Shown here piece after piece: positions 1 through 64,000 of a stretch of 64,000 nucleotides of DNA. The stretch comes from an uncultured Gammaproteobacteria bacterium (GTDB lineage: Bacteria > Pseudomonadota > Gammaproteobacteria > CAWCPV01). Below the pieces are notes generated by a model. The model saw only the letters and a list, made by a program, of their open reading frames with translations. It was not told the origin of the DNA and ran no database searches. The stretch lies in contig CAWCPV010000004.1 in the NCBI GenBank assembly GCA_963797555.1, positions 352,001 through 416,000 of the forward strand. Reading direction: 5' to 3'. The number at the start of each line of letters is the position of its first letter. Within the stretch, counting starts at the first letter, position 1. The position numbers and the translations under genes are program-made.

Positions 1-510
1 ACATAGGGCGGCGTTGCAGTCTGTTTCTCATGCCTCGACTAAAGAGTCACGCATAATCAACTGTTCTGCAAGACATACCTGGATGGTTACCAGAAACAGA
101 ACTGAAGGCGGCTGAATTTCATCCAGGTACGCCCATTGGGTTGGTCTCGAAGCCCAACGCGGCGGCACGCCGCTTCAGGGCTGCGATGGCGCTGCTGTTC
201 TTCGTAGCGCTGCTGGCCTTGGTCGACATGTCCCCGTTGGCTCCGCTTCTCGGGCGGGACATCGAACGGGCTGGACAAGAGCCCGAGTCCGACCCTGACA
301 GCCGAGCGCAACGCCTCTGGACAGGCCGTGGTAGCGTTTCGCTGCTAGCTGATCGGAGTCGTCTTACAAGAGCACGCCGAGTTCTTCATCGTCCCTCGGA
401 CCTCGGGGTATCGCCGACGAACGCGTCATGCAAGCAGCGCGGTGTCCGGTTCCGTAGCCGGCCGGCGCGTGTCTCCGACGTGGCGCTCCGGTGGCGTGCG
501 GACTTCCCGC

Positions 511-1821
511 CTACCACAGGGGTTCGCCCGCCAGCAGCCGTTCCCGAGCCTTCTCGTGCACCTGCCAACCCTGCCGCTCGAGCTCCTCGCGGGCGAGCCG
601 ACTCAGCTCACCGGTGACCCATAGCTGCTTCCCGGTCACCCCCGGCAAGGCGTGCGCCTGCTCCGTCGCCGCCCGAGCCATGCGGGCCGTGTCGGGTGTC
701 CACACCAAGTAGTCCAGCGGGAGGTTCAGCACCAGCGTGCCGTCGGCGGTCTGCGCGGCCGTCACTCTACCGATGGCCAGCAACCGTCGGATGGGGCGCA
801 CGCCGCGATGGAATCCCGCATACATCTGGGCCATCCGCTGCCGGAACAGGGCCTGCTCCTCGCTGGCCGTGTTGACCGCAGACTTGACCAGCACGCCCCG
901 GTCCGCGACACCGGTCATCTGGCCCAAGGCATGCACCAACAGCGTCTGACGCGTCGGCGAGAACGCAGTATTGTCGAGGAACAGGTCGCCGGTCTCCGGG
1001 GAGACTCCCATCCCCCGCAGCCTGTCACGGTTCATACGGCGCAGATCGTTCGGCGGCTGCCGGGCGATTTCATTAAGTGTCTCGCTGTCGCCCGACATCG
1101 ACGCCGCGACCCCGACACCTCCCGGGATGGCCGCCAGGGCCAGGCGCAGGCTCATCCCGCCCGCGTAGTCCGCCCACGCAATGTCGTCCAACTGTTTTTG
1201 CAGAACCTTGTTCGAAGAGTAAACGTCGACACCGAATTTCTGGGCGATCTCGCGTTTCGTCTTGGAGAATCCGATCGCAGTTTGCCACCCGTTGCCCTGA
1301 GTGTCGTTGCCCGAGAGACTCTCGCCCACACTGTGAAAGAGGCTTGCGACGCCGGTGACCGCGCCCTCGAGGGTTCCGACCGGGTTGGTCACAAGGTTCC
1401 TGGCCCCGGTCATCACGTTAGTTCCAGCCTTTGCCGCCGCATTGGCGAATTCATTGGTCCCCCGAACCGCCGACATGGCCGCGATCGCGTCAATCTCGTG
1501 GACTCGGATGCGCAGAAACGCGGTGGACGGGGCCTTGAACGGCCCGAAGTCGGACTCGATGGTGTAAGTATTCATGTACCCGTCATTACGAACCGTCTCC
1601 TGCACACGATAGTACTTCCCTGCCAGCAGCCCCGAGGGAAGAATCCGGGAAGCCTTCAGGATAGGGAGCGATTCGTACCGCTCTGCGGCCGCCGAGGCGA
1701 GACCGGTCGCCAATACCAAGGCGGCGATCACGGCGGCGCCGGCACGGGCGCGGCCGTCACCGCGCGGGGGACGCGCCCGCGGGTCGGCCCGGTCGGGTGA
1801 GTTGTGGGCATGGCACATCAT
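511..1821 (-). CDS. Hypothetical exported protein
   Basis: Long ORF; GGAG RBS before ATG at 1821; hydrophobic signal-like segment (AAVIAALVLATGLASAAA). Confidence 0.7.
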   Translation of the reverse strand: MMCHAHNSPDRADPRARPPRGDGRARAGAAVIAALVLATGLASAAAERYESLPILKASRILPSGLLAGKYYRVQETVRNDGYMNTYTIESDFGPFKAPSTAFLRIRVHEIDAIAAMSAVRGTNEFANAAAKAGTNVMTGARNLVTNPVGTLEGAVTGVASLFHSVGESLSGNDTQGNGWQTAIGFSKTKREIAQKFGVDVYSSNKVLQKQLDDIAWADYAGGMSLRLALAAIPGGVGVAASMSGDSETLNEIARQPPNDLRRMNRDRLRGMGVSPETGDLFLDNTAFSPTRQTLLVHALGQMTGVADRGVLVKSAVNTASEEQALFRQRMAQMYAGFHRGVRPIRRLLAIGRVTAAQTADGTLVLNLPLDYLVWTPDTARMARAATEQAHALPGVTGKQLWVTGELSRLAREELERQGWQVHEKARERLLAGEPLW

Positions 1822-2150
1822 GATGTCTCCATATGCTTTTAATGCTTTTATACTTTCTCGGACCGCCGAACAGTTAAATCGCGCAGCCGGCGGCGGTAAC
1901 CACGCCATGTATGGTCCACCGGGAAGTTCCATGGCGAGACCTCGCAAGTCACCCTGCGGGAATCAGACGCCTGGGCATCGACGCGGGGCTTCGAACCGCT
2001 ACAGCCTCGCGCGTCCGGGCGTAACCTTTGACCGCCGCTCGCCCACAGGCATCAGTGGCATGCAGCAGCCGCAGACCTCCTCCTCACGCAACTCACCAGC
2101 GCGCTGGACGAGGCCCGCGGCGCTCGATCAAGCCGATGCGGCGCCCGCGC

Positions 2151-3083
2151 TCAGTCGACCAACTCGACCCGGAATCCCTCCGGAGCGAGTGTCAGACGAA
2201 CGCCCTCTTGCTTGGATTTCAGGCGCATGACGACGCCCTTGTCGTTCTCCATGACGATGGCGAATCCGCCTTTGCCGAGCGTAGCCCCGGCAGCCCCGGA
2301 CACATAGGTGCCCCCGAAGTCCTGCAACTGTACCAGCTTGTACACGTCGCCGGAGGCGTCGATCTTCGAAAACCCGACATCCCCCGCAGACAAACCGCGC
2401 ACCTTGAAACGGTGGACCGAGCCGTCATCCAGGGTGAGCGTGCCGCTGCCCCATTCGAAGCCTAGACCGAGCGCTACCGCTTTGGCCTCTACTTGCACCG
2501 TGCCCGATACCTTGGGTGGGGGCACCACGGAGATGGCATAGGACTGGACGTAGCTGGCCTCGACCTGATCGCCCACCTTCACCTGCGTCAGGTCGACGCC
2601 CTTGGCGACCTCTAGGGTGACCGTCTTCTTGGCCCCCTGCAGCGTCACCGTGCGCTTCTGCGGGTCGCTGGCCTGCACCGTCGCGACGATGTTCAGGGTG
2701 TTGGTGATGGTCCCCCCCGGCATCTGGCCGGGCTGGGCTCGGGTCATCTCCACCGACTCCGCCCGCTCCCGGATCCCACTGCCTTTGGGCGCCAGCGCCA
2801 GGGCGAGTCCCTCGTAGTATTCCACCAGGACTTGGTCGCCCCGCTTGACCTGGGCGAGGTTGCGCACCTCCGGTCCGGCAGTGAAGGTCCAGGTCTTGCC
2901 GTCTTCTCCCTGCAACGTGACCTGCCGGGTCTGTTGGTCGATGGCCACGACGGTGGCCATGGTGGCGACCGCGCCTGCCACTCCGGCAGCGGGCATCTGG
3001 GTCTGCTCCGCCTGGGCGGACAAGACCATGGGTGCGGTGAGCGCGATGAGGAATGCTGCGACTGAAGGCATTGTGCGTCTCAT
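2151..3083 (-). CDS. Exported protein with two OB-like repeats and a C-terminal EipA/DUF1134-like domain
   Basis: RBS GAAGGAG; signal peptide; repeated 'ATVxAxDxxxRxVTLQG...QVKxGDQV'; C-terminal 'GFEWGSGTL...GVRLTLA'. Confidence 0.6.
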   Translation of the reverse strand: MRRTMPSVAAFLIALTAPMVLSAQAEQTQMPAAGVAGAVATMATVVAIDQQTRQVTLQGEDGKTWTFTAGPEVRNLAQVKRGDQVLVEYYEGLALALAPKGSGIRERAESVEMTRAQPGQMPGGTITNTLNIVATVQASDPQKRTVTLQGAKKTVTLEVAKGVDLTQVKVGDQVEASYVQSYAISVVPPPKVSGTVQVEAKAVALGLGFEWGSGTLTLDDGSVHRFKVRGLSAGDVGFSKIDASGDVYKLVQLQDFGGTYVSGAAGATLGKGGFAIVMENDKGVVMRLKSKQEGVRLTLAPEGFRVELVD

Positions 3084-3156
3084 GCTGTGCTCCTTCCAAG
3101 GTGGTGAAAAGCTTTGCCAAAACCAGTGCCGCGGGCCAAGGCCAAGCCGCGCGGCT

Positions 3157-3726
3157 CTAACGAACGCTTGCCGTGGTACCGAACCTCGGCGGTGCGACGG
3201 TAGCGAGGCCGACCATGCCCCACCCGACGAAAAGTAATCTGATCCCGACCAGGGTGCCCACGGCCCAAACCCCGGTAAGGGGCCATTCACGCAGGAGCAA
3301 AATCCCCAGGAGCAGCGACACGAGACCGCCAAAGAGCAGCCAGCCCCAGCCTTTCGCGGGCTTCGCCGCAAACGACGCCCCGATCTCGAACACGCCGTCC
3401 GCGAAGAAGTAGGCAGCGAGCACCAGCGTCAGGGAAGCCAGCCCCAACAGCGGCTGGGCGAGCATTATGGCGCCACAGGCAAGGCTCACCCCGCCCAGCA
3501 GAAAGGCCAGGAGTCCTCGCCCGAACGATCCGGCCTTGAAGGCCCAGACCAAGCGGACAATCCCAGCCGCCACCAGCAACGCCCCTACCAGCAGCGACAC
3601 GGCTACCCCCGTCAGGAACGGCGCCAGGATGGCCAAGGTCCCGAAAACGATCACCACGACGCCCCAGATCACCAAGCGCTTGCCGCCTGGCTCCATCCGC
3701 TTCAATGCCTCGTTCGATCGACTCAT
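3157..3726 (-). CDS. HdeD/DUF308 family membrane protein
   Basis: About six hydrophobic helices; 'GWGWLLFGG', 'WAVGTLVGIRLLFVG'. Confidence 0.8.
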   Translation of the reverse strand: MSRSNEALKRMEPGGKRLVIWGVVVIVFGTLAILAPFLTGVAVSLLVGALLVAAGIVRLVWAFKAGSFGRGLLAFLLGGVSLACGAIMLAQPLLGLASLTLVLAAYFFADGVFEIGASFAAKPAKGWGWLLFGGLVSLLLGILLLREWPLTGVWAVGTLVGIRLLFVGWGMVGLATVAPPRFGTTASVR

Positions 3727-4297
3727 GCTGTGTTTCCTTCTCGTATCTCGATTTTTGGGAGCCCCCGCAAACGAGCCCCGAGGGTCCTCCGGAACCGCAC
3801 AGGGGTCTCTCGCGGCCTGACCGAAACTCAAGATCCCGTGCGGGAGGCATCGACCTGACCCTATCTAATGGCTCAGAGCGCTCAAGTCATCGCCGAACGG
3901 CCATCTCGTCGGGCCGCGAAAGCATCTCACAAAGAGGCTGCGCCCACAATGCCCCGGTCGGCGGAACACCCGGTCCCGTCAGAGCCCATCGATGAGTACA
4001 GGTGTTGAGTGGTTGGGTTGGGGGGTCTGATGAGGTGTGACGATGACCGGTCACCGCTCGACGACGGCGCCCCCTGGGCCGCGGACGGGGCGTATCCAAT
4101 GCCTCCTGCAGCCTGGCCGCGGCTAGAGCGAGGAGGTGGATGCCAAGATAGTCCCTTCCACAAGGCCCTCACTGCACGGCCAGACTTCAGGCTGCCGGTC
4201 CGGCGGCCCTCGGCCAGAGCCCTTCAACTGCTCCGGTCCCGAGATCAATCCATCGGATGGTCGCCGCCTCCCGTTCCGGGGGCGGAGTTCTTTCCCC

Positions 4298-5212
4298 TCA
4301 TTCCACCGTCACCGCCTGCGTCTCCGGCGGCAGATGAGCGGCGAGGGTCTCGGCCAGGCGCGTGGTGGTCTGCGTCACGGGGGAACGGCGGCGCCAGACC
4401 AGGCCGATCACGCGGGAGGCCACCGGCGGGGCCAGTGGTCTCAGCACCACGTGCCTACGCGTCGGCTTGAGCGCCCCGCTGGCCCGCACCGGCATGAGCG
4501 TCACCCCCAGGCCCATGCCCACCATCTGGCGCAGGGTTTCCAGGCTGGTGGCGCGGATCTCTTCGTTCTTCAGACCCTCCAGGTGGCACGCCTCCAGCGC
4601 CTGGTCTCGTAGGCAATGACCTTCCTCGAGCAACAGCAGACCGGCCCCGGGCAGATCGTGGATGTCCACCTGCGGGGCCTTCGCCAGCGCATGGTCGCCA
4701 GGCAACGCGGCTAACTAAGAAGGGCTCCCGGAAGAGCGGCGCCACCTGCAGGCTGGGGTTGTTGACGGGCAAGGCCAGCAGGCCCGCGTCCAGGGTGCCT
4801 TCCGCCAGTTGGGCGAGCAGGTGGGGAATCATCTCCTCCCTGAGCAGCAGCCGCAGCTTGGGATGGACCCGGCGCACCAGGGTGATCGCGTGCGGCAGGT
4901 AATAAGGCCCCAGGGAGGGATGACGCCCAGGTGCACGGTGCGGTCCATGGGATCCCCGGCGTGGCGCGCCAGGCCCCGTATGCGGTCGGCCTCTTCGACC
5001 ACACGCCGGGACGAATCCACGATCTCCCGGCCGATGGGCGTGGGACTGACCTGCTTGAGGCTGCGGTCGAAAAGGGTGACCCCCAGGAAGTTCTCCAGCT
5101 TCTTCACGCCCGTCGAGAGGGTCGACTGGCTGACGAAGCAGGCATCGGCCGCCCGCCTGAAGTGGCCGGTGTCCGCCAGGGCCACCACGTAGCGCAGCTC
5201 TTGCAAGGTCAC
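4298..5212 (-). CDS. oxyR: OxyR-like LysR regulator (two apparent frameshifts near 4910 and 4712)
   Basis: HTH 'MTLQELRYVVALADTGHFRRAA...SQSTLS'; redox motif 'EGHCLRDQALEAC'; divergent from catalase. Confidence 0.85.
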
Positions 5213-5341
5213 GGCGTCATCGATTCAATCGGTAGATTGGGCCATTCTAGATAACTCATTGGATAGATAGAACGGTCTGGGTTCTAATGTCCGCACCTCC
5301 CGTCCAGCGGAGGGCCGACTGCCCGAACCCAGGAGACCGAC

Positions 5342-6808
5342 ATGAGCAAATGCCCCGTCATGACCACCTACGCCGGCATTCCAGTTGCCGACAACCAGAA
5401 CTCCGTGACCGCCGGGCCCCGCGGGCCGCTGCTGATGCAGGATTTCCAGCTTATCGAGAAGATGGCCCACTTCAACCGCGAGCGCGTGCCCGAGCGTGTG
5501 GTACACGCCAAGGGTGCCGGCGCATACGGCAAACTCTCGGTCACCGCCGGCCTCTCCAAATACACCCGCGCCAGGCTGTTCTCCAAGGCGGGCAACGCTT
5601 GCGAGGCATTCGTGCGCTTCTCCACCGTGGCGGGTGAGCTGGGATCGGCCGACACGGTCCGCGACCCCCGCGGCTTCGCCGTCAAGTTCTACACGGAGGA
5701 GGGCAACTGGGATCTGGTAGGCAACAACACGCCGGTGTTCTTCGTCCGCGACCCGCTCAAGTTCTCGGACTTCATCCACAGCCAGAAGCGTGACCCGGCC
5801 ACCGGCATGCGCGACAACACCATGCAGTGGGACTTCTGGAGCTTGTCTCCCGAGTCCCTGCACCAAGTGACTTGGCTGTTCGGCGACCGGGGGATCCCCG
5901 CCACGTACCGTCACATGAACGGCTACAGCAGCCACACCTATAGTCTGTGGAACGACCAGGGCGAGCGGTACTGGGTGAAGTGGCACCTCAAGACCCTGCA
6001 GGGCATCCGGTGCCTCGCCGCGGGCGAGGCCGCGCGCATTGCCGCAGACGACCCCGACTACCATCGTCGCGACCTCTACGAGGTCATCGAGCGGGGTGAC
6101 TACCCGAAGTGGCGGGTCATGGTGCAGATCATGCCGGAGCCCGAGGCCGAGACCTACCCCTTGAATCCCTTCGACCTCACCAAGGTGTGGCCGCACGGAG
6201 ATTACCCGCTCGTCGAGGTTGGCCTCCTGGAGCTGAACCGCAATCCACAGAACTATTTCGCAGAAGTCGAGCAGGCGGCCTTCGAGCCCTCCAACCTGCC
6301 TCCGGGCTTCGGTGCCTCGCCGGACAAGATGCTGCAAGCGCGGCTCCTGTCCTATCCGGATGCGCACCGCTACCGCATCGGCATCAACTACGGTGCGCTG
6401 CCGGTGAACAAGCCCCGCTGCCCGGTGCATAGCTATCATCGGGACGGCCACGTGCGCTTCGACGGCAACTTCGGGGGCGCGCCCAATTACCAGCCCAACT
6501 CCTTCGGTGGGCCGGTGGATGACGCGTCTTACCGCGAGCCGCCGCTGAAGGTCTCGGGCGACGCCGACCGCTACGATCACCGGGCGGGCAACGACGACTA
6601 CGCCCAGGCGGGCGACCTCTACCGCCTCATGGGGGCGGATGGAAAGACCCGGCTGGTGGACAGCATCGTCGGTGCCATGGCGTCCGTGCCGCGGGAGATC
6701 CAGATGCGCCAGATCGGCCACTTCCACAAGGCCGATGCGGACTACGGCCGGCGCGTGGCGGAGGGCCTGGGGATCGACATCCAGGATGCCATCGGCAAGG
6801 CCGCGTAG
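5342..6808 (+). CDS. katA: Monofunctional heme catalase (small subunit)
   Basis: '[15 protein letters not shown]', '[18 protein letters not shown]', '[12 protein letters not shown]'. Confidence 0.95.
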
Positions 6809-7077
6809 CAGAACAGCGGGCCGCCCGCCCCGCACGGGCGGCCTGCATGCGGCTGCCATGGGTACGCGAGGCATCTCATGAGCGGATTGCACCATCGTTA
6901 CGCTGAGCGGCCCGATGGATCGGAGCACGCCGCGGTCGGCAGCGGCCCGCTGACCCAAGTCATAAGTCCGCAGGAGACGCCGGGTCGATCGGCGGCTTCG
7001 TGCTGACGATGGCGATGATTCTCCACACCGCACTCGGCTGAGGGTGGTTCCCCATTTCCCAACGACAGGAGCGAAAC

Positions 7078-7644
7078 ATGGCCAAGGCACTGAAGAAGAC
7101 CAAGACCGACCAGCCCTTCCTCAGCGACATCAAGACGCTGCGCGAGCGTGCACGCAAGCACCTGGAAAACGGCGCGGTGACCGCCGGCTACCGGGCCGAC
7201 CGGGACACGGTGCTCAAGCTGCTGAACGAGGCGCTGGCCACCGAGCTGGTCTGTATCCTGCGCTACAAGCGCCACTACTTCATGGCAAGCGGCATCAACG
7301 CTGACGCCGTAGCCCAGGAATTCCTCCAGCACGCCAACGAGGAGCAGATGCACGCCGACCAGATCGCCGCGCGCATCGTGCAGCTCCAGGGCGAGCCCAA
7401 CTTCAGCCCGGAGGGGCTGGCCACCCGCAGCCACGCGGAGTACGTGGAAGGGGACGACCTGGCCGACATGATCAAGGAAGACCTTGTGGCCGAGCGCATC
7501 GCCATCGACAGCTATGGCGAGATGATCCACTACATCGGTGACAAGGACCCGACCACGCGGCGCATGCTGGAAGGGATTCTGGCCATGGAGGAGGAGCACG
7601 CGGACGACCTCGCCAGTCTGCTGGAGGATCTTCAGAAGGTATAG
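7078..7644 (+). CDS. Bacterioferritin/ferritin-like protein
   Basis: Di-iron ligands 'LATE..Y', 'EEQMHAD', 'AERIAI', 'EEEHADDL'. Confidence 0.85.
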   Translation: MAKALKKTKTDQPFLSDIKTLRERARKHLENGAVTAGYRADRDTVLKLLNEALATELVCILRYKRHYFMASGINADAVAQEFLQHANEEQMHADQIAARIVQLQGEPNFSPEGLATRSHAEYVEGDDLADMIKEDLVAERIAIDSYGEMIHYIGDKDPTTRRMLEGILAMEEEHADDLASLLEDLQKV

Positions 7645-7908
7645 AGTTGCCCATCAGCGGTGCCGCCGTCGAACGGTGCCAGGGACGGCCGGCCTGCCCT
7701 ACGTGCGAGTGCTCGGAGATCTCCGTCGCGTTCGTGCTTGCCGGCGATGCCGTCGTGCTCGCCCGATCCTTATTGGTGTTCGACGCCTTCCAGAGGTTGC
7801 CTCCCGAGTGTCGGGGCGGCGCCAGGGTGTCATGGTGGGCGCAAGGAGTTCGGCGCCCGCAGTGGGCGTGACGGGCAGGGGGAGAAGCGGAACTGCGGAA
7901 AGATCTGG

Positions 7909-8589
7909 CTACTCTCCACTCACATCGGCAATGATTGCAATTCGCCTGCCGACACCCCGCACGCGGAGCGTGATCTTGTCGCTGACGACGCCCGGGAGGC
8001 CCTCCATCCCGAATTCGGAGCGGCTGATCTCGCTGGTTGCGCAGAACGTCATCTCCCGCTCCGGGGTCTTCGGGTCGAACTCCTCGAAGGCGTAGCCCAC
8101 GTCGAAGCTTGCGGGACGGGTTACGCCGAGCAGCGTCAGCTTACCCGTGAGGCGCGCCTTTCCGTTGCCAGTCAATTGTATCCCCGTGCTTACAAACCGA
8201 ATCTCGGGATACCGCTGTACGTCGAAGAATTCCTCGCCCGTTACCATCCTGTCGATGATCTTGCTGCGGGTGTCCACGCTGGCGGGTTCCAGCACCACAT
8301 CCACATGGCTGCGCTCCAGGGCAGTCGGCGGGATCACGAAGCCGCCTTCGAAGTCTGCGAAGGTCCCGCGCACTTCAGAGAAGGGGAAGTGAGAGACACG
8401 AAACTCCATCCGGGACGCTTTCTTATCCAGGACATATCGGCCCGCCACGTGCGCCGGCGAGATCGCGACGCGGTTCGCGCCGTGGTTTGGAATATCGCAG
8501 GGGTCGCTCGCAGAGGCGGCGCTTGCCGTTAGGATCGCGAGCGCGAAGACACTCGCCAGCCTCTGAAGAAGATTTATGAACAGAACCAT
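7909..8589 (-). CDS. YceI family periplasmic protein
   Basis: Signal peptide; 'FFDVQRYPEIRFVST', 'GKLTLLGVTRP', 'ISRSEFGM'. Confidence 0.85.
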   Translation of the reverse strand: MVLFINLLQRLASVFALAILTASAASASDPCDIPNHGANRVAISPAHVAGRYVLDKKASRMEFRVSHFPFSEVRGTFADFEGGFVIPPTALERSHVDVVLEPASVDTRSKIIDRMVTGEEFFDVQRYPEIRFVSTGIQLTGNGKARLTGKLTLLGVTRPASFDVGYAFEEFDPKTPEREMTFCATSEISRSEFGMEGLPGVVSDKITLRVRGVGRRIAIIADVSGE

Positions 8590-9183
8590 GCGGTTATATT
8601 CCCATTCCGGTTAGCAAGAATTAGCATATTAGTGGACTCTACTATATCATCAGGAATCGCGTCAAGGGCTCCCGATTTGCCAGAACTGCCCCGGTTTCGC
8701 TCCCCGGGGCTAGCCAGCGTGTGCGGTGGCCCTGCGTGATGGGTCCTGTCCTGGCGGGTCCATGCGCCTTTGCGGCGCGTCGGCTGCGCCGGGAGCACAG
8801 CGCGAGAGCCGGATACGGCCGGGCACATGGGCGCGGCAATCCTACGGGAAGAGTCTTGCCTCAGCACTTTTGGAAGCTTGAAGATCGCCGCAGCCCAGAG
8901 CGCAGGGCGGCGGAGGAGCCCCCCGCAGAGCCTACCGTTTCGTCAGCCGCGTGGGGATCTGGGCGACGTCCGCGGCGTCAATTGTGCCTGGGGTGCTGAG
9001 TAGAGAAGTGAGGCTCGCCCGAGGCTCCGCGCTCTTCACCAGCGAACCGTCTTGTTGGGCTGCCGGCCTGGAGTCTCGGACCGCCCGGCACCGGAAGGCG
9101 ATGGCGGATACGCCGAGGGATGCGCAGGAGACGGATGCTTGACGAGTCCGAAGGCCATCGAGCATCGCCCGATGAGCCCCTCG

Positions 9184-9585
9184 CTATGGGTGTCCGGCTG
9201 AGAGCTTGCGAATAGATCTGCTGGCTGTCCCGATAGCGGCGTGCTCGCCTATCGACCGGGGAGGTCTCGTAGCCGCGCTCCGGGAGCCTGACGACTCTCG
9301 GGCCGCTCGCGACGAATCCTCACAAGCCTTGAGCGGCCGTGCGGTGATCAGGCCTTCTGCGGGCCCGATGCTGCAAACGCCGCCGTAGACGCTCATGATG
9401 GACTTGAGTTCGGATAAGACGGACCGGCGTTCGGCCTCACACAGCGGCGCCAAGTCTGCGGGTACTTCTCCGCGTTCCGCGCGAGCCATCATTTCCACGA
9501 CGTAGCGGCAGCCTCGCCGACAGACGGTCTCGAGGACGTGGTCGATGGAACCGAGCGGGCTGCGGTTGACGGAGCTTCGGGGCAT
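9184..9585 (-). CDS. Small hypothetical protein downstream of sufT
   Basis: Protein-like 'LETVCRRGC...LSELKSIMSVYGG'; start and end uncertain. Confidence 0.4.
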   Translation of the reverse strand: MPRSSVNRSPLGSIDHVLETVCRRGCRYVVEMMARAERGEVPADLAPLCEAERRSVLSELKSIMSVYGGVCSIGPAEGLITARPLKACEDSSRAARESSGSRSAATRPPRSIGEHAAIGTASRSIRKLSAGHP

Positions 9586-9646
9586 GCCGGCCAGATTATA
9601 CAGCGCCGGCCGGTTCCCTTGTAGTCGGAACGAAGTCCGCGTGGCG

Positions 9647-10797
9647 CTAGTGTAGTGCTTCATTCTGTTTAGAACTTAAACGTGCGTTGGCGCGGATGAC
9701 CTTCTGCAGGATGTCCTTAGCCTTGGCGGTCCAGATGAAGGGTTTGGGATTGGCGTTGTGGGCATCGACATAGCGGTTGATGGCATGGATCAACTCGGGG
9801 ACGCTTCGAAACACGCCACGGCGCAACCGATCCACAGTCAGGTCGCGGAAGAATCGCTCGACCATGTTCAACCAGGATGCTGAGGTGGGCGTGAAATGGA
9901 TGTGGAAACGCGGGTGTTTTCCCAGCCATTTCTGAACGTTGGGATGTTTGTGGGTGGCGTAGTTGTCACAGACCAAGTGCAGTTCCTTGTCCTTGGGCGT
10001 CTCGCGGTCGATTTGGCGCAGGAAGGTGAGCCACTCCGTGTGGCGATGGTGCGGCTCGCAGCGGGCAATCACGGAACCCTCCAAGGTGTTCAGGGCAGCA
10101 AACAGTGTCGTGGTGCCATGGCGCTTGTAGTCATGGGTCATGGTCGCAGCCCGCCCCTTCTTCAGCGGCAGGCCAGGTTGGGTACGATCCAGCGCCTGAA
10201 CCTGACTCTTCTCGTCGCAGCACAACACCAAAGCATGCTCCGGGGGGGACAGATACAGCCCGACGATGTCCTCCAACTTCTCGGTGAATTTCGGGTCGCG
10301 CGATACCTTGAAGGATTCGACACGATGCGGCTTCAGCCCATGGGCATGCCACACGCGCAGCACCGTGGTGTCGCTCACTCCGTCCGCGTACTCCACTGTG
10401 TCGCTGCTAAGGGCTGGGTCTGAGTCGTGCGTCGCACGATCTCGGCGGCATCCACCTTGGGCTGACGACCTCCGCGCGGCAGGTCACACTCGATGGCCGC
10501 CAGCCCGCCTTGCGCATAGCGCTCCCGCCAACGCCCAACCTGCACACGCCCAATCTTGAGTTCCGCCGCGATGGCCTTGTTCTCCATGCCCACCGCCGCC
10601 AACAGCACAATGCGCGCTCGGCGGGCCAGCCTCACACTCGTGGTGTTCGAACGCGACACACGCCTCAGGCTCCGCTGTTCTTCCGCGCTCAGTCGGACCA
10701 TCGGGGCTACTCGCATCAGTGCTCTCCTGTCTTGGCTTCATAGCCCTGGACAGCGATAGATCATATATGTTCCGTTAATTACCAAGCACTACACTAG
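9647..10797 (-). mobile_element. IS630-family element, copy 1 (16-bp internal deletion frameshifts the transposase)
   Basis: Terminal IR CTAGTGTAGTGCTT at both ends; DDE motifs '[11 protein letters not shown]', 'CDNYATHK', '[10 protein letters not shown]'; near-identical to 45525-46691. Confidence 0.95.
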
Positions 10798-11342
10798 AGA
10801 CCGGTCTCCAGGCGCGCTACGGCAGACATGCGCTCCGGCGTCCAGCGGGGCTCGAGCACCAGCTCCACATGGGCGGCTTCGACCGTAGGGATCAGCTCGA
10901 TGCGGCTTTTCACGTCATCCGCCAGCCACTGTGCCATGCCGCAGCTCGGCTCCGTAAGGGTCATCTTGACGAAGACCTCGCGGGCATCGTTGCCGCGCGG
11001 CTCGACGCGGCACTCGTAGATCAGGCCGAGATCCACGATGTTGACGGGAACCTCCGGGTCGTAGCAGGTTTTCATTTGCTCCCACACCAGCTTCTCGACG
11101 TCCGCATGGGTGGCTTCGGTGGGCAGCTCGGGCGTGGCCGGCCGGGTCCTGCCCAGGGCGTCGGCGTCCGCTCCCGCGATTCGGAACATGTGCCCGCGCA
11201 CGTAGACCGTGAAGTTACCACCGAGCGCCTGGGTGAGGGTGCCGACCGTGCCTTTGGGCAGACTCACATCCACACCCTCAGGGACGGCGACGGCCTGGCA
11301 ATCCCTGACGAGCGTCACTGGCTCCTTGACTTTTCCGTACAT
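10794..11342 (-). CDS. sufT: Fe-S cluster assembly protein SufT (DUF59)
   Basis: 'ALGGNFTVYV.G.MFRIAG.DADALG', 'CYDPEVPVNIVDLGLIY', 'MTLT.P.CGM'. Confidence 0.9.
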   Translation of the reverse strand: MYGKVKEPVTLVRDCQAVAVPEGVDVSLPKGTVGTLTQALGGNFTVYVRGHMFRIAGADADALGRTRPATPELPTEATHADVEKLVWEQMKTCYDPEVPVNIVDLGLIYECRVEPRGNDAREVFVKMTLTEPSCGMAQWLADDVKSRIELIPTVEAAHVELVLEPRWTPERMSAVARLETGL

Positions 11343-11836
11343 GGCGGTTTCCCTCGCTATGAAGGCCGATGAGCTCCCTGGGGCCGCAAAGGAGATACGA
11401 AGCAGAGTAGCGCAGTTGCCCTTGCGTGGATAGCGTGTGGGCGCCGTGGCCGGATCCGGCGGCGGCCCGGCGAGGACGCGTGCCGCGACGGCTGGGCCGA
11501 CAGGGAGGGTGCTTCACTTTCGCTCGTCGTCCTGGCACTGGCACTTGACGTCCCCAACCTCTAAAGACAGGATAGCTCAGAGCTAGTGAGGAAATCGTCG
11601 CGAGCGGGCACAGATCAAGGCGTACGGAGCCCAGCGACAAGACCTGTCAAGTCCAGGAGCGAGCCGCGCGCAACGCCGCGATCGGGACAGACAGCAGATT
11701 CATTCACAAGCTCTCCGTCTCGGTGCCTCGGGAGCTTCAGGTCTGGCCCGCTTGCGCCGCCAAGCCGGAAGCCGGGTGCGATTGCGGAAGCTCCCGAAGC
11801 AGCCACGGTCGGCTCGGACAGCTAAAGGAGATCGCG

Positions 11837-12313
11837 ATGCTTCGTCGACGATGTGCTTCTCTCGCCGTTGTGCTGGTACTACAGCTTCAACAGGCATGGG
11901 CCGACACCTCCGCCGAGCCGGTAGGCGTTATCAAGGTGGCGACGGGCGCGGTGTCCATCGAGCGCGAGGGCAAGACACTGCCCGCCACGGTCGGGACGCG
12001 GGTCCGGCAGTCGGACCGCATCGTCACGGGCAAGGACGGATCGGTCGGCATCGCCTTCCACGACGACAGTCTGCTTTCGTCCGGCCCCAATACCGTGCTC
12101 GCGATCGATCGCTTCGCCTTCGACAGTACCACCAACGAAGGCAACTTCGATGCTTCGCTCAAGCGCGGCACTCTGTCGGTGGTCTCCGGCAAGATCGCCA
12201 AGCAGTCGCCCGGTGCGATGAAAGTGCGCATGCCAGCGGCGGTGCTGGCAGTGCGTGGGACGGAGTTCGCGCTCAAGGCCGTTCCCGCCTGCGGCGGAGT
12301 GGGAAATGAATAG
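11837..12313 (+). CDS. FecR-domain exported protein
   Basis: AAGGAG RBS; signal peptide; 'DRIVTGKDGSVGIAFHDDS', 'AVLAVRGTEF'. Confidence 0.8.
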   Translation: MLRRRCASLAVVLVLQLQQAWADTSAEPVGVIKVATGAVSIEREGKTLPATVGTRVRQSDRIVTGKDGSVGIAFHDDSLLSSGPNTVLAIDRFAFDSTTNEGNFDASLKRGTLSVVSGKIAKQSPGAMKVRMPAAVLAVRGTEFALKAVPACGGVGNE

Positions 12314-12893
12314 GCCGCTCGCTCTGCTGTTCTGTGCGCTGCTCTGCGCGGGTTGTGCCCCACGCGACATGGTCGTGCTCCTTCCGAGCAAAGACGGGCA
12401 TGCCAGCCAACTGGTCGTCACCCAGGACGGACGGGACACCGTGCTCGACACCCCCTATGCGTCGGTCCGTACCGACGCGCTGGGAGAGGTGGCCAAGACG
12501 AAGTCCAGCCCGCGCCAGGTACAGCGGGTGTTCGGCGCGTCGTTAGCGGCTCAGCCCATGCGCCCAGTCTCTTTCCTGCTCTATTTCGTGTCCGGTACGG
12601 ACGAGCTGACGCCGGAGTCACAGCGTGAGGTGGAGCGCATTTTCGCCGAGATCGCGCGTCGCCCCGCGCCCGAGATCACGGTCATCGGCCATACGGATCG
12701 GGTCGGCTCGGTGCGCGATAACGATCTCCTGTCCCGGCACCGAGCCGAGAAGGTGCGCAACGACCTGATCACGCGCGGTTTTCCGCCCGAGGGAATCTAT
12801 GCGGCCGGGCGCGGCGAGCGGGAGCCCTTGGTGCCTACGGCCGACGAAGTGAAGGAGCCGCGCAACCGGCGGGTGGAAATCAGCGTGCGCTGA
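12306..12893 (+). CDS. OmpA-family lipoprotein
   Basis: Lipobox LCAGC; 'VIGHTDRVG', 'NDLLSRHRA', 'RNRRVEI'. Confidence 0.9.
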   Translation: MNRPLALLFCALLCAGCAPRDMVVLLPSKDGHASQLVVTQDGRDTVLDTPYASVRTDALGEVAKTKSSPRQVQRVFGASLAAQPMRPVSFLLYFVSGTDELTPESQREVERIFAEIARRPAPEITVIGHTDRVGSVRDNDLLSRHRAEKVRNDLITRGFPPEGIYAAGRGEREPLVPTADEVKEPRNRRVEISVR

Positions 12894-14997
12894 CCGCCGG
12901 GGCGGTCCGCCTTACGGCGAGCAGGGTGAAGTCGTCACTCGCCTCCGCGCCGCCCACGAATCCCTTGACTGCGTCGCGCACCGCCTCGACGAGTCGTGCG
13001 GCGCGGTTGCTTCCAGCCCCCGAAAGCGCCGCCTCCAGCCTGTCGCGGCCGAACAGGGCGCCTGTATCGTCCATCGCCTCGGTGATCCCGTCGGTGAAGA
13101 AGACGAGCGCTTCATCGGGAGCGAGACCGACGCGCTCGGTCGGATACGGGTAATCCTCCAGCGCGCAGAGCGGCGGGCCGCCTTCGGCCCGGAGCCGCTC
13201 GACGGATCCTTGTGCGTCTATGCGATACGGAGGTTCGTGACCGGCCACCAGCAAGTCGATTTGCCATGTGCGGAGGTCGAAGACCGCAAAGATGGCGGTC
13301 ACGAACAGCAGTTCCGGGTTGTCGCGACAGATCTCGGCGTTCGCCTGGGCCCCGAGCGCCCCGATGTCGCCGTCGCCTCTGAGCGCGGCGCTCTTCACCA
13401 GCGCCTTGGCGACCGCCATGAATAAGCTCGCCGGCAGGCCCTTCCCCGCCACGTCGCCGATCAGGAGGAACAGGCGGTCGTCGTCCAGCAGGAAGAAGTC
13501 GTACAGGTCGCCGCCCACCTCTCGTGCAGGACGCATCGCGACCGCGATCTCGAAGCGTGTCTCACCCGGAAAGACTTCTTCCGGGAGCGGCAACATGCCG
13601 GTCTGGATGCGCCGCGCCGCATCCATCTCGCCGGCGATGCGCGCCGCCGCCACCCGTTGGGCCGCCAGCTCACGCTTGAGCGCCTGGCGCTGCCGTTGCG
13701 CCTCGAAGAAGGTGCCCAGGAATAGGTAGCCGGAAACCAGTGCCACGCCGGCGACAGGGCTCGCCGCGTCGAACAACAGCCCCTCGCTCCGATAGAGAAA
13801 GGCCCCGGCGCCCGCCAGTGTGGCGATGCTGCCCGCGGCCAAGGGCAGGGCGACCGCGGGACCCAAACGGGCGAAGGCTGCCACCACTAGGAGGCCGATG
13901 GCTGCGAGGGCCGCCGCCTCCGCCACGGCACTCCAGCGCACGCGCAGCAGTGTGGTGCCGTCGAATATCGACTCCAGGACCTGGGCGTGGATTTCCGCTC
14001 CCGGCATACGCTCTCCCGACGGCGTCGCCTGATTATCGACGAGGCCGAGGCCAGTGACCGCGATGATAGCCAGCTTGCGCTCAAAGGTTTCCCCGGCCAC
14101 GTTTCCCTGCAGGACTTCGGCGGCGGACACGAAGCGGCCAGGGTCATGGTGTCCATAGTGTACGTACAGGGTGCCGTCGGCCTGGGTCGGAATCAACAAG
14201 TCTCCCACCCCGACACCCTCCACGCGCTTGGCTTCGGCCTTGACGAGGAAAGCGGGCTCGCCGGCGGCGACCCGCAGCATCTCTATGGCGAGCGCGGGAA
14301 CGACGGTGTCCCGCACCGATCCGGCAAGGGGCACCCGGCGCAGCACGCCTGCCTCCGGATCGGCGCTCACGAGCCCGTGCCCGGATGCCGCGCGGTTGAT
14401 CGGGACGACGTTCGTGAGGGCAGCGGAGAAGCGCCTCAGGAGGAGGCGCGGATCTCCGCCTCGCATGATCACCGGTGCAGAGATGAGCGGGCTGGGCCTG
14501 TCCTTGGGGGTTTCATCGACGCCCGCGAGGCCGACCACCGACCCCACTCGGCGCAGGGCCGCCGCCAGCACGTCGTCGTTGCTGGGAAGGCGGCACACAC
14601 GCGCCTTCAGTGCGGCGTCGGCGCCCGGCAAATAGGAGATCAGGTCGCAGGGGGAGGTGCGGTCCGGCTCCGGCATCAGCATGTCCAGGCCCAAGGCCGC
14701 GGGGCGGCCGTCCGCGATGTGGTCCACGACCTGCGCCAGAAGGCTGCGCGGCCAGGGCCACTGGCCGAAACGGGCGAGACTGGCGTCGTCGATCGCCACG
14801 ATCACCACCGGCGCCGAGATCCGTTGCCTGGGGAAGAGCCACTGGTAAGTGTCGAACAGCTTCGCCTGGAGTCGGCTCGGCACCGCTTCGAGCACTACCA
14901 AAGCAGTCAGGGTGGCGAGCAGCAGGAGCGCCGAGTACAGGAGCGTCTTGCCGATGCCGCCAACCGCTGTTTCCGTCCCCGGTGCAGCGGCAGCCAT
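12880..14997 (-). CDS. CHASE2 sensor fused to PP2C/SpoIIE phosphatase
   Basis: 'AIDDASLARFGQWPWPR'; three TM helices; 'VGGDLYDFF', 'GDVAGKG', 'FTDGITEA', 'DDFTLL'. Confidence 0.9.
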   Translation of the reverse strand: MAAAAPGTETAVGGIGKTLLYSALLLLATLTALVVLEAVPSRLQAKLFDTYQWLFPRQRISAPVVIVAIDDASLARFGQWPWPRSLLAQVVDHIADGRPAALGLDMLMPEPDRTSPCDLISYLPGADAALKARVCRLPSNDDVLAAALRRVGSVVGLAGVDETPKDRPSPLISAPVIMRGGDPRLLLRRFSAALTNVVPINRAASGHGLVSADPEAGVLRRVPLAGSVRDTVVPALAIEMLRVAAGEPAFLVKAEAKRVEGVGVGDLLIPTQADGTLYVHYGHHDPGRFVSAAEVLQGNVAGETFERKLAIIAVTGLGLVDNQATPSGERMPGAEIHAQVLESIFDGTTLLRVRWSAVAEAAALAAIGLLVVAAFARLGPAVALPLAAGSIATLAGAGAFLYRSEGLLFDAASPVAGVALVSGYLFLGTFFEAQRQRQALKRELAAQRVAAARIAGEMDAARRIQTGMLPLPEEVFPGETRFEIAVAMRPAREVGGDLYDFFLLDDDRLFLLIGDVAGKGLPASLFMAVAKALVKSAALRGDGDIGALGAQANAEICRDNPELLFVTAIFAVFDLRTWQIDLLVAGHEPPYRIDAQGSVERLRAEGGPPLCALEDYPYPTERVGLAPDEALVFFTDGITEAMDDTGALFGRDRLEAALSGAGSNRAARLVEAVRDAVKGFVGGAEASDDFTLLAVRRTAPAVSAR

Positions 14998-15003
14998 GAG
15001 CCG

Positions 15004-15964
15004 TCAGAGCGCGACCTCTAGACCGTCGTAGGCGGCGATGACTTCCACCCGGTGGTCGCCGCGAGTGATCTCCTCGAAGCGGCGCGTTTCGGCGAGAACC
15101 CTCGCGAGCTGCTCGTCATCGGAGGCCGGCTCGTGGTGGAACAGACACAGAGTCTTGGCGTGCGCGAGCTGGCAAAGCTCCACGCCCACCACGTTGCTGG
15201 AATGTCCCCAGTCCTCCTTCACCGAGATGGCGTCTGCCAACGAGTACATGGCGTCGAAGATCACCAGATCGGCGTCGCGAAAGAAGTCGGCGAAAGCACG
15301 CGTCTCCTCCACGTCGTCCAGCTTGTGCTCGGAGTCCGTCGAGTAGACGAGGGTCTTGCCGCCCATCTCGACGCGGTAGCCGTAGGAGTCCATGGTATGA
15401 AGCTGCAGCTTGGGAGTTACGCGCAACCCGGCGATGTCGTGGGTCTTCCCCGGATCGAGATGGACGAATTCGATGGTGGCGCCGAGAGTGTCGAATTCGA
15501 CCGGAAAGCAGGGCGCCGACTGTTGGCGTCGGAATCCTTCCTCCAGGCAGAAATGGCACCCGTAGATACGGATCAGGTTGCCTGGAATGTAAGCGGGAAC
15601 GAAGAAGGGAAAGCCCATGATATGGTCCCAGTGGACGTGGGACATCAGCACGTGAAACACGTTCGGCTTGCCGAATCCGTGCTTGGCCAGCACCGAATTG
15701 CCGAAGGGGCGCACCCCACTGCCCAGGTCGCACAAGACGTACTCGCTGCCACCTGTCTCCAGCTCCACGCAGGAGGAATTGCCTCCGAAAGAATGACCCA
15801 CACTGAAGTCGAGATCGTGGTCCACGAAGGCCCGTGCCTTTTCCGGAGTATCGAGATTCCGACCTGCGGCCGCCACCAAGGCGGTCACGAGCTTGTCTTT
15901 CAGACCGGCTGCGGTGAGCGCGACCGGGAGGGGATCCGCGCGTGCCCCAGAACCTGACGATCAC
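15004..15964 (-). CDS. MBL-fold metallohydrolase (frameshift near 15930)
   Basis: 'VRFWGTRGS', 'GGNSSCVE', 'SHVHWDHIMG', 'WGHSS', 'FHHEP'. Confidence 0.85.
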
Positions 15965-15974
15965 GGGTTTCTCC

Positions 15975-16331
15975 TCACCGCGGCGTTGCTGCAAGGTGCA
16001 GGGTCGCCTCCTCGGCGGACGGGAAAACCTCGAACACCCGGTCGAATCGGCTGATCTCGAAGATCTCCTGGACCACCGGCTGTAATCCGGCGACCACTAT
16101 CCTCAGGCCTTGGGCTTTCATTTGCTTGGCCGCGAGCATGAGCACGCGCAGCCCGACGCTGCTCATGTAGTCCACTCCCGCAAGGTCGAGGACCAACGGG
16201 CAGCCATCCTTCTTGCAGTCGTCAAGGCTGGGAGCGAGGCCATTTTTCAGCACCTCCGCGTTGGGGTGGTCAATCCGCCCGCTGACCGAAACCACGAGGA
16301 TCCCGTCCGCGCGCCTGCTCGTCATCTCCAT
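15975..16331 (-). CDS. STAS-domain anti-sigma factor antagonist
   Basis: 'LDLAGVDYMSSVGLRVL'. Confidence 0.9.
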   Translation of the reverse strand: MEMTSRRADGILVVSVSGRIDHPNAEVLKNGLAPSLDDCKKDGCPLVLDLAGVDYMSSVGLRVLMLAAKQMKAQGLRIVVAGLQPVVQEIFEISRFDRVFEVFPSAEEATLHLAATPR

Positions 16332-16548
16332 CTGGCAACGACCTCCCGACTCGACCGGCTCAGACTAGCTAAAGTTTTGCGCCGCCACAACAGCGCGGAC
16401 ACCCGGCCCGCGCGGCCGCTGCTCAGCCGCGGGCTGCGGGCGCCGCCGAGGATTCTACACTCCGGCGCGTGCACCGGGGGCGGGCCGCGCGCCGCTCGCG
16501 GGCGGCGGAGGCCCCGATGCGGCGGCGTGTGCGACGGACCTGAGACGC

Positions 16549-16670
16549 TGTGAAAAAATATTTCCCCTCGCCCCCTTATGGGGGACAGGGTTAGGGTGAG
16601 GGGCTTTGAATTCAGCGAGTTACCACCCTCACCCTAGCCCTCTCCCTGAGGGAGAGGGGATTTTTTCACA
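16549..16670. repeat. Palindromic intergenic element (REP pair/MITE-like)
   Basis: TGTGAAAAAAT...ATTTTTTCACA ends enclosing AGGGTTAGGGTGAGGG/CCCTCACCCTAGCCCT. Confidence 0.7.
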
Positions 16671-16681
16671 ACCTCTGAGGG

Positions 16682-17068
16682 CTAGTTGTCCTTCGCCCCT
16701 TGGTCCACCCAGGCCCTGAGCGTCTGGATCTCCTCCTTGGTGAGAGGCTCCTTTCCGTGCGGCATCTGGATGGACGGGTCGGCGCGGCCTTCGACCAGCA
16801 TGATCAGGGCGCTGGTCAGGCTGTCTCCCGGCTTGATCACCGGGCCGAACCGGGTGCCTTTCATAAGATCCTGGTACGACGCCATGCTCAGTCCGCTCTT
16901 GACGTAGCCTGGGCCGCTGGGCGGCGTGTGGCACTCGATACAGTGCCGGTCAAGAATCGGGCGGGCCTCTTCCTTGAAGCTGACTTCCTTGGGCTGCTGA
17001 GAGCACGCGCTCAGCACCAGGGTCCCGGCCAGCAGGACTCCAGTCAGCAAGAGCTTTTGAGCGGTCAT
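16682..17068 (-). CDS. c-type cytochrome lipoprotein
   Basis: Lipobox LSAC; CIECH heme motif; 'MP.GKEPL..EEI..LR.WV.QGA'. Confidence 0.85.
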   Translation of the reverse strand: MTAQKLLLTGVLLAGTLVLSACSQQPKEVSFKEEARPILDRHCIECHTPPSGPGYVKSGLSMASYQDLMKGTRFGPVIKPGDSLTSALIMLVEGRADPSIQMPHGKEPLTKEEIQTLRAWVDQGAKDN

Positions 17069-17535
17069 TGGATTCTCCTCCTTGCGCGGCGATGCGCGGT
17101 TGGTTAGATGGGGCTGGTGGTCATCCTCGGGCGAGTTCGCAGCGCCGAGGCAGTGCTGCGACGCGAGCCACACGGCGTTGATGATGCCCCGGCCACTGCC
17201 CGGAGTCCACCGAGTATCCAAGGCGAAGTCGTACACTGCCGGCTCTGCTCTCGATGAACGCTGCGGGGAGAGGAGGGGGCGTCCTTCCGGCGGGAGTAAT
17301 GGACCTGCTCGATGGCGTGTGGGCCGCAACATGCCGGGCGAAGGTCGGATCACCGGCATCCGTCCGCGCGGCGGAGAACGTCGCTGCCGGTACGACCCCG
17401 AGGGCTTCCGGCGAGGCCCTGCGGTGCATGACCCCGGGATGCCTCGAGATGGGAAAGAGGGCAAGGATCATCCACGGCGCCGACCCGACGCCGGAGGGGG
17501 CGCGAGGCCGGCGGAAAGCTCGATGGCAAGCCCGG

Positions 17536-18921
17536 TCAGGCGGGCTTGATGTTGAAGTTCACCCGGAAGAGGTTGTCCGGGTCGTACTTCCGCTTCACCT
17601 CGGCGAGGCGGTCGTAATTCGGTCCGTAGGCGGAGCGCACCCGCTCCCCCTCATCCGCCGTCATGAAGTTCAGGTAGACGCCGGAGCTGGCGAAGGCAGC
17701 CGTCGCCCGGAAGTAGGCGCGGCACCACTGGATGCAGTGCTCGTCCTCCGCCGCGGTCTCCCATCGTCCGTGGACGTTCATGACGTACTCGGCGTCGCGG
17801 TGGGCGTACGCTGTGGCGTCGGAAGCCCGCCGCTTCGTGGCGCACCCGAGAGCCCCGAAGAAGATCTCGCAATGGGGCGACGGCAGCGTCTTGACGTATT
17901 GGATGACGACGTCAATCAGGCCGTCGTCGATCTTCGTGAAGTTGTGGGACTTCCAGTAGTTCCGGGCCCCGGCCGTGAGGAGGGGATCGAATGCCTGCTG
18001 CCAGGCCGTGTACGGCTGCACGCCCACGAGCTCCCCGACGGGCTTCCCCAGCTTCCGGAGCGGCGCGACGAGATCCATACCCTTCTCGGGGTCCCCCGCG
18101 TAGAGGAGCGCGAGGACGACGACCTCCTTGCCGTGGACCTCCGCCGGGAGGAATGGGAGCGGCGGGGCCTTGCGGAGCACCGCCCACACGGAGAGTTCCT
18201 CGGGCGCCCCGGAGACGAACTCCCGGTACTGCTGCATCACCGATTTCGCCTCGGCGAGCGGGTAGACGACGAGGCCGCTCAGCAGGTCCGGTCCCACGGG
18301 ATGGAGGCGGAACTCGAAGCGGGTGACGATGCCGAAGTTGCCGCTGCCGCCCCGAAGCGCCCAGAACAGATCCGGGTTCTCCCCGGTGCTGGCGCGCACC
18401 ACCTCTCCCTTCGCCGTGACCACCTCGGCCGACTCGAGATTGTCGATGGTCATGCCGTACTTGCGGCTCAGCCAGCCGAAGCCGCCGCCCAGCGTGAGGC
18501 CGGCAATCCCCGTGGTGGAGTTGATGCCCACGGGGGTGGCGAGGCCGTGCGCCTGCGTGGCGGCGTCGAGGTCCGCGAGCGTGGCGCCCCCCTCGACGGT
18601 CGTCCGCTTCGCGCCGGGATCGACCTTCACGGCCTTCATTTGGGACAGATCAATCACGATCCCGTCGTCACAGAGGGAGTTGCCGGCGATGTGGTGTCCC
18701 GCGCCCCGGACGGCGAGCGGGATCCCGTTATCCCGGGCGAACCCCAGCGCCTTGACGACGTCCTGCGTGCCGGCGCAGCGGGCGATGATCGCGGGGCGCT
18801 TGTCGATCATCGCATTCCAGATCTTGCGGGCCTCGTCGTATCCTTCGTCGCTCGGAAGGAAGACCTTGCCGCCGAATCCCTTCTTCAGTCCATCGATCTT
18901 CGTGGCATCGGCTCTTACCAT
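17536..18921 (-). CDS. FAD-binding oxidoreductase (BBE/VAO family)
   Basis: 'VRGAGHH', 'GLTLGGGFG', 'ALRGGSGNFGIVT', 'KRKYDPDNLF'. Confidence 0.9.
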   Translation of the reverse strand: MVRADATKIDGLKKGFGGKVFLPSDEGYDEARKIWNAMIDKRPAIIARCAGTQDVVKALGFARDNGIPLAVRGAGHHIAGNSLCDDGIVIDLSQMKAVKVDPGAKRTTVEGGATLADLDAATQAHGLATPVGINSTTGIAGLTLGGGFGWLSRKYGMTIDNLESAEVVTAKGEVVRASTGENPDLFWALRGGSGNFGIVTRFEFRLHPVGPDLLSGLVVYPLAEAKSVMQQYREFVSGAPEELSVWAVLRKAPPLPFLPAEVHGKEVVVLALLYAGDPEKGMDLVAPLRKLGKPVGELVGVQPYTAWQQAFDPLLTAGARNYWKSHNFTKIDDGLIDVVIQYVKTLPSPHCEIFFGALGCATKRRASDATAYAHRDAEYVMNVHGRWETAAEDEHCIQWCRAYFRATAAFASSGVYLNFMTADEGERVRSAYGPNYDRLAEVKRKYDPDNLFRVNFNIKPA

Positions 18922-19201
18922 GGCTTCCTCCCGCGCGGGTATGGCCGAACGCCCCTGAGGGCGGGGGGCCGTAAAGAGATTAAAGGTTCACGAAGCCGGT
19001 TCCGCGGCTTCACCGGGATGGCCGCCGTGAGTAGCCTTCCAGCACGCCACGGCCCTCGTGAAGAGGCAATCGTGCTGCGCTGAGCCTCCGGATGCCCGGA
19101 CAGTCTAGCTGGGACGGCCTCGCGGTGCATCCCCCGGCGGTGCGAACGATTCGAGCAAGAGTTGGTTTTCCCTTGGCCGGCCCCCGCCCCGACGTTCGAG
19201 G

Positions 19202-19316
19202 CTGGGACAAACCGCCCAGGCGCGCGGTCAGCGGCTATGCCGAGTTTGTGCGCTCAGCGATCCCCGAGGGGGAGGGGACGCTGATACGCGACGTGCTGCA
19301 GCGCGGACAATTGACG
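19202..19316 (+). pseudogene. Remnant of a Y1/RAYT-type transposase C-terminus
   Basis: Frameshifted 'LGQTAQARGQR/YAEFVRSAIPEGEGTLIRDVLQRGQLT'; adjacent GTAG REPs. Confidence 0.5.
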
Positions 19317-19380
19317 GCCGACCCCGGGATCCGGGGGGCGGCTCTGACGTTGGAGCATACGGAACGCAGATGCGGAGCCC

Positions 19381-19457
19381 GTAGGTTGGGCTGACGGCAG
19401 GAAGCCTACCGTCACGGGGCTTTATTGTTGGGGTTCGCTCGGCTCACTCCAACCTGC
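19381..19457. repeat. Degenerate GTAG-type REP doublet
   Basis: GTAGGTTGG...CCAACCTGC inverted ends. Confidence 0.55.
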
Positions 19458-19495
19458 GGCCCTCGCTTCCGCATGACCGAGATGCACAACCTGCG

Positions 19496-19625
19496 TCAGA
19501 GTCGTCCAAGAGCGGTCAGCACCAGCCGGGCAATCCGCTGCGGATCGGTGCAGTACATGAGTTCCCGGTTCTCCGCCTCGTCGAGGCCGTTGTTGAGCGC
19601 CTTGTCGAGGCCCGCGCCGGCGCTG
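19496..19625 (-). pseudogene. C-terminal remnant of a SLOG-domain gene
   Basis: 'LDKALNNGLDEAENRELMYCTDPQRIARLVLTAL' aligns with 'LSAALSTGLDEPETRELLATRDMRRAVQLVRKGL' of 28025-29050. Confidence 0.6.
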
Positions 19626-19905
19626 GCGGTCGGATTCGCGCCCACCGCAACGCGGGCAGCATCGGGCAAGCTTTTCCTGTGTCCGTCGGGCCGGCGCCAT
19701 ATAACAGCTCGCGCGGCGGGTCTTTGAGGTGATGATAGGTCAGCATGGCAAAACGTCTTCACGCCGAGCACCGTGTGAAACACCTTCGAGGGCGCGCGAG
19801 CGGCCAGCAACCGTCTCTCGCGCAGATTGCCCGAATAGCCTTAGCGTGAAAATGCGCCGAAGACAGCCCAAAAATCCCGCTCGCTTGCAAGTGTCGTCAA
19901 GACGG

Positions 19906-19980
19906 GTAGGTCGGGTTAGGCCCCAAGGCCGTAACCCGACGTCTGGAGATGTCGGGTTACGCTACGCTAACCCGACCTAC
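19906..19980. repeat. GTAG-type REP doublet (REPIN)
   Basis: Perfect 14-bp IR GTAGGTCGGGTTAG/CTAACCCGACCTAC with internal palindromes. Confidence 0.8.
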
Positions 19981-20221
19981 ATGGCTCCCCTGGGGAGAAC
20001 CGATCTCTCCCGTTTGCGGGAGGGAACCGGTCATGGGGCCACGTTTTCATGTTCCGGGGCGGCGAAAGTCGCCATGACCGGTTAGGTTCGGTTGGCGTGA
20101 CCGACATCGCTGAAGCAAGTCTACGATAACGCCGGTCAAACTCGCCGAAATTTTGAGATGTGCGGGGGCATCCAGGGGCGTTGAACAGCCCTGCCCGTAA
20201 ACGCCGCTTGGGGGGAGGACC

Positions 20222-23059
20222 ATGACCACGCTCTTCATCAGCCACAGCAGCAAGGACAAAGGGTGGGCCGAGGTGCTGCGCGAGACCCTGCACGGCCAGG
20301 GCTACCAGTCGCTGTTCCTGGACTCCCACCCGGACGACGGCATCCCTGCCGGGGCCAAATGGGAGCAGACCCTCTGGCAGCGACTGCGGCAATCCCGCGG
20401 CGTCGTGGTACTGTGCACCAAGGACTGGCTCGCCTCGCCCTGGTGCGTCGCCGAGGCGATGATGGCGCGGGAAGCGGGGCAAGCCGGTCTTTCTCCTCGC
20501 CACTGCGGAGGTCGCGGACGGGCGTCAGGTCAAGGCGGCGGGGGAGGGAGGAGAAACGCCGCAGATCCCGGATTTCCTCAAGGACACCCAGTTCATCAGC
20601 TTGGCCGGCGTGTCCGAGGAGGAGGCCCTGCAGCGCCTCTGGCGCGGGCTGGAAGAAGAGGGCCTGAAGGACGATTTCCCGCTGCCGGAGCGGCCCTATC
20701 CGGGGCTGGAGCCCTTCCAGGAGCGAGATGCCGCCGTCTTCTTCGGCCGGGACCAGGACATCGCGCGAGTGCGAGGCGTCCTCAACCGATGCCGGCGCCG
20801 CAACGCGAAGGGCTTCATCCTGGTCCTGGGCGCCTCCGGATGCGGCAAGTCCTCCCTGGTGCGGGCGGGCGTGCTGCCGCGGCTCAGGCCCGTCGCCAGC
20901 GCGGGCGGCTCATCGCGTGAGTGGGTGATCGCGACCCCTTTCATCGGCAGCACGGGCCTCGACGGGCTCACCCGATCGCTGGCAACGGCTTTCGCGGACC
21001 GCAAGCCGCCAGAAGACCTCGAGTCCAAGATCCGAGCGATCGAGGCGGCGACGGACTCTGATGGCGGCACGCAAGAGGCCGCGCGGTCATTGCGGAGTCT
21101 CGCCAACAGCTTGCTCATCGCTTACGGCTGCACTGAAGGACACGTGCTGCTGGTGCTGGACCAGCTCGAAGAGGTGTTCGGAAGCAAGCCCGGCTCGGGG
21201 GCACGCATCATGCTGCGGCTGCTGCTGGGGGTCACCGCCGAGGACGGCAGCCCCGTGGTGGTCCTCGCCACCATGCGCTCGGATTTCCTCAACGCCTTTC
21301 AGCTCTTTCCCGGTGCCGCCGAGCGTTACGAGGAGGTCACCCTCGACCCCATGCCCAGGGCCCGCTTCGCCGAGCTGATCGAGGGGCCGGCGGAGCGCTT
21401 CGGCCTGCGGATCGAGCCCGGGCTGACCGAGCGCCTGGTGGAGGACACGCGCTACGACGACGCCCTGCCCCTGCTCGCCTTCACCCTGGAGCGGTTGTAC
21501 AAAAAGGGCGGGGAGGACGGGGTGTTGACGCTCCAGGAGTATCAGGACCTCTTCCCGCCCGTCGCCGTGCGCGGTGAGGACGGGCGCACGACCGAGCACC
21601 GAGGCGTGTCCGCCGCCATCAAGCACGCGGCCGACGAGATCCTCTCCCAGACCGGTTATGCCAGGCTTCTCGTCGAAGACCGACCCGCGCCTGCGCGACC
21701 TGCGCCGCGCGTTCTACAGTCTCGCCCGGGTGGGGGAGGCGGGCCAGTTCACGCGTCGCACCGCCCTGCGGTCACGGATGCCGTCGTTCGTGCGCGGAGG
21801 TCCTCGAGCGCTTCGTGGACCAGCGCCTGCTGGTGTCCGACGTGGGGAAGGATGGCGAGCGCACCCTGAGCGTCGCCCACGAGGCCCTGTTCCGCGTCTG
21901 GGACACCCTGCACGGCTGGCTGCTGCAAGACCGCAAGGCACTCGCGCTGCGCCACCAGATCGAGCAGGCCGCCGCCGAATGGCATGCCGCGCACCGGGCC
22001 GAGAGCCGCCGCTGGCCGGAGGAGCGCATCCTGGACGCGGTGGGCGAGATCGGCCGCAGCGGCGTGTCCCTCGATGACGTGGCCCAACCCGAGATCGTGC
22101 GCGCCTTCCTCGGCCCGACGCACCCGGAAGTCCTGTCGGAGCTGCCGTCCCTCGGCGCGGCCGAGGATCAGGCAGCCGGCAGCGGCTGCTACGGCGACGC
22201 CTGGCGTCTGCCCCTTTCCCACGAAGCGCGGGCCAGCGTCGGTGTGCGCCTGGCCCTGCTCGGCGACCGCCGCGGCGGCGTGGGGCTGCGCGACGATGGC
22301 ATGCCGGACACAGCCTGGTGCCGGGTCGAGGGCGGCGAGGTGATCATCGAGATCCGCGCGAACCCCGACGACCCGCGATCGGAGGTCGCGAGCACGCTCA
22401 CGCGGACGGTGCCCCGTTTCTGGATCGCACGCTATCCGGTCACCGTCGCCCAGTTCCAGGCGTTCCTTCGGGACTGTCACCGCGATGGCGAGTGGCACCT
22501 GCCGTCCGGCCTTCCCTTCGACCTCCCCGCCGACTACCCGCCGCCCAAGCACCGGGCAGGCTACGGTAACCATCCCGCTGATTCCGTCAACTGGTGGGAT
22601 GCGGTCGTCTGGTGTCGCTGGCTGAGTGCACGGCTCGGGCACGAGATCCGGCTGCCGACGGAATTCGAGTGGCAGCTTGCCGCGACAAGAGGCGACCCCG
22701 CCAGGACCTATCCCTGGGGCCCCGACTGGGATCCGCAGCAGGAGCCCTGGAGGGCCAACACTGTCGAGAGCGGCCTCAACAGATCCACGGCGGTCGGGCT
22801 CTACCCCTCGGGCGTGTCGCCGGCTGGCGTGCTGGATATGGCAGGGACCCTCTGGGAATGGTGCCTGAACAGTTTCGAAGACCCCGAGAACACGGGCCTT
22901 CCCGCAGACCAGCAGGACCGTCGTGTGCTGCGCGGCGGGTCCTGGTACGACGATCAGGCCCTCGCGCGCTCCGGCATCCGCCTCAGGCTCAGCCCGAGCA
23001 ACCGCGGCGGCAGCGTGGGGTTTCGGGTGTTGTGTTCGTCCCCCATCTGTGATCACTGA
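20222..23059 (+). CDS. DGR target 1: TIR - STAND (nSTAND1-like) ATPase - FGE/CLec domain (three apparent frameshifts near 20473, 21678, 21793)
   Basis: TIR 'LFISHSSKD...SPWCVAE'; 'PYPGLEPF', Walker A GASGCGKS, Walker B 'LVLDQLEE'; FGE 'RLPTEFEWQLAA', 'DMAGTLWEW', 'RVLRGGSW...GFRV'. Confidence 0.9.
22922..23048 (+). repeat. DGR variable repeat VR1
   Basis: 127-bp gapless match to TR; 18 of 19 mismatches at TR adenines. Confidence 0.95.
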
Positions 23060-24247
23060 TCTCTGGCTGCCGCGCGAGCGGCACACACGGCGCGCAGCGG
23101 CGTCTCCGCGCGCTGAACGCGGCTTGGGTACCGCTGTGAGGACGCGGTGGACACGTGGTCAGGATTCCCGGGCCGCCTTTGCGCGGCGATGCTTGGCAGT
23201 ATGCACAGCGACCCAAGCACGTGTTGGCGCAGGCCCCAGCTATCGGCGTGGCCCATGTGGGCGATCCAGCCTTGGATACTCGCGTCGAGCCTCGGCGAAG
23301 CTGATCGCGCCGGCGTGATAGGCCGCCAGCCGTGAGCGCAGCCCCCGCCGAGCGTTGCGCACCTTGCGGCCCTTGACCAGCCGGTGGGTCGGGTGGACCA
23401 CGAAGCCGAGCCAGGGAATGCCGGCCTGGACCGGCAGAACCTGAGCGCGCGTTTCGTGGATAACGAGCCGCAGCCGGGCGAGCCTTTCGATGATCGCCGC
23501 CTTCCAGGCCCACAGCTCGCGCTTGCGGTCGCCGAAGAGGGCGAAGTCGTCGACGTAGCGCAGATAGGCTGGGCAGCGTAGGTCGCGCTTCACGAACTCG
23601 TCGAAGGGGTGCAGGTAGCAATTGGACCAGAACTGCGATGTCAGATTGCCTATCGGCAGGCCCCTCGGCCGGCACACGGCCAGCAGGTCATCCCCTGGGA
23701 AGCGCACGTAGCGGTACTCGTCGTCCAGCACGCCGCGGCCGCTGTCGACGATGGCCTCGACCAGCGCCATGATGTCCGGCTCCGGCATCTGGCGGCTCAG
23801 GGTATCGAGCAGGACCGCGTGATCGACAGACGCGAAGTGCTGCACGATGTCGGCGCGCAGCACGTAGCGGTGAAGGCGAGCGAATTCCTGTAGCCGGTCG
23901 ATGGCCCGGTGGGTGCCCTTGCCGGCCCGGTTGGCGTAGCTGTCCGGCATGAAGAGGCGCTCGAAGCGGGGCTCCATCACGGTGCACAGGGCGTGGTGCA
24001 CGACTCGATCGCGGAACTGGGCCGCGCTGATCTTGCGCCGTTTCGGGTCCTTGATATGGAAGTGGACGTAAGCGCCCGGGCGGTACGTGCCCGCCAGCAA
24101 CTGCGCGCGTAGCTCCGCCAGATGCTCCTCCGCTCGGTACTCGAAGCGGGCGACGCTCTGCGTGCCACGCTTGCCGCGCGCCGCCCTGCGCCAGGCGAGC
24201 ACCAGGTTCTCCCAGGAGCACAGATGCTCGAAGGCGGGGCTCGTCAT
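23053..24247 (-). CDS. DGR reverse transcriptase (apparent +1 frameshift near 23290)
   Basis: 'FRDRVVHHAL', 'GKGTHRA', DGR signature 'GLPIGNLTSQ', catalytic 'YLRYVDD'; corrected C-terminus '[24 protein letters not shown]'. Confidence 0.95.
23068..23105 (+). promoter_or_regulatory. Post-VR1 hairpins (DGR target recognition)
   Basis: TGCCGC-GCGA-GCGGCA, then an imperfect ACACGGCGC-GCA-GCGGCGTCT; homologous to the post-VR2 hairpins. Confidence 0.7.
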
Positions 24248-24298
24248 CGAAGCGGGCCGCGCCACGCCTGGCGCGGCAACCCGAAACGGAGCATGAGC

Positions 24299-24643
24299 AT
24301 GGCCGAGGACATGGTGATCTTCTCGCGGACCTTCGACCTGCTGGAGTGGCTGCTGCCCAAAGCGGAGCGCTTCCCGCGGGTCTACCGATCCACCCTCACC
24401 CAGCGATTGATGGATGCGGCCCTGGACCTGCAGGAGACGCTGGCTGCCGCGGAATCGCGCGAGGGCCGATCGCGGGTATCCGCCCTGCGCAATGCCGATG
24501 CCGCCCTCGGGCGGCTGCGCATCTACCTGCGCCTCGCCCACCGCTGGCGCTGGCTGAGCGACGGCCAGTACGAGCACGTGAGCGCCATGACGGCTGAGAT
24601 CGGCCGGCTGCTAGGGGGCTGGGTCCGCTCGGAGCGCGGCTGA
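24299..24643 (+). CDS. avd: DGR accessory variability determinant Avd (four-helix bundle)
   Basis: 114 aa, basic; 'FPRVYR', 'LRIYLRLA', 'EIGRLLGGW'; GGAG RBS. Confidence 0.9.
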   Translation: MAEDMVIFSRTFDLLEWLLPKAERFPRVYRSTLTQRLMDAALDLQETLAAAESREGRSRVSALRNADAALGRLRIYLRLAHRWRWLSDGQYEHVSAMTAEIGRLLGGWVRSERG

Positions 24644-24678
24644 GGGCGGCCGAGAGGCCGAAGCCTGCGGCCGGGGGC

Positions 24679-24720
24679 GGGGCGCCGGGGGAGCGGACTC
24701 CGGCCGGCGCCCCTGTTTTG
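24679..24720 (+). terminator. Possible intrinsic terminator after avd (or structure of the minus-strand TR spacer RNA)
   Basis: GGGGCGCCGG...CCGGCGCCCC followed by TGTTTTG. Confidence 0.4.
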
Positions 24721-24904
24721 TATGCGCCCGACGGCCCGGCGACGCTAGGCCGTGCGGACGGGACCGACCGGCGCCATCTTTCCTACCTCGCCTCGGCCCG
24801 CAAACCGTCGTCGGCGGGCAATTCCGGAAGCGGGTCCGATCCGCAGCATGGACCTGACCCACTCGCTCGGCGCCCGAAAGCGCCTCGCCCTGGAAGGAAC
24901 CGAA

Positions 24905-25034
24905 AGATGTGGGACGAACACAACACCCGAAACCCCACGTTGTTGTTGCGGTTGTTCGGGTTGTTCCTGTTGCGGTTGCCGGAGCGCGCATTGTCCTGAT
25001 TGTCGTTCCAGGACCCGCCGCGCAGCACACGGGC
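24905..25034 (-). ncRNA. DGR template repeat (TR)
   Basis: AAC-rich copy of both VRs (reads [42 protein letters not shown]); 12 AAY codons. Confidence 0.95.
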
Positions 25035-25181
25035 GTCGTCACCGGGCGGCCCCACCGGCCGTCAGACCGGCGTTGCCGATTATGCCGGAGATGGCGGACG
25101 CTAGCCAGACCACCGATGCATCGAACCCGGCCTGCACCACGTGGCAAACCGCGAGATGAGGCGAGTGGAAAATCCGCGTAA

Positions 25182-25220
25182 AGACGGCGCTTCGCGCCGT
25201 CTATGCCGCTCCCGCGGCAT
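25182..25220 (-). promoter_or_regulatory. Post-VR2 tandem hairpins
   Basis: Minus strand ATGCCGC-GGGA-GCGGCAT and AGACGGCGC-GAA-GCGCCGTCT, both perfect. Confidence 0.8.
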
Positions 25221-25227
25221 CCAGTGA

Positions 25228-27960
25228 TCAGTGATCACAGATGGGGGACGAACACAACACCCGAAACCCCACGCCGTTGCCGCGGCCGCCCGGGCTGCCC
25301 CCGAAGCGGTAGCCGGAGCGCGCATAGCCCCGATCGACGACCCAGGACCCGCCGCGCAGCACACGGGCATCGAAATCATCGGCGCGGGACTCGATCACCT
25401 CGGTTCTGTCGTGCTTGTTCCAGCACCATTCCCAGACCGTTCCCGCCATGTCGAGTGCACCTGCCGGGGAGCCGCCAGCGGGGTACATGCCGACCGCGGT
25501 AGCGGCCCCGAGCCGGCTCTCGAAGGTGTTCGCCCGGTGCGGCTCGCCTTTGGGATCCCACTCGGGTCCCCAGGGGAAAACATTATCGGGGTCGCCGCCC
25601 GTGGCCGCCTGCTGCCATTCCCACTCGTCCGGCAGGCGTACGTCGAAGCCGCGGCGCCGCGAAAGCCAGCGGCAGAAAGCGAGGGCGTCGAACCAGCTCA
25701 CGTAGACCGCAGGGTGGTTGCCGTAGCGGCCGAGGTCGTAGCCGTCGCCTTCGGGATCGCGATAAAGGTCTCCTGCCCACCAGCGGGGATCGCGCCAGCC
25801 GTCATCCTTCTCCAGGAAGGCCCGATACTGCGCGACCGTGACGGGGTAGCGGGCGATGTGAAAGCCCTCGACCTGCTTGCCGCGCGCTTTGGTGCCGCCG
25901 AGCAAACGCCGCTGGACCTGAATGGCGACCTCGCCGCCGGGCACTGGGCACCAGTCCATCTGCGGGGTCCCCTGCGCATCGACCCCCACCCCCAGCCGCG
26001 GGTCCCCGAGGACGGCGAGGCGCTCGCCGATGAGGGTGCGGCGGCGGTGGGTCGTGTCGGGCCTGTCGATCTCGGCCAGCATTGCATCGGCATCGACGGG
26101 ACCGAGGAACTCCTCTTCTTCCGGGCTCAGCACGAAGCGCGGGCCGGGCTGCCGCAGCATCGACGCCAGTTCGCGCACGCGCTCGTGCGACCAGAGGTAG
26201 CTCGGTTGCTTCTGGTGCTCGAGCCAGTTGCGCGCGTCCGCCTGAAGCTGCTGGCCCAGCGCCGCCCGCTGCTTATGCTGCTCGACATAGTTCCAGAGCG
26301 TCGGCCAATAGGGCTGGGCCTTGCCCTCGGGGTCCAGGCCCTTGCTGCGGATCAGCGTCTCGTGGATCAGGCTGACCCACCGCCCGTCGCGCTGCGCGTC
26401 CTCGTCCCCCTCGGTCCGCTCGGTCACGGTGATGAGCCGCAGCGGCCCCTGTGTCTGCCCCACGTCCCGGGCGCGCTCGCCGGCGAGACGACTGACCAGG
26501 GCGCGACCGTCATCGCCGCCGCCCGCCGCTGCCATGGCCTCGGGGAACGGGAGACGCCGGCGGGTGTGACGGCGTCCTTCGGGGTCCACGTTCACCAGCC
26601 GGAACAGAAGCTCCAGAGCCCGGTTGCGCTCGCTGCCCAACGCTTGGAGCAGATCGTCGGCGCTGCGGCTGAGGATGCCGGCGAGGCCGCCCTGATCGGT
26701 GAAGAGCTTGCCGCTCAGGCGGGGGCTGTTCTTGCGCTGCTCCCACAGCCAGTGGAGCGCGTTCTCGACCAGCGGCAGCGCCCCCGGCTCGTCGTACGCC
26801 TGTTGCACCATGGCCTCCTGCACCTCGCTCACATCGAGACCGGCCAGCCGCGCCGGGCCGCCGATGACCTCGCGCAGAGCATCCGCAGTAATGGGCGGCA
26901 GCGTCCAGGGCTTACCCAGCCGGTTGCGCAGGCCGACCAGCCGCCGCAGGTCCTCGAAGCGGTCGAGAAAGTCCGCGCGCACGGTGGAGATGATGAACAG
27001 CGGACAATCGTTGTCTCCCAACGCGCCCGCGAGCAGGCGATCGAAGTGCTTGCGCTCGTCCGGGTCGGAGAAGGTGAACAGCTCCTCGAACTGATCGATG
27101 GCGAGCAGAAAGGCGCTGTCGTCCCGCTTGCGGCTGCGTAGCCAGTCGGTGAGGGCGCGGTCACTGGCCTCCAGGCGTTGGCGGACATCGGCCATCTCCT
27201 CCTCGAAGGTCAGCGCGAGCTTCTCGGCCAGCATGGCCACCGGGTGCTCCCCCGGCATCATCGGCCCGATCCGCCGCCAGTGCTCGATGCGGGTGCGGGG
27301 CCACAGCCAACCCTGCTCCACCAGCGGCAGCAGGCCGGCGCTCATCAGCGAGGACTTGCCGGAGCCGCTGTTGCCGTTGATCTCCAGCCAGCGCACGCTC
27401 GGGCTGCCGGGACGGGTGTCGAAGCAGGCGAGCGCGTCCAGGGTCTCCTTCTGGCGGCCGAAGAAGAGCTGGGCCTGATCCATGTTGTAGGCGGCGAGTC
27501 CGACGAAGGGGCGGCCCTCGAACTTGGCAGCGCTTGCCACCAGGGTGCGGTCGCGGATCTGCGCGAGCAGTCGCTCGGGCAGGGGGGCCGCCCCATCCCA
27601 GAGTGTCGCCTGGAACAGCCGCAGGAAGGCCGGGAGCGTGTCGGGTCCCATGTCGCCCAGCAGGATGGGAAAGATCGGCAGGCGCTCGGCGTCGTCGTGG
27701 GGACCGAAATAGCGGTTGAGCGCCGCCTGGGTCTCGGCCCCGATCCAGCGCCGCACCCCGTCCCGGCCCACCAGCACGACGAAGCTTCCGCAGGCATCCA
27801 CCGCCTCCTGCAGGCGGTCGAGCCACAGCTCGCCCGCGCGGATGCGATCGTCGTCCTTGAACACCGACAGCCCGCACCGATCGAGCTGCCCGCGGAGGTT
27901 GATGGCCGCTTCGAGGTCGTTACGGCTGTGGCTCAGGAAGACGTGGTAGGGATCGGTCAT
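25228..27960 (-). CDS. DGR target 2: TIR - STAND ATPase - FGE/CLec domain (910 aa, intact)
   Basis: 'VFLSHSRND...RWIGAE'; 'PFVGLAAY', GNSGSGKS, 'LAIDQFEELF'; 'RLPDEWEWQQAA', 'DMAGTVWEW', VR2 at the C-terminus. Confidence 0.93.
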   Translation of the reverse strand: MTDPYHVFLSHSRNDLEAAINLRGQLDRCGLSVFKDDDRIRAGELWLDRLQEAVDACGSFVVLVGRDGVRRWIGAETQAALNRYFGPHDDAERLPIFPILLGDMGPDTLPAFLRLFQATLWDGAAPLPERLLAQIRDRTLVASAAKFEGRPFVGLAAYNMDQAQLFFGRQKETLDALACFDTRPGSPSVRWLEINGNSGSGKSSLMSAGLLPLVEQGWLWPRTRIEHWRRIGPMMPGEHPVAMLAEKLALTFEEEMADVRQRLEASDRALTDWLRSRKRDDSAFLLAIDQFEELFTFSDPDERKHFDRLLAGALGDNDCPLFIISTVRADFLDRFEDLRRLVGLRNRLGKPWTLPPITADALREVIGGPARLAGLDVSEVQEAMVQQAYDEPGALPLVENALHWLWEQRKNSPRLSGKLFTDQGGLAGILSRSADDLLQALGSERNRALELLFRLVNVDPEGRRHTRRRLPFPEAMAAAGGGDDGRALVSRLAGERARDVGQTQGPLRLITVTERTEGDEDAQRDGRWVSLIHETLIRSKGLDPEGKAQPYWPTLWNYVEQHKQRAALGQQLQADARNWLEHQKQPSYLWSHERVRELASMLRQPGPRFVLSPEEEEFLGPVDADAMLAEIDRPDTTHRRRTLIGERLAVLGDPRLGVGVDAQGTPQMDWCPVPGGEVAIQVQRRLLGGTKARGKQVEGFHIARYPVTVAQYRAFLEKDDGWRDPRWWAGDLYRDPEGDGYDLGRYGNHPAVYVSWFDALAFCRWLSRRRGFDVRLPDEWEWQQAATGGDPDNVFPWGPEWDPKGEPHRANTFESRLGAATAVGMYPAGGSPAGALDMAGTVWEWCWNKHDRTEVIESRADDFDARVLRGGSWVVDRGYARSGYRFGGSPGGRGNGVGFRVLCSSPICDH
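25239..25368 (-). repeat. DGR variable repeat VR2
   Basis: Gapless match to TR; all 23 mismatches at TR adenines. Confidence 0.95.
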
Positions 27961-28024
27961 CAGCAGCGGCCCGGGACCATCGAAATCCGGGCGTTCGGCC
28001 TCGCGAGCTGATAACGCGCTCGCA

Positions 28025-29050
28025 TCATGCCGGAAGCGACACGAGACCGAGCCTTGCTTGCAGGCCCTTGCGGACCAACTGCACGGCGCGGCGCATGTCC
28101 CTTGTCGCGAGCAGCTCGCGGGTCTCCGGCTCATCCAGGCCGGTGCTGAGTGCCGCGGAAAGATTGGGCCTGGCTGTTTCGATGTGCTGGAACAGGGCGT
28201 CCAGCGCATCCCCAGTGGCGCGGACGCCGAGTGGCAACTGGAACTGCGCGCTCAGGTCCAGCAGCTTCTCGAGGCCCGCGGTCCTGGCCTTGTGCCAATC
28301 CACGGTGAATTCCTCGGGACGGGTTGCGGCCGGGCCGAGCAGCGCCCTGGACAGCACTTCCGCGGCGCCGCCGAACCCGCCCAGGATGTAGAGCGGGACT
28401 TGGCGTTCGAGTGCCATCAGCGCTTCCTCGAAGATGCCGGGCAGAAAGCCGCTGAACCCTTGCACCTTGCCGCCGAGTATCACCCGCGCCACGATCGGCG
28501 GCACCGGCTCCGGGCTCGGGAGGTCGGGAATGTCGATGGCCATGCCGTCCATCGCCAGGCGGCGCATGCTGCTCAGAGCGACGGCGGCGTTGAACAGCGC
28601 GCGATCCGAGCCTCCTCTCGCTTCATGGTCCGGAACCGTATCCGCCTGCGAAATGCCCGCGTGCTGCTGGGTGATGCGAACGACCCGGCAGCAGTTGATC
28701 CACTCGGCCTCGATCCGGGGCGTGATGTCGAGGTAGTGCGGCCATGCGGAATGGTTGTAGAGCCGGCCGATCACGAGATTGGTATCCGGACCGCCCAGGC
28801 TGTTGTCCTCCTGCTCCGCGCTGATCAGGCGCAGGAGGTCGAAGGTGAAGTTGTCCTCGGTTTCTTGCCAGTGGCCGCCGTAGGCGAGGCTCACCCCCTG
28901 TCTCAGCAGGGGGCGTGCGAGGCGCAGCAGCAGCTCGCGCAGGTGCTCCAGGCCCAGGCCGCGGGCCAGGAGGTTTTCCCTCGCATAGGAGACGGAGAGG
29001 CCGACGACGCGAGGCGTGCTGGCTCGCGAGCGATACTTGCCGCCGCTCAT
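28025..29050 (-). CDS. SLOG-superfamily (cluster 2-like) protein
   Basis: 'VGLSVS', 'LAYGGHW', 'LSSMRR', 'ARVILGGK', 'PGIFEEA', 'PLYILGGFGGAA'. Confidence 0.8.
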   Translation of the reverse strand: MSGGKYRSRASTPRVVGLSVSYARENLLARGLGLEHLRELLLRLARPLLRQGVSLAYGGHWQETEDNFTFDLLRLISAEQEDNSLGGPDTNLVIGRLYNHSAWPHYLDITPRIEAEWINCCRVVRITQQHAGISQADTVPDHEARGGSDRALFNAAVALSSMRRLAMDGMAIDIPDLPSPEPVPPIVARVILGGKVQGFSGFLPGIFEEALMALERQVPLYILGGFGGAAEVLSRALLGPAATRPEEFTVDWHKARTAGLEKLLDLSAQFQLPLGVRATGDALDALFQHIETARPNLSAALSTGLDEPETRELLATRDMRRAVQLVRKGLQARLGLVSLPA

Positions 29051-30354
29051 AATGCCACCTGGTCGAAGCTGTGGAAGGCGAGCCGCGGGAAGAATTCGTC
29101 GAGAATATCGAGCTCGAGCCCGGAAAGACCGCGGCCAGGATAGAGCACGCGCAGCTCCTCGCTTGCCGCCCGCACCCTGGGGATATGCAGCAGCGTGGTG
29201 GGGTCGGGCAGCCAGTTGAGAACGATGCAGTCCGCCTCGTCCGGCATCGTTCTTCCGAGAGCCGAGTGGAACGCGGCGAGCAGGACGTCGCGCAGCGCGA
29301 TGGTCACGATCTGCTCCGATTGGTGCAGTTGCGCCGCGGGGTCGACCGGTTCGTCCGACCAGCGGATGAGCGTGGCGTTGCCGATCTCGGGGATGCCCGG
29401 TGTCTGGGATCCCCCTTCGAGCGCTTCGACCACGACCATGGGATTCAAGCGCCACCGCTCGGCGAGGCCGGGCCTCGGGATGTCCTGCAGCGGGCGCCGA
29501 AACAGCGACAGCTCGCGCCGGCACCATGGGCGGGTCGCATAGCGGGCGCTGCGCACGGCGATCATGGCCGCGGTCTGCATGCCCTCGACATTCGACTGCA
29601 GCACCCGGCTGAACGCCGATCCGAAGGGAATGTCGTTTTCATCATAAAACGCGGCGAGCTGGGTCTGACTGTAGATATAGTCGCGAATCCGCCTGGCGGG
29701 CTCCGTGCCATCCGCCTTGGCATGGCTGAGAAAAATCGTGATCTTCGGCTGAGCCGCGTCCACCGCCGCCCCGCCATCGACCGCGTTCCCGGCCGGCGCG
29801 TCCCCCGGCCTCAGCATGATGCGGCACAGGGCCTCGGTGAGCTGCTTCAAGAGCGAGCGGACCACGGTCTCGGTCGCCTCCGGCGGTACTGGAGCACCCG
29901 CGACGGGCAACGGCAGACCTGCGGGGCGGAGGAAATTCAGCTCGCGCAGGGGCGCGGGCACGTTGAATGCCGTCGAATCCAGGGCCACCGGCAGGAACAC
30001 GCGGCGCACGCCAGTGCCGCGCTCCAATGCGAGTCGCACCAGCCAGTGCCGCCAGGCGGCATCCGCGATCATCTGATCGTCGATCAGCAGCAGCACGGTC
30101 TGCATGTTGGCGGAGCCGGAGGCGGGCGCCTGTGGCGGGGGTGGGGAGTTGGGGCCTGGAAACCGCGACTCTCCCGGCAAGGGCGGGGGCAACCCGCCCT
30201 TCGGGGCTTCCGGAGCCGGAAGGCTGCGGTAGAACACCTGCGGGCCGAGGCCATTGCCAGGCCTCAGCCACCCATGAATGCGCGGGGCCAGCAGTTCTCC
30301 GAGCGTACTGGCGGGGTGCCACAACACGAAGATCTCAGGAATCGGATAGTCCAC
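29047..30354 (-). CDS. TIR-domain protein
   Basis: 'IFLSHAKADG', 'AFYDENDIPFG', 'YATRPWCRRE'; 4-bp overlap with the SLOG gene. Confidence 0.8.
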   Translation of the reverse strand: MDYPIPEIFVLWHPASTLGELLAPRIHGWLRPGNGLGPQVFYRSLPAPEAPKGGLPPPLPGESRFPGPNSPPPPQAPASGSANMQTVLLLIDDQMIADAAWRHWLVRLALERGTGVRRVFLPVALDSTAFNVPAPLRELNFLRPAGLPLPVAGAPVPPEATETVVRSLLKQLTEALCRIMLRPGDAPAGNAVDGGAAVDAAQPKITIFLSHAKADGTEPARRIRDYIYSQTQLAAFYDENDIPFGSAFSRVLQSNVEGMQTAAMIAVRSARYATRPWCRRELSLFRRPLQDIPRPGLAERWRLNPMVVVEALEGGSQTPGIPEIGNATLIRWSDEPVDPAAQLHQSEQIVTIALRDVLLAAFHSALGRTMPDEADCIVLNWLPDPTTLLHIPRVRAASEELRVLYPGRGLSGLELDILDEFFPRLAFHSFDQVAL

Positions 30355-30552
30355 GCGTCCCCCGGGCAGGCTGCAGGCACCTGCGCTGTTGGCAGGATGG
30401 TAGGGGCTATGGCGCGGTCGGACAAGCCGGTGGCGGAGTCAACGAGGCGAGCAGGAGGCCAGTTGCGCTGTGAGGACTGGGGGCGGGTGCGATCTGGAAG
30501 CCGTTGGCTCCAACGCGGGCCCTGCGAACGGGCGGCAGTCCGAGGCACCGCG

Positions 30553-32213
30553 TCAGGTGCCCCTGGATCTCTCCCGCGCACTGCGAAACCAAGAGAGCAG
30601 CCCACGGCCGGCATGCCGCCGGCAAGCTTCAAGCTCGGCCTCGACGGTCTTCTTGTCGTCCGCCCACTGGGCCATCCCGGGCGCCCGCTCCAGCAGGGCG
30701 GCGAAGATACGGTAGGACGCTTCGTAAAGGGGCAAAGCGGCCTCGTTCCTGCCATTGCCGGCCTCCATGCGCGCAAGCCGCAGATAGGCTAACGCCAGGT
30801 CGCGCTGCCAGCCGGCGTTGCTCGGGTCCTGCTCGGCCAGGCGCCGGCTGATGGCGAGGGTTTGCTCGAAGGCCGAGCGCGCTGCCTCGAGCTGCCCTTG
30901 GGCCTGCAGCACGCCGCCCACCCGGCTGTGCGCCACCGCGAGGCCGCGCTGCCAGCCGGCGTTGCTCGGGTCCTGCTCGGCCAGGCGCCGGCTGATGGCG
31001 AGGGTTTGCTCGAAGGCCGAGCGCGCTGCCTCGAGCTGCCCTTGGGCCTGCAGCACGTCGCCCACCCGGCTGTGCGCCACCGCGAGGTCGCGCTGCCAGC
31101 CGGCGTTGCTCGGGTCCTGCTCGGCCAGGCGCCGGCTGATGGCGAGGGCTTGCTCGAAGGCCGAGCGCGCTGCCTCGAATCTGCCCTTGGGCCTGCAGCA
31201 CGCCGCCCACCCGGCTGTGCGCCACCGCGAGGCCGCGCTGCCAGCCGGCGTTGCTCGGGTCCTGCTCGGCCAGGCGCCGGCTGATGGCGAGGGTTTGCTC
31301 GAAGGCCGAGCGCGCTGCCTCGAGCTGCCCTTGGGCCTGCAGCACATCGCCCACCTGGCTGTGCGCCACCGCGAGGTCGCGCTGCCAGCCGGCGTTGCTC
31401 GGGTCCTGCTCGGCCAGGCGCCGGCTGATGGCGAGGGACTGCTCGAAGGCCGAGCGCGCTGCCTCGAGCTGCCCCTGGGCACGGAAAACGTCGCCGAGCA
31501 GACAACGCCCCTCCCCCTGCGCCGGCTCGTCGGTGCTGACACGTGCGAGATTCGAGAATCTCGCGCGCGGCGTCGGCGAGCTGTGCCGTTTCTCCCCGCG
31601 CGTCGCGCGCCCAAGCGATGGTGATCAGGCTCCAGAGGCGTGCCCGCCCATCGACGAGGCGGGTTTCGTCGAGCTCTCTGAGAACCGTCGCCAGGGCGTA
31701 CCGGTCCTCCGGGCGTGCACTGCTACTCCAGTGCCGGTTCAGGCGTTCCAGCTCACTCGCGCCGCGTTCGGGGTCGGCGCATAGCTGGTGGTAAATCCAT
31801 TCGATGCGGCCCGTTGCCCCGAGGTCGTCCGGGAAGCATGCCGCCGCGAGGGCGGACAGGGAACGGAGGTGGGAGAGGTTCTCCAGAGCTAGCGTCCGCC
31901 GCCATCCCAGGCGGGTGGATTCGTGGACGTTGCGCCGGTTCAGCCCGCCTCTGCCGTACCGCTCGACGAAGGGAAAGGACGCCAGCGCCTCGAACCGTCT
32001 CTCTGCCTCCTCCGCTGGAATACCCAGCATCCTCGCCAGCAGGCTGGCATCGAACCAATGGAGCACGGCGGCTGCATCGAGCGCGGCTTTGAGCGCCTCG
32101 CGCTCCCCCTCTGGCCGGGTCGACAGGACGAATTCGGCGGCCACGGCCGCCTGGGCACGAGTATCGCCCTGGGACGCCTCGAGGCGCTGGAGGAGCTGTT
32201 CGACAATAGCCAT
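30553..32213 (-). CDS. Helical/wHTH plus TPR-repeat protein (two apparent frameshifts near 31551 and 31180)
   Basis: N-terminal 'HWFDASLLARML...FPFVER...VHESTR'; 48-aa TPR-like repeats 'GQLEAARSAFEQxLAISRRLAEQDPSNAGWQRxLAVAHS'. Confidence 0.8.
30803..31480. repeat. 144-bp tandem repeat, about 4.7 near-identical copies
   Basis: Unit starts at 30803, 30947, 31091, 31236, 31380. Confidence 0.95.
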
Positions 32214-32221
32214 TGGTCAGG

Positions 32222-33394
32222 TCAGCTCTGGGCAATGGCCTTGCAGGTGGCATCCACAATTGCTGGGATGCCCTTGGTCACCATCAATACGGTGGGCAGA
32301 TGCGCCCCCTTCTCGCGGAAACCGGGATAACGTTGTTCGACCCAGGGCTCCCAGTCCGCGGGATCGGTGATGGGCGTCAGCGGGATATGGCGTGAAGAGT
32401 CGCGCCAGACGGCGTTGGCGAAGTTCGGCACCTTTTTACCGGCGACGATCACGGCCACACCCAGCGCCGTCTCGACCTCAGCCAGGAGCTGCAGGCTGAG
32501 CCAGTCAGCAACCACCTTGTTGCCTGCCGCATATTCGTAGCTGTCGAAGATCAGAAGGACGGCCCGGCGCAGCGCCCGGAGGTCCTTGCGCAGCAGGTGC
32601 GTCTTGCTGGCGCCTTCGCGGCAGAACTTCGGCAGGTGCTCTCCCAGGTCGAGGTCGAATTGGCCGAGGACGTCCTCGAGCTTCAGCCCGCCGCCCTTGA
32701 AGTCCACCCGCACCACCGGGATGCCCAGCTTTTTCGCGTAGGCCGTGGCATGGCGGACGAGCACGGACTTCCCGAGGCCGCTACCGCCTTCGAAGAGCAG
32801 GATGCGCTCGCGCAAGGTCCCGGCGAGGAGTTCCACGATCATCGGCCACTCGCCGGTGCGATCCGCCACATCCGGCGCAAATGGCACAGGCTCGGGCCAG
32901 CGGACGGTCGGCGGCTCGATGCCTTGCAGGCCGAGGCGCTCGGCGGCCCAGCGAATCAACTGATTCAACTGATCGTCGCTGGCGAAGGGCCGAAACTGGT
33001 GCCATGCGCGGAGTCTTGTCCGAACTTTGTCGGCAAGGATGTCATGAAGGAACGCGAGGCGGATGCGAGCGTTGTGGCCCTTCTCGTCCCAGAGGGCCTG
33101 CCGAAACAGATCGGCTTCCGTAGCCGCACCCAGGCCTGCGGCCGGCGGCCCGGTCTTATCGTAAGCGGCGAACCACCCTTCCGATGCGACGATGACCACG
33201 CACGCGGATTCATTGGCGCAGTCCTCGCACCATTTTGGTCAGCCCTCGTCTGGGCCGCCGGGGTGCTCGTCGAGATAGAACTGATCCAGTGTGACCGGGA
33301 GTTGCGCCTGACGCAGGAGCTGGCCCAGGCGGCGCACCGACCTGGCGTGCTCGGGGCTCTCGTGGCGGTAGCTGATGAAGACCTGGTTCACCAT
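32222..33394 (-). pseudogene. SEFIR/TIR - P-loop ATPase with in-frame TGA at codon 52
   Basis: 'MVNQVFISYRHESPEH...GGPDEG*PKWC' in frame with the downstream ORF; Walker A GGSGLGKS, Walker B 'LLIFDSYE'. Confidence 0.75.
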
Positions 33395-33410
33395 GCGACT
33401 GTCCGGGGAC

Positions 33411-33899
33411 TCAAACGGATGAGGCGCCAGTGTCCTCTAGCATCGTCAGGTCCTCCACCTGCGCCATGGCGGCGAGGGCACGGGTGTAGCCGCGCAGCCG
33501 GGGCTGGAGGGCGGCCAGCTCGGCGCGGAATTCGCGGCAGCGCTCCGGGTCCTTGAACGCATCGGCCAGCGAGAGCCGGTGCCACCTGGCCGTGAAGGGT
33601 CGGACGATCTGGTTGAGCACCGGGATGGCCAGCTTGGCGAACTCGCCGCAGCCGGAGCCGTGGCGCCGCAGGATCTCGCGGGTCAGGGGGAAGATCGCAT
33701 GCACGCTGTCGAGCGCGGTCTTTTCGTCGCCGTCTTCCGGGGCAAGATACTGTGTGGTAATGCGGGTGAGCAGCTCGACGTACAGCTCCCACGCCGCGGC
33801 GCGGTCCGGATCGTGCGGCGAGAATTCGCCCTCGAGGAAGCCCAGGTTGATCTTGAGGCTGGAAAGGCCCCATTTCTCCAGGAAGTCGCGGCGCTTCAC
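33411..33899 (-). CDS. Hypothetical protein (162 aa), first gene of the minus-strand run
   Basis: AGGAG RBS; host-like codon use; 'AAWELYVELLTRITTQ', 'LNQIVRPFTARWH'. Confidence 0.75.
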   Translation of the reverse strand: MKRRDFLEKWGLSSLKINLGFLEGEFSPHDPDRAAAWELYVELLTRITTQYLAPEDGDEKTALDSVHAIFPLTREILRRHGSGCGEFAKLAIPVLNQIVRPFTARWHRLSLADAFKDPERCREFRAELAALQPRLRGYTRALAAMAQVEDLTMLEDTGASSV

Positions 33900-34450
33900 G
33901 GCTCTGGATACCTCTCCTTGGAACGGGCCACTCGGTCTTATCCGCCGGCCGTTCCCGCCTTTGACGGTCGTATTTGTGTGCGTGAACGGCTCCGAGCGAG
34001 TAGCTTATACTCGCAGTCCGCCCAGTCACAAGCACTCCATCCCGTAGGGAGGACGCGGCTCTCCGTAAATGCTGGGCGCGCCGGCTCTGAGGTCTATAGG
34101 ACAGCACGCCCGCACGTCAAAACCCCAGCTATTCGAATCGACCAGGCCCAAGTCGGAAGGGTGAATCGGCGGACTGGCGGGTTGAGTTGAAGCCGCCGGT
34201 AAGGTCGTGCTGGCCTGGGCGAGGCTGAAGTCATGGCTACGGCGAGCCAAGGTCATGGCAGTGAGCGCATCCGAGGGTGCGCGGCCGCGGGCCGAAGTGC
34301 TGTCCGGCGAAGCACACGGTCTCCCTTGGGGCTCGAACACGCGGCCCTTGTCTCCGCTCGTGGTTATTCTCCAGAAGGGCGTCGTTGAAGGTTTCAAGCC
34401 TGCCTCGGATCTTTACGATAAGGACATGAAAGTGAAATAGAACTGTCATT

Positions 34451-34667
34451 TGTGCACAAATTCTGTAGATAACTCAGTGGAAAACGCCTGCATAAGGGTC
34501 CCGGGACGGCGCGGCTACGGGGCCTCCCGGACCTTGCTGGGTCCGTCGCCGATGCGACAGACTTTAATCTATTTACAGTAGGTTACATGAACTCTTGAAG
34601 AAACGAGCTGCGTGTCAGGCGCGGCCGAAACAGGCCCTGCCGACGGCGCCGACAACGCTGTGGAAAA
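34451..34667. promoter_or_regulatory. Cluster of DnaA-box-like 9-mers
   Basis: TGTGCACAA 34451, TGTAGATAA 34464, AGTGGAAAA 34476, CCTGCATAA 34487, TGTGGAAAA 34659. Confidence 0.35.
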
Positions 34668-34909
34668 ATTCACTGACGGCGCGCCGTGCACGAGCGCCAG
34701 GCGCGGACCCCAGGTGCGGCGCGGCGAGCGGACGCGTCGGCGAGTGCGCTCCGCCCCGGCTCGGCGGACTCGATGCCGCAGGGGGGGATGTTCCTCCTTG
34801 GGTTCCAGCGTCATCAAACCGGTTTGCGCCGGAGGACGCCGAGCTGTAATGATGGTTTCAGGCGTCGGCTGGGCGCCCGATCGGGTGACGGACAAAAGGA
34901 GGTAGCGCC

Positions 34910-35434
34910 ATGGTTCCGTGTCTGTTGATTCGTCGCGTCCTGGGCGCCGTACTGAGCACGCTGCTGCTGGTGGGGGCCGCTCGTCACGCGCAGTGCGCGG
35001 AGGACGTCATCGGCGTCAAGGTGATGTCGCTGGAGCTTGCGCGAGACATCGCTCGGGGAGCGGTGGAGGCGTGTCGTAAGGAGGGCTATCAGGTCTCGGT
35101 CGTAGTGGTGGACCGCAGTGCGGTGCCCCAGGTGATCATGCGCGACGTGTATGCGTCCCGTTTCACCATCGATATCGCCCAGCGGAAGGCCAACGCGGTG
35201 GTGCTGGCCGGGGTCAGCACCCAAGAGTTGGGAGCCAACCGCCCAGACGTCGCGGCGTTGCTCAATCACGTGGACGGTCTCCTGGTGCTGCAAGGTGGGC
35301 TGCCTATTCGCGCTGCCGGGTCCCTGTTGGGAGCGGTGGGGGTGAGCGGATCGCCCGGCGGCGACATCGACGAGCGTTGCGCTCAACGGGGGCTGGATGG
35401 CGTGGCGGAGCGCCTGGAATTCATCCAGTTCTAG
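34910..35434 (+). CDS. GlcG/HbpS-family heme-binding protein
   Basis: Signal peptide; 'VSVVVVDR', 'AQRKA', 'GGLPI', 'GAVGVSGSPGGDIDERCA'. Confidence 0.85.
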   Translation: MVPCLLIRRVLGAVLSTLLLVGAARHAQCAEDVIGVKVMSLELARDIARGAVEACRKEGYQVSVVVVDRSAVPQVIMRDVYASRFTIDIAQRKANAVVLAGVSTQELGANRPDVAALLNHVDGLLVLQGGLPIRAAGSLLGAVGVSGSPGGDIDERCAQRGLDGVAERLEFIQF

Positions 35435-35494
35435 ACCCCCCTGGGATCCCAGCCAAACTCCAAGCGCCGGGCAGGAAGCCGTGGTCGGCTGGCA

Positions 35495-35962
35495 CTATCT
35501 CGGCGGTATGCCGCCGCCCCTCGAGCAGGAGATGTCTGGCGGGGCCTCCAGCGGTGCCCTATTCGCCCTATCGCGTATCCAATTGATGGCATGCAGCACC
35601 GCCCCCCGGCTGACGAGCCATCGTTCCAGGCGGTACTTGCCCGGGAAGTCGGTGAGCATGACGCCGATGAAGATGGTGAGTAGCCCCTGGCCCGGCAGAA
35701 GGAGCATCGCGATGCCCGCCAACGTCAGCAGCACCCCGAGGACGTTCTTGAGCAGCACGAGCAGGTCGTGGAAGACGGAGCGGCCGTTGCTCGCGTAGTC
35801 GCGCTCCGGACGCGGGCGGGTGAAGTAGTCTGACGGCATTCGGGTCACCAGGATCGGGACCAAGGCCAGCGTTCCCAGGAAGGCGAGCACCGATAGGGCC
35901 CCGAGACCCAAGGCCAGGACCCTGTTGTCCGCTATCCACGCCAGGATGGTGTCGAAGCCCAT
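35495..35962 (-). CDS. PGPGW-like membrane protein
   Basis: 'KNVLGVLLTLAGIAMLLLPGQGLLTI...DFPGK'. Confidence 0.75.
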   Translation of the reverse strand: MGFDTILAWIADNRVLALGLGALSVLAFLGTLALVPILVTRMPSDYFTRPRPERDYASNGRSVFHDLLVLLKNVLGVLLTLAGIAMLLLPGQGLLTIFIGVMLTDFPGKYRLERWLVSRGAVLHAINWIRDRANRAPLEAPPDISCSRGGGIPPR

Positions 35963-36289
35963 TGCTATCCCGCCTGCATGCTGCCCATGTCCTTGGTGAA
36001 CGCCGGTGCCGATGGATGCTCTAGTACGCGCGGGGCAATTAGTCGGTCCTGCGCACGCCGTAGCGTCAGCCGGGGTCATTGATGGTACAGTCTCTCCCGG
36101 CAGCGTGTCACGCCCAGGCAGCCCGACCGCCAGGGCAAATTTGTTATCCTTCCACGCGGTGGCGGGCCGGCAGGTGTTGTCAGTCATGCGCGGGGTACTC
36201 GAACATCAGGGGGGGGTGTTGCGGCGCAGTTGGCACGTCTTCTGGGCCACGCTCTGGTTGTGCTCGAGGAAGGATTTGATGAGGCGATG

Positions 36290-36601
36290 CAGCGCCTGGA
36301 GATTCACCACACGCCCAAGGCTGGACGTGGCCGAAATTGAGTTGAGTGTTCTTCCACTCAGCAGTGCCTCAACCGCCGTATACCCGATATTGAACACTTA
36401 CCTTGCCAGGCCAAAGCCTGGGCCGACGAACGCCGCAACGCCGCAACGCCGCAACGCCGCAACGCCGCAACGCCGCAACGCCGCAACGCCGCAACGCCGC
36501 AACGCCGCAACGCCGCTCAGGTCGGCGTCGACTGGTAGTTCACCAACGACGATGCTCTCAACAAAGTCAAGCGATTATAGCCTAAAATTGAGATGAAATA
36601 A
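36290..36601 (+). pseudogene. Degraded IS630-family transposase C-terminus
   Basis: 'LDVAEIELSVL', 'QCLNRRIPDIEHL', 'AWADER..AQVGVDW*FT...KRL*PKIE' with stops and frameshifts. Confidence 0.7.
36429..36516. repeat. (AACGCCGC)x11 perfect tandem repeat
   Basis: Read directly from the sequence. Confidence 0.97.
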
Positions 36602-36666
36602 GATGCTAGCAGCCGGTCGGACTTTGCGCCTGTACAATAGTGGCCGCTGCCCCGATGAGTCTTGAG

Positions 36667-36787
36667 ATGAGCCGCTTCCGCCCGATTGACCGTGACAGGG
36701 ACTTTCTGTTGCCGCCGGTGCAGGACGGGCTGCCCGAGGCCCATGTGGCGCGCTACGTGGTGGAGGTGGTCGAAGGGCTGGACCTTG
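36667..36787 (+). pseudogene. N-terminal fragment of an IS1182-family transposase
   Basis: 'MSRFRPIDRDRDFLLPP.QD.LPE.H.ARYVVEVVEGLDL'. Confidence 0.65.
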
Positions 36788-36789
36788 GC

Positions 36790-37188
36790 GAATCGGCCAT
36801 CTCGCTGGTCGATCTCATCGCCCTGCTGGGGGAGACCCACCGCATCATTCGCACGAGGTCGGTCGTCCGGAATGGGATCGCGATCTGGTTGCCGGGCCTC
36901 GGCAGCGTTCTTTCGTTCAACCGGGGGTCGCAGCGGGAGTTGCTCGGCAAGACCTTCTTCGACCTCCCCGTTTTCCTGGCGTCGAACGTCATGGCTGCCA
37001 TGGGGAGCCTGCTCAGCGTCCTGTTCGCAGGGCTGGGGATGGAGCAGGAGGCGAGCCGCGCAGAGCTGGCCGTTCGCAAGGCCGGCTACGGCCTCTGGCG
37101 CAAGGTGATCCGGCACGTTACGCCGGTCGGCGCGTTGCTGAGCCCGCGGCACGCGATGGGCGCACGGACCGAGGTCGTGGGCGCGTGA
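36790..37188 (+). pseudogene. C-terminal fragment of an NSS-family sodium-dependent transporter
   Basis: 'SAISL', 'GLGSVLSFN', 'GKTFFDL..FLASNV', 'W...IRHVTP'; usual position upstream of ratA. Confidence 0.65.
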
Positions 37189-37622
37189 CGACGGTCACGC
37201 GCAGCGTTCTCGTGCCCTATTCGGCCGCCGAGATGTACGCTCTGGTCAACGACGTGGGTTCCTATCCCCAGTTCCTACCATGGTGCCGGAGCGCCCGTAT
37301 TGTCACCGGGGACGAGGACATGGTGAAGGCCCGCATCGACCTGGCGCTGGGCGGGGTCCACAAGACATTCACGACCTGCAACCGGCTCCAGAAGAATAAG
37401 ATGATCGAAGTGCACCTCTTGGAGGGTCCGTTCCGTCACCTGGAGGGTTACTGGAGCTTCGACGCGTTGGCCGAGAACTCATGCAAGGTGGCACTGGACA
37501 TGGAGTTCGAGTTCTCCAACTGGCTTCTGCACCGGGCCCTAGGGCACGTCTTCGGGCAGATCGTCAACACGCTGGTGGACGCGTTTCGGCGTCGGGCGGA
37601 GCAAGTGCATGGAAGGCGTTGA
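37185..37622 (+). CDS. ratA: RatA/PasT (START-domain) protein
   Basis: 'VPYSAAEMYALVNDV.SYPQFLPWC', 'GPFRHLEG.W.F'. Confidence 0.92.
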   Translation: MTTVTRSVLVPYSAAEMYALVNDVGSYPQFLPWCRSARIVTGDEDMVKARIDLALGGVHKTFTTCNRLQKNKMIEVHLLEGPFRHLEGYWSFDALAENSCKVALDMEFEFSNWLLHRALGHVFGQIVNTLVDAFRRRAEQVHGRR

Positions 37623-37911
37623 TGGCTTCGAGGTGGAGGTCGCCTATGCCCGCCCGGACGTACAGGTGATCATCCCGCTGCGAGTGCCACCGGGCTGCTC
37701 CGTCGAGGAAGCCATTCGGCGTTCGAGCGTGCTGGAGAAGTTTCCCGAGGTGGATCTGGGTGCGCAGCGGGTCGGGATCTTCGGCAGGCTGGTGGAACTG
37801 CAGCACCGCCTGCGTGCCGGTGACCGGGTCGAGATCTATCGGCCGCTTGTCGCCGACCCCAAGGAAGCGCGCAAGAAGCGTGCGCGGCAGAGGGGGACCC
37901 AGAACGCCTAG
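37609..37911 (+). CDS. rnfH: RnfH/RatB ubiquitin-like protein
   Basis: 'VEVAYA', 'GDRVEIYRPLVADPKEAR'. Confidence 0.92.
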   Translation: MEGVDGFEVEVAYARPDVQVIIPLRVPPGCSVEEAIRRSSVLEKFPEVDLGAQRVGIFGRLVELQHRLRAGDRVEIYRPLVADPKEARKKRARQRGTQNA

Positions 37912-38255
37912 TGCGCCTTTAGGGCAGCTTCCGGCCGGATGTCGCCGGCGACCTTGGCCAAGTGGTCGTTCTTGAAGGACACCTTAATCATTCGTTCCTC
38001 CCGTCTCCCGCCCCCGATTTGCAGCGTGTACACGTAAACCCATTCCTGTGGGTGGAAGGGATCGGTGAGTAGGGGTGTGCCAAGAATGGCCATGACCTCG
38101 CGCTTCTCCATGCCCGGCCGCAGCTTATTTAGCATGTCTTGAGTGACGATGTTCCCCTGTTGAACGTCGATCTTGTAGACCCACGGGGATAGCATGCTGC
38201 AAGCGCTCAGCACCAGGACCGCAAGCGCTGGCAGGGTCACGAGTAGCTTCTGCAT
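37908..38255 (-). CDS. bamE: Outer membrane assembly lipoprotein BamE
   Basis: Lipobox LSAC; 'YKIDVQQGN', 'LGTPLLTDPFH'. Confidence 0.93.
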   Translation of the reverse strand: MQKLLVTLPALAVLVLSACSMLSPWVYKIDVQQGNIVTQDMLNKLRPGMEKREVMAILGTPLLTDPFHPQEWVYVYTLQIGGGRREERMIKVSFKNDHLAKVAGDIRPEAALKAH

Positions 38256-38452
38256 CTCTTATTCGGCCTGTTGTAGACTTGTCGAGTAGCTGACAGCCGG
38301 GTCGCTCCGGCTCCGAACGGCCTGCTCACGGATGCTCATAGTCCGGAACGTGGCCAGGGGCGGATCTCCTTTGGAGGTCGACAAGCGTGCACGGCGGATC
38401 ATACCCGGAAAGCCGCTGCGACGCATACCGCAGTTGCCAAGAGGTGGAAGGA

Positions 38453-38869
38453 GTGGAAAGCCAGGAACTGAAGAAGGCCGGCCTCAAGGCGACGCTTCCC
38501 CGCATCCGCATATTGGAAATGCTGGAGACTAGCGAGCAACGCCATTGGAGCGCCGAGCAGGTCTACAAGACACTACTGGAGAGCGGCGAGGACGTGGGTT
38601 TGGCGACGGTTTACCGCGTGCTGACGCAATTCGAGGGCGCCGGCCTGGTCACACGCCATAACTTCGACGCGGGTCACTCGGTGTTCGAGCTCAGTCAGGG
38701 GCCGCATCACGACCACATCCTGTGCGTGAAGTGCGGCAAGATCGCCGAGTTCGTGGATGACACCATCGAGAGTAGACAGCGGCAGATTGCGCAAGAGGCC
38801 GGATGGAGTATGACGGATCACGCGCTTGTGCTGTACGGCGTGTGTCCGGAGTGCGGGGCGGTCCGCTAG
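38453..38869 (+). CDS. fur: Ferric uptake regulator
   Basis: 'LKKAGLKATLPR', 'GLATVYRVL', 'HHDHILC'. Confidence 0.95.
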   Translation: MESQELKKAGLKATLPRIRILEMLETSEQRHWSAEQVYKTLLESGEDVGLATVYRVLTQFEGAGLVTRHNFDAGHSVFELSQGPHHDHILCVKCGKIAEFVDDTIESRQRQIAQEAGWSMTDHALVLYGVCPECGAVR

Positions 38870-38905
38870 GCTCAGATGTCGTGACGAAATCGTCGAGCAG
38901 CAGAT

Positions 38906-40606
38906 CTATCCGAGAAACTCTCGGGTACCACGGGTGTGGGCATGTTGGGCGCGATCCAGTAGATCCCGCGCGTGCGCCAGCGTGCGGGGGGTGACTTCTG
39001 CGCCCCCGGCCATGCGGGCAAGCTCCTGTACCCGCTCTTCCGCCGAAAGGTGGCGGGCGTCGGCGCGGGCGGCTTGCCCGCGGGCATCCTTGGTGACCTG
39101 AATGTGCTGGTGGGCGAGCGCGGCTACTTGGGGCAGATGGGTGATGCACAGCACCTGACGGCTCTGGGCTACGGCGAGCAGATGTTGACCGACCGTCTCC
39201 GCCACTCGGCCCCCAATCCCGACGTCCACCTCGTCGAAAACCAGCGTGGGTATGAGACCGCTGCGGGCCGTAGCCACGTGGATCGCCAGGCTGATGCGGG
39301 CCAGCTCCCCGCCGGAGGCGACCTTGCCCAGCGGCATCAAGGGATGTCCGGGGTTGGCGCTGACGTGGAAATCGACACCTTCGGTGCCGCCAGGGGAAGG
39401 CCGGTCCAGGGGCTCTAGAGTGACTGCAAACCGCCCGCCTGGCATGCCCAGGCGCTGCATGTCCTGGCTCACCTGTCGCTCCAAAGTTCGTGCCGCATGC
39501 TCACGCATGCCGCTCAACTCGGCGGCCAACTCGCGGTAACGGCGGGCGCCGTCGGCCACCGTCTCGGCGAGCGCCTGAAGACTCGCCTGCGCGCCTTCGA
39601 CGGCCGTCCACTCCTCGGCCAGCTGACGGGTGAGGTCCGGCAATGTCTCGGGGTCCACGCGGTGTTTGCGCGCCAGCTCCTGGATATGGGCGATGCGCTG
39701 TTGCACCTGATCCAGCCGTTCTGGGTCCGGCTCCAAGCGTCCCAGATAACGGCGTAGCTCATTGCTCGCTTCCTGTACGTGCACCGCGCCTTCGGCGAGG
39801 AGTTGACAGGCGTCGGTGAGTGCCGAATCCAGATCGCCGAGCTGTTGCAGCTCGGACAGTGCCCGGTTCATGACGTTCACCGCGGCGTGGTCTGGGTGGT
39901 CGTAGAGTGCTTCCAGCACCGCCTGCGTGCCCTGCGTGAGGCGGTAAACGTTGGCCAGCCGGCAATGCTCCTCCTGTAATGAATTCAGCTCGCCGGGCGC
40001 TACGCTCGATGCCTCCAACTCCGCGACCTGATGGCGCAGCAAGTCCGCGCGCGCCTCGCGTTCGCCACGATGGCGCGTCTCCTCCTCGAGGCGACGCTGG
40101 GCCTCGGTCCACGCATGGAACGCGTCCGCGACGCGCGCCGGGAGAGGAGCATGCCCGCCGTAATCGTCCAGCAGTTGGCGCTGCACGTCGCGGCGCAGCA
40201 ATGACTGGTGCTCGTGCTGGCCGTGGACGTCGACCAGCATCTGACCCAGCTCCCGCAGGGTTTGCAAGGAGACAGGCGCGTCGTTGATGTAGGCCCGTGT
40301 CCGACTGTCATTGCTCACGGTGCGGCGGATCAGGCACTCGTGCCCAGCCTCCAGACCGCGTTCCCCGAGCCAGTGCCGTATGGCCTCGAGGGCATGAATG
40401 TCGAAGCTCACCGCGATTTCCGATTGCCGGCCGCCGGGCCGCACCATCTGAGCATCGGCTCGGTCGCCGAGAGCGAGCGCCAGCGCCCCGACCACGATGG
40501 ACTTCCCGGCCCCAGTTTCCCCCGTGAATACCGTCATCCCGGGATCCATGGACAGATCGATCTGCGCCACGATGGCGAAGTCCCGGATGTGGATGTGCGT
40601 GAGCAT
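38906..40606 (-). CDS. recN: DNA repair protein RecN
   Basis: 'TGETGAGKS', 'ASGGELARI', 'FDEVDVGIGG', 'ITHLPQVA'. Confidence 0.95.
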   Translation of the reverse strand: MLTHIHIRDFAIVAQIDLSMDPGMTVFTGETGAGKSIVVGALALALGDRADAQMVRPGGRQSEIAVSFDIHALEAIRHWLGERGLEAGHECLIRRTVSNDSRTRAYINDAPVSLQTLRELGQMLVDVHGQHEHQSLLRRDVQRQLLDDYGGHAPLPARVADAFHAWTEAQRRLEEETRHRGEREARADLLRHQVAELEASSVAPGELNSLQEEHCRLANVYRLTQGTQAVLEALYDHPDHAAVNVMNRALSELQQLGDLDSALTDACQLLAEGAVHVQEASNELRRYLGRLEPDPERLDQVQQRIAHIQELARKHRVDPETLPDLTRQLAEEWTAVEGAQASLQALAETVADGARRYRELAAELSGMREHAARTLERQVSQDMQRLGMPGGRFAVTLEPLDRPSPGGTEGVDFHVSANPGHPLMPLGKVASGGELARISLAIHVATARSGLIPTLVFDEVDVGIGGRVAETVGQHLLAVAQSRQVLCITHLPQVAALAHQHIQVTKDARGQAARADARHLSAEERVQELARMAGGAEVTPRTLAHARDLLDRAQHAHTRGTREFLG

Positions 40607-40607
40607 C

Positions 40608-41484
40608 TCAGGCGTGCTTACCCCAGTTGAGCTTGGCGCGTAACAGCGCGAAGTAGTCATGGCCGGCGGGGTGGATCAAGCGGATCGGGTGGTCCTTGCG
40701 GTGCATGCGGACACGGTCGCCGGCCAGCAGACCCAGGCTGAGCTGTCCGTCGTAGGTGACTTGGGCGTCCTGGGTGCTGGCACTGACCCGTACCTCGATG
40801 CGGCTGTTGCCATCCACGATGATCGGCCGGTTGCTCAGGGTGTGGGGACAGATCGGAGCCAGTACCAGCGCATTGAGCGTCGGGTGCAGGATTGGGCCAC
40901 CTGCAGAGAGCGCATACGCGGTGGAGCCCGTGGGCGTGGAGACGATGAGTCCGTCGGAGCGTTGGGTGTTGACGAACTGGTCGTCGATATAGGTCTCGAA
41001 CTCGATCATGCGAGCGACGCTCCACTTGTGGACGACTACATCGTTGAGGGCGTCGCTGCAGGAGATTGTCTCATCGCCGCGGTGAACGCTGGCGTGCAGC
41101 AGGAACCGCGACTCTTCGAGGTACCGTCCGTGAAGGATGTCCTCGACGGTGCCGAGCATCTCGTGCGGCGAGACATCGGTCAGGAAACCCGAGACGTCCA
41201 ACATTCACACCCAGGAGCGGCACGTCGTGGGACGCGAGGGTCCGCGCCGCATTGAGCAGTGTCCCGTCGCCGCCCACCACGATCGCGATGTCGCAACGCT
41301 CCCCCAGGGCTTCTTGCCCCAGGAGTTGCAGATCCTCGCCCGCGACCAACGCGGCGCTTGCCTGGTCCACAAAGACCTGGATCCCGCGGCTCCCCAGATG
41401 CCTGGATAGCTGTTTCAGGGTGGCCGCGACATTGACGTCGGCATGCTTTCCGATCAGGCCAACAGTGTGAAAATGCGCCGACAT
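40608..41484 (-). CDS. nadK: NAD kinase (frameshift near 41195)
   Basis: 'GGDGTLL', 'ALNDVV', 'DGLIVSTPTGSTAYALSAGGP'. Confidence 0.92.
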
Positions 41485-41614
41485 CTTGATACTCCGGCAA
41501 GACGTGCCCAAATTAGCACGGTGACAGTGGGGCGCCAACTTCGAGCACGGTTTGCAAGTTTCGCACCAGGAGTGCAAAATTCCCTTCGCTCATGAGCGGA
41601 GTTGTCGAGACCGT

Positions 41615-42664
41615 ATGTCGGCGGTGATGAGGACTGTAGTACTCAGCGAACGGGCCCAACGGCTGCTGAAGGCGTTGATAGAGGGCTATATTCGAGACGG
41701 AAGGCCGGTGGGTTCCCGCACCTTGGCCAAGGAAGCGGGCCTGGACCTGAGCCCCGCGACAGTTCGCAACGAGATGGCAGACTTGGAGGAGTTGGGGCTC
41801 GTCACCTCTCCCCATACTTCGGCCGGGCGGGTGCCTACCGTGCGGGGCTACCGTCTCTTCGTCGACTCTCTGATGACCGTGGCCCCGCTGTCTATGCAGG
41901 ATATTCAGCGCCTGCGTTCCCGGCTCAACCCGGACCAAACCATCAAGGCTCTGCTGACGACCGCTTCCGGGCTCCTCTCGGGGATCACTCACTTTGCCAG
42001 TCTGGTCATGTGGCCGCGACGTGATCGGGTGACTTTGCGGCAAGTGCAGTTCCTGCCTCTGAGCGCGGATCGGGTGCTGGTCATCATGGTGTTGAACGAG
42101 CGTGAAGTGCGCAGCACCGTGGTTCATACCGGCCGGCACTACACAGCGGCAGAGCTGTATGCGGCTACCAGCTACCTGAACCGCGTCTACGGTGGACAGG
42201 ACGTGTTCGCCATCCGGGATGCCTTGCTGGCGGAGATGCGCCAGGCGAGCAGGGACATGGGTGAGATGGTTAGTGCCGCCCTGGAGATGGCGGACAAGGC
42301 TTTTCACGCCGAGACGGGCGACGACGACTACGTGGTTGCGGGCCAGGGCAACCTGTTGGAGTTCGCGGACCAAGATAACCTGGACCGGTTACGGCAGCTA
42401 TTCGATGCCTTCAGCCAAAAGAGGGATATCATTCACCTCCTCGATCGGTGCCTCTACGCCGAGGGCGCGTGCATCCTGATTGGTGCCGAGTCCGGACACC
42501 GGGCGCTGACGGATTACAGCCTGATTACTTCGCCGTACGGTGCCAGAGGGCAGCTACTGGGGGTCGTTGGTGTGATAGGGCCGACCCGCATGCCCTACGC
42601 GAAGGTCATTCCCCTCGTCGACACGACCGCCAGGTTGCTCGGCGAGGCATTGAATCTCCAATAA
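41615..42664 (+). CDS. hrcA: Heat-inducible repressor HrcA
   Basis: 'PVGSRTL', 'SPATVRNEMADLE', 'PHTSAGRVPT', 'GVIGPTRM.Y'. Confidence 0.95.
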   Translation: MSAVMRTVVLSERAQRLLKALIEGYIRDGRPVGSRTLAKEAGLDLSPATVRNEMADLEELGLVTSPHTSAGRVPTVRGYRLFVDSLMTVAPLSMQDIQRLRSRLNPDQTIKALLTTASGLLSGITHFASLVMWPRRDRVTLRQVQFLPLSADRVLVIMVLNEREVRSTVVHTGRHYTAAELYAATSYLNRVYGGQDVFAIRDALLAEMRQASRDMGEMVSAALEMADKAFHAETGDDDYVVAGQGNLLEFADQDNLDRLRQLFDAFSQKRDIIHLLDRCLYAEGACILIGAESGHRALTDYSLITSPYGARGQLLGVVGVIGPTRMPYAKVIPLVDTTARLLGEALNLQ

Positions 42665-42676
42665 CAGCCTCTATAT
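42649..42676 (+). promoter_or_regulatory. Sigma32-like promoter of grpE
   Basis: ATTGAA-13-CCTCTATAT versus consensus CTTGAA-N13-17-CCCCATNT. Confidence 0.45.
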
Positions 42677-42758
42677 TCGGACCCTAAGGTGTCCCCGCTG
42701 ACCGGGAGGCGCTGCCGTTGCCAGTCCCAAGGACTAGATGCGTACAGGAGCTTGCATC

Positions 42759-43358
42759 ATGGTCAATGAGCCACACACACCCGCAGAGCCCGAGTCCTCT
42801 AGTGCGGAGGAGTTGTCCGCCGTGCAGGAGCGGGAGCTAGAGGAGCGGCAGATCGCCGCCGAGGCCGAGCCCGAGAGGTCGATGGAGCGGTTAGCCGGAC
42901 TGCTGGAGGATGCCCGTTCCAAGGCCGACGAGCACTGGGATCAGCTGCTGCGGGCGCGGGCAGATCTGGAGAACGAGCGGCGTCGGTTCCAGCGCGACTT
43001 GGAGAATGCTCATAAGTTTGGGTTAGAGCGCTTCGCTCTGGAACTGCTACCCGTGAAAGACAGCCTGGAGCTCGGTCTGGCGGCAGCCGCTGATGCGCAG
43101 GGAGTGGGAAAGCTGCGCGAGGGTGTCGAGCTGACCCTGAAGATGTTGCAGACCGCCTTCGAAAAGTTCGGCATTACCGAGGTGGACCCCGCGGGCGAAC
43201 GTTTCAACCCGGAGCTTCACCAGGCAATGTCCACCCTGGAGTCCGACAAGGTAGAACCGAACACGGTGGTGACCGTGTATCAGAAGGGCTACCTCCTGAA
43301 CGACAGGTTATTGCGCCCGGCGTTGGTGGTGGTCGCCAAGGCACCGGGCGTGCACTAG
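42759..43358 (+). CDS. grpE: Nucleotide exchange factor GrpE
   Basis: '[13 protein letters not shown]', 'FNPELHQA', '[18 protein letters not shown]'. Confidence 0.95.
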
Positions 43359-43368
43359 TACTAGAGAA

Positions 43369-43397
43369 CTTGATCGGCGCCCAGTCAACCCCTATAT
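43369..43397 (+). promoter_or_regulatory. Sigma32-like promoter of dnaK
   Basis: CTTGAT-14-CCCCTATAT. Confidence 0.6.
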
Positions 43398-43460
43398 GGC
43401 TTTGACGGTGGGTGCACCAACCTCGGTTTCCGCCGGCGGGCAAAGAATGGAGCATGGATC

Positions 43461-45383
43461 ATGGGCAAGACGATAGGTATTGACCTGGGGACCACGAACT
43501 CGTGCGTGGCGATCATGGAGGGCGGCCGCCCCAAGGTGATCGAGAACAGCGAGGGTGGCCGCACCACGCCCTCCGTCGTCGCTTTCACCGGTGATGGTGA
43601 GGTCCTGGTGGGGCAGGCCGCCAAGCGGCAGGCGGTGACCAATCCCAGCCACACCCTGTTCGCCATCAAGCGACTGATCGGCCGTCGCTATGACGAAGAG
43701 GTCGTGCAGCGCGACATCAAGATGATGCCGTACAAAATCGTGCGGGCCGATAATGGGGATGCGTGGGTGGAGGTCCGGGGCAAGAAAACGGCGGCGCCGG
43801 AGATCTCGGCCCACGTGCTGCGCAAGATGAAGAAGACCGCTGAAGATTACCTCGGCGAGCCGGTAACGGAAGCGGTGATCACAGTGCCGGCGTACTTCAA
43901 TGATTCGCAGCGCCAGGCCACCAAAGACGCGGGGCGCATTGCCGGCTTGGAGGTCAAGCGCATCATCAACGAGCCGACGGCCGCGGCGCTTGCCTTCGGT
44001 ATGGACAAGAAGCCAGGAGAGTCGAAGATTGCGGTCTACGACCTCGGTGGCGGGACCTTCGACATCTCCATCATCGAGATTGCGGAGGTGGAAGGCGAGC
44101 ACCAGTTCGAGGTGCTGTCTACCAACGGGGACACTTTTTTGGGTGGCGAGGATTTCGACAAGCGCGTCATCGACTACCTGGCAGATGAGTTCAGGAAAGA
44201 CACCGGGATCGACATTCGACAGGATCCACTGGCGATGCAGCGGCTGAAGGAGGCTGCCGAGAAGGCCAAGATTGAGCTGTCCTCCAGCCAGCAGACAGAC
44301 GTGAACCTGCCCTACATCACCGCGGACGCGGCTGGCCCCAAGCACCTGAACATCAAAGTGACGCGCGCCAAGCTCGAGTCCCTGGTGGAGGATCTCATCG
44401 AGCGCACCATCGAGCCGTGCAAGGTCGCGCTCAAGGATGCGGGCTTGCCTGCATCGGGCATCAGCGACGTGATCCTGGTCGGAGGGCAGACCCGTATGCC
44501 GAAGGTCCAGGAGGTGGTCAGGAGCCTCTTTGACCGAGAGCCGCGGAAGGACGTCAATCCGGACGAGGCAGTGGCGGTTGGCGCTGCCATCCAGGCGGCG
44601 GTGCTGGCCGGCGAGGTGAAGGACGTCCTGCTCCTGGATGTGACGCCCCTTTCTCTCGGGATCGAGACTCTCGGGGGAGTGATGACCAAGATCATCGAGA
44701 AGAACACCACTATCCCGACCAAGGCGTCGCAGGTCTTCTCGACGGCGGAGGACACTCAGAGCGCGGTGACGGTTCACGTGCTGCAGGGGGAGCGCGAGAT
44801 GGCTTCCGCCAATAAATCGCTGGGCCGTTTCGACCTCACCGGGATTCCGCCAGCGCCGCGGGGTGTACCGCAGATCGAGGTCACCTTCAACATCGACGCC
44901 AACGGCATCCTGCACGTCTCGGCCAAGGACAAGGCCACGGGGCGGGAGCAGTCCATTCAGATCCGCGCCTCCAGCGGTCTCAGCGAGGACGAGATCAAGA
45001 AGATGGTCAAGGATGCCGAGGCGCATGCCGATGAGGACCGCCGCTTCCACGAGCTGGTGGAGGTCCGCAACCGTGCGGACAATCTGATTCACGCAACCAA
45101 CAAGTCGCTGAAGGAGCTGGGAGACAAGGCTAGCGAGAGCGAGAAGAGCCGCGTCGAATCCGCCATCAAGGAGCTTCAGGAGGCCATGAAGGGCGACAAC
45201 AAGGAGGCCGTCGAGGCCAAGACACAGGCTCTGGCCGAGGCCTCGGGGAAGCTGGCAGAGCGCCTTTACGCCCAGCAGCAGAGCGAGTCCGGCGGCAGCA
45301 CGGAACACCCGTCCGGGCAAAGGGAGAAAGAGGATGTAGTGGACGCGGAGTTCGAAGAGGTGAAGGGTGACGACAAACGGTGA
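43461..45383 (+). CDS. dnaK: Chaperone DnaK
   Basis: '[10 protein letters not shown]', '[10 protein letters not shown]'. Confidence 0.98.
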
Positions 45384-45524
45384 GGGCGGCGTTGTGGATC
45401 GCTGCAGCGGCGGGGAGGTGCGGAGAGCTTTCGCGCCTGTTCGTCGCCATCTGGGTACGGAGCCTCTCGGCGCCGCGCAAGGGTCGGGTCCTAGAAGGGA
45501 TGTCGGCCCCGCGGTGCGGCTCTG

Positions 45525-46691
45525 CTAGCGTAGTGCTTGGTAATTAACGGAACATATATGATCTATCGCTGTCCAGGGCTATGAAGCCAAGACAGGAGAG
45601 CACTGATGCGAGTAGCCCCGATGGTCCGACTGAGCGCGGAAGAACAGCGGAGCCTGAGGCGTGTGTCGCGTTCGAACACCACGAGTGTGAGGCTGGCCCG
45701 CCGAGCGCGCATTGTGCTGTTGGCGGCGGTGGGCATGGAGAACAAGGCCATCGCGGCGGAACTCAAGATTGGGCGTGTGCAGGTTGGGCGTTGGCGGGAG
45801 CGCTATGCGCAAGGCGGGCTGGCGGCCATCGAGTGTGACCTGCCGCGCGGAGGTCGTCAGCCCAAGGTGGATGCCGCCGAGATCGTGCGACGCACGACTC
45901 AGACCCAGCCCTTAGCAGCGACACAGTGGAGTACGCGGACCCTGGCTAAGGAAATGGGAGTGAGCGACACCACGGTGCTGCGCGTGTGGCATGCCCATGG
46001 GCTGAAGCCGCATCGTGTCGAATCCTTCAAGGTATCGCGCGACCCGAAATTCACCGAGAAGTTGGAGGACATCGTCGGGCTGTATCTGTCCCCCCCGGAG
46101 CATGCTTTGGTGTTGTGCTGCGACGAGAAGAGTCAGGTTCAGGCGCTGGATCGTACCCAACCTGGCCTGCCGCTGAAGAAGGGGCGGGCTGCGACCATGA
46201 CCCATGACTACAAGCGCCATGGCACCACGACACTGTTTGCTGCCCTGAACACCTTGGAGGGTTCCGTGATTGCCCGCTGCGAGCCGCACCATCGCCACAC
46301 GGAGTGGCTCACCTTCCTGCGCCAAATCGACCGCGAGACGCCCAAGGACAAGGAACTGCACTTGGTCTGCGACAACTACGCCACCCACAAACATCCCAAC
46401 GTTCAGAAATGGCTGGGAAAACACCCGCGTTTCCACATCCATTTCACGCCCACCTCAGCATCCTGGTTGAACATGGTCGAGCGATTCTTCCGCGACCTGA
46501 CTGTGGATCGGTTGCGCCGTGGCGTGTTTCGAAGCGTCCCCGAGTTGATCCCTGCCATCAACCGCTATGTCGATGCCCACAACGCCAATCCCAAACCCTT
46601 CATCTGGACCGCCAAGGCTAAGGACATCCTGCAGAAGGTCATCCGCGCCAACGCACGTTTAAGTTCTAAACAGAATGAAGCACTACACTAG
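45525..46691 (+). mobile_element. IS630-family element, copy 2 (intact 361-aa transposase 45606-46691)
   Basis: Ends CTAGCGTAGTGCTT / AAGCACTACACTAG; HTH plus DDE; lies between dnaK and dnaJ. Confidence 0.95.
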
Positions 46692-46745
46692 CGTACTTGA
46701 GGAGGGGCTGGAACGTGCTGTCCTCCTCCCGTATTCGGTCCGGTA

Positions 46746-47875
46746 ATGCCCAAGAGAGACTATTACGACGTCCTGGGATTGGCCCGCAACGCCAGCGAGG
46801 CGGAGATCAAGAAGGCCTACCGGCGTTTCGCAATGAAGCATCATCCCGACCGCAACCCCGCAGACAAGGATGCCGAGGAGCGCTTCAAGGAGTGCAAAGA
46901 AGCCTACGAGGTGCTGAGTGACGCCCGCAGACGCGCCGCCTACGATCAGTTCGGTCACGCCGGGGTAGATCCGGCTGCGGCGGCCGGGGCGGGCTTTGGA
47001 GGCGGCGCATCGTTCGGCGACATCTTCGGCGATATCTTCAGCGACATCTTCGGGGCCGGCCGCGGGGGTCGGGATCAGGCGTATCGCGGGGCAGACCTGC
47101 GCTATCACCTGGATCTCTCCCTGGAGGAGGCGGTCCAGGGCACCACGGTCCAGATCAGGGTGCCGTCTGTCTCCATCTGTCGCGCTTGCCAGGGGAGTGG
47201 CGCTCGCGCGGGGACACAAGCGACCACCTGTCCCACCTGTGGTGGGCGCGGCCAGGTGCGCATCCAACAGGGTTTCTTCTCGATACAGCAGACTTGCCCG
47301 CGCTGCCGCGGTCGGGGCCAACTCATCCTGGAACCGTGCACGACTTGCGGTGGCGCAGGTCGGGTGCGGGAGCAGAAGACCCTCTCCGTGAAGATCCCTC
47401 CCGGGGTCGACAGCGGCGACCGCATTCGCGTGGCCGCCGAAGGCGAAGTGGGCGAGCGGGGGGGTCGGCGGGTGATCTGTATGTCCAGATCAAGGTCCGC
47501 CCTCACCCCATCTTCACCCGAGAGGGCAACGACCTGCACTCGGAGGTGCCTGTCACCTTCGGGACGGCAGCGCTCGGTGGGGAACTGCAGGTTCCGACGC
47601 TGGAGGGTCAGGTGACCCTGAAGATTCCCCCGGGCACACAGACCGACAAGGTGTTCCGCGTGCGCGGAAAGGGAGTGCGCTCTGTGCACAGCACCGGAAC
47701 TGGAGACTTGCTCTGCCGCGTCGTAGTGGAAACGCCGGTGCATCTCAACCGGCGGCAGCGCGAGCTACTCGAAGAGTTCGAGAAGACGTTGAGCGAGGGA
47801 AGTGACCGACACAGTCCGCGCACCGCCTCATGGCTGGACAGCGTGAAGAGGTTCTTCGAAGACATGAAGTTCTAG
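46746..47875 (+). CDS. dnaJ: Chaperone DnaJ (frameshift in a G-run near 47460)
   Basis: HPD motif; four CxxCxGxG zinc motifs; C-terminus in a second frame. Confidence 0.95.
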
Positions 47876-48742
<867 letters not shown>

Positions 48743-48840
48743 GGCTGGCGTGGACATCATGACCGGCGGTCCCCTATAATTCACGATCGGTTTGAAGCAC
48801 TTCGCTGAGCGGGAGGGTACGCCGGAACCTCCCGCTTCGC

Positions 48841-50055
48841 ATGTCTGTGGAGGTGATCGTGCGCCCGCGCGCGTTGTTGGCCCTTGAAGACGGCAGTCTG
48901 TTCTGGGGCGAGTCCATCGGCGCAGAGGGGCAGAGCGTAGGCGAGGTGGTATTCAACACGGCCATCGCCGGCTATCAAGAGATCCTCACAGACCCCTCCT
49001 ACCACCGCCAGATCGTCACCCTCACATATCCTCACGTCGGCAATGTCGGCGTCAACGCGGAGGACCAGGAGTCCTCCCGGGTGTGGCTCGCGGGTCTCGT
49101 GATCCGCGACCTCGCTCGCCGCATGAGCAGCTGGCGCGCCCAGGGAACGTTGTCGGACTACCTGCGCGGCCAAGGTATCGTGGCCATTGCCGGGGTCGAT
49201 ACCCGACGTTTGACCAGGCTGCTTCGGGAGAAGGGCGTTCAGAATGGGTGTGTTCAGGCCGGGGGCGGCATCGATGGGCCGGTGGCGCTCGCGGCGGCGC
49301 GGGCCTTTCCGGGCCTGAAGGGCATGGACCTCGCGCGCGAGGTGACGACCGCGCATCCGTACCGTTGGGTCGAGGGGATGTGGAAGAGTCGGCGGGGCGC
49401 GTCGCCGGGGTCCATCGTGCGATGCCCACAGGACGCCTATCACGTGGTGGCCTACGACTTCGGGGTCAAGCACAACATCTTGCGCCTGCTGGTCGAGCGG
49501 GGCTGCCGAGTCACCGTGGTGCCGGCCCAGACGACGGCCTCGGAGGCGGCCGCGCTGAGCCCGGACGGCATTTTTCTGTCGAACGGCCCCGGGGATCCCG
49601 AGCCGTGCGACTACGCCATCGGCGCCATACGGCAGTTCCTCGACCGGAAACTTCCCCTGTTCGGCATCTGTCTGGGCCACCAGCTGCTCGGGCTCGCCGG
49701 CGGCGGCCGCACGGTCAAGATGAAGTTCGGTCATCATGGGGCCAACCATCCGGTGCTGGAGCTGGCAACCGGTCGGGTGGTCATCACCAGTCAAAACCAT
49801 GGCTTCGCCGTGGAAGAGGCGAGCCTCCCCTTCAACGTCCGTCCCACCCACCGTTCCCTCTTTGACGGCAGTCTACAAGGGATGGAGTTCGCAGACTGCC
49901 CGGCGTTCAGCTTCCAAGGCCATCCGGAGGCCAGCCCCGGCCCGCACGACATCGCCGACATGTTTGACCACTTCATCGACCTCATGGCCGCGGTACACAG
50001 CGCGCGTGCGGCTCCACCGACCGCCCAGCCCCAGTATCGGGACGCCGCGGGCTGA
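48841..50055 (+). CDS. carA: Carbamoyl-phosphate synthase small subunit
   Basis: '[11 protein letters not shown]', 'SNGPGDP', 'GICLGHQ', 'HPEASPGP'. Confidence 0.96.
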
Positions 50056-50061
50056 GGCGCC

Positions 50062-53000
50062 ATGCCTCGACGCACCGATCTACACAGCATTCTGATCATC
50101 GGGGCCGGCCCGATCGTTATTGGCCAGGCGTGCGAGTTCGACTATTCCGGAGTCCAGGCCTGCAAGGCTCTGCGCGAGGAGGGCTACCGTGTGGTGCTGG
50201 TGAACTCCAACCCGGCCACCATCATGACCGACCCGGACATGGCCGACGCGGTCTACATCGAGCCGGTGCACTGGGAGGTGGTGGCACGCATCATCGAGCG
50301 TGAGAGGCCCGACGGGCTTCTGCCCACCATGGGGGGCCAGACGGCGCTCAACTGCGCCCTCGACTTGGCGCGGGAGGGGGTGCTCGAACGTTACGGCGTC
50401 GCGATGATCGGCGCGTCGCGCGAGGCCATCGACAAGGCCGAAGACCGTGAGCGGTTTCGCCAGGCCATGCGCCGCATCGGTCTGGAGGTGCCGCGGGCCG
50501 CCATCGCCCATAGCATGGAGGAGGCCCATCAGGTGCAGCTAAGCATCGGCTTCCCCACGGTCGTCCGGCCGTCTTTCACGCTGGGCGGCAGCGGCGGTGG
50601 CATCGCGTACAACCGGGAAGAGTTCGTCGAGATCTGCGAGCGCGGGCTGGATCTCTCGCCCACCCATGAGCTTCTGATCGAAGAATCGGTGGTGGGCTGG
50701 AAGGAGTTCGAGATGGAGGTGGTGCGGGACCGCAAGGACAACTGCATCATCGTCTGTTCGATCGAGAATGTGGATCCCATGGGAATCCACACCGGTGACT
50801 CGATCACCGTGGCGCCGGCGCAGACCCTGACCGATAAGGAGTACCAGGCGATGCGCGATGGTGCCATCGCGGTATTGCGCGAGATCGGCGTGGACACAGG
50901 GGGCTCGAACGTTCAGTTCGCGGTCAACCCGTGCGACGGGCGCATGGTGGTGATCGAGATGAATCCGCGGGTATCCCGGTCCTCGGCGCTGGCCTCCAAG
51001 GCTACCGGTTTCCCCATCGCCAAAATCGCGGCCAAGCTGGCCGTCGGCTACACTCTGAACGAGCTGCGTAACGAGATCACCGGTGGTGCTATTCCGGCCT
51101 CCTTCGAGCCCACCATCGACTACGTGGTCACCAAGGTTCCGCGGTTTGCCTTCGAGAAGTTTCCGCAGGCCGACCCTCACCTCACCACCCAAATGAAGTC
51201 CGTGGGAGAGGCGATGGCCATCGGGCGGACCTTCCAGGAGTCGCTTCAGAAGGCCTTGCGTAGCCTCGAGACCGGCGCCGACGGGCTGCGCGAGAAAGTG
51301 GACCGATCGGCTGCCGAGCGGGACGATGTCCTGCGCAAGGAGTTGCGTTCTCCGGGGGCGGAGCGCATGTGGTACATCGCGGACGCCTTCCGGGCCGGAT
51401 GGTCTGTGGAGGAGGTGGGCGACCTCACAGGCATCGACGCGTGGTTCCTCAGCCAAGTCCAGGAACTGGTGGAGATCGAAGAGGAGTTGCCGGGGACCGA
51501 TCCCAGTGGACTGGACGCTGCCCGCGTTCTCTGGCTCAAGCGTAAGGGGTTCTCGGACGGTCGCCTGGCGCACCTGCTGGGAATGGCGGAGACGGACTTC
51601 CGTCGACTGCGTCATCGGCTGGGGGTCAGGCCGGTGTACCGGCGCGTCGACTCGTGCGCCGCGGAGTTTGCAGCCAGCACCGCCTACCTGTACTCCACTT
51701 ATGAAGAAGAGTGCGAGGCCGCCCCCAGCGATCGCCGCAAGATCATGGTCCTGGGGGGCGGTCCAAACCGCATCGGTCAGGGGATAGAGTTCGACTATTG
51801 CTGCGTGCACGCGGCGCTGGCGCTGCGCGGGGAGCTATACGAGACCATCATGGTCAACTGCAACCCGGAGACCGTCTCCACCGACTATGACACCTCCGAT
51901 CGGCTCTACTTCGAGCCCCTCACCCTGGAGGATGTGCTGGAGATTGTGAGCAAGGAGCGCCCGATGGGCGTGATCGTTCAGTACGGCGGCCAGACTCCAC
52001 TTAAGTTGGCGCGGGCACTGGAGGAGGCGGGCGCGCCCATCATCGGCACCACCCCCGACGCCATCGACCTCGCCGAGGATCGGCACCGTTTTCAGGGGCT
52101 CATCGAGCAGCTCGGTCTGCGCCAACCCCCGAACTGCACGGCGCGGGAAGTGGACGAGGCGGTAGAGCTGGCGTCGCGCATCGGTTACCCGGTCGTGGTA
52201 CGGCCATCCTACGTGCTGGGCGGCCGCGCTATGGAGATTGTCTACGGCGAGGAGGACCTGCGGCGCTATATGCGCCAAGCGCTGCTCGCCTCTCCGGACG
52301 CACCCGTGCTGCTCGACCATTTCCTCGATGACGCCATCGAGGTGGATGTGGATGCCGTTGCCGACGGCGAGGCGGTGGTCATCGGCGGCATCATGGAGCA
52401 CATCGAGCAGGCGGGCGTGCACTCGGGGGACTCGGCCTGCTCGCTGCCGCCGTTTAGCCTGTCCGGTGCCGTCCGTGAGAGCCTTCGGGAGCAGACCGAG
52501 AAGCTCGCCCGTGCCCTGGGGGTGGTGGGTCTCATCAACGTCCAGTTCGCCATCCAGGGCCAGGACATTTACGTCCTCGAGGTCAATCCGCGGGCCTCAC
52601 GCACCGTGCCCTTCGTCTCCAAGGCTACGGGCCTGCCGCTCGCGAAGATCGCAGCGCGCTGCATGGTGGCGGTCAAGCTGCGGGACCAGGGTGTGGAGCG
52701 GGAGCGCATTCCGAGCTACTTCTCGGCCAAGGAGGCGGTGTTCCCGTTCGTCAAGTTCCCCGGAGTGGACCCGCTCCTCGGTCCCGAGATGAAGTCGACT
52801 GGGGAAGTCATGGGGATCGCGGCGAGCTTCGGCGCGGCGTTCGCGAAGTGCCAGCTAGCGGCGGGTGTGGTTCTGCCCCGCGGCGGCAAGGCGTTCATCA
52901 GCGTGCGTGACGCCGACAAGGCGGGTGCGGCGGATGTCGCGCGCCAATTGATTGCACTCGGATTCGAGATCTTGGCCACCGATGGAACCGCGCGAGCCTT

Positions 53001-53286
53001 CGCGGCAGCGGGAATCCCATGCCAGCGGGTCAACAAGGTCCTGGAGGGCCGCCCGCATGTCGTGGACATGATCAAGAACGGGCAGGTGGACCTGATCGTG
53101 AACACCACCGAGGGCAAGCAGGCCATCGCCGACTCCGCATCCATCCGCCGCACGGCCCTGCAGCGCAAGATCAGCTATACTACGACGCTGGCCGGAGCGA
53201 GGGCCACATGCCTGGCCCTGAGTTGTCTCGACAGCGTGGAAGTGAATCGGCTTCAGGACTTGCACAGGGAGTTCGCACATGGTTAA
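50062..53286 (+). CDS. carB: Carbamoyl-phosphate synthase large subunit
   Basis: '[17 protein letters not shown]'; 1074 aa. Confidence 0.98.
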
Positions 53287-53755
53287 GGTGCCCATGACCG
53301 CGAAAGGTGCCCAGAAGCTGCGCGAGGAGCTTCAGCAGCTCAAGACCGTGGTGCGTCAGAGGGTCATCAGCGCGATCGCGGAAGCGCGCGCCCATGGCGA
53401 TCTGAAAGAGAACGCGGAATACCACGCGGCCCGCGAGCAGCAAGGTTTCGTCGAAGGCCGCATCGCCGACCTTGAAACGAAGCTCGCCCGAGCCCAGGTG
53501 ATCGATGTCACCGCGCTCGATGGCGACGGCCGAATCGTCTTTGGGACGACCGTCGAGCTGATCAACGAGGACACCGGGGAGCAGGTCTGCTACCAAATCG
53601 TCGGGGACGATGAGGCGGACATCAAGGCGGGGCTGATCTCAGTTAACTCGCCGATCGCCCGCGCCCTGATCGGCAAGCGCGAGTCGGACGCGGCGACGGT
53701 AAAGGCCCCGGCGGGCGAGGTGGAGTACACGGTCGTGGCGGTCAAGTACGTCTGA
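53279..53755 (+). CDS. greA: Transcription elongation factor GreA
   Basis: '[16 protein letters not shown]'. Confidence 0.96.
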
Positions 53756-54145
53756 GCGCTCGCGAAAAAATCGTCGCGAGTGGCCCGAGGCCCACCGGCG
53801 CGCGGAACGAAGCGACGAGACGTATTCCGTACGACAGGCGTGGAGTGAGCAGCGCGCGACGCCGCTATCGGTTCGCGCAGCAGGTCTATTCACGGGCCCC
53901 GAGGGTTGCCGCGGTGCGGTTAATGTGCGGCCGTCCGCTTTTCGCCTCGAACACTGCTGACTTGGTCCCGACGGAGTGAGGGCAGGGCCCCCCGTTGCCT
54001 CATCCAGTCGGGATCCCTAGATCCGAAACGGCGCTGTCGCACAACGGGATTCAGCGCGTCAAACGATCGACTATGTCCGTCCTCAATGGGCAGCGGAGTG
54101 CCCGGAAAGCGGCCACGCGGCGCAAGCTTGGGGTTGGCAGGAGAT

Positions 54146-54769
54146 ATGGGCCGCACCAGGGCTGAGCAGCTTTGGCTGCGCCGGCAGGCATCGGACCCCT
54201 ACGTCAAGAGAGCGCATAGAGAGGGCTACCGGTCGCGCGCAGCCTTCAAGCTCCTTGAGATGGACCAGCGTGACCGGCTGTTGCGTCCTGGCGCGATCAT
54301 CATCGACCTGGGTGCTGCGCCCGGCGGTTGGTCTCAGGTGGCCGCGCAGCGGCTGCGCGGGGCAGGCCGGGTGCTTGCCGTGGATCTCCTGCGGATGGCA
54401 CCCATCGACGGCGTCGAGATCCTGCAAGCCGATCTGCGAGAACCGAGTGCGGTGACGACGCTGATGGCTGCCTTGGGCAACGGCCGCGCCAACCTTGTGA
54501 TGTCCGACATGGCCCCCAATATGACGGGTATCAGCTCGATAGACCAGCCCCGTGCGCTCAGGCTCGCCGAAACGGCGCTGGAGGTGGCGTTGCGCGTACT
54601 CCTCCCCGGGGGAGCAGTGCTCTTGAAGGTGTTCCAGGGAGAAGGCGTGAGCGCACTGAGCAAGGAAATACGGCGCGCGTTCGAGAGGGTCGACGTGCGC
54701 AAACCCGGCTCTTCTCGTGCCGCGAGCCGCGAGATCTATCTGCTGGGCAGGCATTTTGATGTGTGCTAA
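54146..54769 (+). CDS. rlmE: 23S rRNA Um2552 methyltransferase
   Basis: 'YRSRAAFKL', '[11 protein letters not shown]', 'SDMAPN'. Confidence 0.95.
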
Positions 54770-54831
54770 GGTTTAGGCAACTTGGGCACGCTGCGCGTGC
54801 AGCCATCTGCCGTCATGTAGAGGTGCAGGCT

Positions 54832-56752
<1,921 letters not shown>

Positions 56753-56783
56753 CCACGGTGCCGCCCACGCGCGCGGCGAGCCG

Positions 56784-57665
56784 GTGGCGACGAGTAGCTT
56801 GAGACCGGCGACACCCGGCCGGTCTCTGGATTGCGTCGGCCAAGTCGTCTCTCTGGACCCTCCCCAGGTGATGGGGATCCTCAACGTGAGTCCCGATTCC
56901 TTCTCGGACGGCGGGCTCTATCTGTCGGTCGAGGATGCCGTGCGGGCCGGTTGCAACATGGCGCGGGAGGGGGCGGGTATCATCGATGTCGGTGGCGAGT
57001 CCACACGTCCGGGAGCCCTCCCCGTGACCGCCGAGGAGGAGTTGCGGCGGGTCATTCCGGTCATTGAGCGCCTGCGGGGCCGCTTGTCGGTGCCCATCTC
57101 GGTGGATACCAGCAAGCCGCAAGTGATGCGCGCGGCGGTGCGGGCTGGTGCGGGGATGATCAACGACGTGCGGGCCTTACAGGAGCCGGGCGCCCTCCAC
57201 GCGGCTGCAGAGCTGCGCGTGCCGGTGTGCCTCATGCACATGCAGGGGGAGCCCCGCACCATGCAGAGGGCCCCCTTCTACCGGAATGTCGTGGCCGAGG
57301 TCCGGGATTTCCTGGCCGCGCGCATCGAGGACTGCCTCGGCGCGGGGATTGCGCGCGAGCGCATCGTGGTGGACCCGGGCTTCGGATTCGGGAAGACTGT
57401 GCAGCACAACCTGACGCTGATTAAGCACCTGGACGCCTTTCAGGATCTCGCCGCGCCGGTGCTGGTCGGGTTGTCGCGCAAGTCGGTGGTCGGTGGGATC
57501 CTCGGAGTACCGGTAGGGGAGCGACTGTACGGAAGTCTGGCGCTGGCTGTCCTCGCCGTGCGGCAAGGTGCTTCGCTGGTGCGTGCTCACGATGTGGCGG
57601 CCACGGTGCAGGTGGTGCGTATCTGCACCGCAGTGACGCAAGCAGACGATGTGGAGGAGAGATGA
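56784..57665 (+). CDS. folP: Dihydropteroate synthase
   Basis: '[15 protein letters not shown]', '[10 protein letters not shown]', 'GLSRKS'; start uncertain. Confidence 0.94.
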
Positions 57666-59017
57666 CAAGGCGATATTTCGGGACCGATGGTATTCGCGGG
57701 CGGGTCGGCGAGGCGCCCGTGACTGCAGAGTTCGTCTTGAAGCTGGGGTGGGCAGCGGGGCGAGTGCTTGGGAAGGGCCAGCGGGGCAGCGTTCTCATCG
57801 GCAAGGATACCCGTATTTCGGGCTACATGTTCGAGTCGGCTCTGGAGGCGGGGCTGTCTGCCGCTGGGGTGGATATCAGGCTGCTGGGTCCCATGCCGAC
57901 CCCGGCCATCGCCTACCTGACGCGCACCCTGCGGGCCCACGCGGGCATCGTCATCAGCGCCTCTCACAATGCTTATTACGACAACGGCATCAAGTTCTTC
58001 TCTGCAGGTGGCAGCAAGCTGCCGGACGACGTGGAAATGGCCATCGAACGTCAGATGGAGACCCCCGTGCGCACCGTGGACTCCGCCTTGCTCGGCAAGG
58101 CGGAGCGCGTCGTGGACGCGGCTGGCCGCTATATCGAGTTCTGCAAGAGCACCGTGCATCTCGGCCTCAGCCTGTCCGGCATGAAGCTGGTGGTGGATTG
58201 TGCGCACGGTGCTACCTATCAGGTCGCACCCAGCGTCTTCCAGGAGATGGGTGCCAAGGTGGTGCGGCTGGGGGTGGAACCGGATGGTTTGAACATCAAT
58301 GCCGGTTGCGGGTCGACTCAGCCGGAGGCGCTCCGGGCAGCGGTGCTGCAGCACCATGCCGATGTGGGCATCGCTTTCGACGGTGACGGGGACCGTGTGA
58401 TTCTGGTAGATGGACGTGGGGATCTCGTAGACGGCGACGACCTCCTGTTCATCATCGCGCGTTCGCGGCAGAGGACGCAGGCCCTGCGGGGTGGGGTGGT
58501 GGGCACGATCATGACCAACCTCGGTCTCGAGCGCGCCTTGGAGCGCTTCAGCATCCCGCTGGTCCGTGCCCCAGTGGGGGATCGCTACGTATTGGAAGCG
58601 ATGAAGCGGGAGGGCTATATGCTCGGCGGCGAGTCTTCGGGGCATGTCATCTGTCTGGATCGCACCACGACGGGCGACGGGATCGTGTCGGCGCTTCAAG
58701 CGCTGGCTGAGATGGTGGATACCGGCCAGAGCCTGGAGGAGTTGAAGGCAGGTGTGCTCAAGTACCCGCAGTGCCAGCGCAATGTACCCGTCAGTCGCGC
58801 GATCGACCTCGCCGCCGGCGCTGTCCGACAGGCCCTCATGGAGGTGGAGGGGCGCCTGGGATCGGCGGGGCGTGTAGTGCTGCGTCCTTCCGGGACTGAG
58901 CCCGTCGTTAGGATAATGGTGGAGGGGGAGCAGCCGGCCATGGTAGAGAGCCTGGCGGGCTATCTGGCGAGCGTCATCGCCGAGGCCCAGCAAAATGGAC
59001 CTCCCGCGCCCGGTTAA
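57662..59017 (+). CDS. glmM: Phosphoglucosamine mutase
   Basis: 'FGTDGIRG', 'ISASHN', 'DGDGDR'. Confidence 0.96.
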
Positions 59018-59056
59018 TGTAACATTACCCTTTCCTTTGAATGTGCTACGGGAGGG

Positions 59057-59812
59057 ATGATGCGCCAGTCCCTGGTGGCGGGTAATTGGAAGATGAATGG
59101 CTCTCGGCAAGGCAGCCGGCAACTGTTGGAGGCCGTGAAGTCGAGTATCGGTGATTTGAGCGCCGTGCGCGTGGCCGTGTGCCCCCCCTTCGTCTTCCTG
59201 CCCCTGGCGGAATCCGTGCTAGCGGGCTCTGCCGTGGCTTGGGGTGCGCAGAACGTTTCCCATCGGGGGGAGGGCGCCTTTACCGGGGAGATCTCCGCTC
59301 GCATGCTCCTCGACTACGGCTGCACCTATGCGATCGTGGGCCACTCGGAGCGGCGCACCCTGTACGGCGAGGACGACCGGTTAGTGGCCGAGAAGTTCGC
59401 GGCTGCCCGCGGCGCAGGGCTCACCCCGATTCTGTGTGTGGGTGAGCACCTGTCCGAGAGAGAGGCCGGTGAGACGGAGAGGGTGGTCGCACGGCAGATG
59501 GATGCCGTGCTCGACTTGGAGGGCGTGCAGGCCCTGCACGGCGCAGTCGTCGCTTACGAGCCGGTGTGGGCCATCGGGACGGGCCGGACCGCCACCCCAG
59601 AACAGGCCCAAGAGGTGCACGCCTTCATCCGCGGGCGCGTTGGACGGCTGAGCGGTGATGTGGCCGAGGCGCTGCCCATCCTCTACGGGGGCAGCGTGAA
59701 GGGATCCAACGCTGCATCCCTGTTCGCGATGCCCGACATCGATGGAGGCCTCATCGGTGGTGCGTCGCTGGACGCGCAAGAGTTCCTAACCATCTGCCGG
59801 GCGGCGGGCTGA
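59057..59812 (+). CDS. tpiA: Triosephosphate isomerase
   Basis: 'AGNWKMN', 'GHSERR', 'AYEPVWAIGTG'. Confidence 0.97.
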   Translation: MMRQSLVAGNWKMNGSRQGSRQLLEAVKSSIGDLSAVRVAVCPPFVFLPLAESVLAGSAVAWGAQNVSHRGEGAFTGEISARMLLDYGCTYAIVGHSERRTLYGEDDRLVAEKFAAARGAGLTPILCVGEHLSEREAGETERVVARQMDAVLDLEGVQALHGAVVAYEPVWAIGTGRTATPEQAQEVHAFIRGRVGRLSGDVAEALPILYGGSVKGSNAASLFAMPDIDGGLIGGASLDAQEFLTICRAAG

Positions 59813-59826
59813 GGCGGGACCGAGCG

Positions 59827-60174
59827 ATGCTGCAAACGCTGATCGTCATCATTCACGTGTTCGTCTCCGTGGCCCTCGTCACGCTCGTGCTGTTGCAGCA
59901 CGGCAAAGGCGCGGACGCGGGGGCGGCCTTCGGCAGCGGAGCCTCCCAGACCGTGTTCGGGGCGCGCGGTTCGGCCTCGTTCCTCACTAGGGCTACGGCC
60001 GCTCTGGCTACGGTATTCTTCCTCACCAGTCTCTCGTTAGCTTACCTGTACGGGAAGCGAGTGGAGCATAAGAGCGTTATCGAGAAGATCGAGGTCCCGA
60101 CCGTGCCGCTACCGAGCGAGCTTCCGAAGGCTCCGCAGCCGGGCCGGTCGGACGTGCCCACGCTTCCCAAGTGA
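59827..60174 (+). CDS. secG: Preprotein translocase subunit SecG
   Basis: 'LLQHGKGADAGAAFGSGAS.TVFG'. Confidence 0.95.
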   Translation: MLQTLIVIIHVFVSVALVTLVLLQHGKGADAGAAFGSGASQTVFGARGSASFLTRATAALATVFFLTSLSLAYLYGKRVEHKSVIEKIEVPTVPLPSELPKAPQPGRSDVPTLPK

Positions 60175-60190
60175 GGTGCAGACGTGCCGA

Positions 60191-60275
60191 GCCGATGTGG
60201 TGGAATTGGTAGACACGCCGTCTTGAGGGGGCGGTGGCGAAAGCCGTGCCGGTTCGAGTCCGGCCATCGGCACCA
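60191..60275 (+). tRNA. tRNA-Leu(GAG)
   Basis: Acceptor stem GCCGATG/CATCGGC, anticodon loop TT-GAG-GG, long variable arm, GTTCGA T-loop, CCA end. Confidence 0.95.
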
Positions 60276-60308
60276 TATTGAGGCTCCAAGACATCCCACA
60301 ATTTCCCT

Positions 60309-60333
60309 AAGCCCGCGTAACAGCGGGCTTTTT
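60309..60333 (+). terminator. Intrinsic terminator after the tRNA
   Basis: AAGCCCGC-GTAACA-GCGGGCTT-TTT. Confidence 0.75.
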
Positions 60334-60435
60334 CATATATGGTGCTCCCAGAACATCCCATAAGGTTCCAAGAAATCCCCCCGGCTCTGACGGTACTTTT
60401 GGGGGTACCTGTTTCCAAAGTGATGGTATCTGGCC

Positions 60436-61644
60436 ATGCCGCTGTCTGATGCCGCAACCCGCAACGCTCACCCCACGGCCAAGCCCTACAAGCTCGCTGA
60501 TGGCGGAGGTCTCTATCTGTTGGTGAGGCCCGATGGCCGACGCTACTGGCGCCTGAACTACCGCTTCGTCGGCAGACAGAAGACCCTTGCCCTGGGGGTA
60601 TATCCCGAGGTGACGCTGGCCGAGGCCCGCGAGGCTCGCGACGAGGCCCGGCGGCTCTTGAAGCGGGGTACCGATCCCAGCGCGGAGCGTAAGGAGCGCA
60701 AGCACGGGGCTCTGATGGCCGCTACCAACACCTTCGATGCCACGGCCCGGGAGTGGGCGGACAAGCAAGCGACGCGTTGGACTGCCGGGCACGCCGCCCG
60801 AGTGCTGCAATCGCTCGAGGCCGACGTCTTTTCGGAGCTGGGGCAGCGGCCTATCAACGCAATCACGGCCGCGGAGCTGCTGCGCACCCTGCGCAAGGTC
60901 GAGCACCGCGGGGCACTGGTGACTGCGGCCAAGGTGCTGCAGCGCTCGAGCGCAGTGTTCCGCTATGGCATCGTCACCGGGCGCTGTGACGGCAATCCGG
61001 CCGACGCCCTGAGAGGCGCGCTGAAGACCCCGAAGCGCGAGAACTATGCCGCACTCACGGCCGCCGAGCTGCCCGAATTCCTGAGCCGGCTGGAAGCCTA
61101 TGACGGTCACTTGCAGACCAGGCTTGCGCTGAAGCTGCTGATGCTCAGCTTCGTGCGCACGGGCGAGCTGCGCGGCGCCGAGTGGTCTGAATTCGACTTC
61201 GATGCCGGGCTGTGGCGCATCCCGGCAAGCCGCATGAAGATGAAGGCCCCGCACCTGGTGCCCCTGGCGCACCAGACAATCGACGTCCTACACCAGCTCC
61301 AACCGCTTACCGGACGCAACCGTTACCTGTTCCCGAATCAGTCCCATCCCGAGCGGCCCATGAGCGAGAACACCCTGCTCTTCGCGTTGTACCGCATGGG
61401 CTACCACGGCCGGGCGACGGGACACGGCTTCCGGGCGACGGCTTCCACGATCCTGAACGAGATGGGCTTCGACGATGACGCCATCGAGCGCCAGCTTGCC
61501 CACTGCGAGCGCAATAAGGTCAGAGCGGCCTACAACAAAGCCGAGTACCTCCCCGAGCGCATCGGGATGATGCAGGGCTGGGCCAACTACCTGGACGGCC
61601 TGGCAAGCGGCGCCAACGTGGTGCCCATCCGCGGGAAGGCTTGA
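60436..61644 (+). CDS. P4-like tyrosine integrase
   Basis: 'KLADGGGLYLLV', 'RTGELR', 'HGFRATAST', 'QLAH', 'AAY'; directly after a tRNA. Confidence 0.93.
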   Translation: MPLSDAATRNAHPTAKPYKLADGGGLYLLVRPDGRRYWRLNYRFVGRQKTLALGVYPEVTLAEAREARDEARRLLKRGTDPSAERKERKHGALMAATNTFDATAREWADKQATRWTAGHAARVLQSLEADVFSELGQRPINAITAAELLRTLRKVEHRGALVTAAKVLQRSSAVFRYGIVTGRCDGNPADALRGALKTPKRENYAALTAAELPEFLSRLEAYDGHLQTRLALKLLMLSFVRTGELRGAEWSEFDFDAGLWRIPASRMKMKAPHLVPLAHQTIDVLHQLQPLTGRNRYLFPNQSHPERPMSENTLLFALYRMGYHGRATGHGFRATASTILNEMGFDDDAIERQLAHCERNKVRAAYNKAEYLPERIGMMQGWANYLDGLASGANVVPIRGKA

Positions 61645-61762
61645 CGAGGGCGAGCGAACAGCTTTCGGCTTTGCCAAGCCTAGGGAGCGCACCCGAAAAG
61701 CGGGATACCTTCACCCGCCTGGCTTGGCCCCTCTTTTGAAGGGACGCTGGAAGGAGCGTGTT

Positions 61763-62176
61763 ATGCCTGATGACCCCATTGGTCACCCCGATGTATCCGA
61801 TGACTGGAGTGACCAGGTAGAGCAGCTAATGCGGCAGGGTGAGGGTATCCCCGATCTGATCCAACTTCTACGCACAACAACCCAGGCGTTGTCTGATTCC
61901 CTAAGAGTTACGATTGCTGACTTTTTTGAAGGCAAGATCCCGCCAAAGACTGGCAGACCACGCAATCTCAAGAGAGCAGTTAGAACCTATGTAATCGTAG
62001 GTTGTTTCCGGGACATGCCGAATAAGTTCGGGGCGGTACCCGCGACAGACCGGAAACGCTATGGCAAATATCGAGGTGTCCACAACGTCACAGCCGCCTA
62101 TCTCGATATGCCCGTTCCCACTGTGCGAGCGCATTGCGCCGCGGTCAGGAAAGCGCTGCTCAATGGGAGAATGACC
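61763..62176 (+). pseudogene. Lower-GC hypothetical gene interrupted by the IS66 end
   Basis: AAGGAG RBS; lower GC; the frame runs into GTAACCGTTCAG at 62177. Confidence 0.4.
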
Positions 62177-62268
62177 GTAACCGTTCAGACCCTCCCACCA
62201 GTTGATCGATGCGTTAAGAGCGCGTCCAGCGCAGCAGAGCCGCTCGGCTTGTCGTACACTCCCGGCTC

Positions 62269-63179
62269 ATGGATCAAGAGCCCTCTATTCCGCAGGCGAT
62301 CACGGCGAGCGGCCGGAGCTTTACCGAAGAGGAGATCTCCGCCATCGTCCGAATGGTGTCGATGTGCGTGGGCCTGAGTCGTTTTGAGCTGGCGCAGACC
62401 ATCTGTGAGCTGCTGGGGTGGAGACGGGACAACGGAGCCCTGAAGTCCCGCGAGTGTCGGGATCTACTGGAGCGGTTGGAAGCTCGGGGGGATCTGGGGC
62501 TTCCCGCCAAGCGCACGGGCAGGCCCAAGGGGCGGCGCACCTGCACTGCGCAGACCGATCGGGGCGAACGCCGCGGCGAGATTGCCGGTGCGCTGCAGGA
62601 GGTGGCCCCGGTGGAGCTTCAGTTAGTGCGCCAGGCCGAGGGACGGGCATTTGTGGCGCGAGCTTCTCGCGCGCTATCACTACTTGGGCTATGCCACACC
62701 CTTTGGGGCCCAGTTGGTCTATCTCATCTGCTCCCAGCGCCGGGAGGGGGAGGTGTTGGGCGGGCTCACCTACACCAGCCCGGCCTGGCGCATGCAGGCC
62801 CGCGATGCGTGGATTCGGCTGGGACGAGAGAGCGCGCAAAGCGCACCTCGCACGCATCGTCAATCAGGGGCGCTTCCTGATTCTGCCCTGGGTGAAAGTG
62901 CCTCATCTGGCGAGCCACGTGCTGGCCTTGGGCAGCCGGCGCATCGTAGGGGATTGGGAGCGCCACTATGGGCTGCGTCCCTGGCTGCTGGAGACCCTGG
63001 TGGACCCGGCCCGCTTTGCCGGGACCTGCTACCGGGCGGCCAACTGGTGCGAGGTGGGCGAGACCAGCGGACGCGGGCGCATGGACCGTGCGCACCAACG
63101 CCATGGCAGAGCGATAAAGCGGGTCTTCCTCTACGCTCTGCACCCGCAGGCCAGAGAGCGCCTGCGCGGTGAGCGCTGA
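62269..63179 (+). CDS. DUF4338 (DruA-like) protein, two apparent frameshifts
   Basis: 'RYHYLGY', 'RFLILPWVKVPHLASHVL', 'LLETLVDP.RFAGTCYRAANW..VG.T.GRGR'. Confidence 0.8.
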
Positions 63180-63181
63180 AC

Positions 63182-64000
63182 TCAAGCGGGCGCAGGAAGC
63201 GGCGGTGCCTCAAAGCCGCGGCGTCGGTGGGCGAGGACATCTCTGAGATAGCACAGCGGGGAGCTCAATCGCAGCCGAGAAGTCTCGATCACACTGGCGA
63301 GCAGCGCCAGCGCCCGGCTGCCTTGTTCGCTGCGGGTCCCCTGGCTGATGCGACGCAGAATCACCCAGTGACGCAGCGCCCGCTCCGCCACGTTGTTGGT
63401 CAGCGGCAGCTGAGGCTCATCCAACACCCGGAAGATCGCCTCCCAGTCGTTGAGCAGCTCCTTGCCCAGCGCCTGGGCCTTGTCATAAGGGCAGCAGCTC
63501 ATGCGTTCACACAGGGCCGTGAGCTCGTTGAGCTCGCCCGGGTGGGCTTGCCGCAGGGAGCCGCCCGGTCCCTCGCGGGCGTGATAGACGGCCTGCATCA
63601 GCGCATCGAGCAGGTCATAGACCGCCTGGCCGTAGCCCTGGAGGGTGGGCGAGAGGCAATCCCTCAGGCCCCGGGCCTTGCGAATGAGATGCGCCCAGCA
63701 ACGCAGGCGCTTGGCATAGTCCCGATAGACCTGGTACCCATCGCTCATCAGATAGCCGCAGAAGAGATCCTCGATGAGGTTCTGAAACATCTCTTTGGCG
63801 CGAGAGCCGACCAAGAACAGCGCCGTCGAGGCCGAGATGAACACCCATAACCACAAGGGCTCTCCCCATTGCTTGTGCGGTGTCTCATCGGCATGCATGA
63901 GGGCCGCTTCCAGCAACTGGGTCACCAGCTCATCCTCGACCGGCTCGCAGGCACGGGCGGTCTCCATCACGCATTGGTGGAGGGTGCCGATGCCGAGCGC
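63182..64000 (-). CDS. IS66 transposase (3' part)
   Basis: 'HADET', 'LMSDGYQVY', 'RCWAHLIRK', 'TNNVAERALR', 'SQGTRS.QG'. Confidence 0.9.
   Translation of the reverse strand, partial: ALGIGTLHQCVMETARACEPVEDELVTQLLEAALMHADETPHKQWGEPLWLWVFISASTALFLVGSRAKEMFQNLIEDLFCGYLMSDGYQVYRDYAKRLRCWAHLIRKARGLRDCLSPTLQGYGQAVYDLLDALMQAVYHAREGPGGSLRQAHPGELNELTALCERMSCCPYDKAQALGKELLNDWEAIFRVLDEPQLPLTNNVAERALRHWVILRRISQGTRSEQGSRALALLASVIETSRLRLSSPLCYLRDVLAHRRRGFEAPPLPAPA

Follow-up and report, generated by a model that had tools for sequence, protein, structure and literature searches.

A diversity-generating retroelement with two convergent TIR-STAND-lectin targets in a deep-branching gammaproteobacterial genome

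The locus at positions 20222-27960 of a 64,000-nt stretch of DNA (the window) is a genuine diversity-generating retroelement (DGR), in which one template repeat (TR) matches a variable repeat (VR) in each of two genes, with differences restricted to adenines. The window comes from a deep-branching gammaproteobacterial MAG whose genome is 84.6% complete. The TR, the accessory gene avd and the reverse transcriptase (RT) gene lie between two convergent TIR-STAND-lectin genes. An earlier note on this DNA had described an RT, Avd and a TR between two tail-to-tail targets, and the repeats and profile matches found here agree with that description, with the correction that avd lies on the strand opposite to the TR and RT. 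The DGR hallmarks present were an RT of the DGR lineage, adenine-restricted TR/VR differences, IMH/IMH* with a GC-rich inverted repeat, and Avd. We consider it likely that the locus as a whole is a chromosomal DGR of B3 layout with two convergent paralogous targets, acting by the receptor mechanism proposed below, and that the frame breaks in the assembled sequence are assembly errors rather than lesions. Two-target TIR-STAND-CLec DGRs are a kind of system already published, and this locus adds another example.

Template repeat, variable repeats and retroelement core

TR, VR1 and VR2 were detected as repeats and then aligned, and mismatches were counted over a 124-nt core. The TR core is located at 24907..25030 on the reverse strand and contains 30 adenines. 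The TR reported in the earlier note was recovered, with the core of 124 nt and homology extending to 25038 in place of the 127 bp given there. VR1 (22923..23046, forward strand) comprises the last 42 codons of target 1 ahead of a short constant tail, and VR2 (25241..25364, reverse strand) forms the 3' end of target 2. The TR differed from VR1 at 19 positions, 18 of them TR adenines and one a silent T>C substitution (Fisher p = 2.5e-11), and from VR2 at 23 positions, all of them TR adenines (Fisher p = 1.8e-19). The realignment thereby reproduced both the counts and the adenine bias that had been claimed. At the non-A positions VR1 equalled the TR at 93/94 and VR2 at 94/94, while the paralogous coding DNA immediately upstream of the VRs was only 62% identical in an ungapped comparison. 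Homogenisation of the non-A positions to the TR next to diverged flanks indicates that TR-derived cDNA was copied into both target genes in the past. Codon analysis agreed with the earlier statement: the mutable adenines number 28 and are spread over 12 AAY codons plus GAC, CAG, GAC and AGG, from none of which a stop can be reached. VR2 and VR1 encode different residues at 13 of the 16 variable codons. IMH and IMH* are distinguished by CCC and TGT in both VRs and by CAC and TTT in the TR.

The likeness between TR and VRs might be ascribed to ordinary paralogy or gene conversion between lectin genes, without a retroelement, as many other CLec-coding segments of the genome match the TR at 68-82%. 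However, most differences between those segments and the TR are at non-A positions, whereas the TR/VR differences fall on adenines of one strand only; moreover, the A-rich copy does not code for protein and has Avd and a DGR-type RT as neighbours. The adenine-restricted mismatches already contradict this explanation, which we judge to be extremely improbable. The genome has six TR/VR systems, five besides this one. A genome-wide search for further VRs of the TR, a check raised in the earlier note, found no remote VR: the next best match had 19 non-A mismatches, and the other matches belonged to separate TR/VR systems.

The RT gene (23240..24247, reverse strand) specifies 335 aa as encoded and matched RVT_1 (1.3e-13). 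Both motifs noted previously were located, IGNLTSQ at residue 200 and YVDD at residue 232. The best solved relative of the RT was 8ub7_A (E 2.5e-43), compared with 4.9e-17 for the best group II intron RT. Since entry 8ub7 also contains Avd (8ub7_B), we take it to be the Bordetella phage bRT complex; judged by its best solved relative in the PDB, the RT therefore appears to group with the Bordetella phage DGR RT. Relatives of the RT at 57-83% identity were found in Gamma- and Alphaproteobacteria, Acidobacteriota and Chloroflexota, and their sources include the floc- or filament-forming groups Accumulibacter, Defluviicoccus and Anaerolineae. The presence of Avd (24293..24643, forward strand, opposite to TR and RT) was borne out by matches to NCBIfam DivGenRetAVD NF033474 (83.5 bits, cut-off 80), Pfam bAvd (5e-19) and PDB entries 4dwl (Bbp7) and 8ub7_B. 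An avd on the opposite strand was also seen in 22 of 24 related loci with an Avd match. The order TR (25030..24907, reverse), avd (24293-24643, forward) and RT (24247..23240, reverse) is that of architecture B3, which the classification in Wu et al. 2018 (NAR, PMC5758913) gives as TR, reverse-strand avd, RT; 13% of the cassettes in their set have two targets. The locus and the B3 cassettes described there have in common the core order, IMH/IMH* and a GC-rich inverted repeat after the IMH. Unlike in that description, the targets here are convergent around the core, and the core is inverted relative to close relatives.

Two GC-rich hairpins follow each VR. Those after VR1 occupy 23068..23103 on the forward strand (hairpin 1 at 23068-23083, with stem GCCGC and the 4-nt loop GCGA; hairpin 2 at about 23087-23103), and those after VR2 occupy 25182..25220 on the reverse strand (hairpin 1 at 25220..25203, with the 4-nt loop GGGA; hairpin 2 at 25202..25182), a region with a folding z-score of -5.4. 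Both hairpins were kept in 16 VR flanks from the window and eight related loci, with compensatory changes at 5 of 14 pairs. Hairpins of the VR type were absent in that form after the TR. RNAalifold on 12 loci predicted a structured RNA comprising the TR 3' end (IMH*) and the spacer (24679..24922, reverse strand), which ends in a long GC hairpin adjoining the avd stop codon. Of its 57 pairs, 22 had changes on both sides, compared with 9.6 +/- 2.3 in shuffles (0/500 reached 22) and 6-9 in slid controls. The predicted spacer fold is thus supported by covariation. No Rfam family matched within 23000-25400, and a scan of 22900-25500 for consensus promoters and terminators found nothing.

The target proteins and their proposed role

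Target 2 (25228..27960, reverse strand) is an intact gene of 910 aa with Pfam matches to TIR_2 (1.3e-13), nSTAND1 (1.8e-75) and FGE-sulfatase (1.2e-42). Target 1 (20222..23059, forward strand) has the same TIR_2 - nSTAND1 - FGE/CLec composition, determined from Pfam searches on three ORFs and from three-frame translations with tblastn against target 2. The earlier note had treated both as genes with single reading frames, which held for target 2 and failed for target 1: in the assembly the latter is in four pieces separated by three +1 frame changes. The domain composition proposed for the two proteins was matched by the profile searches. nSTAND1 (PF20703) scored 255.4 bits in target 2 and 198 and 44.7 bits in pieces of target 1 (cut-off 27.1); in the two targets, TIR_2 scored 52 and 58.7 bits (cut-off 28) and FGE-sulfatase (PF03781) 146.8 and 142.1 bits. 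Target 1 contains the Walker A motif GASGCGKS, the Walker B-like motif VLLVLDQLEE and the TIR motif WCVAE, and target 2 contains GNSGSGKS, FLLAIDQFEE and WIGAE, respectively. Profile scores above the gathering score together with Walker A and Walker B motifs argue for STAND NTPases in both. The TIR domains are probably of the NADase type, given the profile match and the conserved glutamate of W-x-x-x-E, which we take from SARM1 and plant TIR work to be the catalytic residue; NADase activity itself is predicted. The VR supplies the final ~42 codons of the lectin domain in each target. An FGE-sulfatase domain with the VR at its C-terminal end is consistent with a DGR variable protein of the CLec fold, and the PDB matches of target 2 were to FGE and to the DGR variable protein TvpA (2y3c, 1.4e-9). 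Outside the VR the targets are divergent paralogs, as had been claimed; their C-terminal 424 aa are 44% identical and their NTPases 25%. The claimed lack of a TM helix was also upheld in both, as no 19-residue window reached a Kyte-Doolittle value of 1.6 (maxima 1.21 and 1.36).

By analogy, we infer an immune-receptor mechanism combining CLec sensing, STAND oligomerisation and TIR NADase activity. RT-Avd would bind the TR-spacer RNA and copy it into cDNA, inserting bases at random opposite adenines, and the cDNA would replace VR1 or VR2, guided by the IMH and hairpin. Each gene could in this way give rise to as many as about 15^12 x 192 lectin surfaces. Within the cytoplasm, the tip of the lectin would recognise a ligand that is foreign or derived from an invader, the STAND module would oligomerise, and the clustered TIR domains would cleave NAD+, with abortive infection or signalling as the outcome. 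The same immune-receptor hypothesis has been put forward for the class in the discussions of Doré et al. 2024 (PNAS, PMC10907252) and Kaur et al. 2020 (PMC7159879); Doré et al. 2024 also state that experimental characterisation is lacking for every CLec-STAND protein.

A functional DGR does not require that its targets be anti-phage sensors. They could act in self/non-self or kin recognition, in regulated cell death within aggregates, or as signalling regulators. Both Kaur et al. 2020 (PMC7159879) and Doré et al. 2024 (PMC10907252) associate systems of this kind with bacteria that live as multicellular forms or in aggregates, regulatory tuning is among the proposals of Vallota-Eastman et al. 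2020 (PMC7517822), and the floc- and filament-forming sources of the RT relatives fit this picture. Target 2 also lacks a match to validated defence families: PADLOC assigned it to no known defence system, giving only a weak TIR match (SAVED_TIR, 1.8e-5), and Pfam NACHT scored 16.5 bits (0.0076), under the cut-off of 26.7. On these two results, membership of target 2 in the Avs or bNACHT families was rejected. On the other hand, both targets are without signal peptide or TM segment and are predicted to be cytoplasmic, which argues against direct recognition at the cell surface, and the locus adjoins further conflict-type modules, namely a TIR+SLOG gene pair and an AAA/TPR gene. We favour the immune-receptor mechanism and regard a role outside anti-phage sensing as quite unlikely.

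The TIR+SLOG pair (28025-30354, upstream of target 2) matched Pfam LD_cluster2 (3.3e-39) and TIR_2 (3.5e-10). The pair was not recognised as Thoeris (ThsA/ThsB models): the SLOG protein had no PADLOC or NCBIfam family and the TIR protein gave only weak matches. In a survey of 72 SLOG loci from many phyla, a TIR gene lay directly upstream in 59, and within 7 kb a CLec match was found in only 6 and a target-2-like NTPase in only 4. The idea that the pair is an obligate Thoeris-like signal receiver of the DGR system was rejected on this survey. The pair is a two-gene module in its own right, located in some cases on one island together with such targets, as in L133, L134, L148 and L196 (the last being the same place as L044, a related DGR locus considered below).

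Frame breaks in target 1 and the reverse transcriptase

The frame changes of target 1 lie at about 20470-20482, 21677-21692 and 21786-21800, and place its TIR piece, NTPase piece, 38-codon middle piece and C-terminal part in frames 2, 0, 1 and 2, respectively. Compared with the related loci L027 and L044, these sites are longer by 1, 4 and 1 bases; the L027 ortholog has a single uninterrupted frame. A further +1 change, at about 23288-23291 in the RT gene, puts the C-terminal motif LDASIQGWIAH..ADSWGLR out of frame, a motif that is in frame in 8 of 9 relatives compared. Frame breaks are common in this assembly: of the RND transporter genes detected with PF00873, 11 are of fuller length, and 6 of these read through in a single frame, while the other 5 are interrupted by at least 13 breaks. 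The three breaks in target 1 and the one in the RT gene are therefore more likely to be consensus indel errors than real lesions. Consistent with this reading, 3 of 8 nSTAND1 loci in the assembly are split, as is a DGR RT on contig C3.

Alternatively, the locus could be a decaying relic in which target 1 is a recent pseudogene, the RT is C-terminally truncated and inactive, and target 2 is a fixed receptor that is no longer diversified. All four breaks fall inside about 4 kb (20222-24247), while target 2, Avd and the adjoining SLOG gene are unbroken. The assembly integrity controls were uvrA, secA, gyrA and the RND family; the three long housekeeping genes were also unbroken (uvrA in a 1928-aa frame, secA 910 aa, gyrA 858 aa), and rpoB and rpoC, sought as further controls, were not found in the 84.6% complete genome. 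With these neighbours and housekeeping genes intact, real decay is a possible cause of the breaks in target 1 and the RT. An indel of 4 bases, such as one of those in target 1, is unusual for a consensus error; VR1 carries its one non-A substitution (T>C); and, as encoded, the RT lacks its C-terminal motif and target 1 cannot be read as a single protein. A clearly degraded copy of the architecture, with Avd and RT fragments only, is present on contig C6 of the same genome, and degradation of redundant DGR components is among the observations reported by Doré et al. 2024 (PMC10907252). Against decay stand the frequent breaks elsewhere in the assembly and similar breaks in the MAG records of relatives, where the RT of L044 is in three pieces, a target of L045 is in at least five, and the RT of L027 is broken at another place. 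In addition, a GC3 frame plot of target 1 gave values of 0.8-1.0 across all pieces, and protein similarity to L027 was kept at 56-80% throughout, so that any decay would have to be very recent. Collectively, these observations favour assembly errors, and leave the decaying relic as a lesser, though substantial, possibility.

In one public run (X1, a soil metagenome available as contigs, word share 0.07), 17 short contigs were placed on the locus, some of them 99-100% identical. They covered only the first 30 nt of VR1, and these were identical. Depth was nil over the bin of the first frame break and 0.4 and 0 over the other break-site bins; among the 8 of 22 pieces listed, none spanned a break site. 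A 44-nt pattern taken from the 3' end common to both VRs had no exact match in any metagenome contig, and a metagenome scan guided by the target 2 protein returned a single 1.1-kb contig, which was irrelevant.

Core inversion and comparison with known systems

Loci L023, L025, L027, L044 and L045 share the layout VR(+) - A-rich TR - avd(-) - RT(+) - VR(-) and likewise have A-poor VRs, and relatives from several phyla have the same layout. The TR is ~90% identical to the A-rich repeat of L023, L027, L044 and L045. In the window, a segment at 22922..25365 is bounded by a 191-nt inverted repeat (arms 22922-23112 and 25175-25365, 84% complementary), which consists of VR, IMH and hairpins. Based on blastn synteny against L027, L044 and L023 and on ortholog placement, the interior at about 23104-25183, comprising RT, avd, spacer and TR, is inverted relative to L027 and L044. 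In L023 the upstream target has an N-terminal part resembling target 2 and a C-terminal part resembling target 1. We tentatively propose, as an idea that is more speculative than probable, that the inverted VR, IMH and hairpin repeats of convergent targets may serve as a recombination substrate and so provide a second layer of variation. Inversion there would flip the TR-avd-RT core, and larger inversions near the NTPase/sensor boundary would swap lectin sensor halves between the two TIR-STAND chassis.

The nearest published systems are the two-target CLec-STAND DGRs that the relevant section of Doré et al. 2024 (PMC10907252) calls clade 5D, for example DGR 6 of Thiohalocapsa PB-PSB1. As described there, a clade 5D DGR serves, like the one here, a pair of targets in which a central nSTAND1 NTPase is followed by a lone CLec/FGE domain at the C-terminus; N-terminal effectors of the TIR or peptidase type are present in some members. 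Clade 5D genomes have several DGRs, as does this one with its six TR/VR systems, and the clade has spread horizontally among aggregate-forming bacteria including Accumulibacter, in which RT relatives were found here. The likeness is one of architecture and taxa (Accumulibacter) only. The targets of PB-PSB1 DGR 6 carry EAD8 according to the same source, whereas those here carry TIR; a further difference is that the assembly examined here has frame shifts in target 1 and the RT.

The DGR of Bordetella phage BPP-1 (Mtd, bRT and Avd; the 8ub7 series) shares with this locus RT and Avd homology, adenine-specific TR-to-VR differences, AAY codons, an IMH with hairpin, a structured spacer after the TR and a variable protein of the CLec fold. 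In contrast, the BPP-1 element is phage-borne and its variable protein is a tail fibre, whereas the element here is chromosomal and its variable proteins are predicted cytoplasmic TIR-STAND fusions; avd on the opposite strand and a second target are further differences. Avs, bNACHT and eukaryotic TIR-NLRs follow the same tripartite logic of an N-terminal effector (TIR), a STAND NTPase and a C-terminal sensor. Their sensors are TPR or LRR domains, while the sensor here is a hypermutable lectin fold and the NTPase is nSTAND1.

The locus opens no new category, and its value is that of a well-annotated member with comparative hints on cassette inversion and on swapping of sensor and chassis. It is a compact, well-delimited example: one TIR-nSTAND1-CLec gene (910 aa) is unbroken, the TR is clean, Avd is present, and both the target hairpins and the template RNA fold are conserved. 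Its close relatives in wastewater bacteria could serve for reconstitution. Should flips of the core and of sensor halves prove to be recurrent in populations, the DGR would at the same time be a shufflon-like device for swapping sensors. DGR-diversified cytoplasmic STAND proteins would be the closest bacterial analogue of an anticipatory receptor repertoire.

Template repeat, variable repeats and associated RNA structures

Repeat finding in the window revealed a direct repeat pair (24905-25038 / 25239-25372) and inverted partners (22922-23048, and 22922-23112 / 25175-25365). The A-rich minus-strand copy, 25030..24907, is the template repeat (TR) of the diversity-generating retroelement (DGR), with a core of 124 nt. 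Realignment of this core with the variable repeats of the two target genes, VR1 (22923-23046, plus strand) and VR2 (25364..25241, minus strand), gave the same counts as an earlier note on the sequence: 19 mismatches in VR1, of which 18 are at TR adenines and the other is a T>C, and 23 in VR2, every one at an adenine (Fisher p = 2.5e-11 for VR1 and 1.8e-19 for VR2). The non-adenine positions were identical to TR at 93 of 94 sites in VR1 and 94 of 94 in VR2, while the paralogous DNA directly upstream of the VRs was only 62% identical, ungapped, bearing out the description of the targets as paralogs that are divergent except at the VR. TR-derived cDNA was therefore installed in both target genes. 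Read in frame, the 28 mutable adenines of TR lie in 12 AAY codons and in GAC, CAG, GAC and AGG, none of which can reach a stop codon by adenine mutation, as had been claimed; the residues of VR1 and VR2 differ at 13 of the 16 variable codons. Both VRs have CCC/TGT where TR has CAC/TTT, the expected distinction between the VR-end (IMH) and TR-end (IMH*) sequences. The proposed search for remote VRs found none fitting this TR elsewhere in the genome.

Two GC-rich hairpins lie 3' of each VR; the loop of the first has 4 nt (GCGA or GGGA). Across 16 VR flanks, taken from the window and eight related loci, both hairpins were kept, with compensatory changes, and a T run comes after the second in many relatives. 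A structured RNA of 57 pairs (24922..24679, minus strand) covers the 3' end of TR and ~245 nt beyond. Changes on both sides were observed in 22 of these pairs, compared to 9.6 ± 2.3 in shuffles (0/500 reaching 22) and 6-9 in slid controls. The fold, which matched no Rfam family, presumably corresponds, as expected, to the spacer in the RNA of the Bordetella DGR.

Reverse transcriptase, Avd and the two targets

The reverse transcriptase (RT; 24247..23240, minus strand) carries the IGNLTSQ and YVDD motifs given for it in the earlier note. Its closest solved structure is 8ub7_A (2.5e-43), from an entry that contains Avd besides RT, whereas the best group II intron RT scored 4.9e-17. The accessory protein Avd, also reported previously, is encoded at 24293-24643 on the plus strand, opposite to TR and RT, and scored above the NCBIfam equivalog cut-off. 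With avd so oriented, the locus matches architecture B3, TR-(avd)-RT, as set out by Wu et al. 2018 (PMC5758913). Target 2 (27960..25228, minus strand; 910 aa) has the Pfam domains TIR_2, nSTAND1 (1.8e-75) and FGE-sulfatase (1.2e-42), with Walker A and B motifs and the TIR W-x-x-x-E glutamate present. No hydrophobic segments were found in it, in agreement with its earlier reading as a TIR-STAND-FGE/CLec protein without a membrane segment, and it matched no validated defence family model in PADLOC.

Target 1 (20222..23059, plus strand) is not the single ORF that it had been taken for. Pfam matches were spread over three ORFs, and translations and a GC3 frame plot revealed three +1 shifts at ~20470-20482, 21677-21692 and 21786-21800, where the uninterrupted ortholog in the related locus L027 is shorter by 1, 4 and 1 bases. 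The RT frame shifts at ~23288-23291, and its C-terminal motif (…LDAS..GW..H..ADSWGLR…) is read in another frame; the motif is in frame in eight of nine compared relatives, and the ninth RT, that of L027, is broken at another place. Elsewhere in the genome, 11 RND transporter genes of fuller length were found (PF00873; one more partial match was set aside): six are in one frame and five are likewise split, with at least 13 breaks. A second DGR RT and three of eight nSTAND1 loci are also split, and relatives represented by similar MAG records have their breaks at different places. These observations argue against real decay of the locus, an explanation favoured by the unbroken uvrA, secA and gyrA genes, the intact target 2 and the 4-base length of one target 1 indel. 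On balance, the frame breaks are probably assembly errors. One split RND gene is in at least 7 pieces, and rpoB and rpoC were not found in the 84.6% complete, 20-contig assembly.

Related loci and further systems in the genome

The 28 loci with RT relatives (57-83% identity, best segment) belong to Gamma- and Alphaproteobacteria, Acidobacteriota and Chloroflexota, and many are in Accumulibacter, Dechloromonas, Defluviicoccus and Anaerolineae MAGs. A layout that recurs is target(+) - TR - avd(-) - RT(+) - target(-), in which TR is rich and the VRs are poor in adenine. In L027 and L044, which carry both target orthologs, that of target 1 precedes TR and shares the strand of RT, with that of target 2 convergent to it, the reverse of the window arrangement. 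Synteny revealed that the TR-avd-RT core (~23104-25183), the interior of a 191-nt inverted VR+IMH+hairpin repeat, is inverted relative to L027:7120-9151 and L044, with the breakpoints in that repeat. Relative to L023, the breakpoints are inside the targets, at ~26250-26272 (target 2) and ~21958 (target 1), and the N-terminal TIR-NTPase and C-terminal sensor parts are recombined. One relative has an apparently undiversified VR (L028:2142-2261), whose A content equals that of its TR (A fraction 0.25, 11 AAY triplets).

The genome database search found kin only at class level, and the identity of SecA to proteins of uncultured Gammaproteobacteria did not exceed 74%. The genome contains five further TR/VR systems and several DGR RTs, with sites at C3:44.6-50.2 kb, C14:5.8-10.2 kb, C6:61.1-63.3 kb, C6:46.7-50.7 kb, C4:520.4-521.3 kb and C14:228-229.7 kb (contig:position). 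Adenine mismatches were 12/13, 14/14, 12/13, 16/17, 18/21 and 17/18, and 10/17 in a degraded one. The C6:46.7-50.7 kb site is a decayed copy of the window locus's architecture, with Avd and RT only as fragments, and no RT was matched near the pair at C4:520446/520714. On the same contig, C4:511393-516981 (minus strand) is a 1928-aa open frame with two full UvrA-like units (profile 2-924, and 2-286 + 402-924), a fused or tandem double UvrA.

Neighbouring genes and relation to described systems

Directly upstream of target 2 is a SLOG-cluster2 gene (28025-29050, minus strand), itself preceded by a TIR-domain gene (29047-30354, minus strand) that overlaps it by 4 nt. The same TIR gene position was observed in 59 of 72 SLOG loci across many phyla. 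We rejected the pair as part of the DGR system, since only 6/72 loci had a CLec match nearby and 4/72 a target-2-like NTPase; it is an autonomous, widespread two-gene module. Neither PADLOC nor NCBIfam provided a system name, and it could represent a TIR-signal/SLOG-sensor defence pair not yet described. Further on, 30553-33199 (minus strand) resembles a STAND-like NTPase-TPR gene whose frame may be broken as well: an AAA_22 NTPase ORF (32222-33199) is followed by two ORFs that overlap in different frames and hold 6-7 tandem 144-nt repeats (30604-31611) encoding TPR units. A rough frame scan gave no coding-like GC3 signature at 8500-10800 and 37600-38900.

Doré et al. 2024 (PMC10907252) describe two-target CLec-STAND DGRs, some with TIR or peptidase N-termini, and several related DGRs in Accumulibacter and other aggregate-forming bacteria, and Kaur et al. 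2020 (PMC7159879) describe FGS/CLec domains in NTP-dependent conflict systems diversified by DGRs. The two-target TIR-STAND-CLec DGR is therefore a further member of a kind already in the literature. By analogy, its products would act in immunity through lectin sensing, STAND oligomerisation and TIR NADase activity.

Follow-up and report, generated by a model that had tools for sequence, protein, structure and literature searches.

The window, a 64,000-nt stretch of contig CAWCPV010000004.1 from an uncultured gammaproteobacterium, encodes a TIR protein (TIRp), a stand-alone SLOG protein and a DGR target (T2), all three on the minus strand and in this order. The sequence-only reading had the TIR gene overlapping the SLOG gene by 4 bp and T2 starting 64 bp after the SLOG stop, and the minus-strand sequence agrees: the TIRp stop codon (TGA, 29049-29047) lies within the ATGA formed with the SLOG start (ATG-A, 29050-29047), the SLOG stop TGA occupies 28027-28025, and T2 starts with the ATG at 27960. 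No consensus promoter or terminator was found when the minus strand was scanned from 24600 to 30800, and the predicted RNA fold of the spacer between SLOG and T2 was not better than that of shuffled sequences (z -0.44). The features of the locus are listed in Table 1.

Table 1. Genes and DGR elements at the TIRp-SLOG locus (positions in the window)
Feature	Position	Strand	Description	Basis
T1, second TIR-nSTAND1-FGE target	20222..23059	+		Pfam on three pieces
VR1 (in T1)	22922-23048			repeat search
DGR reverse transcriptase (RT)	23240..24247	-	335 aa	RVT_1 E 1.3e-13
bAvd	24293..24643	+	opposite strand to RT and TR	PF22296 E 5.2e-19
TR, DGR template repeat	24905..25038	-		repeat families D1, I1, I2; alignment
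T2, TIR-nSTAND1-FGE/CLec, DGR target	25228..27960	-	910 aa	Pfam
VR2 (in T2)	25239-25372			repeat search
Spacer, SLOG stop to T2 start	27961..28024	-	64 nt	read directly
SLOG cluster2 gene	28025..29050	-	341 aa	PF18163 LD_cluster2
TIRp	29047..30354	-	435 aa	Pfam TIR_2
Broken TIR/SEFIR-like, AAA_22, TPR gene(s)	30553..33436	-	between up3 and TIRp	
up3	33411..33899	-	162-aa helical protein; recurrent third partner of TIR-SLOG pairs	

T2 matched TIR_2 (E 9.9e-14), nSTAND1 (1.4e-75) and FGE-sulfatase (1e-42) in Pfam, and T1 spans three frames (20222-20920, 20601-21869 and 21815-23059). The description of T2 as a hypervariable receptor held, since TR/VR repeats were found in which 23/23 differences between TR and VR2, and 18/20 between TR and VR1, fall on TR adenines. 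Relatives of the RT on metagenome contigs (57-86% identity) have Avd and FGE targets as neighbours. DGR-diversified STAND-CLec antigen sensors have been described in multicellular bacteria (Dore et al. 2024, PMC10907252; Kaur et al. 2020, PMC7159879). As presented in the main texts, these sensors come as two targets per DGR, with a central nSTAND1, a C-terminal CLec/FGE domain carrying the VR and, in some, an N-terminal TIR; T1 and T2 fit this description. A SLOG protein tied to such targets is absent from the same main texts, SLOG having 0 mentions in PMC10907252 and appearing in general lists only in PMC7159879.

TIRp consists of an N-terminal alpha/beta domain (residues ~1-180), a catalytic-type TIR (~203-360) and a C-terminal part that extends to residue 435. 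Pfam TIR_2 was matched at residues 207-287 (E 3.5e-10), and residues 205-354 of the AF2 model (pLDDT 85.4) matched the SARM1 TIR (9mw1_B; Z 14.0, rmsd 2.3, 122 residues aligned). The N-terminal domain is possibly TIR-like as well; an atlas points to TIR_2 clusters (0.91), which is to be read as a lead only. The Glu motifs reported from the letters, PWCRRE in TIRp, RWIGAE in T2 and PWCVAE in T1, were all found in the translations. In TIRp this residue, E281 (RPWCRRE), was unchanged in 25/25 aligned homologues, and in weak phmmer alignments (3jrn, E 0.049; L6, E 0.95; RPP1, E 1.0) it aligns with the Glu of the WCxxEL motif of plant TIRs. We take this conserved Glu to be catalytic.

The SLOG protein matched PF18163 LD_cluster2 with an E value of 7.7e-40 (137.6 bits, cut-off 25.3), and the same domain is present in all of its best 120 database relatives (58-76% identity). 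Conservation within the family is unusually strong: numerous charged residues are invariant, and a GGFGGAAE motif resembles the LOG motif. The best match of the SLOG model (pLDDT 88.5) was the BcThsA SLOG domain with 3'cADPR (7uxs_A; Z 14.6, rmsd 3.4, 186/196 residues aligned); the N-terminal domain of TRPM2 (9jje_A; Z 13.5, rmsd 4.1, 229 aligned) and LOG-like proteins (1rcu_A, Z 11.7; 1ydh, Z 11.1) also matched. The SLOG-fold assignment is therefore borne out, the closest solved structure being the 3'cADPR-binding SLOG domain of ThsA.

Prediction of the TIR-SLOG complex, a check proposed by the sequence-only reading, gave a score of 0.82 for TIRp with SLOG over three runs (0.82, 0.85 and 0.82), against a best score of 0.00 for the controls (n = 3). 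Contact agreement between runs was at least 92%, and the pLDDT of the partner at least 87. The mark of the complex model is reached by 58/80 solved complexes and by 2/110 mismatched pairs, counts that are only approximate here because our own alignments were supplied to the prediction. The predicted interface places TIRp residues 20-57 and 402-435 against SLOG residues 25-50, stretches of highest conservation. The model supports, rather than proves, binding of TIRp and SLOG to each other.

The SLOG gene is directly preceded by a same-strand TIR gene in 61/69 related loci (54/62 distinct loci). The TIR-then-SLOG order thus recurs beyond this genome, above chance. In 28/31 unfused pairs the TIR stop lies between -19 and +8 nt relative to where SLOG is extrapolated to start, and in 14/69 loci TIR and SLOG form a single uninterrupted ORF; the fusion is backed by Pfam in L032, L036 and L037, and the two are likewise fused on a Gloeothece plasmid. 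An HMM-based sample of 401 genomes had PF18163 in 6. Four of these yielded new loci, with a TIR upstream in 4/4 and one fused; the remaining two are the window's own genome and G367, where the match lies inside a type III Thoeris locus (L140). The pair is hence not peculiar to this locus but a widespread module that mostly occurs without a DGR.

The view that the SLOG has no visible effector was incomplete, as the window carries up3 and relatives carry patatin lipases. No match to up3 was obtained in Pfam, PADLOC or NCBIfam. Its database relatives number 3276, of which the best 120 are 80-93% identical to it, and it lies within 10 kb of SLOG in 26/69 loci and within 1.7 kb in 19/69. Elsewhere the 160-aa up3 domain is either stand-alone or N-terminal in proteins of ~830-930 aa with a patatin motif. 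The paired TIRp may itself be an output. Between up3 and TIRp, the broken gene(s) carry an in-frame TGA (33239-33241) in the TIR/SEFIR-like N-terminus, TPR units in other frames and a 144-nt repeat in 4.8 copies, with domain scores of E 9e-4 for SEFIR, 3e-3 for TIR_2 and 1.9e-5 for AAA_22.

Type III Thoeris, as introduced in a preprint citing van den Berg et al. 2024 (bioRxiv 10.64898/2025.12.03.692087), combines a SLOG protein with several TIRs; NCBIfam has named models for ThcA (NF058525) and ThcB4 (NF058526). In L140, ThcB4 (380 aa, E 9.9e-136) is followed after 3 nt by ThcA (E 3e-73), and the two are flanked by four TIR-domain ORFs, with a SLOG-like/CapV-patatin fusion in their midst. The TIRp-SLOG pair shares with this system a TIR protein of ~380-435 aa with a mid-placed TIR, encoded immediately before a stand-alone gene of the SLOG superfamily, as well as further TIR genes in the locus and a patatin lipase tied to a SLOG-like domain. 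However, ThcA is an LD_cluster3 protein of 188 aa and the window SLOG an LD_cluster2 protein of 341 aa, and a profile comparison of the two gave no relation (probability 0.5%). TIRp and SLOG both fall short of the NCBIfam models, and the window's genome has no match to NF058525 or PF18180. The additional TIR proteins also differ: here they carry STAND and a DGR-mutated CLec, whereas those of type III Thoeris have short ThsB-like bodies. Since ThcA belongs to the sister family SLOG cluster3, TIRp-SLOG is a variant, and not a member, of type III Thoeris. We are nonetheless confident that TIRp and SLOG interact as a module akin to type III Thoeris. The supposition that the combination was undescribed thus stood in part: it has a known relative, but a TIR-SLOG pair together with DGR-diversified targets was not found in the literature searched.

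With type I Thoeris (ThsA SIR2-SLOG plus ThsB TIR, signal 3'cADPR) the locus shares a SLOG fold closest to that of ThsA and one SLOG unit served by several TIR sensor proteins. It differs in that SIR2 is missing, the enzyme joined to SLOG being a TIR, in trans or fused; the PADLOC ThsA models had no match in the window. The TIR fold of TIRp also matches those of the sensor-TIR effectors Cat1 (CARF-TIR; 9mue, Z 12.8), TIR-STING (6wt7, Z 11.9) and SPARTA TIR-APAZ (8ifl, Z 13.8), whose TIRs we take to be NAD-depleting output domains. As in these proteins the TIR is joined to a ligand-binding domain, but here that domain is a SLOG cluster2 and in most cases has a chain of its own. Burroughs et al. 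(2015, NAR) reportedly predicted TIR-SLOG systems computationally, with a pairing of TIR and SLOG superfamily like the present one, and the Pfam LD_cluster families are said to originate there. 'TIR-SLOG-based antiviral systems' are also mentioned in PMC9503650.

Five other places (L005, L015/L066, L027, L030 and L057) have a DGR cassette no more than 10 kb away from a SLOG cluster2 gene. L057 has the order of the window (TIR, SLOG, target, Avd, RT, target), with 82 nt between SLOG and target; its RT is 74-81% identical to that of the window, its SLOG only 27%. On an Ideonella contig, one DGR is flanked by two different TIR-SLOG pairs (L015/L066). DGR enrichment near pairs is nevertheless weak (P 0.10 when kin are counted as 3 lineages and the DGR density of this genome is the reference). 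Neither TIRp nor SLOG occurs in any of 50 RT-anchored metagenome loci, only 12 of which are at least 8 kb long, and the window's genome has RT plus Avd at at least 5 places and 14 TIR ORFs for a single TIR-SLOG pair. Co-occurrence of SLOG homologues with DGRs is seen, but the DGR link is optional in both directions.

TIR-(NTPase)-FGE proteins adjoin the pair in 9/62 distinct loci. They include TIR_2+FGE proteins of ~410 aa (L001, three checked; L004; L005), a TIR-NACHT-FGE protein (L003) and TIR-nSTAND-FGE, which is a single ORF in L005, L027 and L030, has broken frames in L057 and is split into adjacent same-strand ORFs in L015 and L017/18. Extra TIR ORFs occur in 40/70 loci with the window counted, and in 32/62 distinct loci without it, as judged with a TIR HMM built from these same loci and with mechanically called ORFs. 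Measured against the gene densities of this genome, which are unusually high, the binomial tail is 4e-7 for the TIR-x-FGE loci and 1e-25 for the extra TIR genes.

These data bear on whether the pair and the targets work together. They might be independent neighbours in one defence island, a reading we consider somewhat improbable, with TIRp-SLOG-up3 self-sufficient and T2 and T1 separate NLR-like NAD+ destroyers; T2, which bears its own TIR, could act alone in this way. TIRp would then use its own N- and C-terminal domains to sense infection and make a signal read by SLOG and/or up3, adjacency reflecting island clustering and shared mobility. The ~180 extra N-terminal residues of TIRp are a possible sensor, and defence genes tend to cluster in islands; the G+C content of 0.67-0.71 across 20-32 kb, above that of the flanks, is as expected of an acquired island. 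Consistent with independence, RT is absent within 10 kb in 63/69 loci, both RT and FGE are absent from the four loci of the 401-genome unbiased sample, and the RT-anchored loci and the single pair for at least five DGR loci point the same way. Against it, TIR-x-FGE genes are immediate neighbours, often divergent from the operon of the pair (186 nt away in L001, 341 nt in L004); in L005 the gap to CapV is 26 nt, and in L018 that to up3 is 108 nt. Such genes are far more common than the gene density predicts. The same junction is found in L057 despite a different SLOG subfamily, and the short TIR-FGE proteins, in which an NTPase and any other output domain are missing, therefore resemble ThsB-type signal makers.

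It is unlikely that the pair is a two-step signal synthase, in which TIRp would cleave NAD+, the LOG-like SLOG (glycosidase/transferase) would mature the product and up3 would be the receptor/effector. Consecutive enzymes are often fused, as TIR and SLOG are in 14/69 loci, and the conserved GGFGGAAE family has LOG-like fold matches; yet the structure closest in fold, the ThsA SLOG, is a sensor and not a catalyst, and in Cat1 and TIR-STING the TIR is the output domain. A synthase would also suit L009 and L012, where an up3-patatin gene comes after a SLOG copy for which no immediately preceding TIR was found; in L009 a further TIR gene is located ~1 kb upstream, and a second TIR-SLOG pair lies downstream. 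A safety device, in which TIR-SLOG binds or degrades stray signal of leaky mutated TIR sensors and so curbs DGR-caused autoimmunity, is very improbable: its sole support is the position of the pair beside hypermutated receptors that risk self-recognition, along with the proposal, in PMC9503650, that SLOG domains of viruses break down cADPR-type signals, whereas the majority of pairs have no DGR and the invariant TIR Glu suggests an active NAD-cleaving partner rather than a sink.

Our preferred, still tentative, explanation is a TIR-SLOG module of Thoeris logic with DGR-diversified T2 and T1 as its sensors; that TIRp-SLOG is functionally coupled to T2 is marginally more doubtful, the signal flow from T2 to SLOG being deduced from position. 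A TIR enzyme would be in physical union with a nucleotide-binding SLOG domain, in parallel to ThcB4-ThcA of type III and the SIR2-SLOG of ThsA of type I, and the module would usually travel with up3, alone or patatin-fused, and with extra sensor-domain TIR proteins, here T2 and T1. We infer the ligand, each step and the direction, with T2 upstream of SLOG, as follows: the hypermutated CLec of T2 would bind a ligand, its STAND NTPase would oligomerise, and the T2 TIR domains would make an ADP-ribose-derived signal that the SLOG protein would capture. The SLOG-bound TIRp would then be activated, leading to NAD+ depletion or signal amplification, and/or up3-type effectors would be triggered, and growth arrest or cell death would follow. 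TIRp and SLOG are probably the two-gene form of a conserved, horizontally spread TIR-SLOG(cluster2) unit of NAD-derived immune signalling.

The genes for a 435-aa TIR protein (TIRp), a 341-aa SLOG protein (hereafter SLOG) and the DGR target protein T2 follow one another on the minus strand (see the table). Inspection of the sequence confirmed the layout that the sequence-only reading had described: the TGA of TIRp sits within the ATG-A that opens the SLOG ORF, and 64 nt separate the SLOG stop from the T2 ATG. The three glutamate motifs that it had listed were likewise all found in the translations. In Pfam, TIRp matches TIR_2 (residues 207-287, E 3.5e-10), SLOG matches PF18163 (LD_cluster2, "SLOG cluster2") above the gathering cut-off (137.6 bits versus 25.3, E 7.7e-40), and T2 carries TIR_2, nSTAND1 (E 1.4e-75) and FGE-sulfatase (E 1e-42) domains. 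A 993-aa ORF (25228-28209) was considered as the T2 gene and rejected, because its TIR domain begins only at ORF residue 87 and the extra N-terminus is the 3′ end of the SLOG gene read out of frame. The 64-nt spacer contains no consensus promoter or terminator and no fold that beats shuffled sequences, and is compatible with SLOG and T2 being co-transcribed or not. Among sequencing runs searched for the window, a single DNA run, with 0.06 of the sampled words, was obtained, and no RNA run.

Coordinates of the features discussed, in the window and in its genome
Feature	Position	Strand	Remarks
up3	33411-33899	-	162-aa ORF
Broken gene	30553-33436	-	TIR/SEFIR-like N-terminus, AAA_22, TPR units; between up3 and TIRp
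TIRp	29047-30354	-	435 aa; GTG start; TGA stop at 29049-29047
SLOG	28025-29050	-	341 aa; stop at 28027-28025
T2	25228-27960	-	910 aa; ATG at 27960
TR	24905-25038	-	DGR template repeat
bAvd	24293-24643	+	Pfam; strand opposite RT and TR
RT	23240-24247	-	RVT_1
T1	20222-23059	+	TIR_2, nSTAND1, FGE; read in three frames
RT+Avd sites of the window's genome	C3 ~48 kb; C6 ~62 kb, 49.5 kb; C14 ~9 kb, 228 kb		Contigs C3, C6 and C14

Scoring of 8000 candidates gave at least 346 relatives of SLOG at E ≤0.001; the top 120 of them are 58-76% identical to it, are nearly all 332-352 aa long, and carry PF18163 in 120 of 120 cases. The linkage between TIR and SLOG recurs, as the sequence-only reading required. 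In 69 loci obtained by a pattern scan, with one genome per species and a skew to relatives sharing two peptide motifs, a TIR gene was detected just upstream of SLOG on the same strand in 61 (tblastn with the window proteins; 54 of 62 once near-identical loci were merged). Among the eight loci lacking it (L009, L012, L026, L042, L055, L059, L064 and L065), L042 and L055 have less than 550 nt of upstream sequence, and L059, L064 and L065 have only a 45-86-residue SLOG match. In 28 of 31 unfused pairs the stop codon of the TIR gene falls at -19 to +8 nt relative to the start of SLOG as extrapolated. In 14 of the 69 loci TIR and SLOG form a single uninterrupted ORF of 655-1277 aa; Pfam confirmed TIR_2 plus LD_cluster2 in three of these fusions (L032, L036 and L037), and on a Gloeothece plasmid a 689-aa protein annotated as "TIR domain-containing protein" spans the SLOG match. 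Of 401 genomes of the phylum searched by HMM, six contain PF18163, the window's own among them. This unbiased sample yielded four new loci, all with a TIR gene upstream and one of them fused (773 aa); the remaining genome (G367) carries a type III Thoeris locus. No SLOG relative was obtained by the pattern scan of viral contigs. In a comparison of 41 genomes the SLOG protein was present only in the window's own, and synteny could not be traced since each of the other 40 is of a family other than its own. We regard TIRp and SLOG as, most probably, a TIR-SLOG protein in split form.

The AF2 model of SLOG (14 sequences; pLDDT 88.5, pTM 0.88) has the SLOG Rossmann-like fold that the sequence-only reading had assumed. 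Its top match is the SLOG domain of BcThsA with 3′cADPR bound (7uxs_A; Z 14.6, rmsd 3.4, 186 residues aligned), followed by the ADPR-binding N-terminal domain (MHR1/2) of TRPM2 channels (9jje_A; Z 13.5, rmsd 4.1, 229 aligned), and it also matches the LOG-like protein 1rcu_A (Z 11.7); Foldseek by itself placed TRPM channels top (E 6.5e-5). In the model of TIRp (25 sequences; pLDDT 85.4), residues ~203-360 adopt a TIR fold, nearest to SARM1 (9mw1_B; Z 14.0, rmsd 2.3, 122 aligned), with SPARTA, Cat1 and plant TIRs also among the nearest structures. PDB sequence searches with the T2 TIR domain and with the TIRp profile gave nothing at E ≤0.01. Residue E281, in RPWCRRE, is unchanged in 25 of 25 homologues and pairs in weak phmmer alignments (E 0.049-1.0) with the E of the plant-TIR motif WCxxEL, a position that we take to be that of the catalytic Glu of TIR enzymes. 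With its modelled fold and its conserved WCxxE glutamate, TIRp is a candidate NAD+-cleaving TIR. The first 180 residues are modelled as a distinct alpha/beta domain, and its proximity to TIR_2 clusters in a language-model search (0.91) is treated as a lead only.

A TIRp-SLOG complex was predicted, as the sequence-only reading had proposed. Its score was 0.82 (0.82, 0.85 and 0.82 in the three runs), and the top of three controls scored 0.00. Of 80 solved complexes 58 attain the 0.82 mark, as do 2 of 110 mismatched pairs, a benchmark that holds only roughly here because custom alignments were used. The runs share at least 92% of their contacts, with partner pLDDT values of at least 87. The predicted interface joins TIRp residues 20-57 and 402-435 to SLOG residues 4-7, 25-50, 78-81 and 317-327, and takes in the parts that are best conserved in each of the two families. 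These models support binding of SLOG by TIRp.

A third gene, up3, often accompanies the pair. Its 162-aa product has no match in Pfam, PADLOC or NCBIfam; its relatives number 3276, and the top 120 are 80-93% identical and come from across phyla. In 26 of the 69 loci an up3 homologue is no more than 10 kb from SLOG, and in 19 of them no more than 1.7 kb, usually straight after SLOG or straight ahead of the TIR gene; two of the four unbiased loci have it too. In ~14 loci the up3 domain forms the N-terminus of 830-930-aa proteins with a patatin GxGxxG region (PF01734, E 2e-6 to 2e-4), and CapV-like patatin genes adjoin the pair in L005, L044 and L066 (NF041079, E 1.6e-83 for L005). An atlas lead (0.85) had pointed to up3 as a relative of DUF6650/ThsG of type VI Thoeris. 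The searches did not bear out this kinship: PF20355 matched none of 27 up3-family members at E ≤5 and nothing in the window's genome, and hhalign of up3 gave a probability of 1.2% against an 18-sequence DUF6650 alignment (E 0.042, 27 columns) and of 0.25% against a single DUF6650 protein. In the gene between up3 and TIRp, the TIR/SEFIR-like N-terminus is interrupted by a TGA in frame (33239-33241) at a position where Trp would be expected from relatives, and the TPR units are read in two further frames. The TPR region (30793-31480) consists of a 144-nt unit in 4.8 copies of 96-97% identity. Either the gene is decaying or the breaks are assembly indels in a repeat.

A preprint describes type III Thoeris as several TIR proteins plus a SLOG-containing effector, with signalling uncharacterised (bioRxiv 10.64898/2025.12.03.692087, citing van den Berg 2024). 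NCBIfam models it with ThcA (NF058525) and ThcB4 (NF058526). ThcA, which corresponds to Pfam PF18180 (SLOG cluster3, LD_cluster3), scored above cut-off in 6 of 401 genomes. In order, the type III locus of genome G367 contains a TIR gene, a small gene matched by the TIR HMM, a gene for a ThsB_TIR protein, one for a 538-aa fusion, ThcB4 (380 aa), ThcA (188 aa) after a 3-nt gap, and a further TIR gene. The 538-aa protein (5696-7312 of that locus) joins a SLOG-like N-terminus (LD_cluster2 E 9.5e-9; ThcA E 1e-4) to a CapV-like patatin (E 4.8e-65), and looks like a sensor-effector fusion inside the type III locus. The window pair has the same TIR-then-SLOG architecture, is alike in gene order and size, and is accompanied by additional TIR genes (T1, T2 and the broken TIR/SEFIR-like gene). 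However, its SLOG belongs to cluster2 whereas ThcA belongs to cluster3: the window SLOG has no NCBIfam match at E ≤0.01, its genome has none for NF058525 or PF18180, and hhalign of its profile against ThcA gave a probability of 0.5%. TIRp likewise has no NF058526 match at E ≤0.01. By sequence the pair thus falls outside type III Thoeris and is a type III Thoeris-like variant, which places the cluster2 pairs as a candidate sister system of type III. Unlike ThsA of type I Thoeris, which fuses SIR2 to a STALD-type SLOG, the window SLOG carries no SIR2 domain (Pfam) and no ThsA match (PADLOC); a STALD search, whose control matched in no genome, gave no match in the window's genome.

The window's DGR, and with it the hypervariable receptor named by the sequence-only reading, is real, given the RVT_1 reverse transcriptase, bAvd, the repeats, and differences confined largely to TR adenines (23 of 23 between TR and the variable repeat VR2, 18 of 20 between TR and VR1). 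The split frames of the second target, T1, and the two off-adenine differences in VR1 point to a pseudogene or, alternatively, to indels from sequencing. Between TR and RT, avd is encoded on the opposite strand, so that a TR-to-RT transcript would be antisense to it; the divergent Avd/RT layout is found in every related locus with both genes. Many nSTAND-FGE genes occur in the window's genome. An extra TR-like copy (80.6% identity) at C4:520442-520570, ~143 kb from the window's TR, may mark a remote DGR target. The G+C content of positions 20000-32000 is 0.67-0.71 and that of the flanks 0.62-0.66, a difference that an acquired island would be expected to show. At 36429-36516 the 8-nt unit AACGCCGC forms a perfect tandem repeat of 11 copies.

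RT and Avd lie within 10 kb of a SLOG relative at five places (loci L005, L015/L066, L027, L030 and L057). L015/L066 is one Ideonella contig, where two different TIR-SLOG pairs, with SLOGs 60% and 28% identical to the window SLOG, lie ~7 kb either side of one DGR. L057 has the order of the window (TIR, SLOG, an 82-nt gap, a TIR-nSTAND-FGE target, opposite-strand Avd, RT, second target), and its RT and Avd are 74-81% and 80% identical to those of the window, but its SLOG only 27%. Also beyond the DGR loci, the FGE-domain neighbours of the pair are TIR proteins. They comprise ~410-aa TIR_2+FGE proteins without NTPase (L001, where three were checked and a fourth is similar, L004 and L005), a TIR-NACHT-FGE protein beside the pair in L003, TIR-nSTAND-FGE proteins as a single ORF (L005, L027 and L030) or in broken frames (L057), and adjacent same-strand TIR and FGE ORFs (L015 and L017/18). 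In L001, the window's closest relative, these four paralogous genes (5902-8529, 11704-12927 and 15416-16468) flank a TIR-SLOG-up3 operon, and no DGR-type RT is present in the assembly (30% identity at most).

Such TIR-x-FGE loci account for 9 of 62 distinct loci and for 8 of 34 in the close subfamily, and most of the genes adjoin the pair's operon directly in divergent orientation. Extra TIR ORFs were found in 40 of 70 loci including the window (32 of 62 distinct loci without it), using a TIR HMM seeded from the same loci. Against the densities of the window's own genome, a generous baseline (13 other TIR ORFs, 4 TIR-x-FGE and 5 DGRs per 5.35 Mb), the binomial tails were 1e-25 for additional TIR ORFs, 4e-7 for TIR-x-FGE loci and 0.006 for DGR sites. 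RT identity does not exceed 31% in the genomes of L001, L004 and L018, and the L003 genome contains a 65% identical RT on a contig of 2 kb; TIR-FGE neighbours therefore exist with and without a DGR. We conclude that the pair is recurrently associated with TIR-CLec sensors, of which some are DGR-diversified.

The main rival explanation is that T2 acts alone and that the pair is an independent neighbour. Other results, in part from the survey of SLOG neighbourhoods for DGRs suggested by the sequence-only reading, speak against a link of the pair to DGRs and CLec sensors. Once kin are merged to three lineages, the binomial tail for DGR places is only 0.10, and SLOG and TIRp are absent from all 50 metagenome loci anchored on RT relatives, just 12 of which reach 8 kb. 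One informative locus, L071 (RT 82% identical), covers only ~1 kb upstream of its first target. FGE and RT are absent from all four unbiased loci, and the window's genome has RT and Avd at no fewer than five places versus one pair.

In ThsA SIR2-SLOG, CARF-TIR and TIR-STING proteins, the binding domain is the sensor and the NAD-consuming enzyme is the output. By analogy with these, SLOG would be the sensor of an ADPR-derived signal, TIRp would act as the output, and up3 and the patatin would add a further output; the signal would be made by neighbouring TIR-sensor proteins, the DGR-diversified T2 among them. This T2-to-SLOG-to-TIRp circuit would be that of the sequence-only reading with the roles sharpened. 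The observation behind it stands and its signalling interpretation is partly supported, the flow of signal being drawn wholly from position and analogy. A broader scheme, which we regard as possible but rather unlikely, would give a Thoeris-like pathway an adaptive-style front end, in which many TIR sensors with retroelement-rewritten C-type-lectin sites would converge through one small-molecule signal on a single conserved TIR-SLOG hub plus up3. The short TIR-FGE proteins would then be a new ThsB-like sensor class, and TIR-SLOG an analogue of ThsA with TIR replacing SIR2.

Our literature search did not find a SLOG protein joined to DGR targets, nor the family names PF18163, SLOG cluster2 or LD_cluster2; it covered texts without their supplements, where an earlier listing is possible (e.g., Table S1/Figure 1C of bioRxiv 10.64898/2025.12.03.692087). 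TIR/nSTAND1/CLec DGR targets are described by Dore 2024 (PMC10907252), whose main text does not mention SLOG. In the portions consulted, Kaur 2020 (PMC7159879) and Kaur 2021 (PMC8195603) do not tie SLOG to DGR targets, and PMC13581612 treats FGE-type STAND sensors without DGR or SLOG.

TIRp, SLOG cluster2 and up3 form a compact and highly conserved module that is absent from PADLOC 2.0 and NCBIfam, where neither SLOG nor up3 has a model. The natural TIR-SLOG fusions, the predicted interface and the short TIR-FGE candidate signal makers are material for experiments. In Thoeris-type immunity, TIR sensors have fixed sensing domains. The adaptive-style front end, if real, would amount to a bacterial equivalent of a diversified receptor repertoire that feeds a single innate output. 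If DGR-hypermutated lectins feed such a messenger pathway, programmed receptor diversification would be joined to second-messenger immunity, an idea that bears on the output of DGR targets in multicellular and environmental bacteria.
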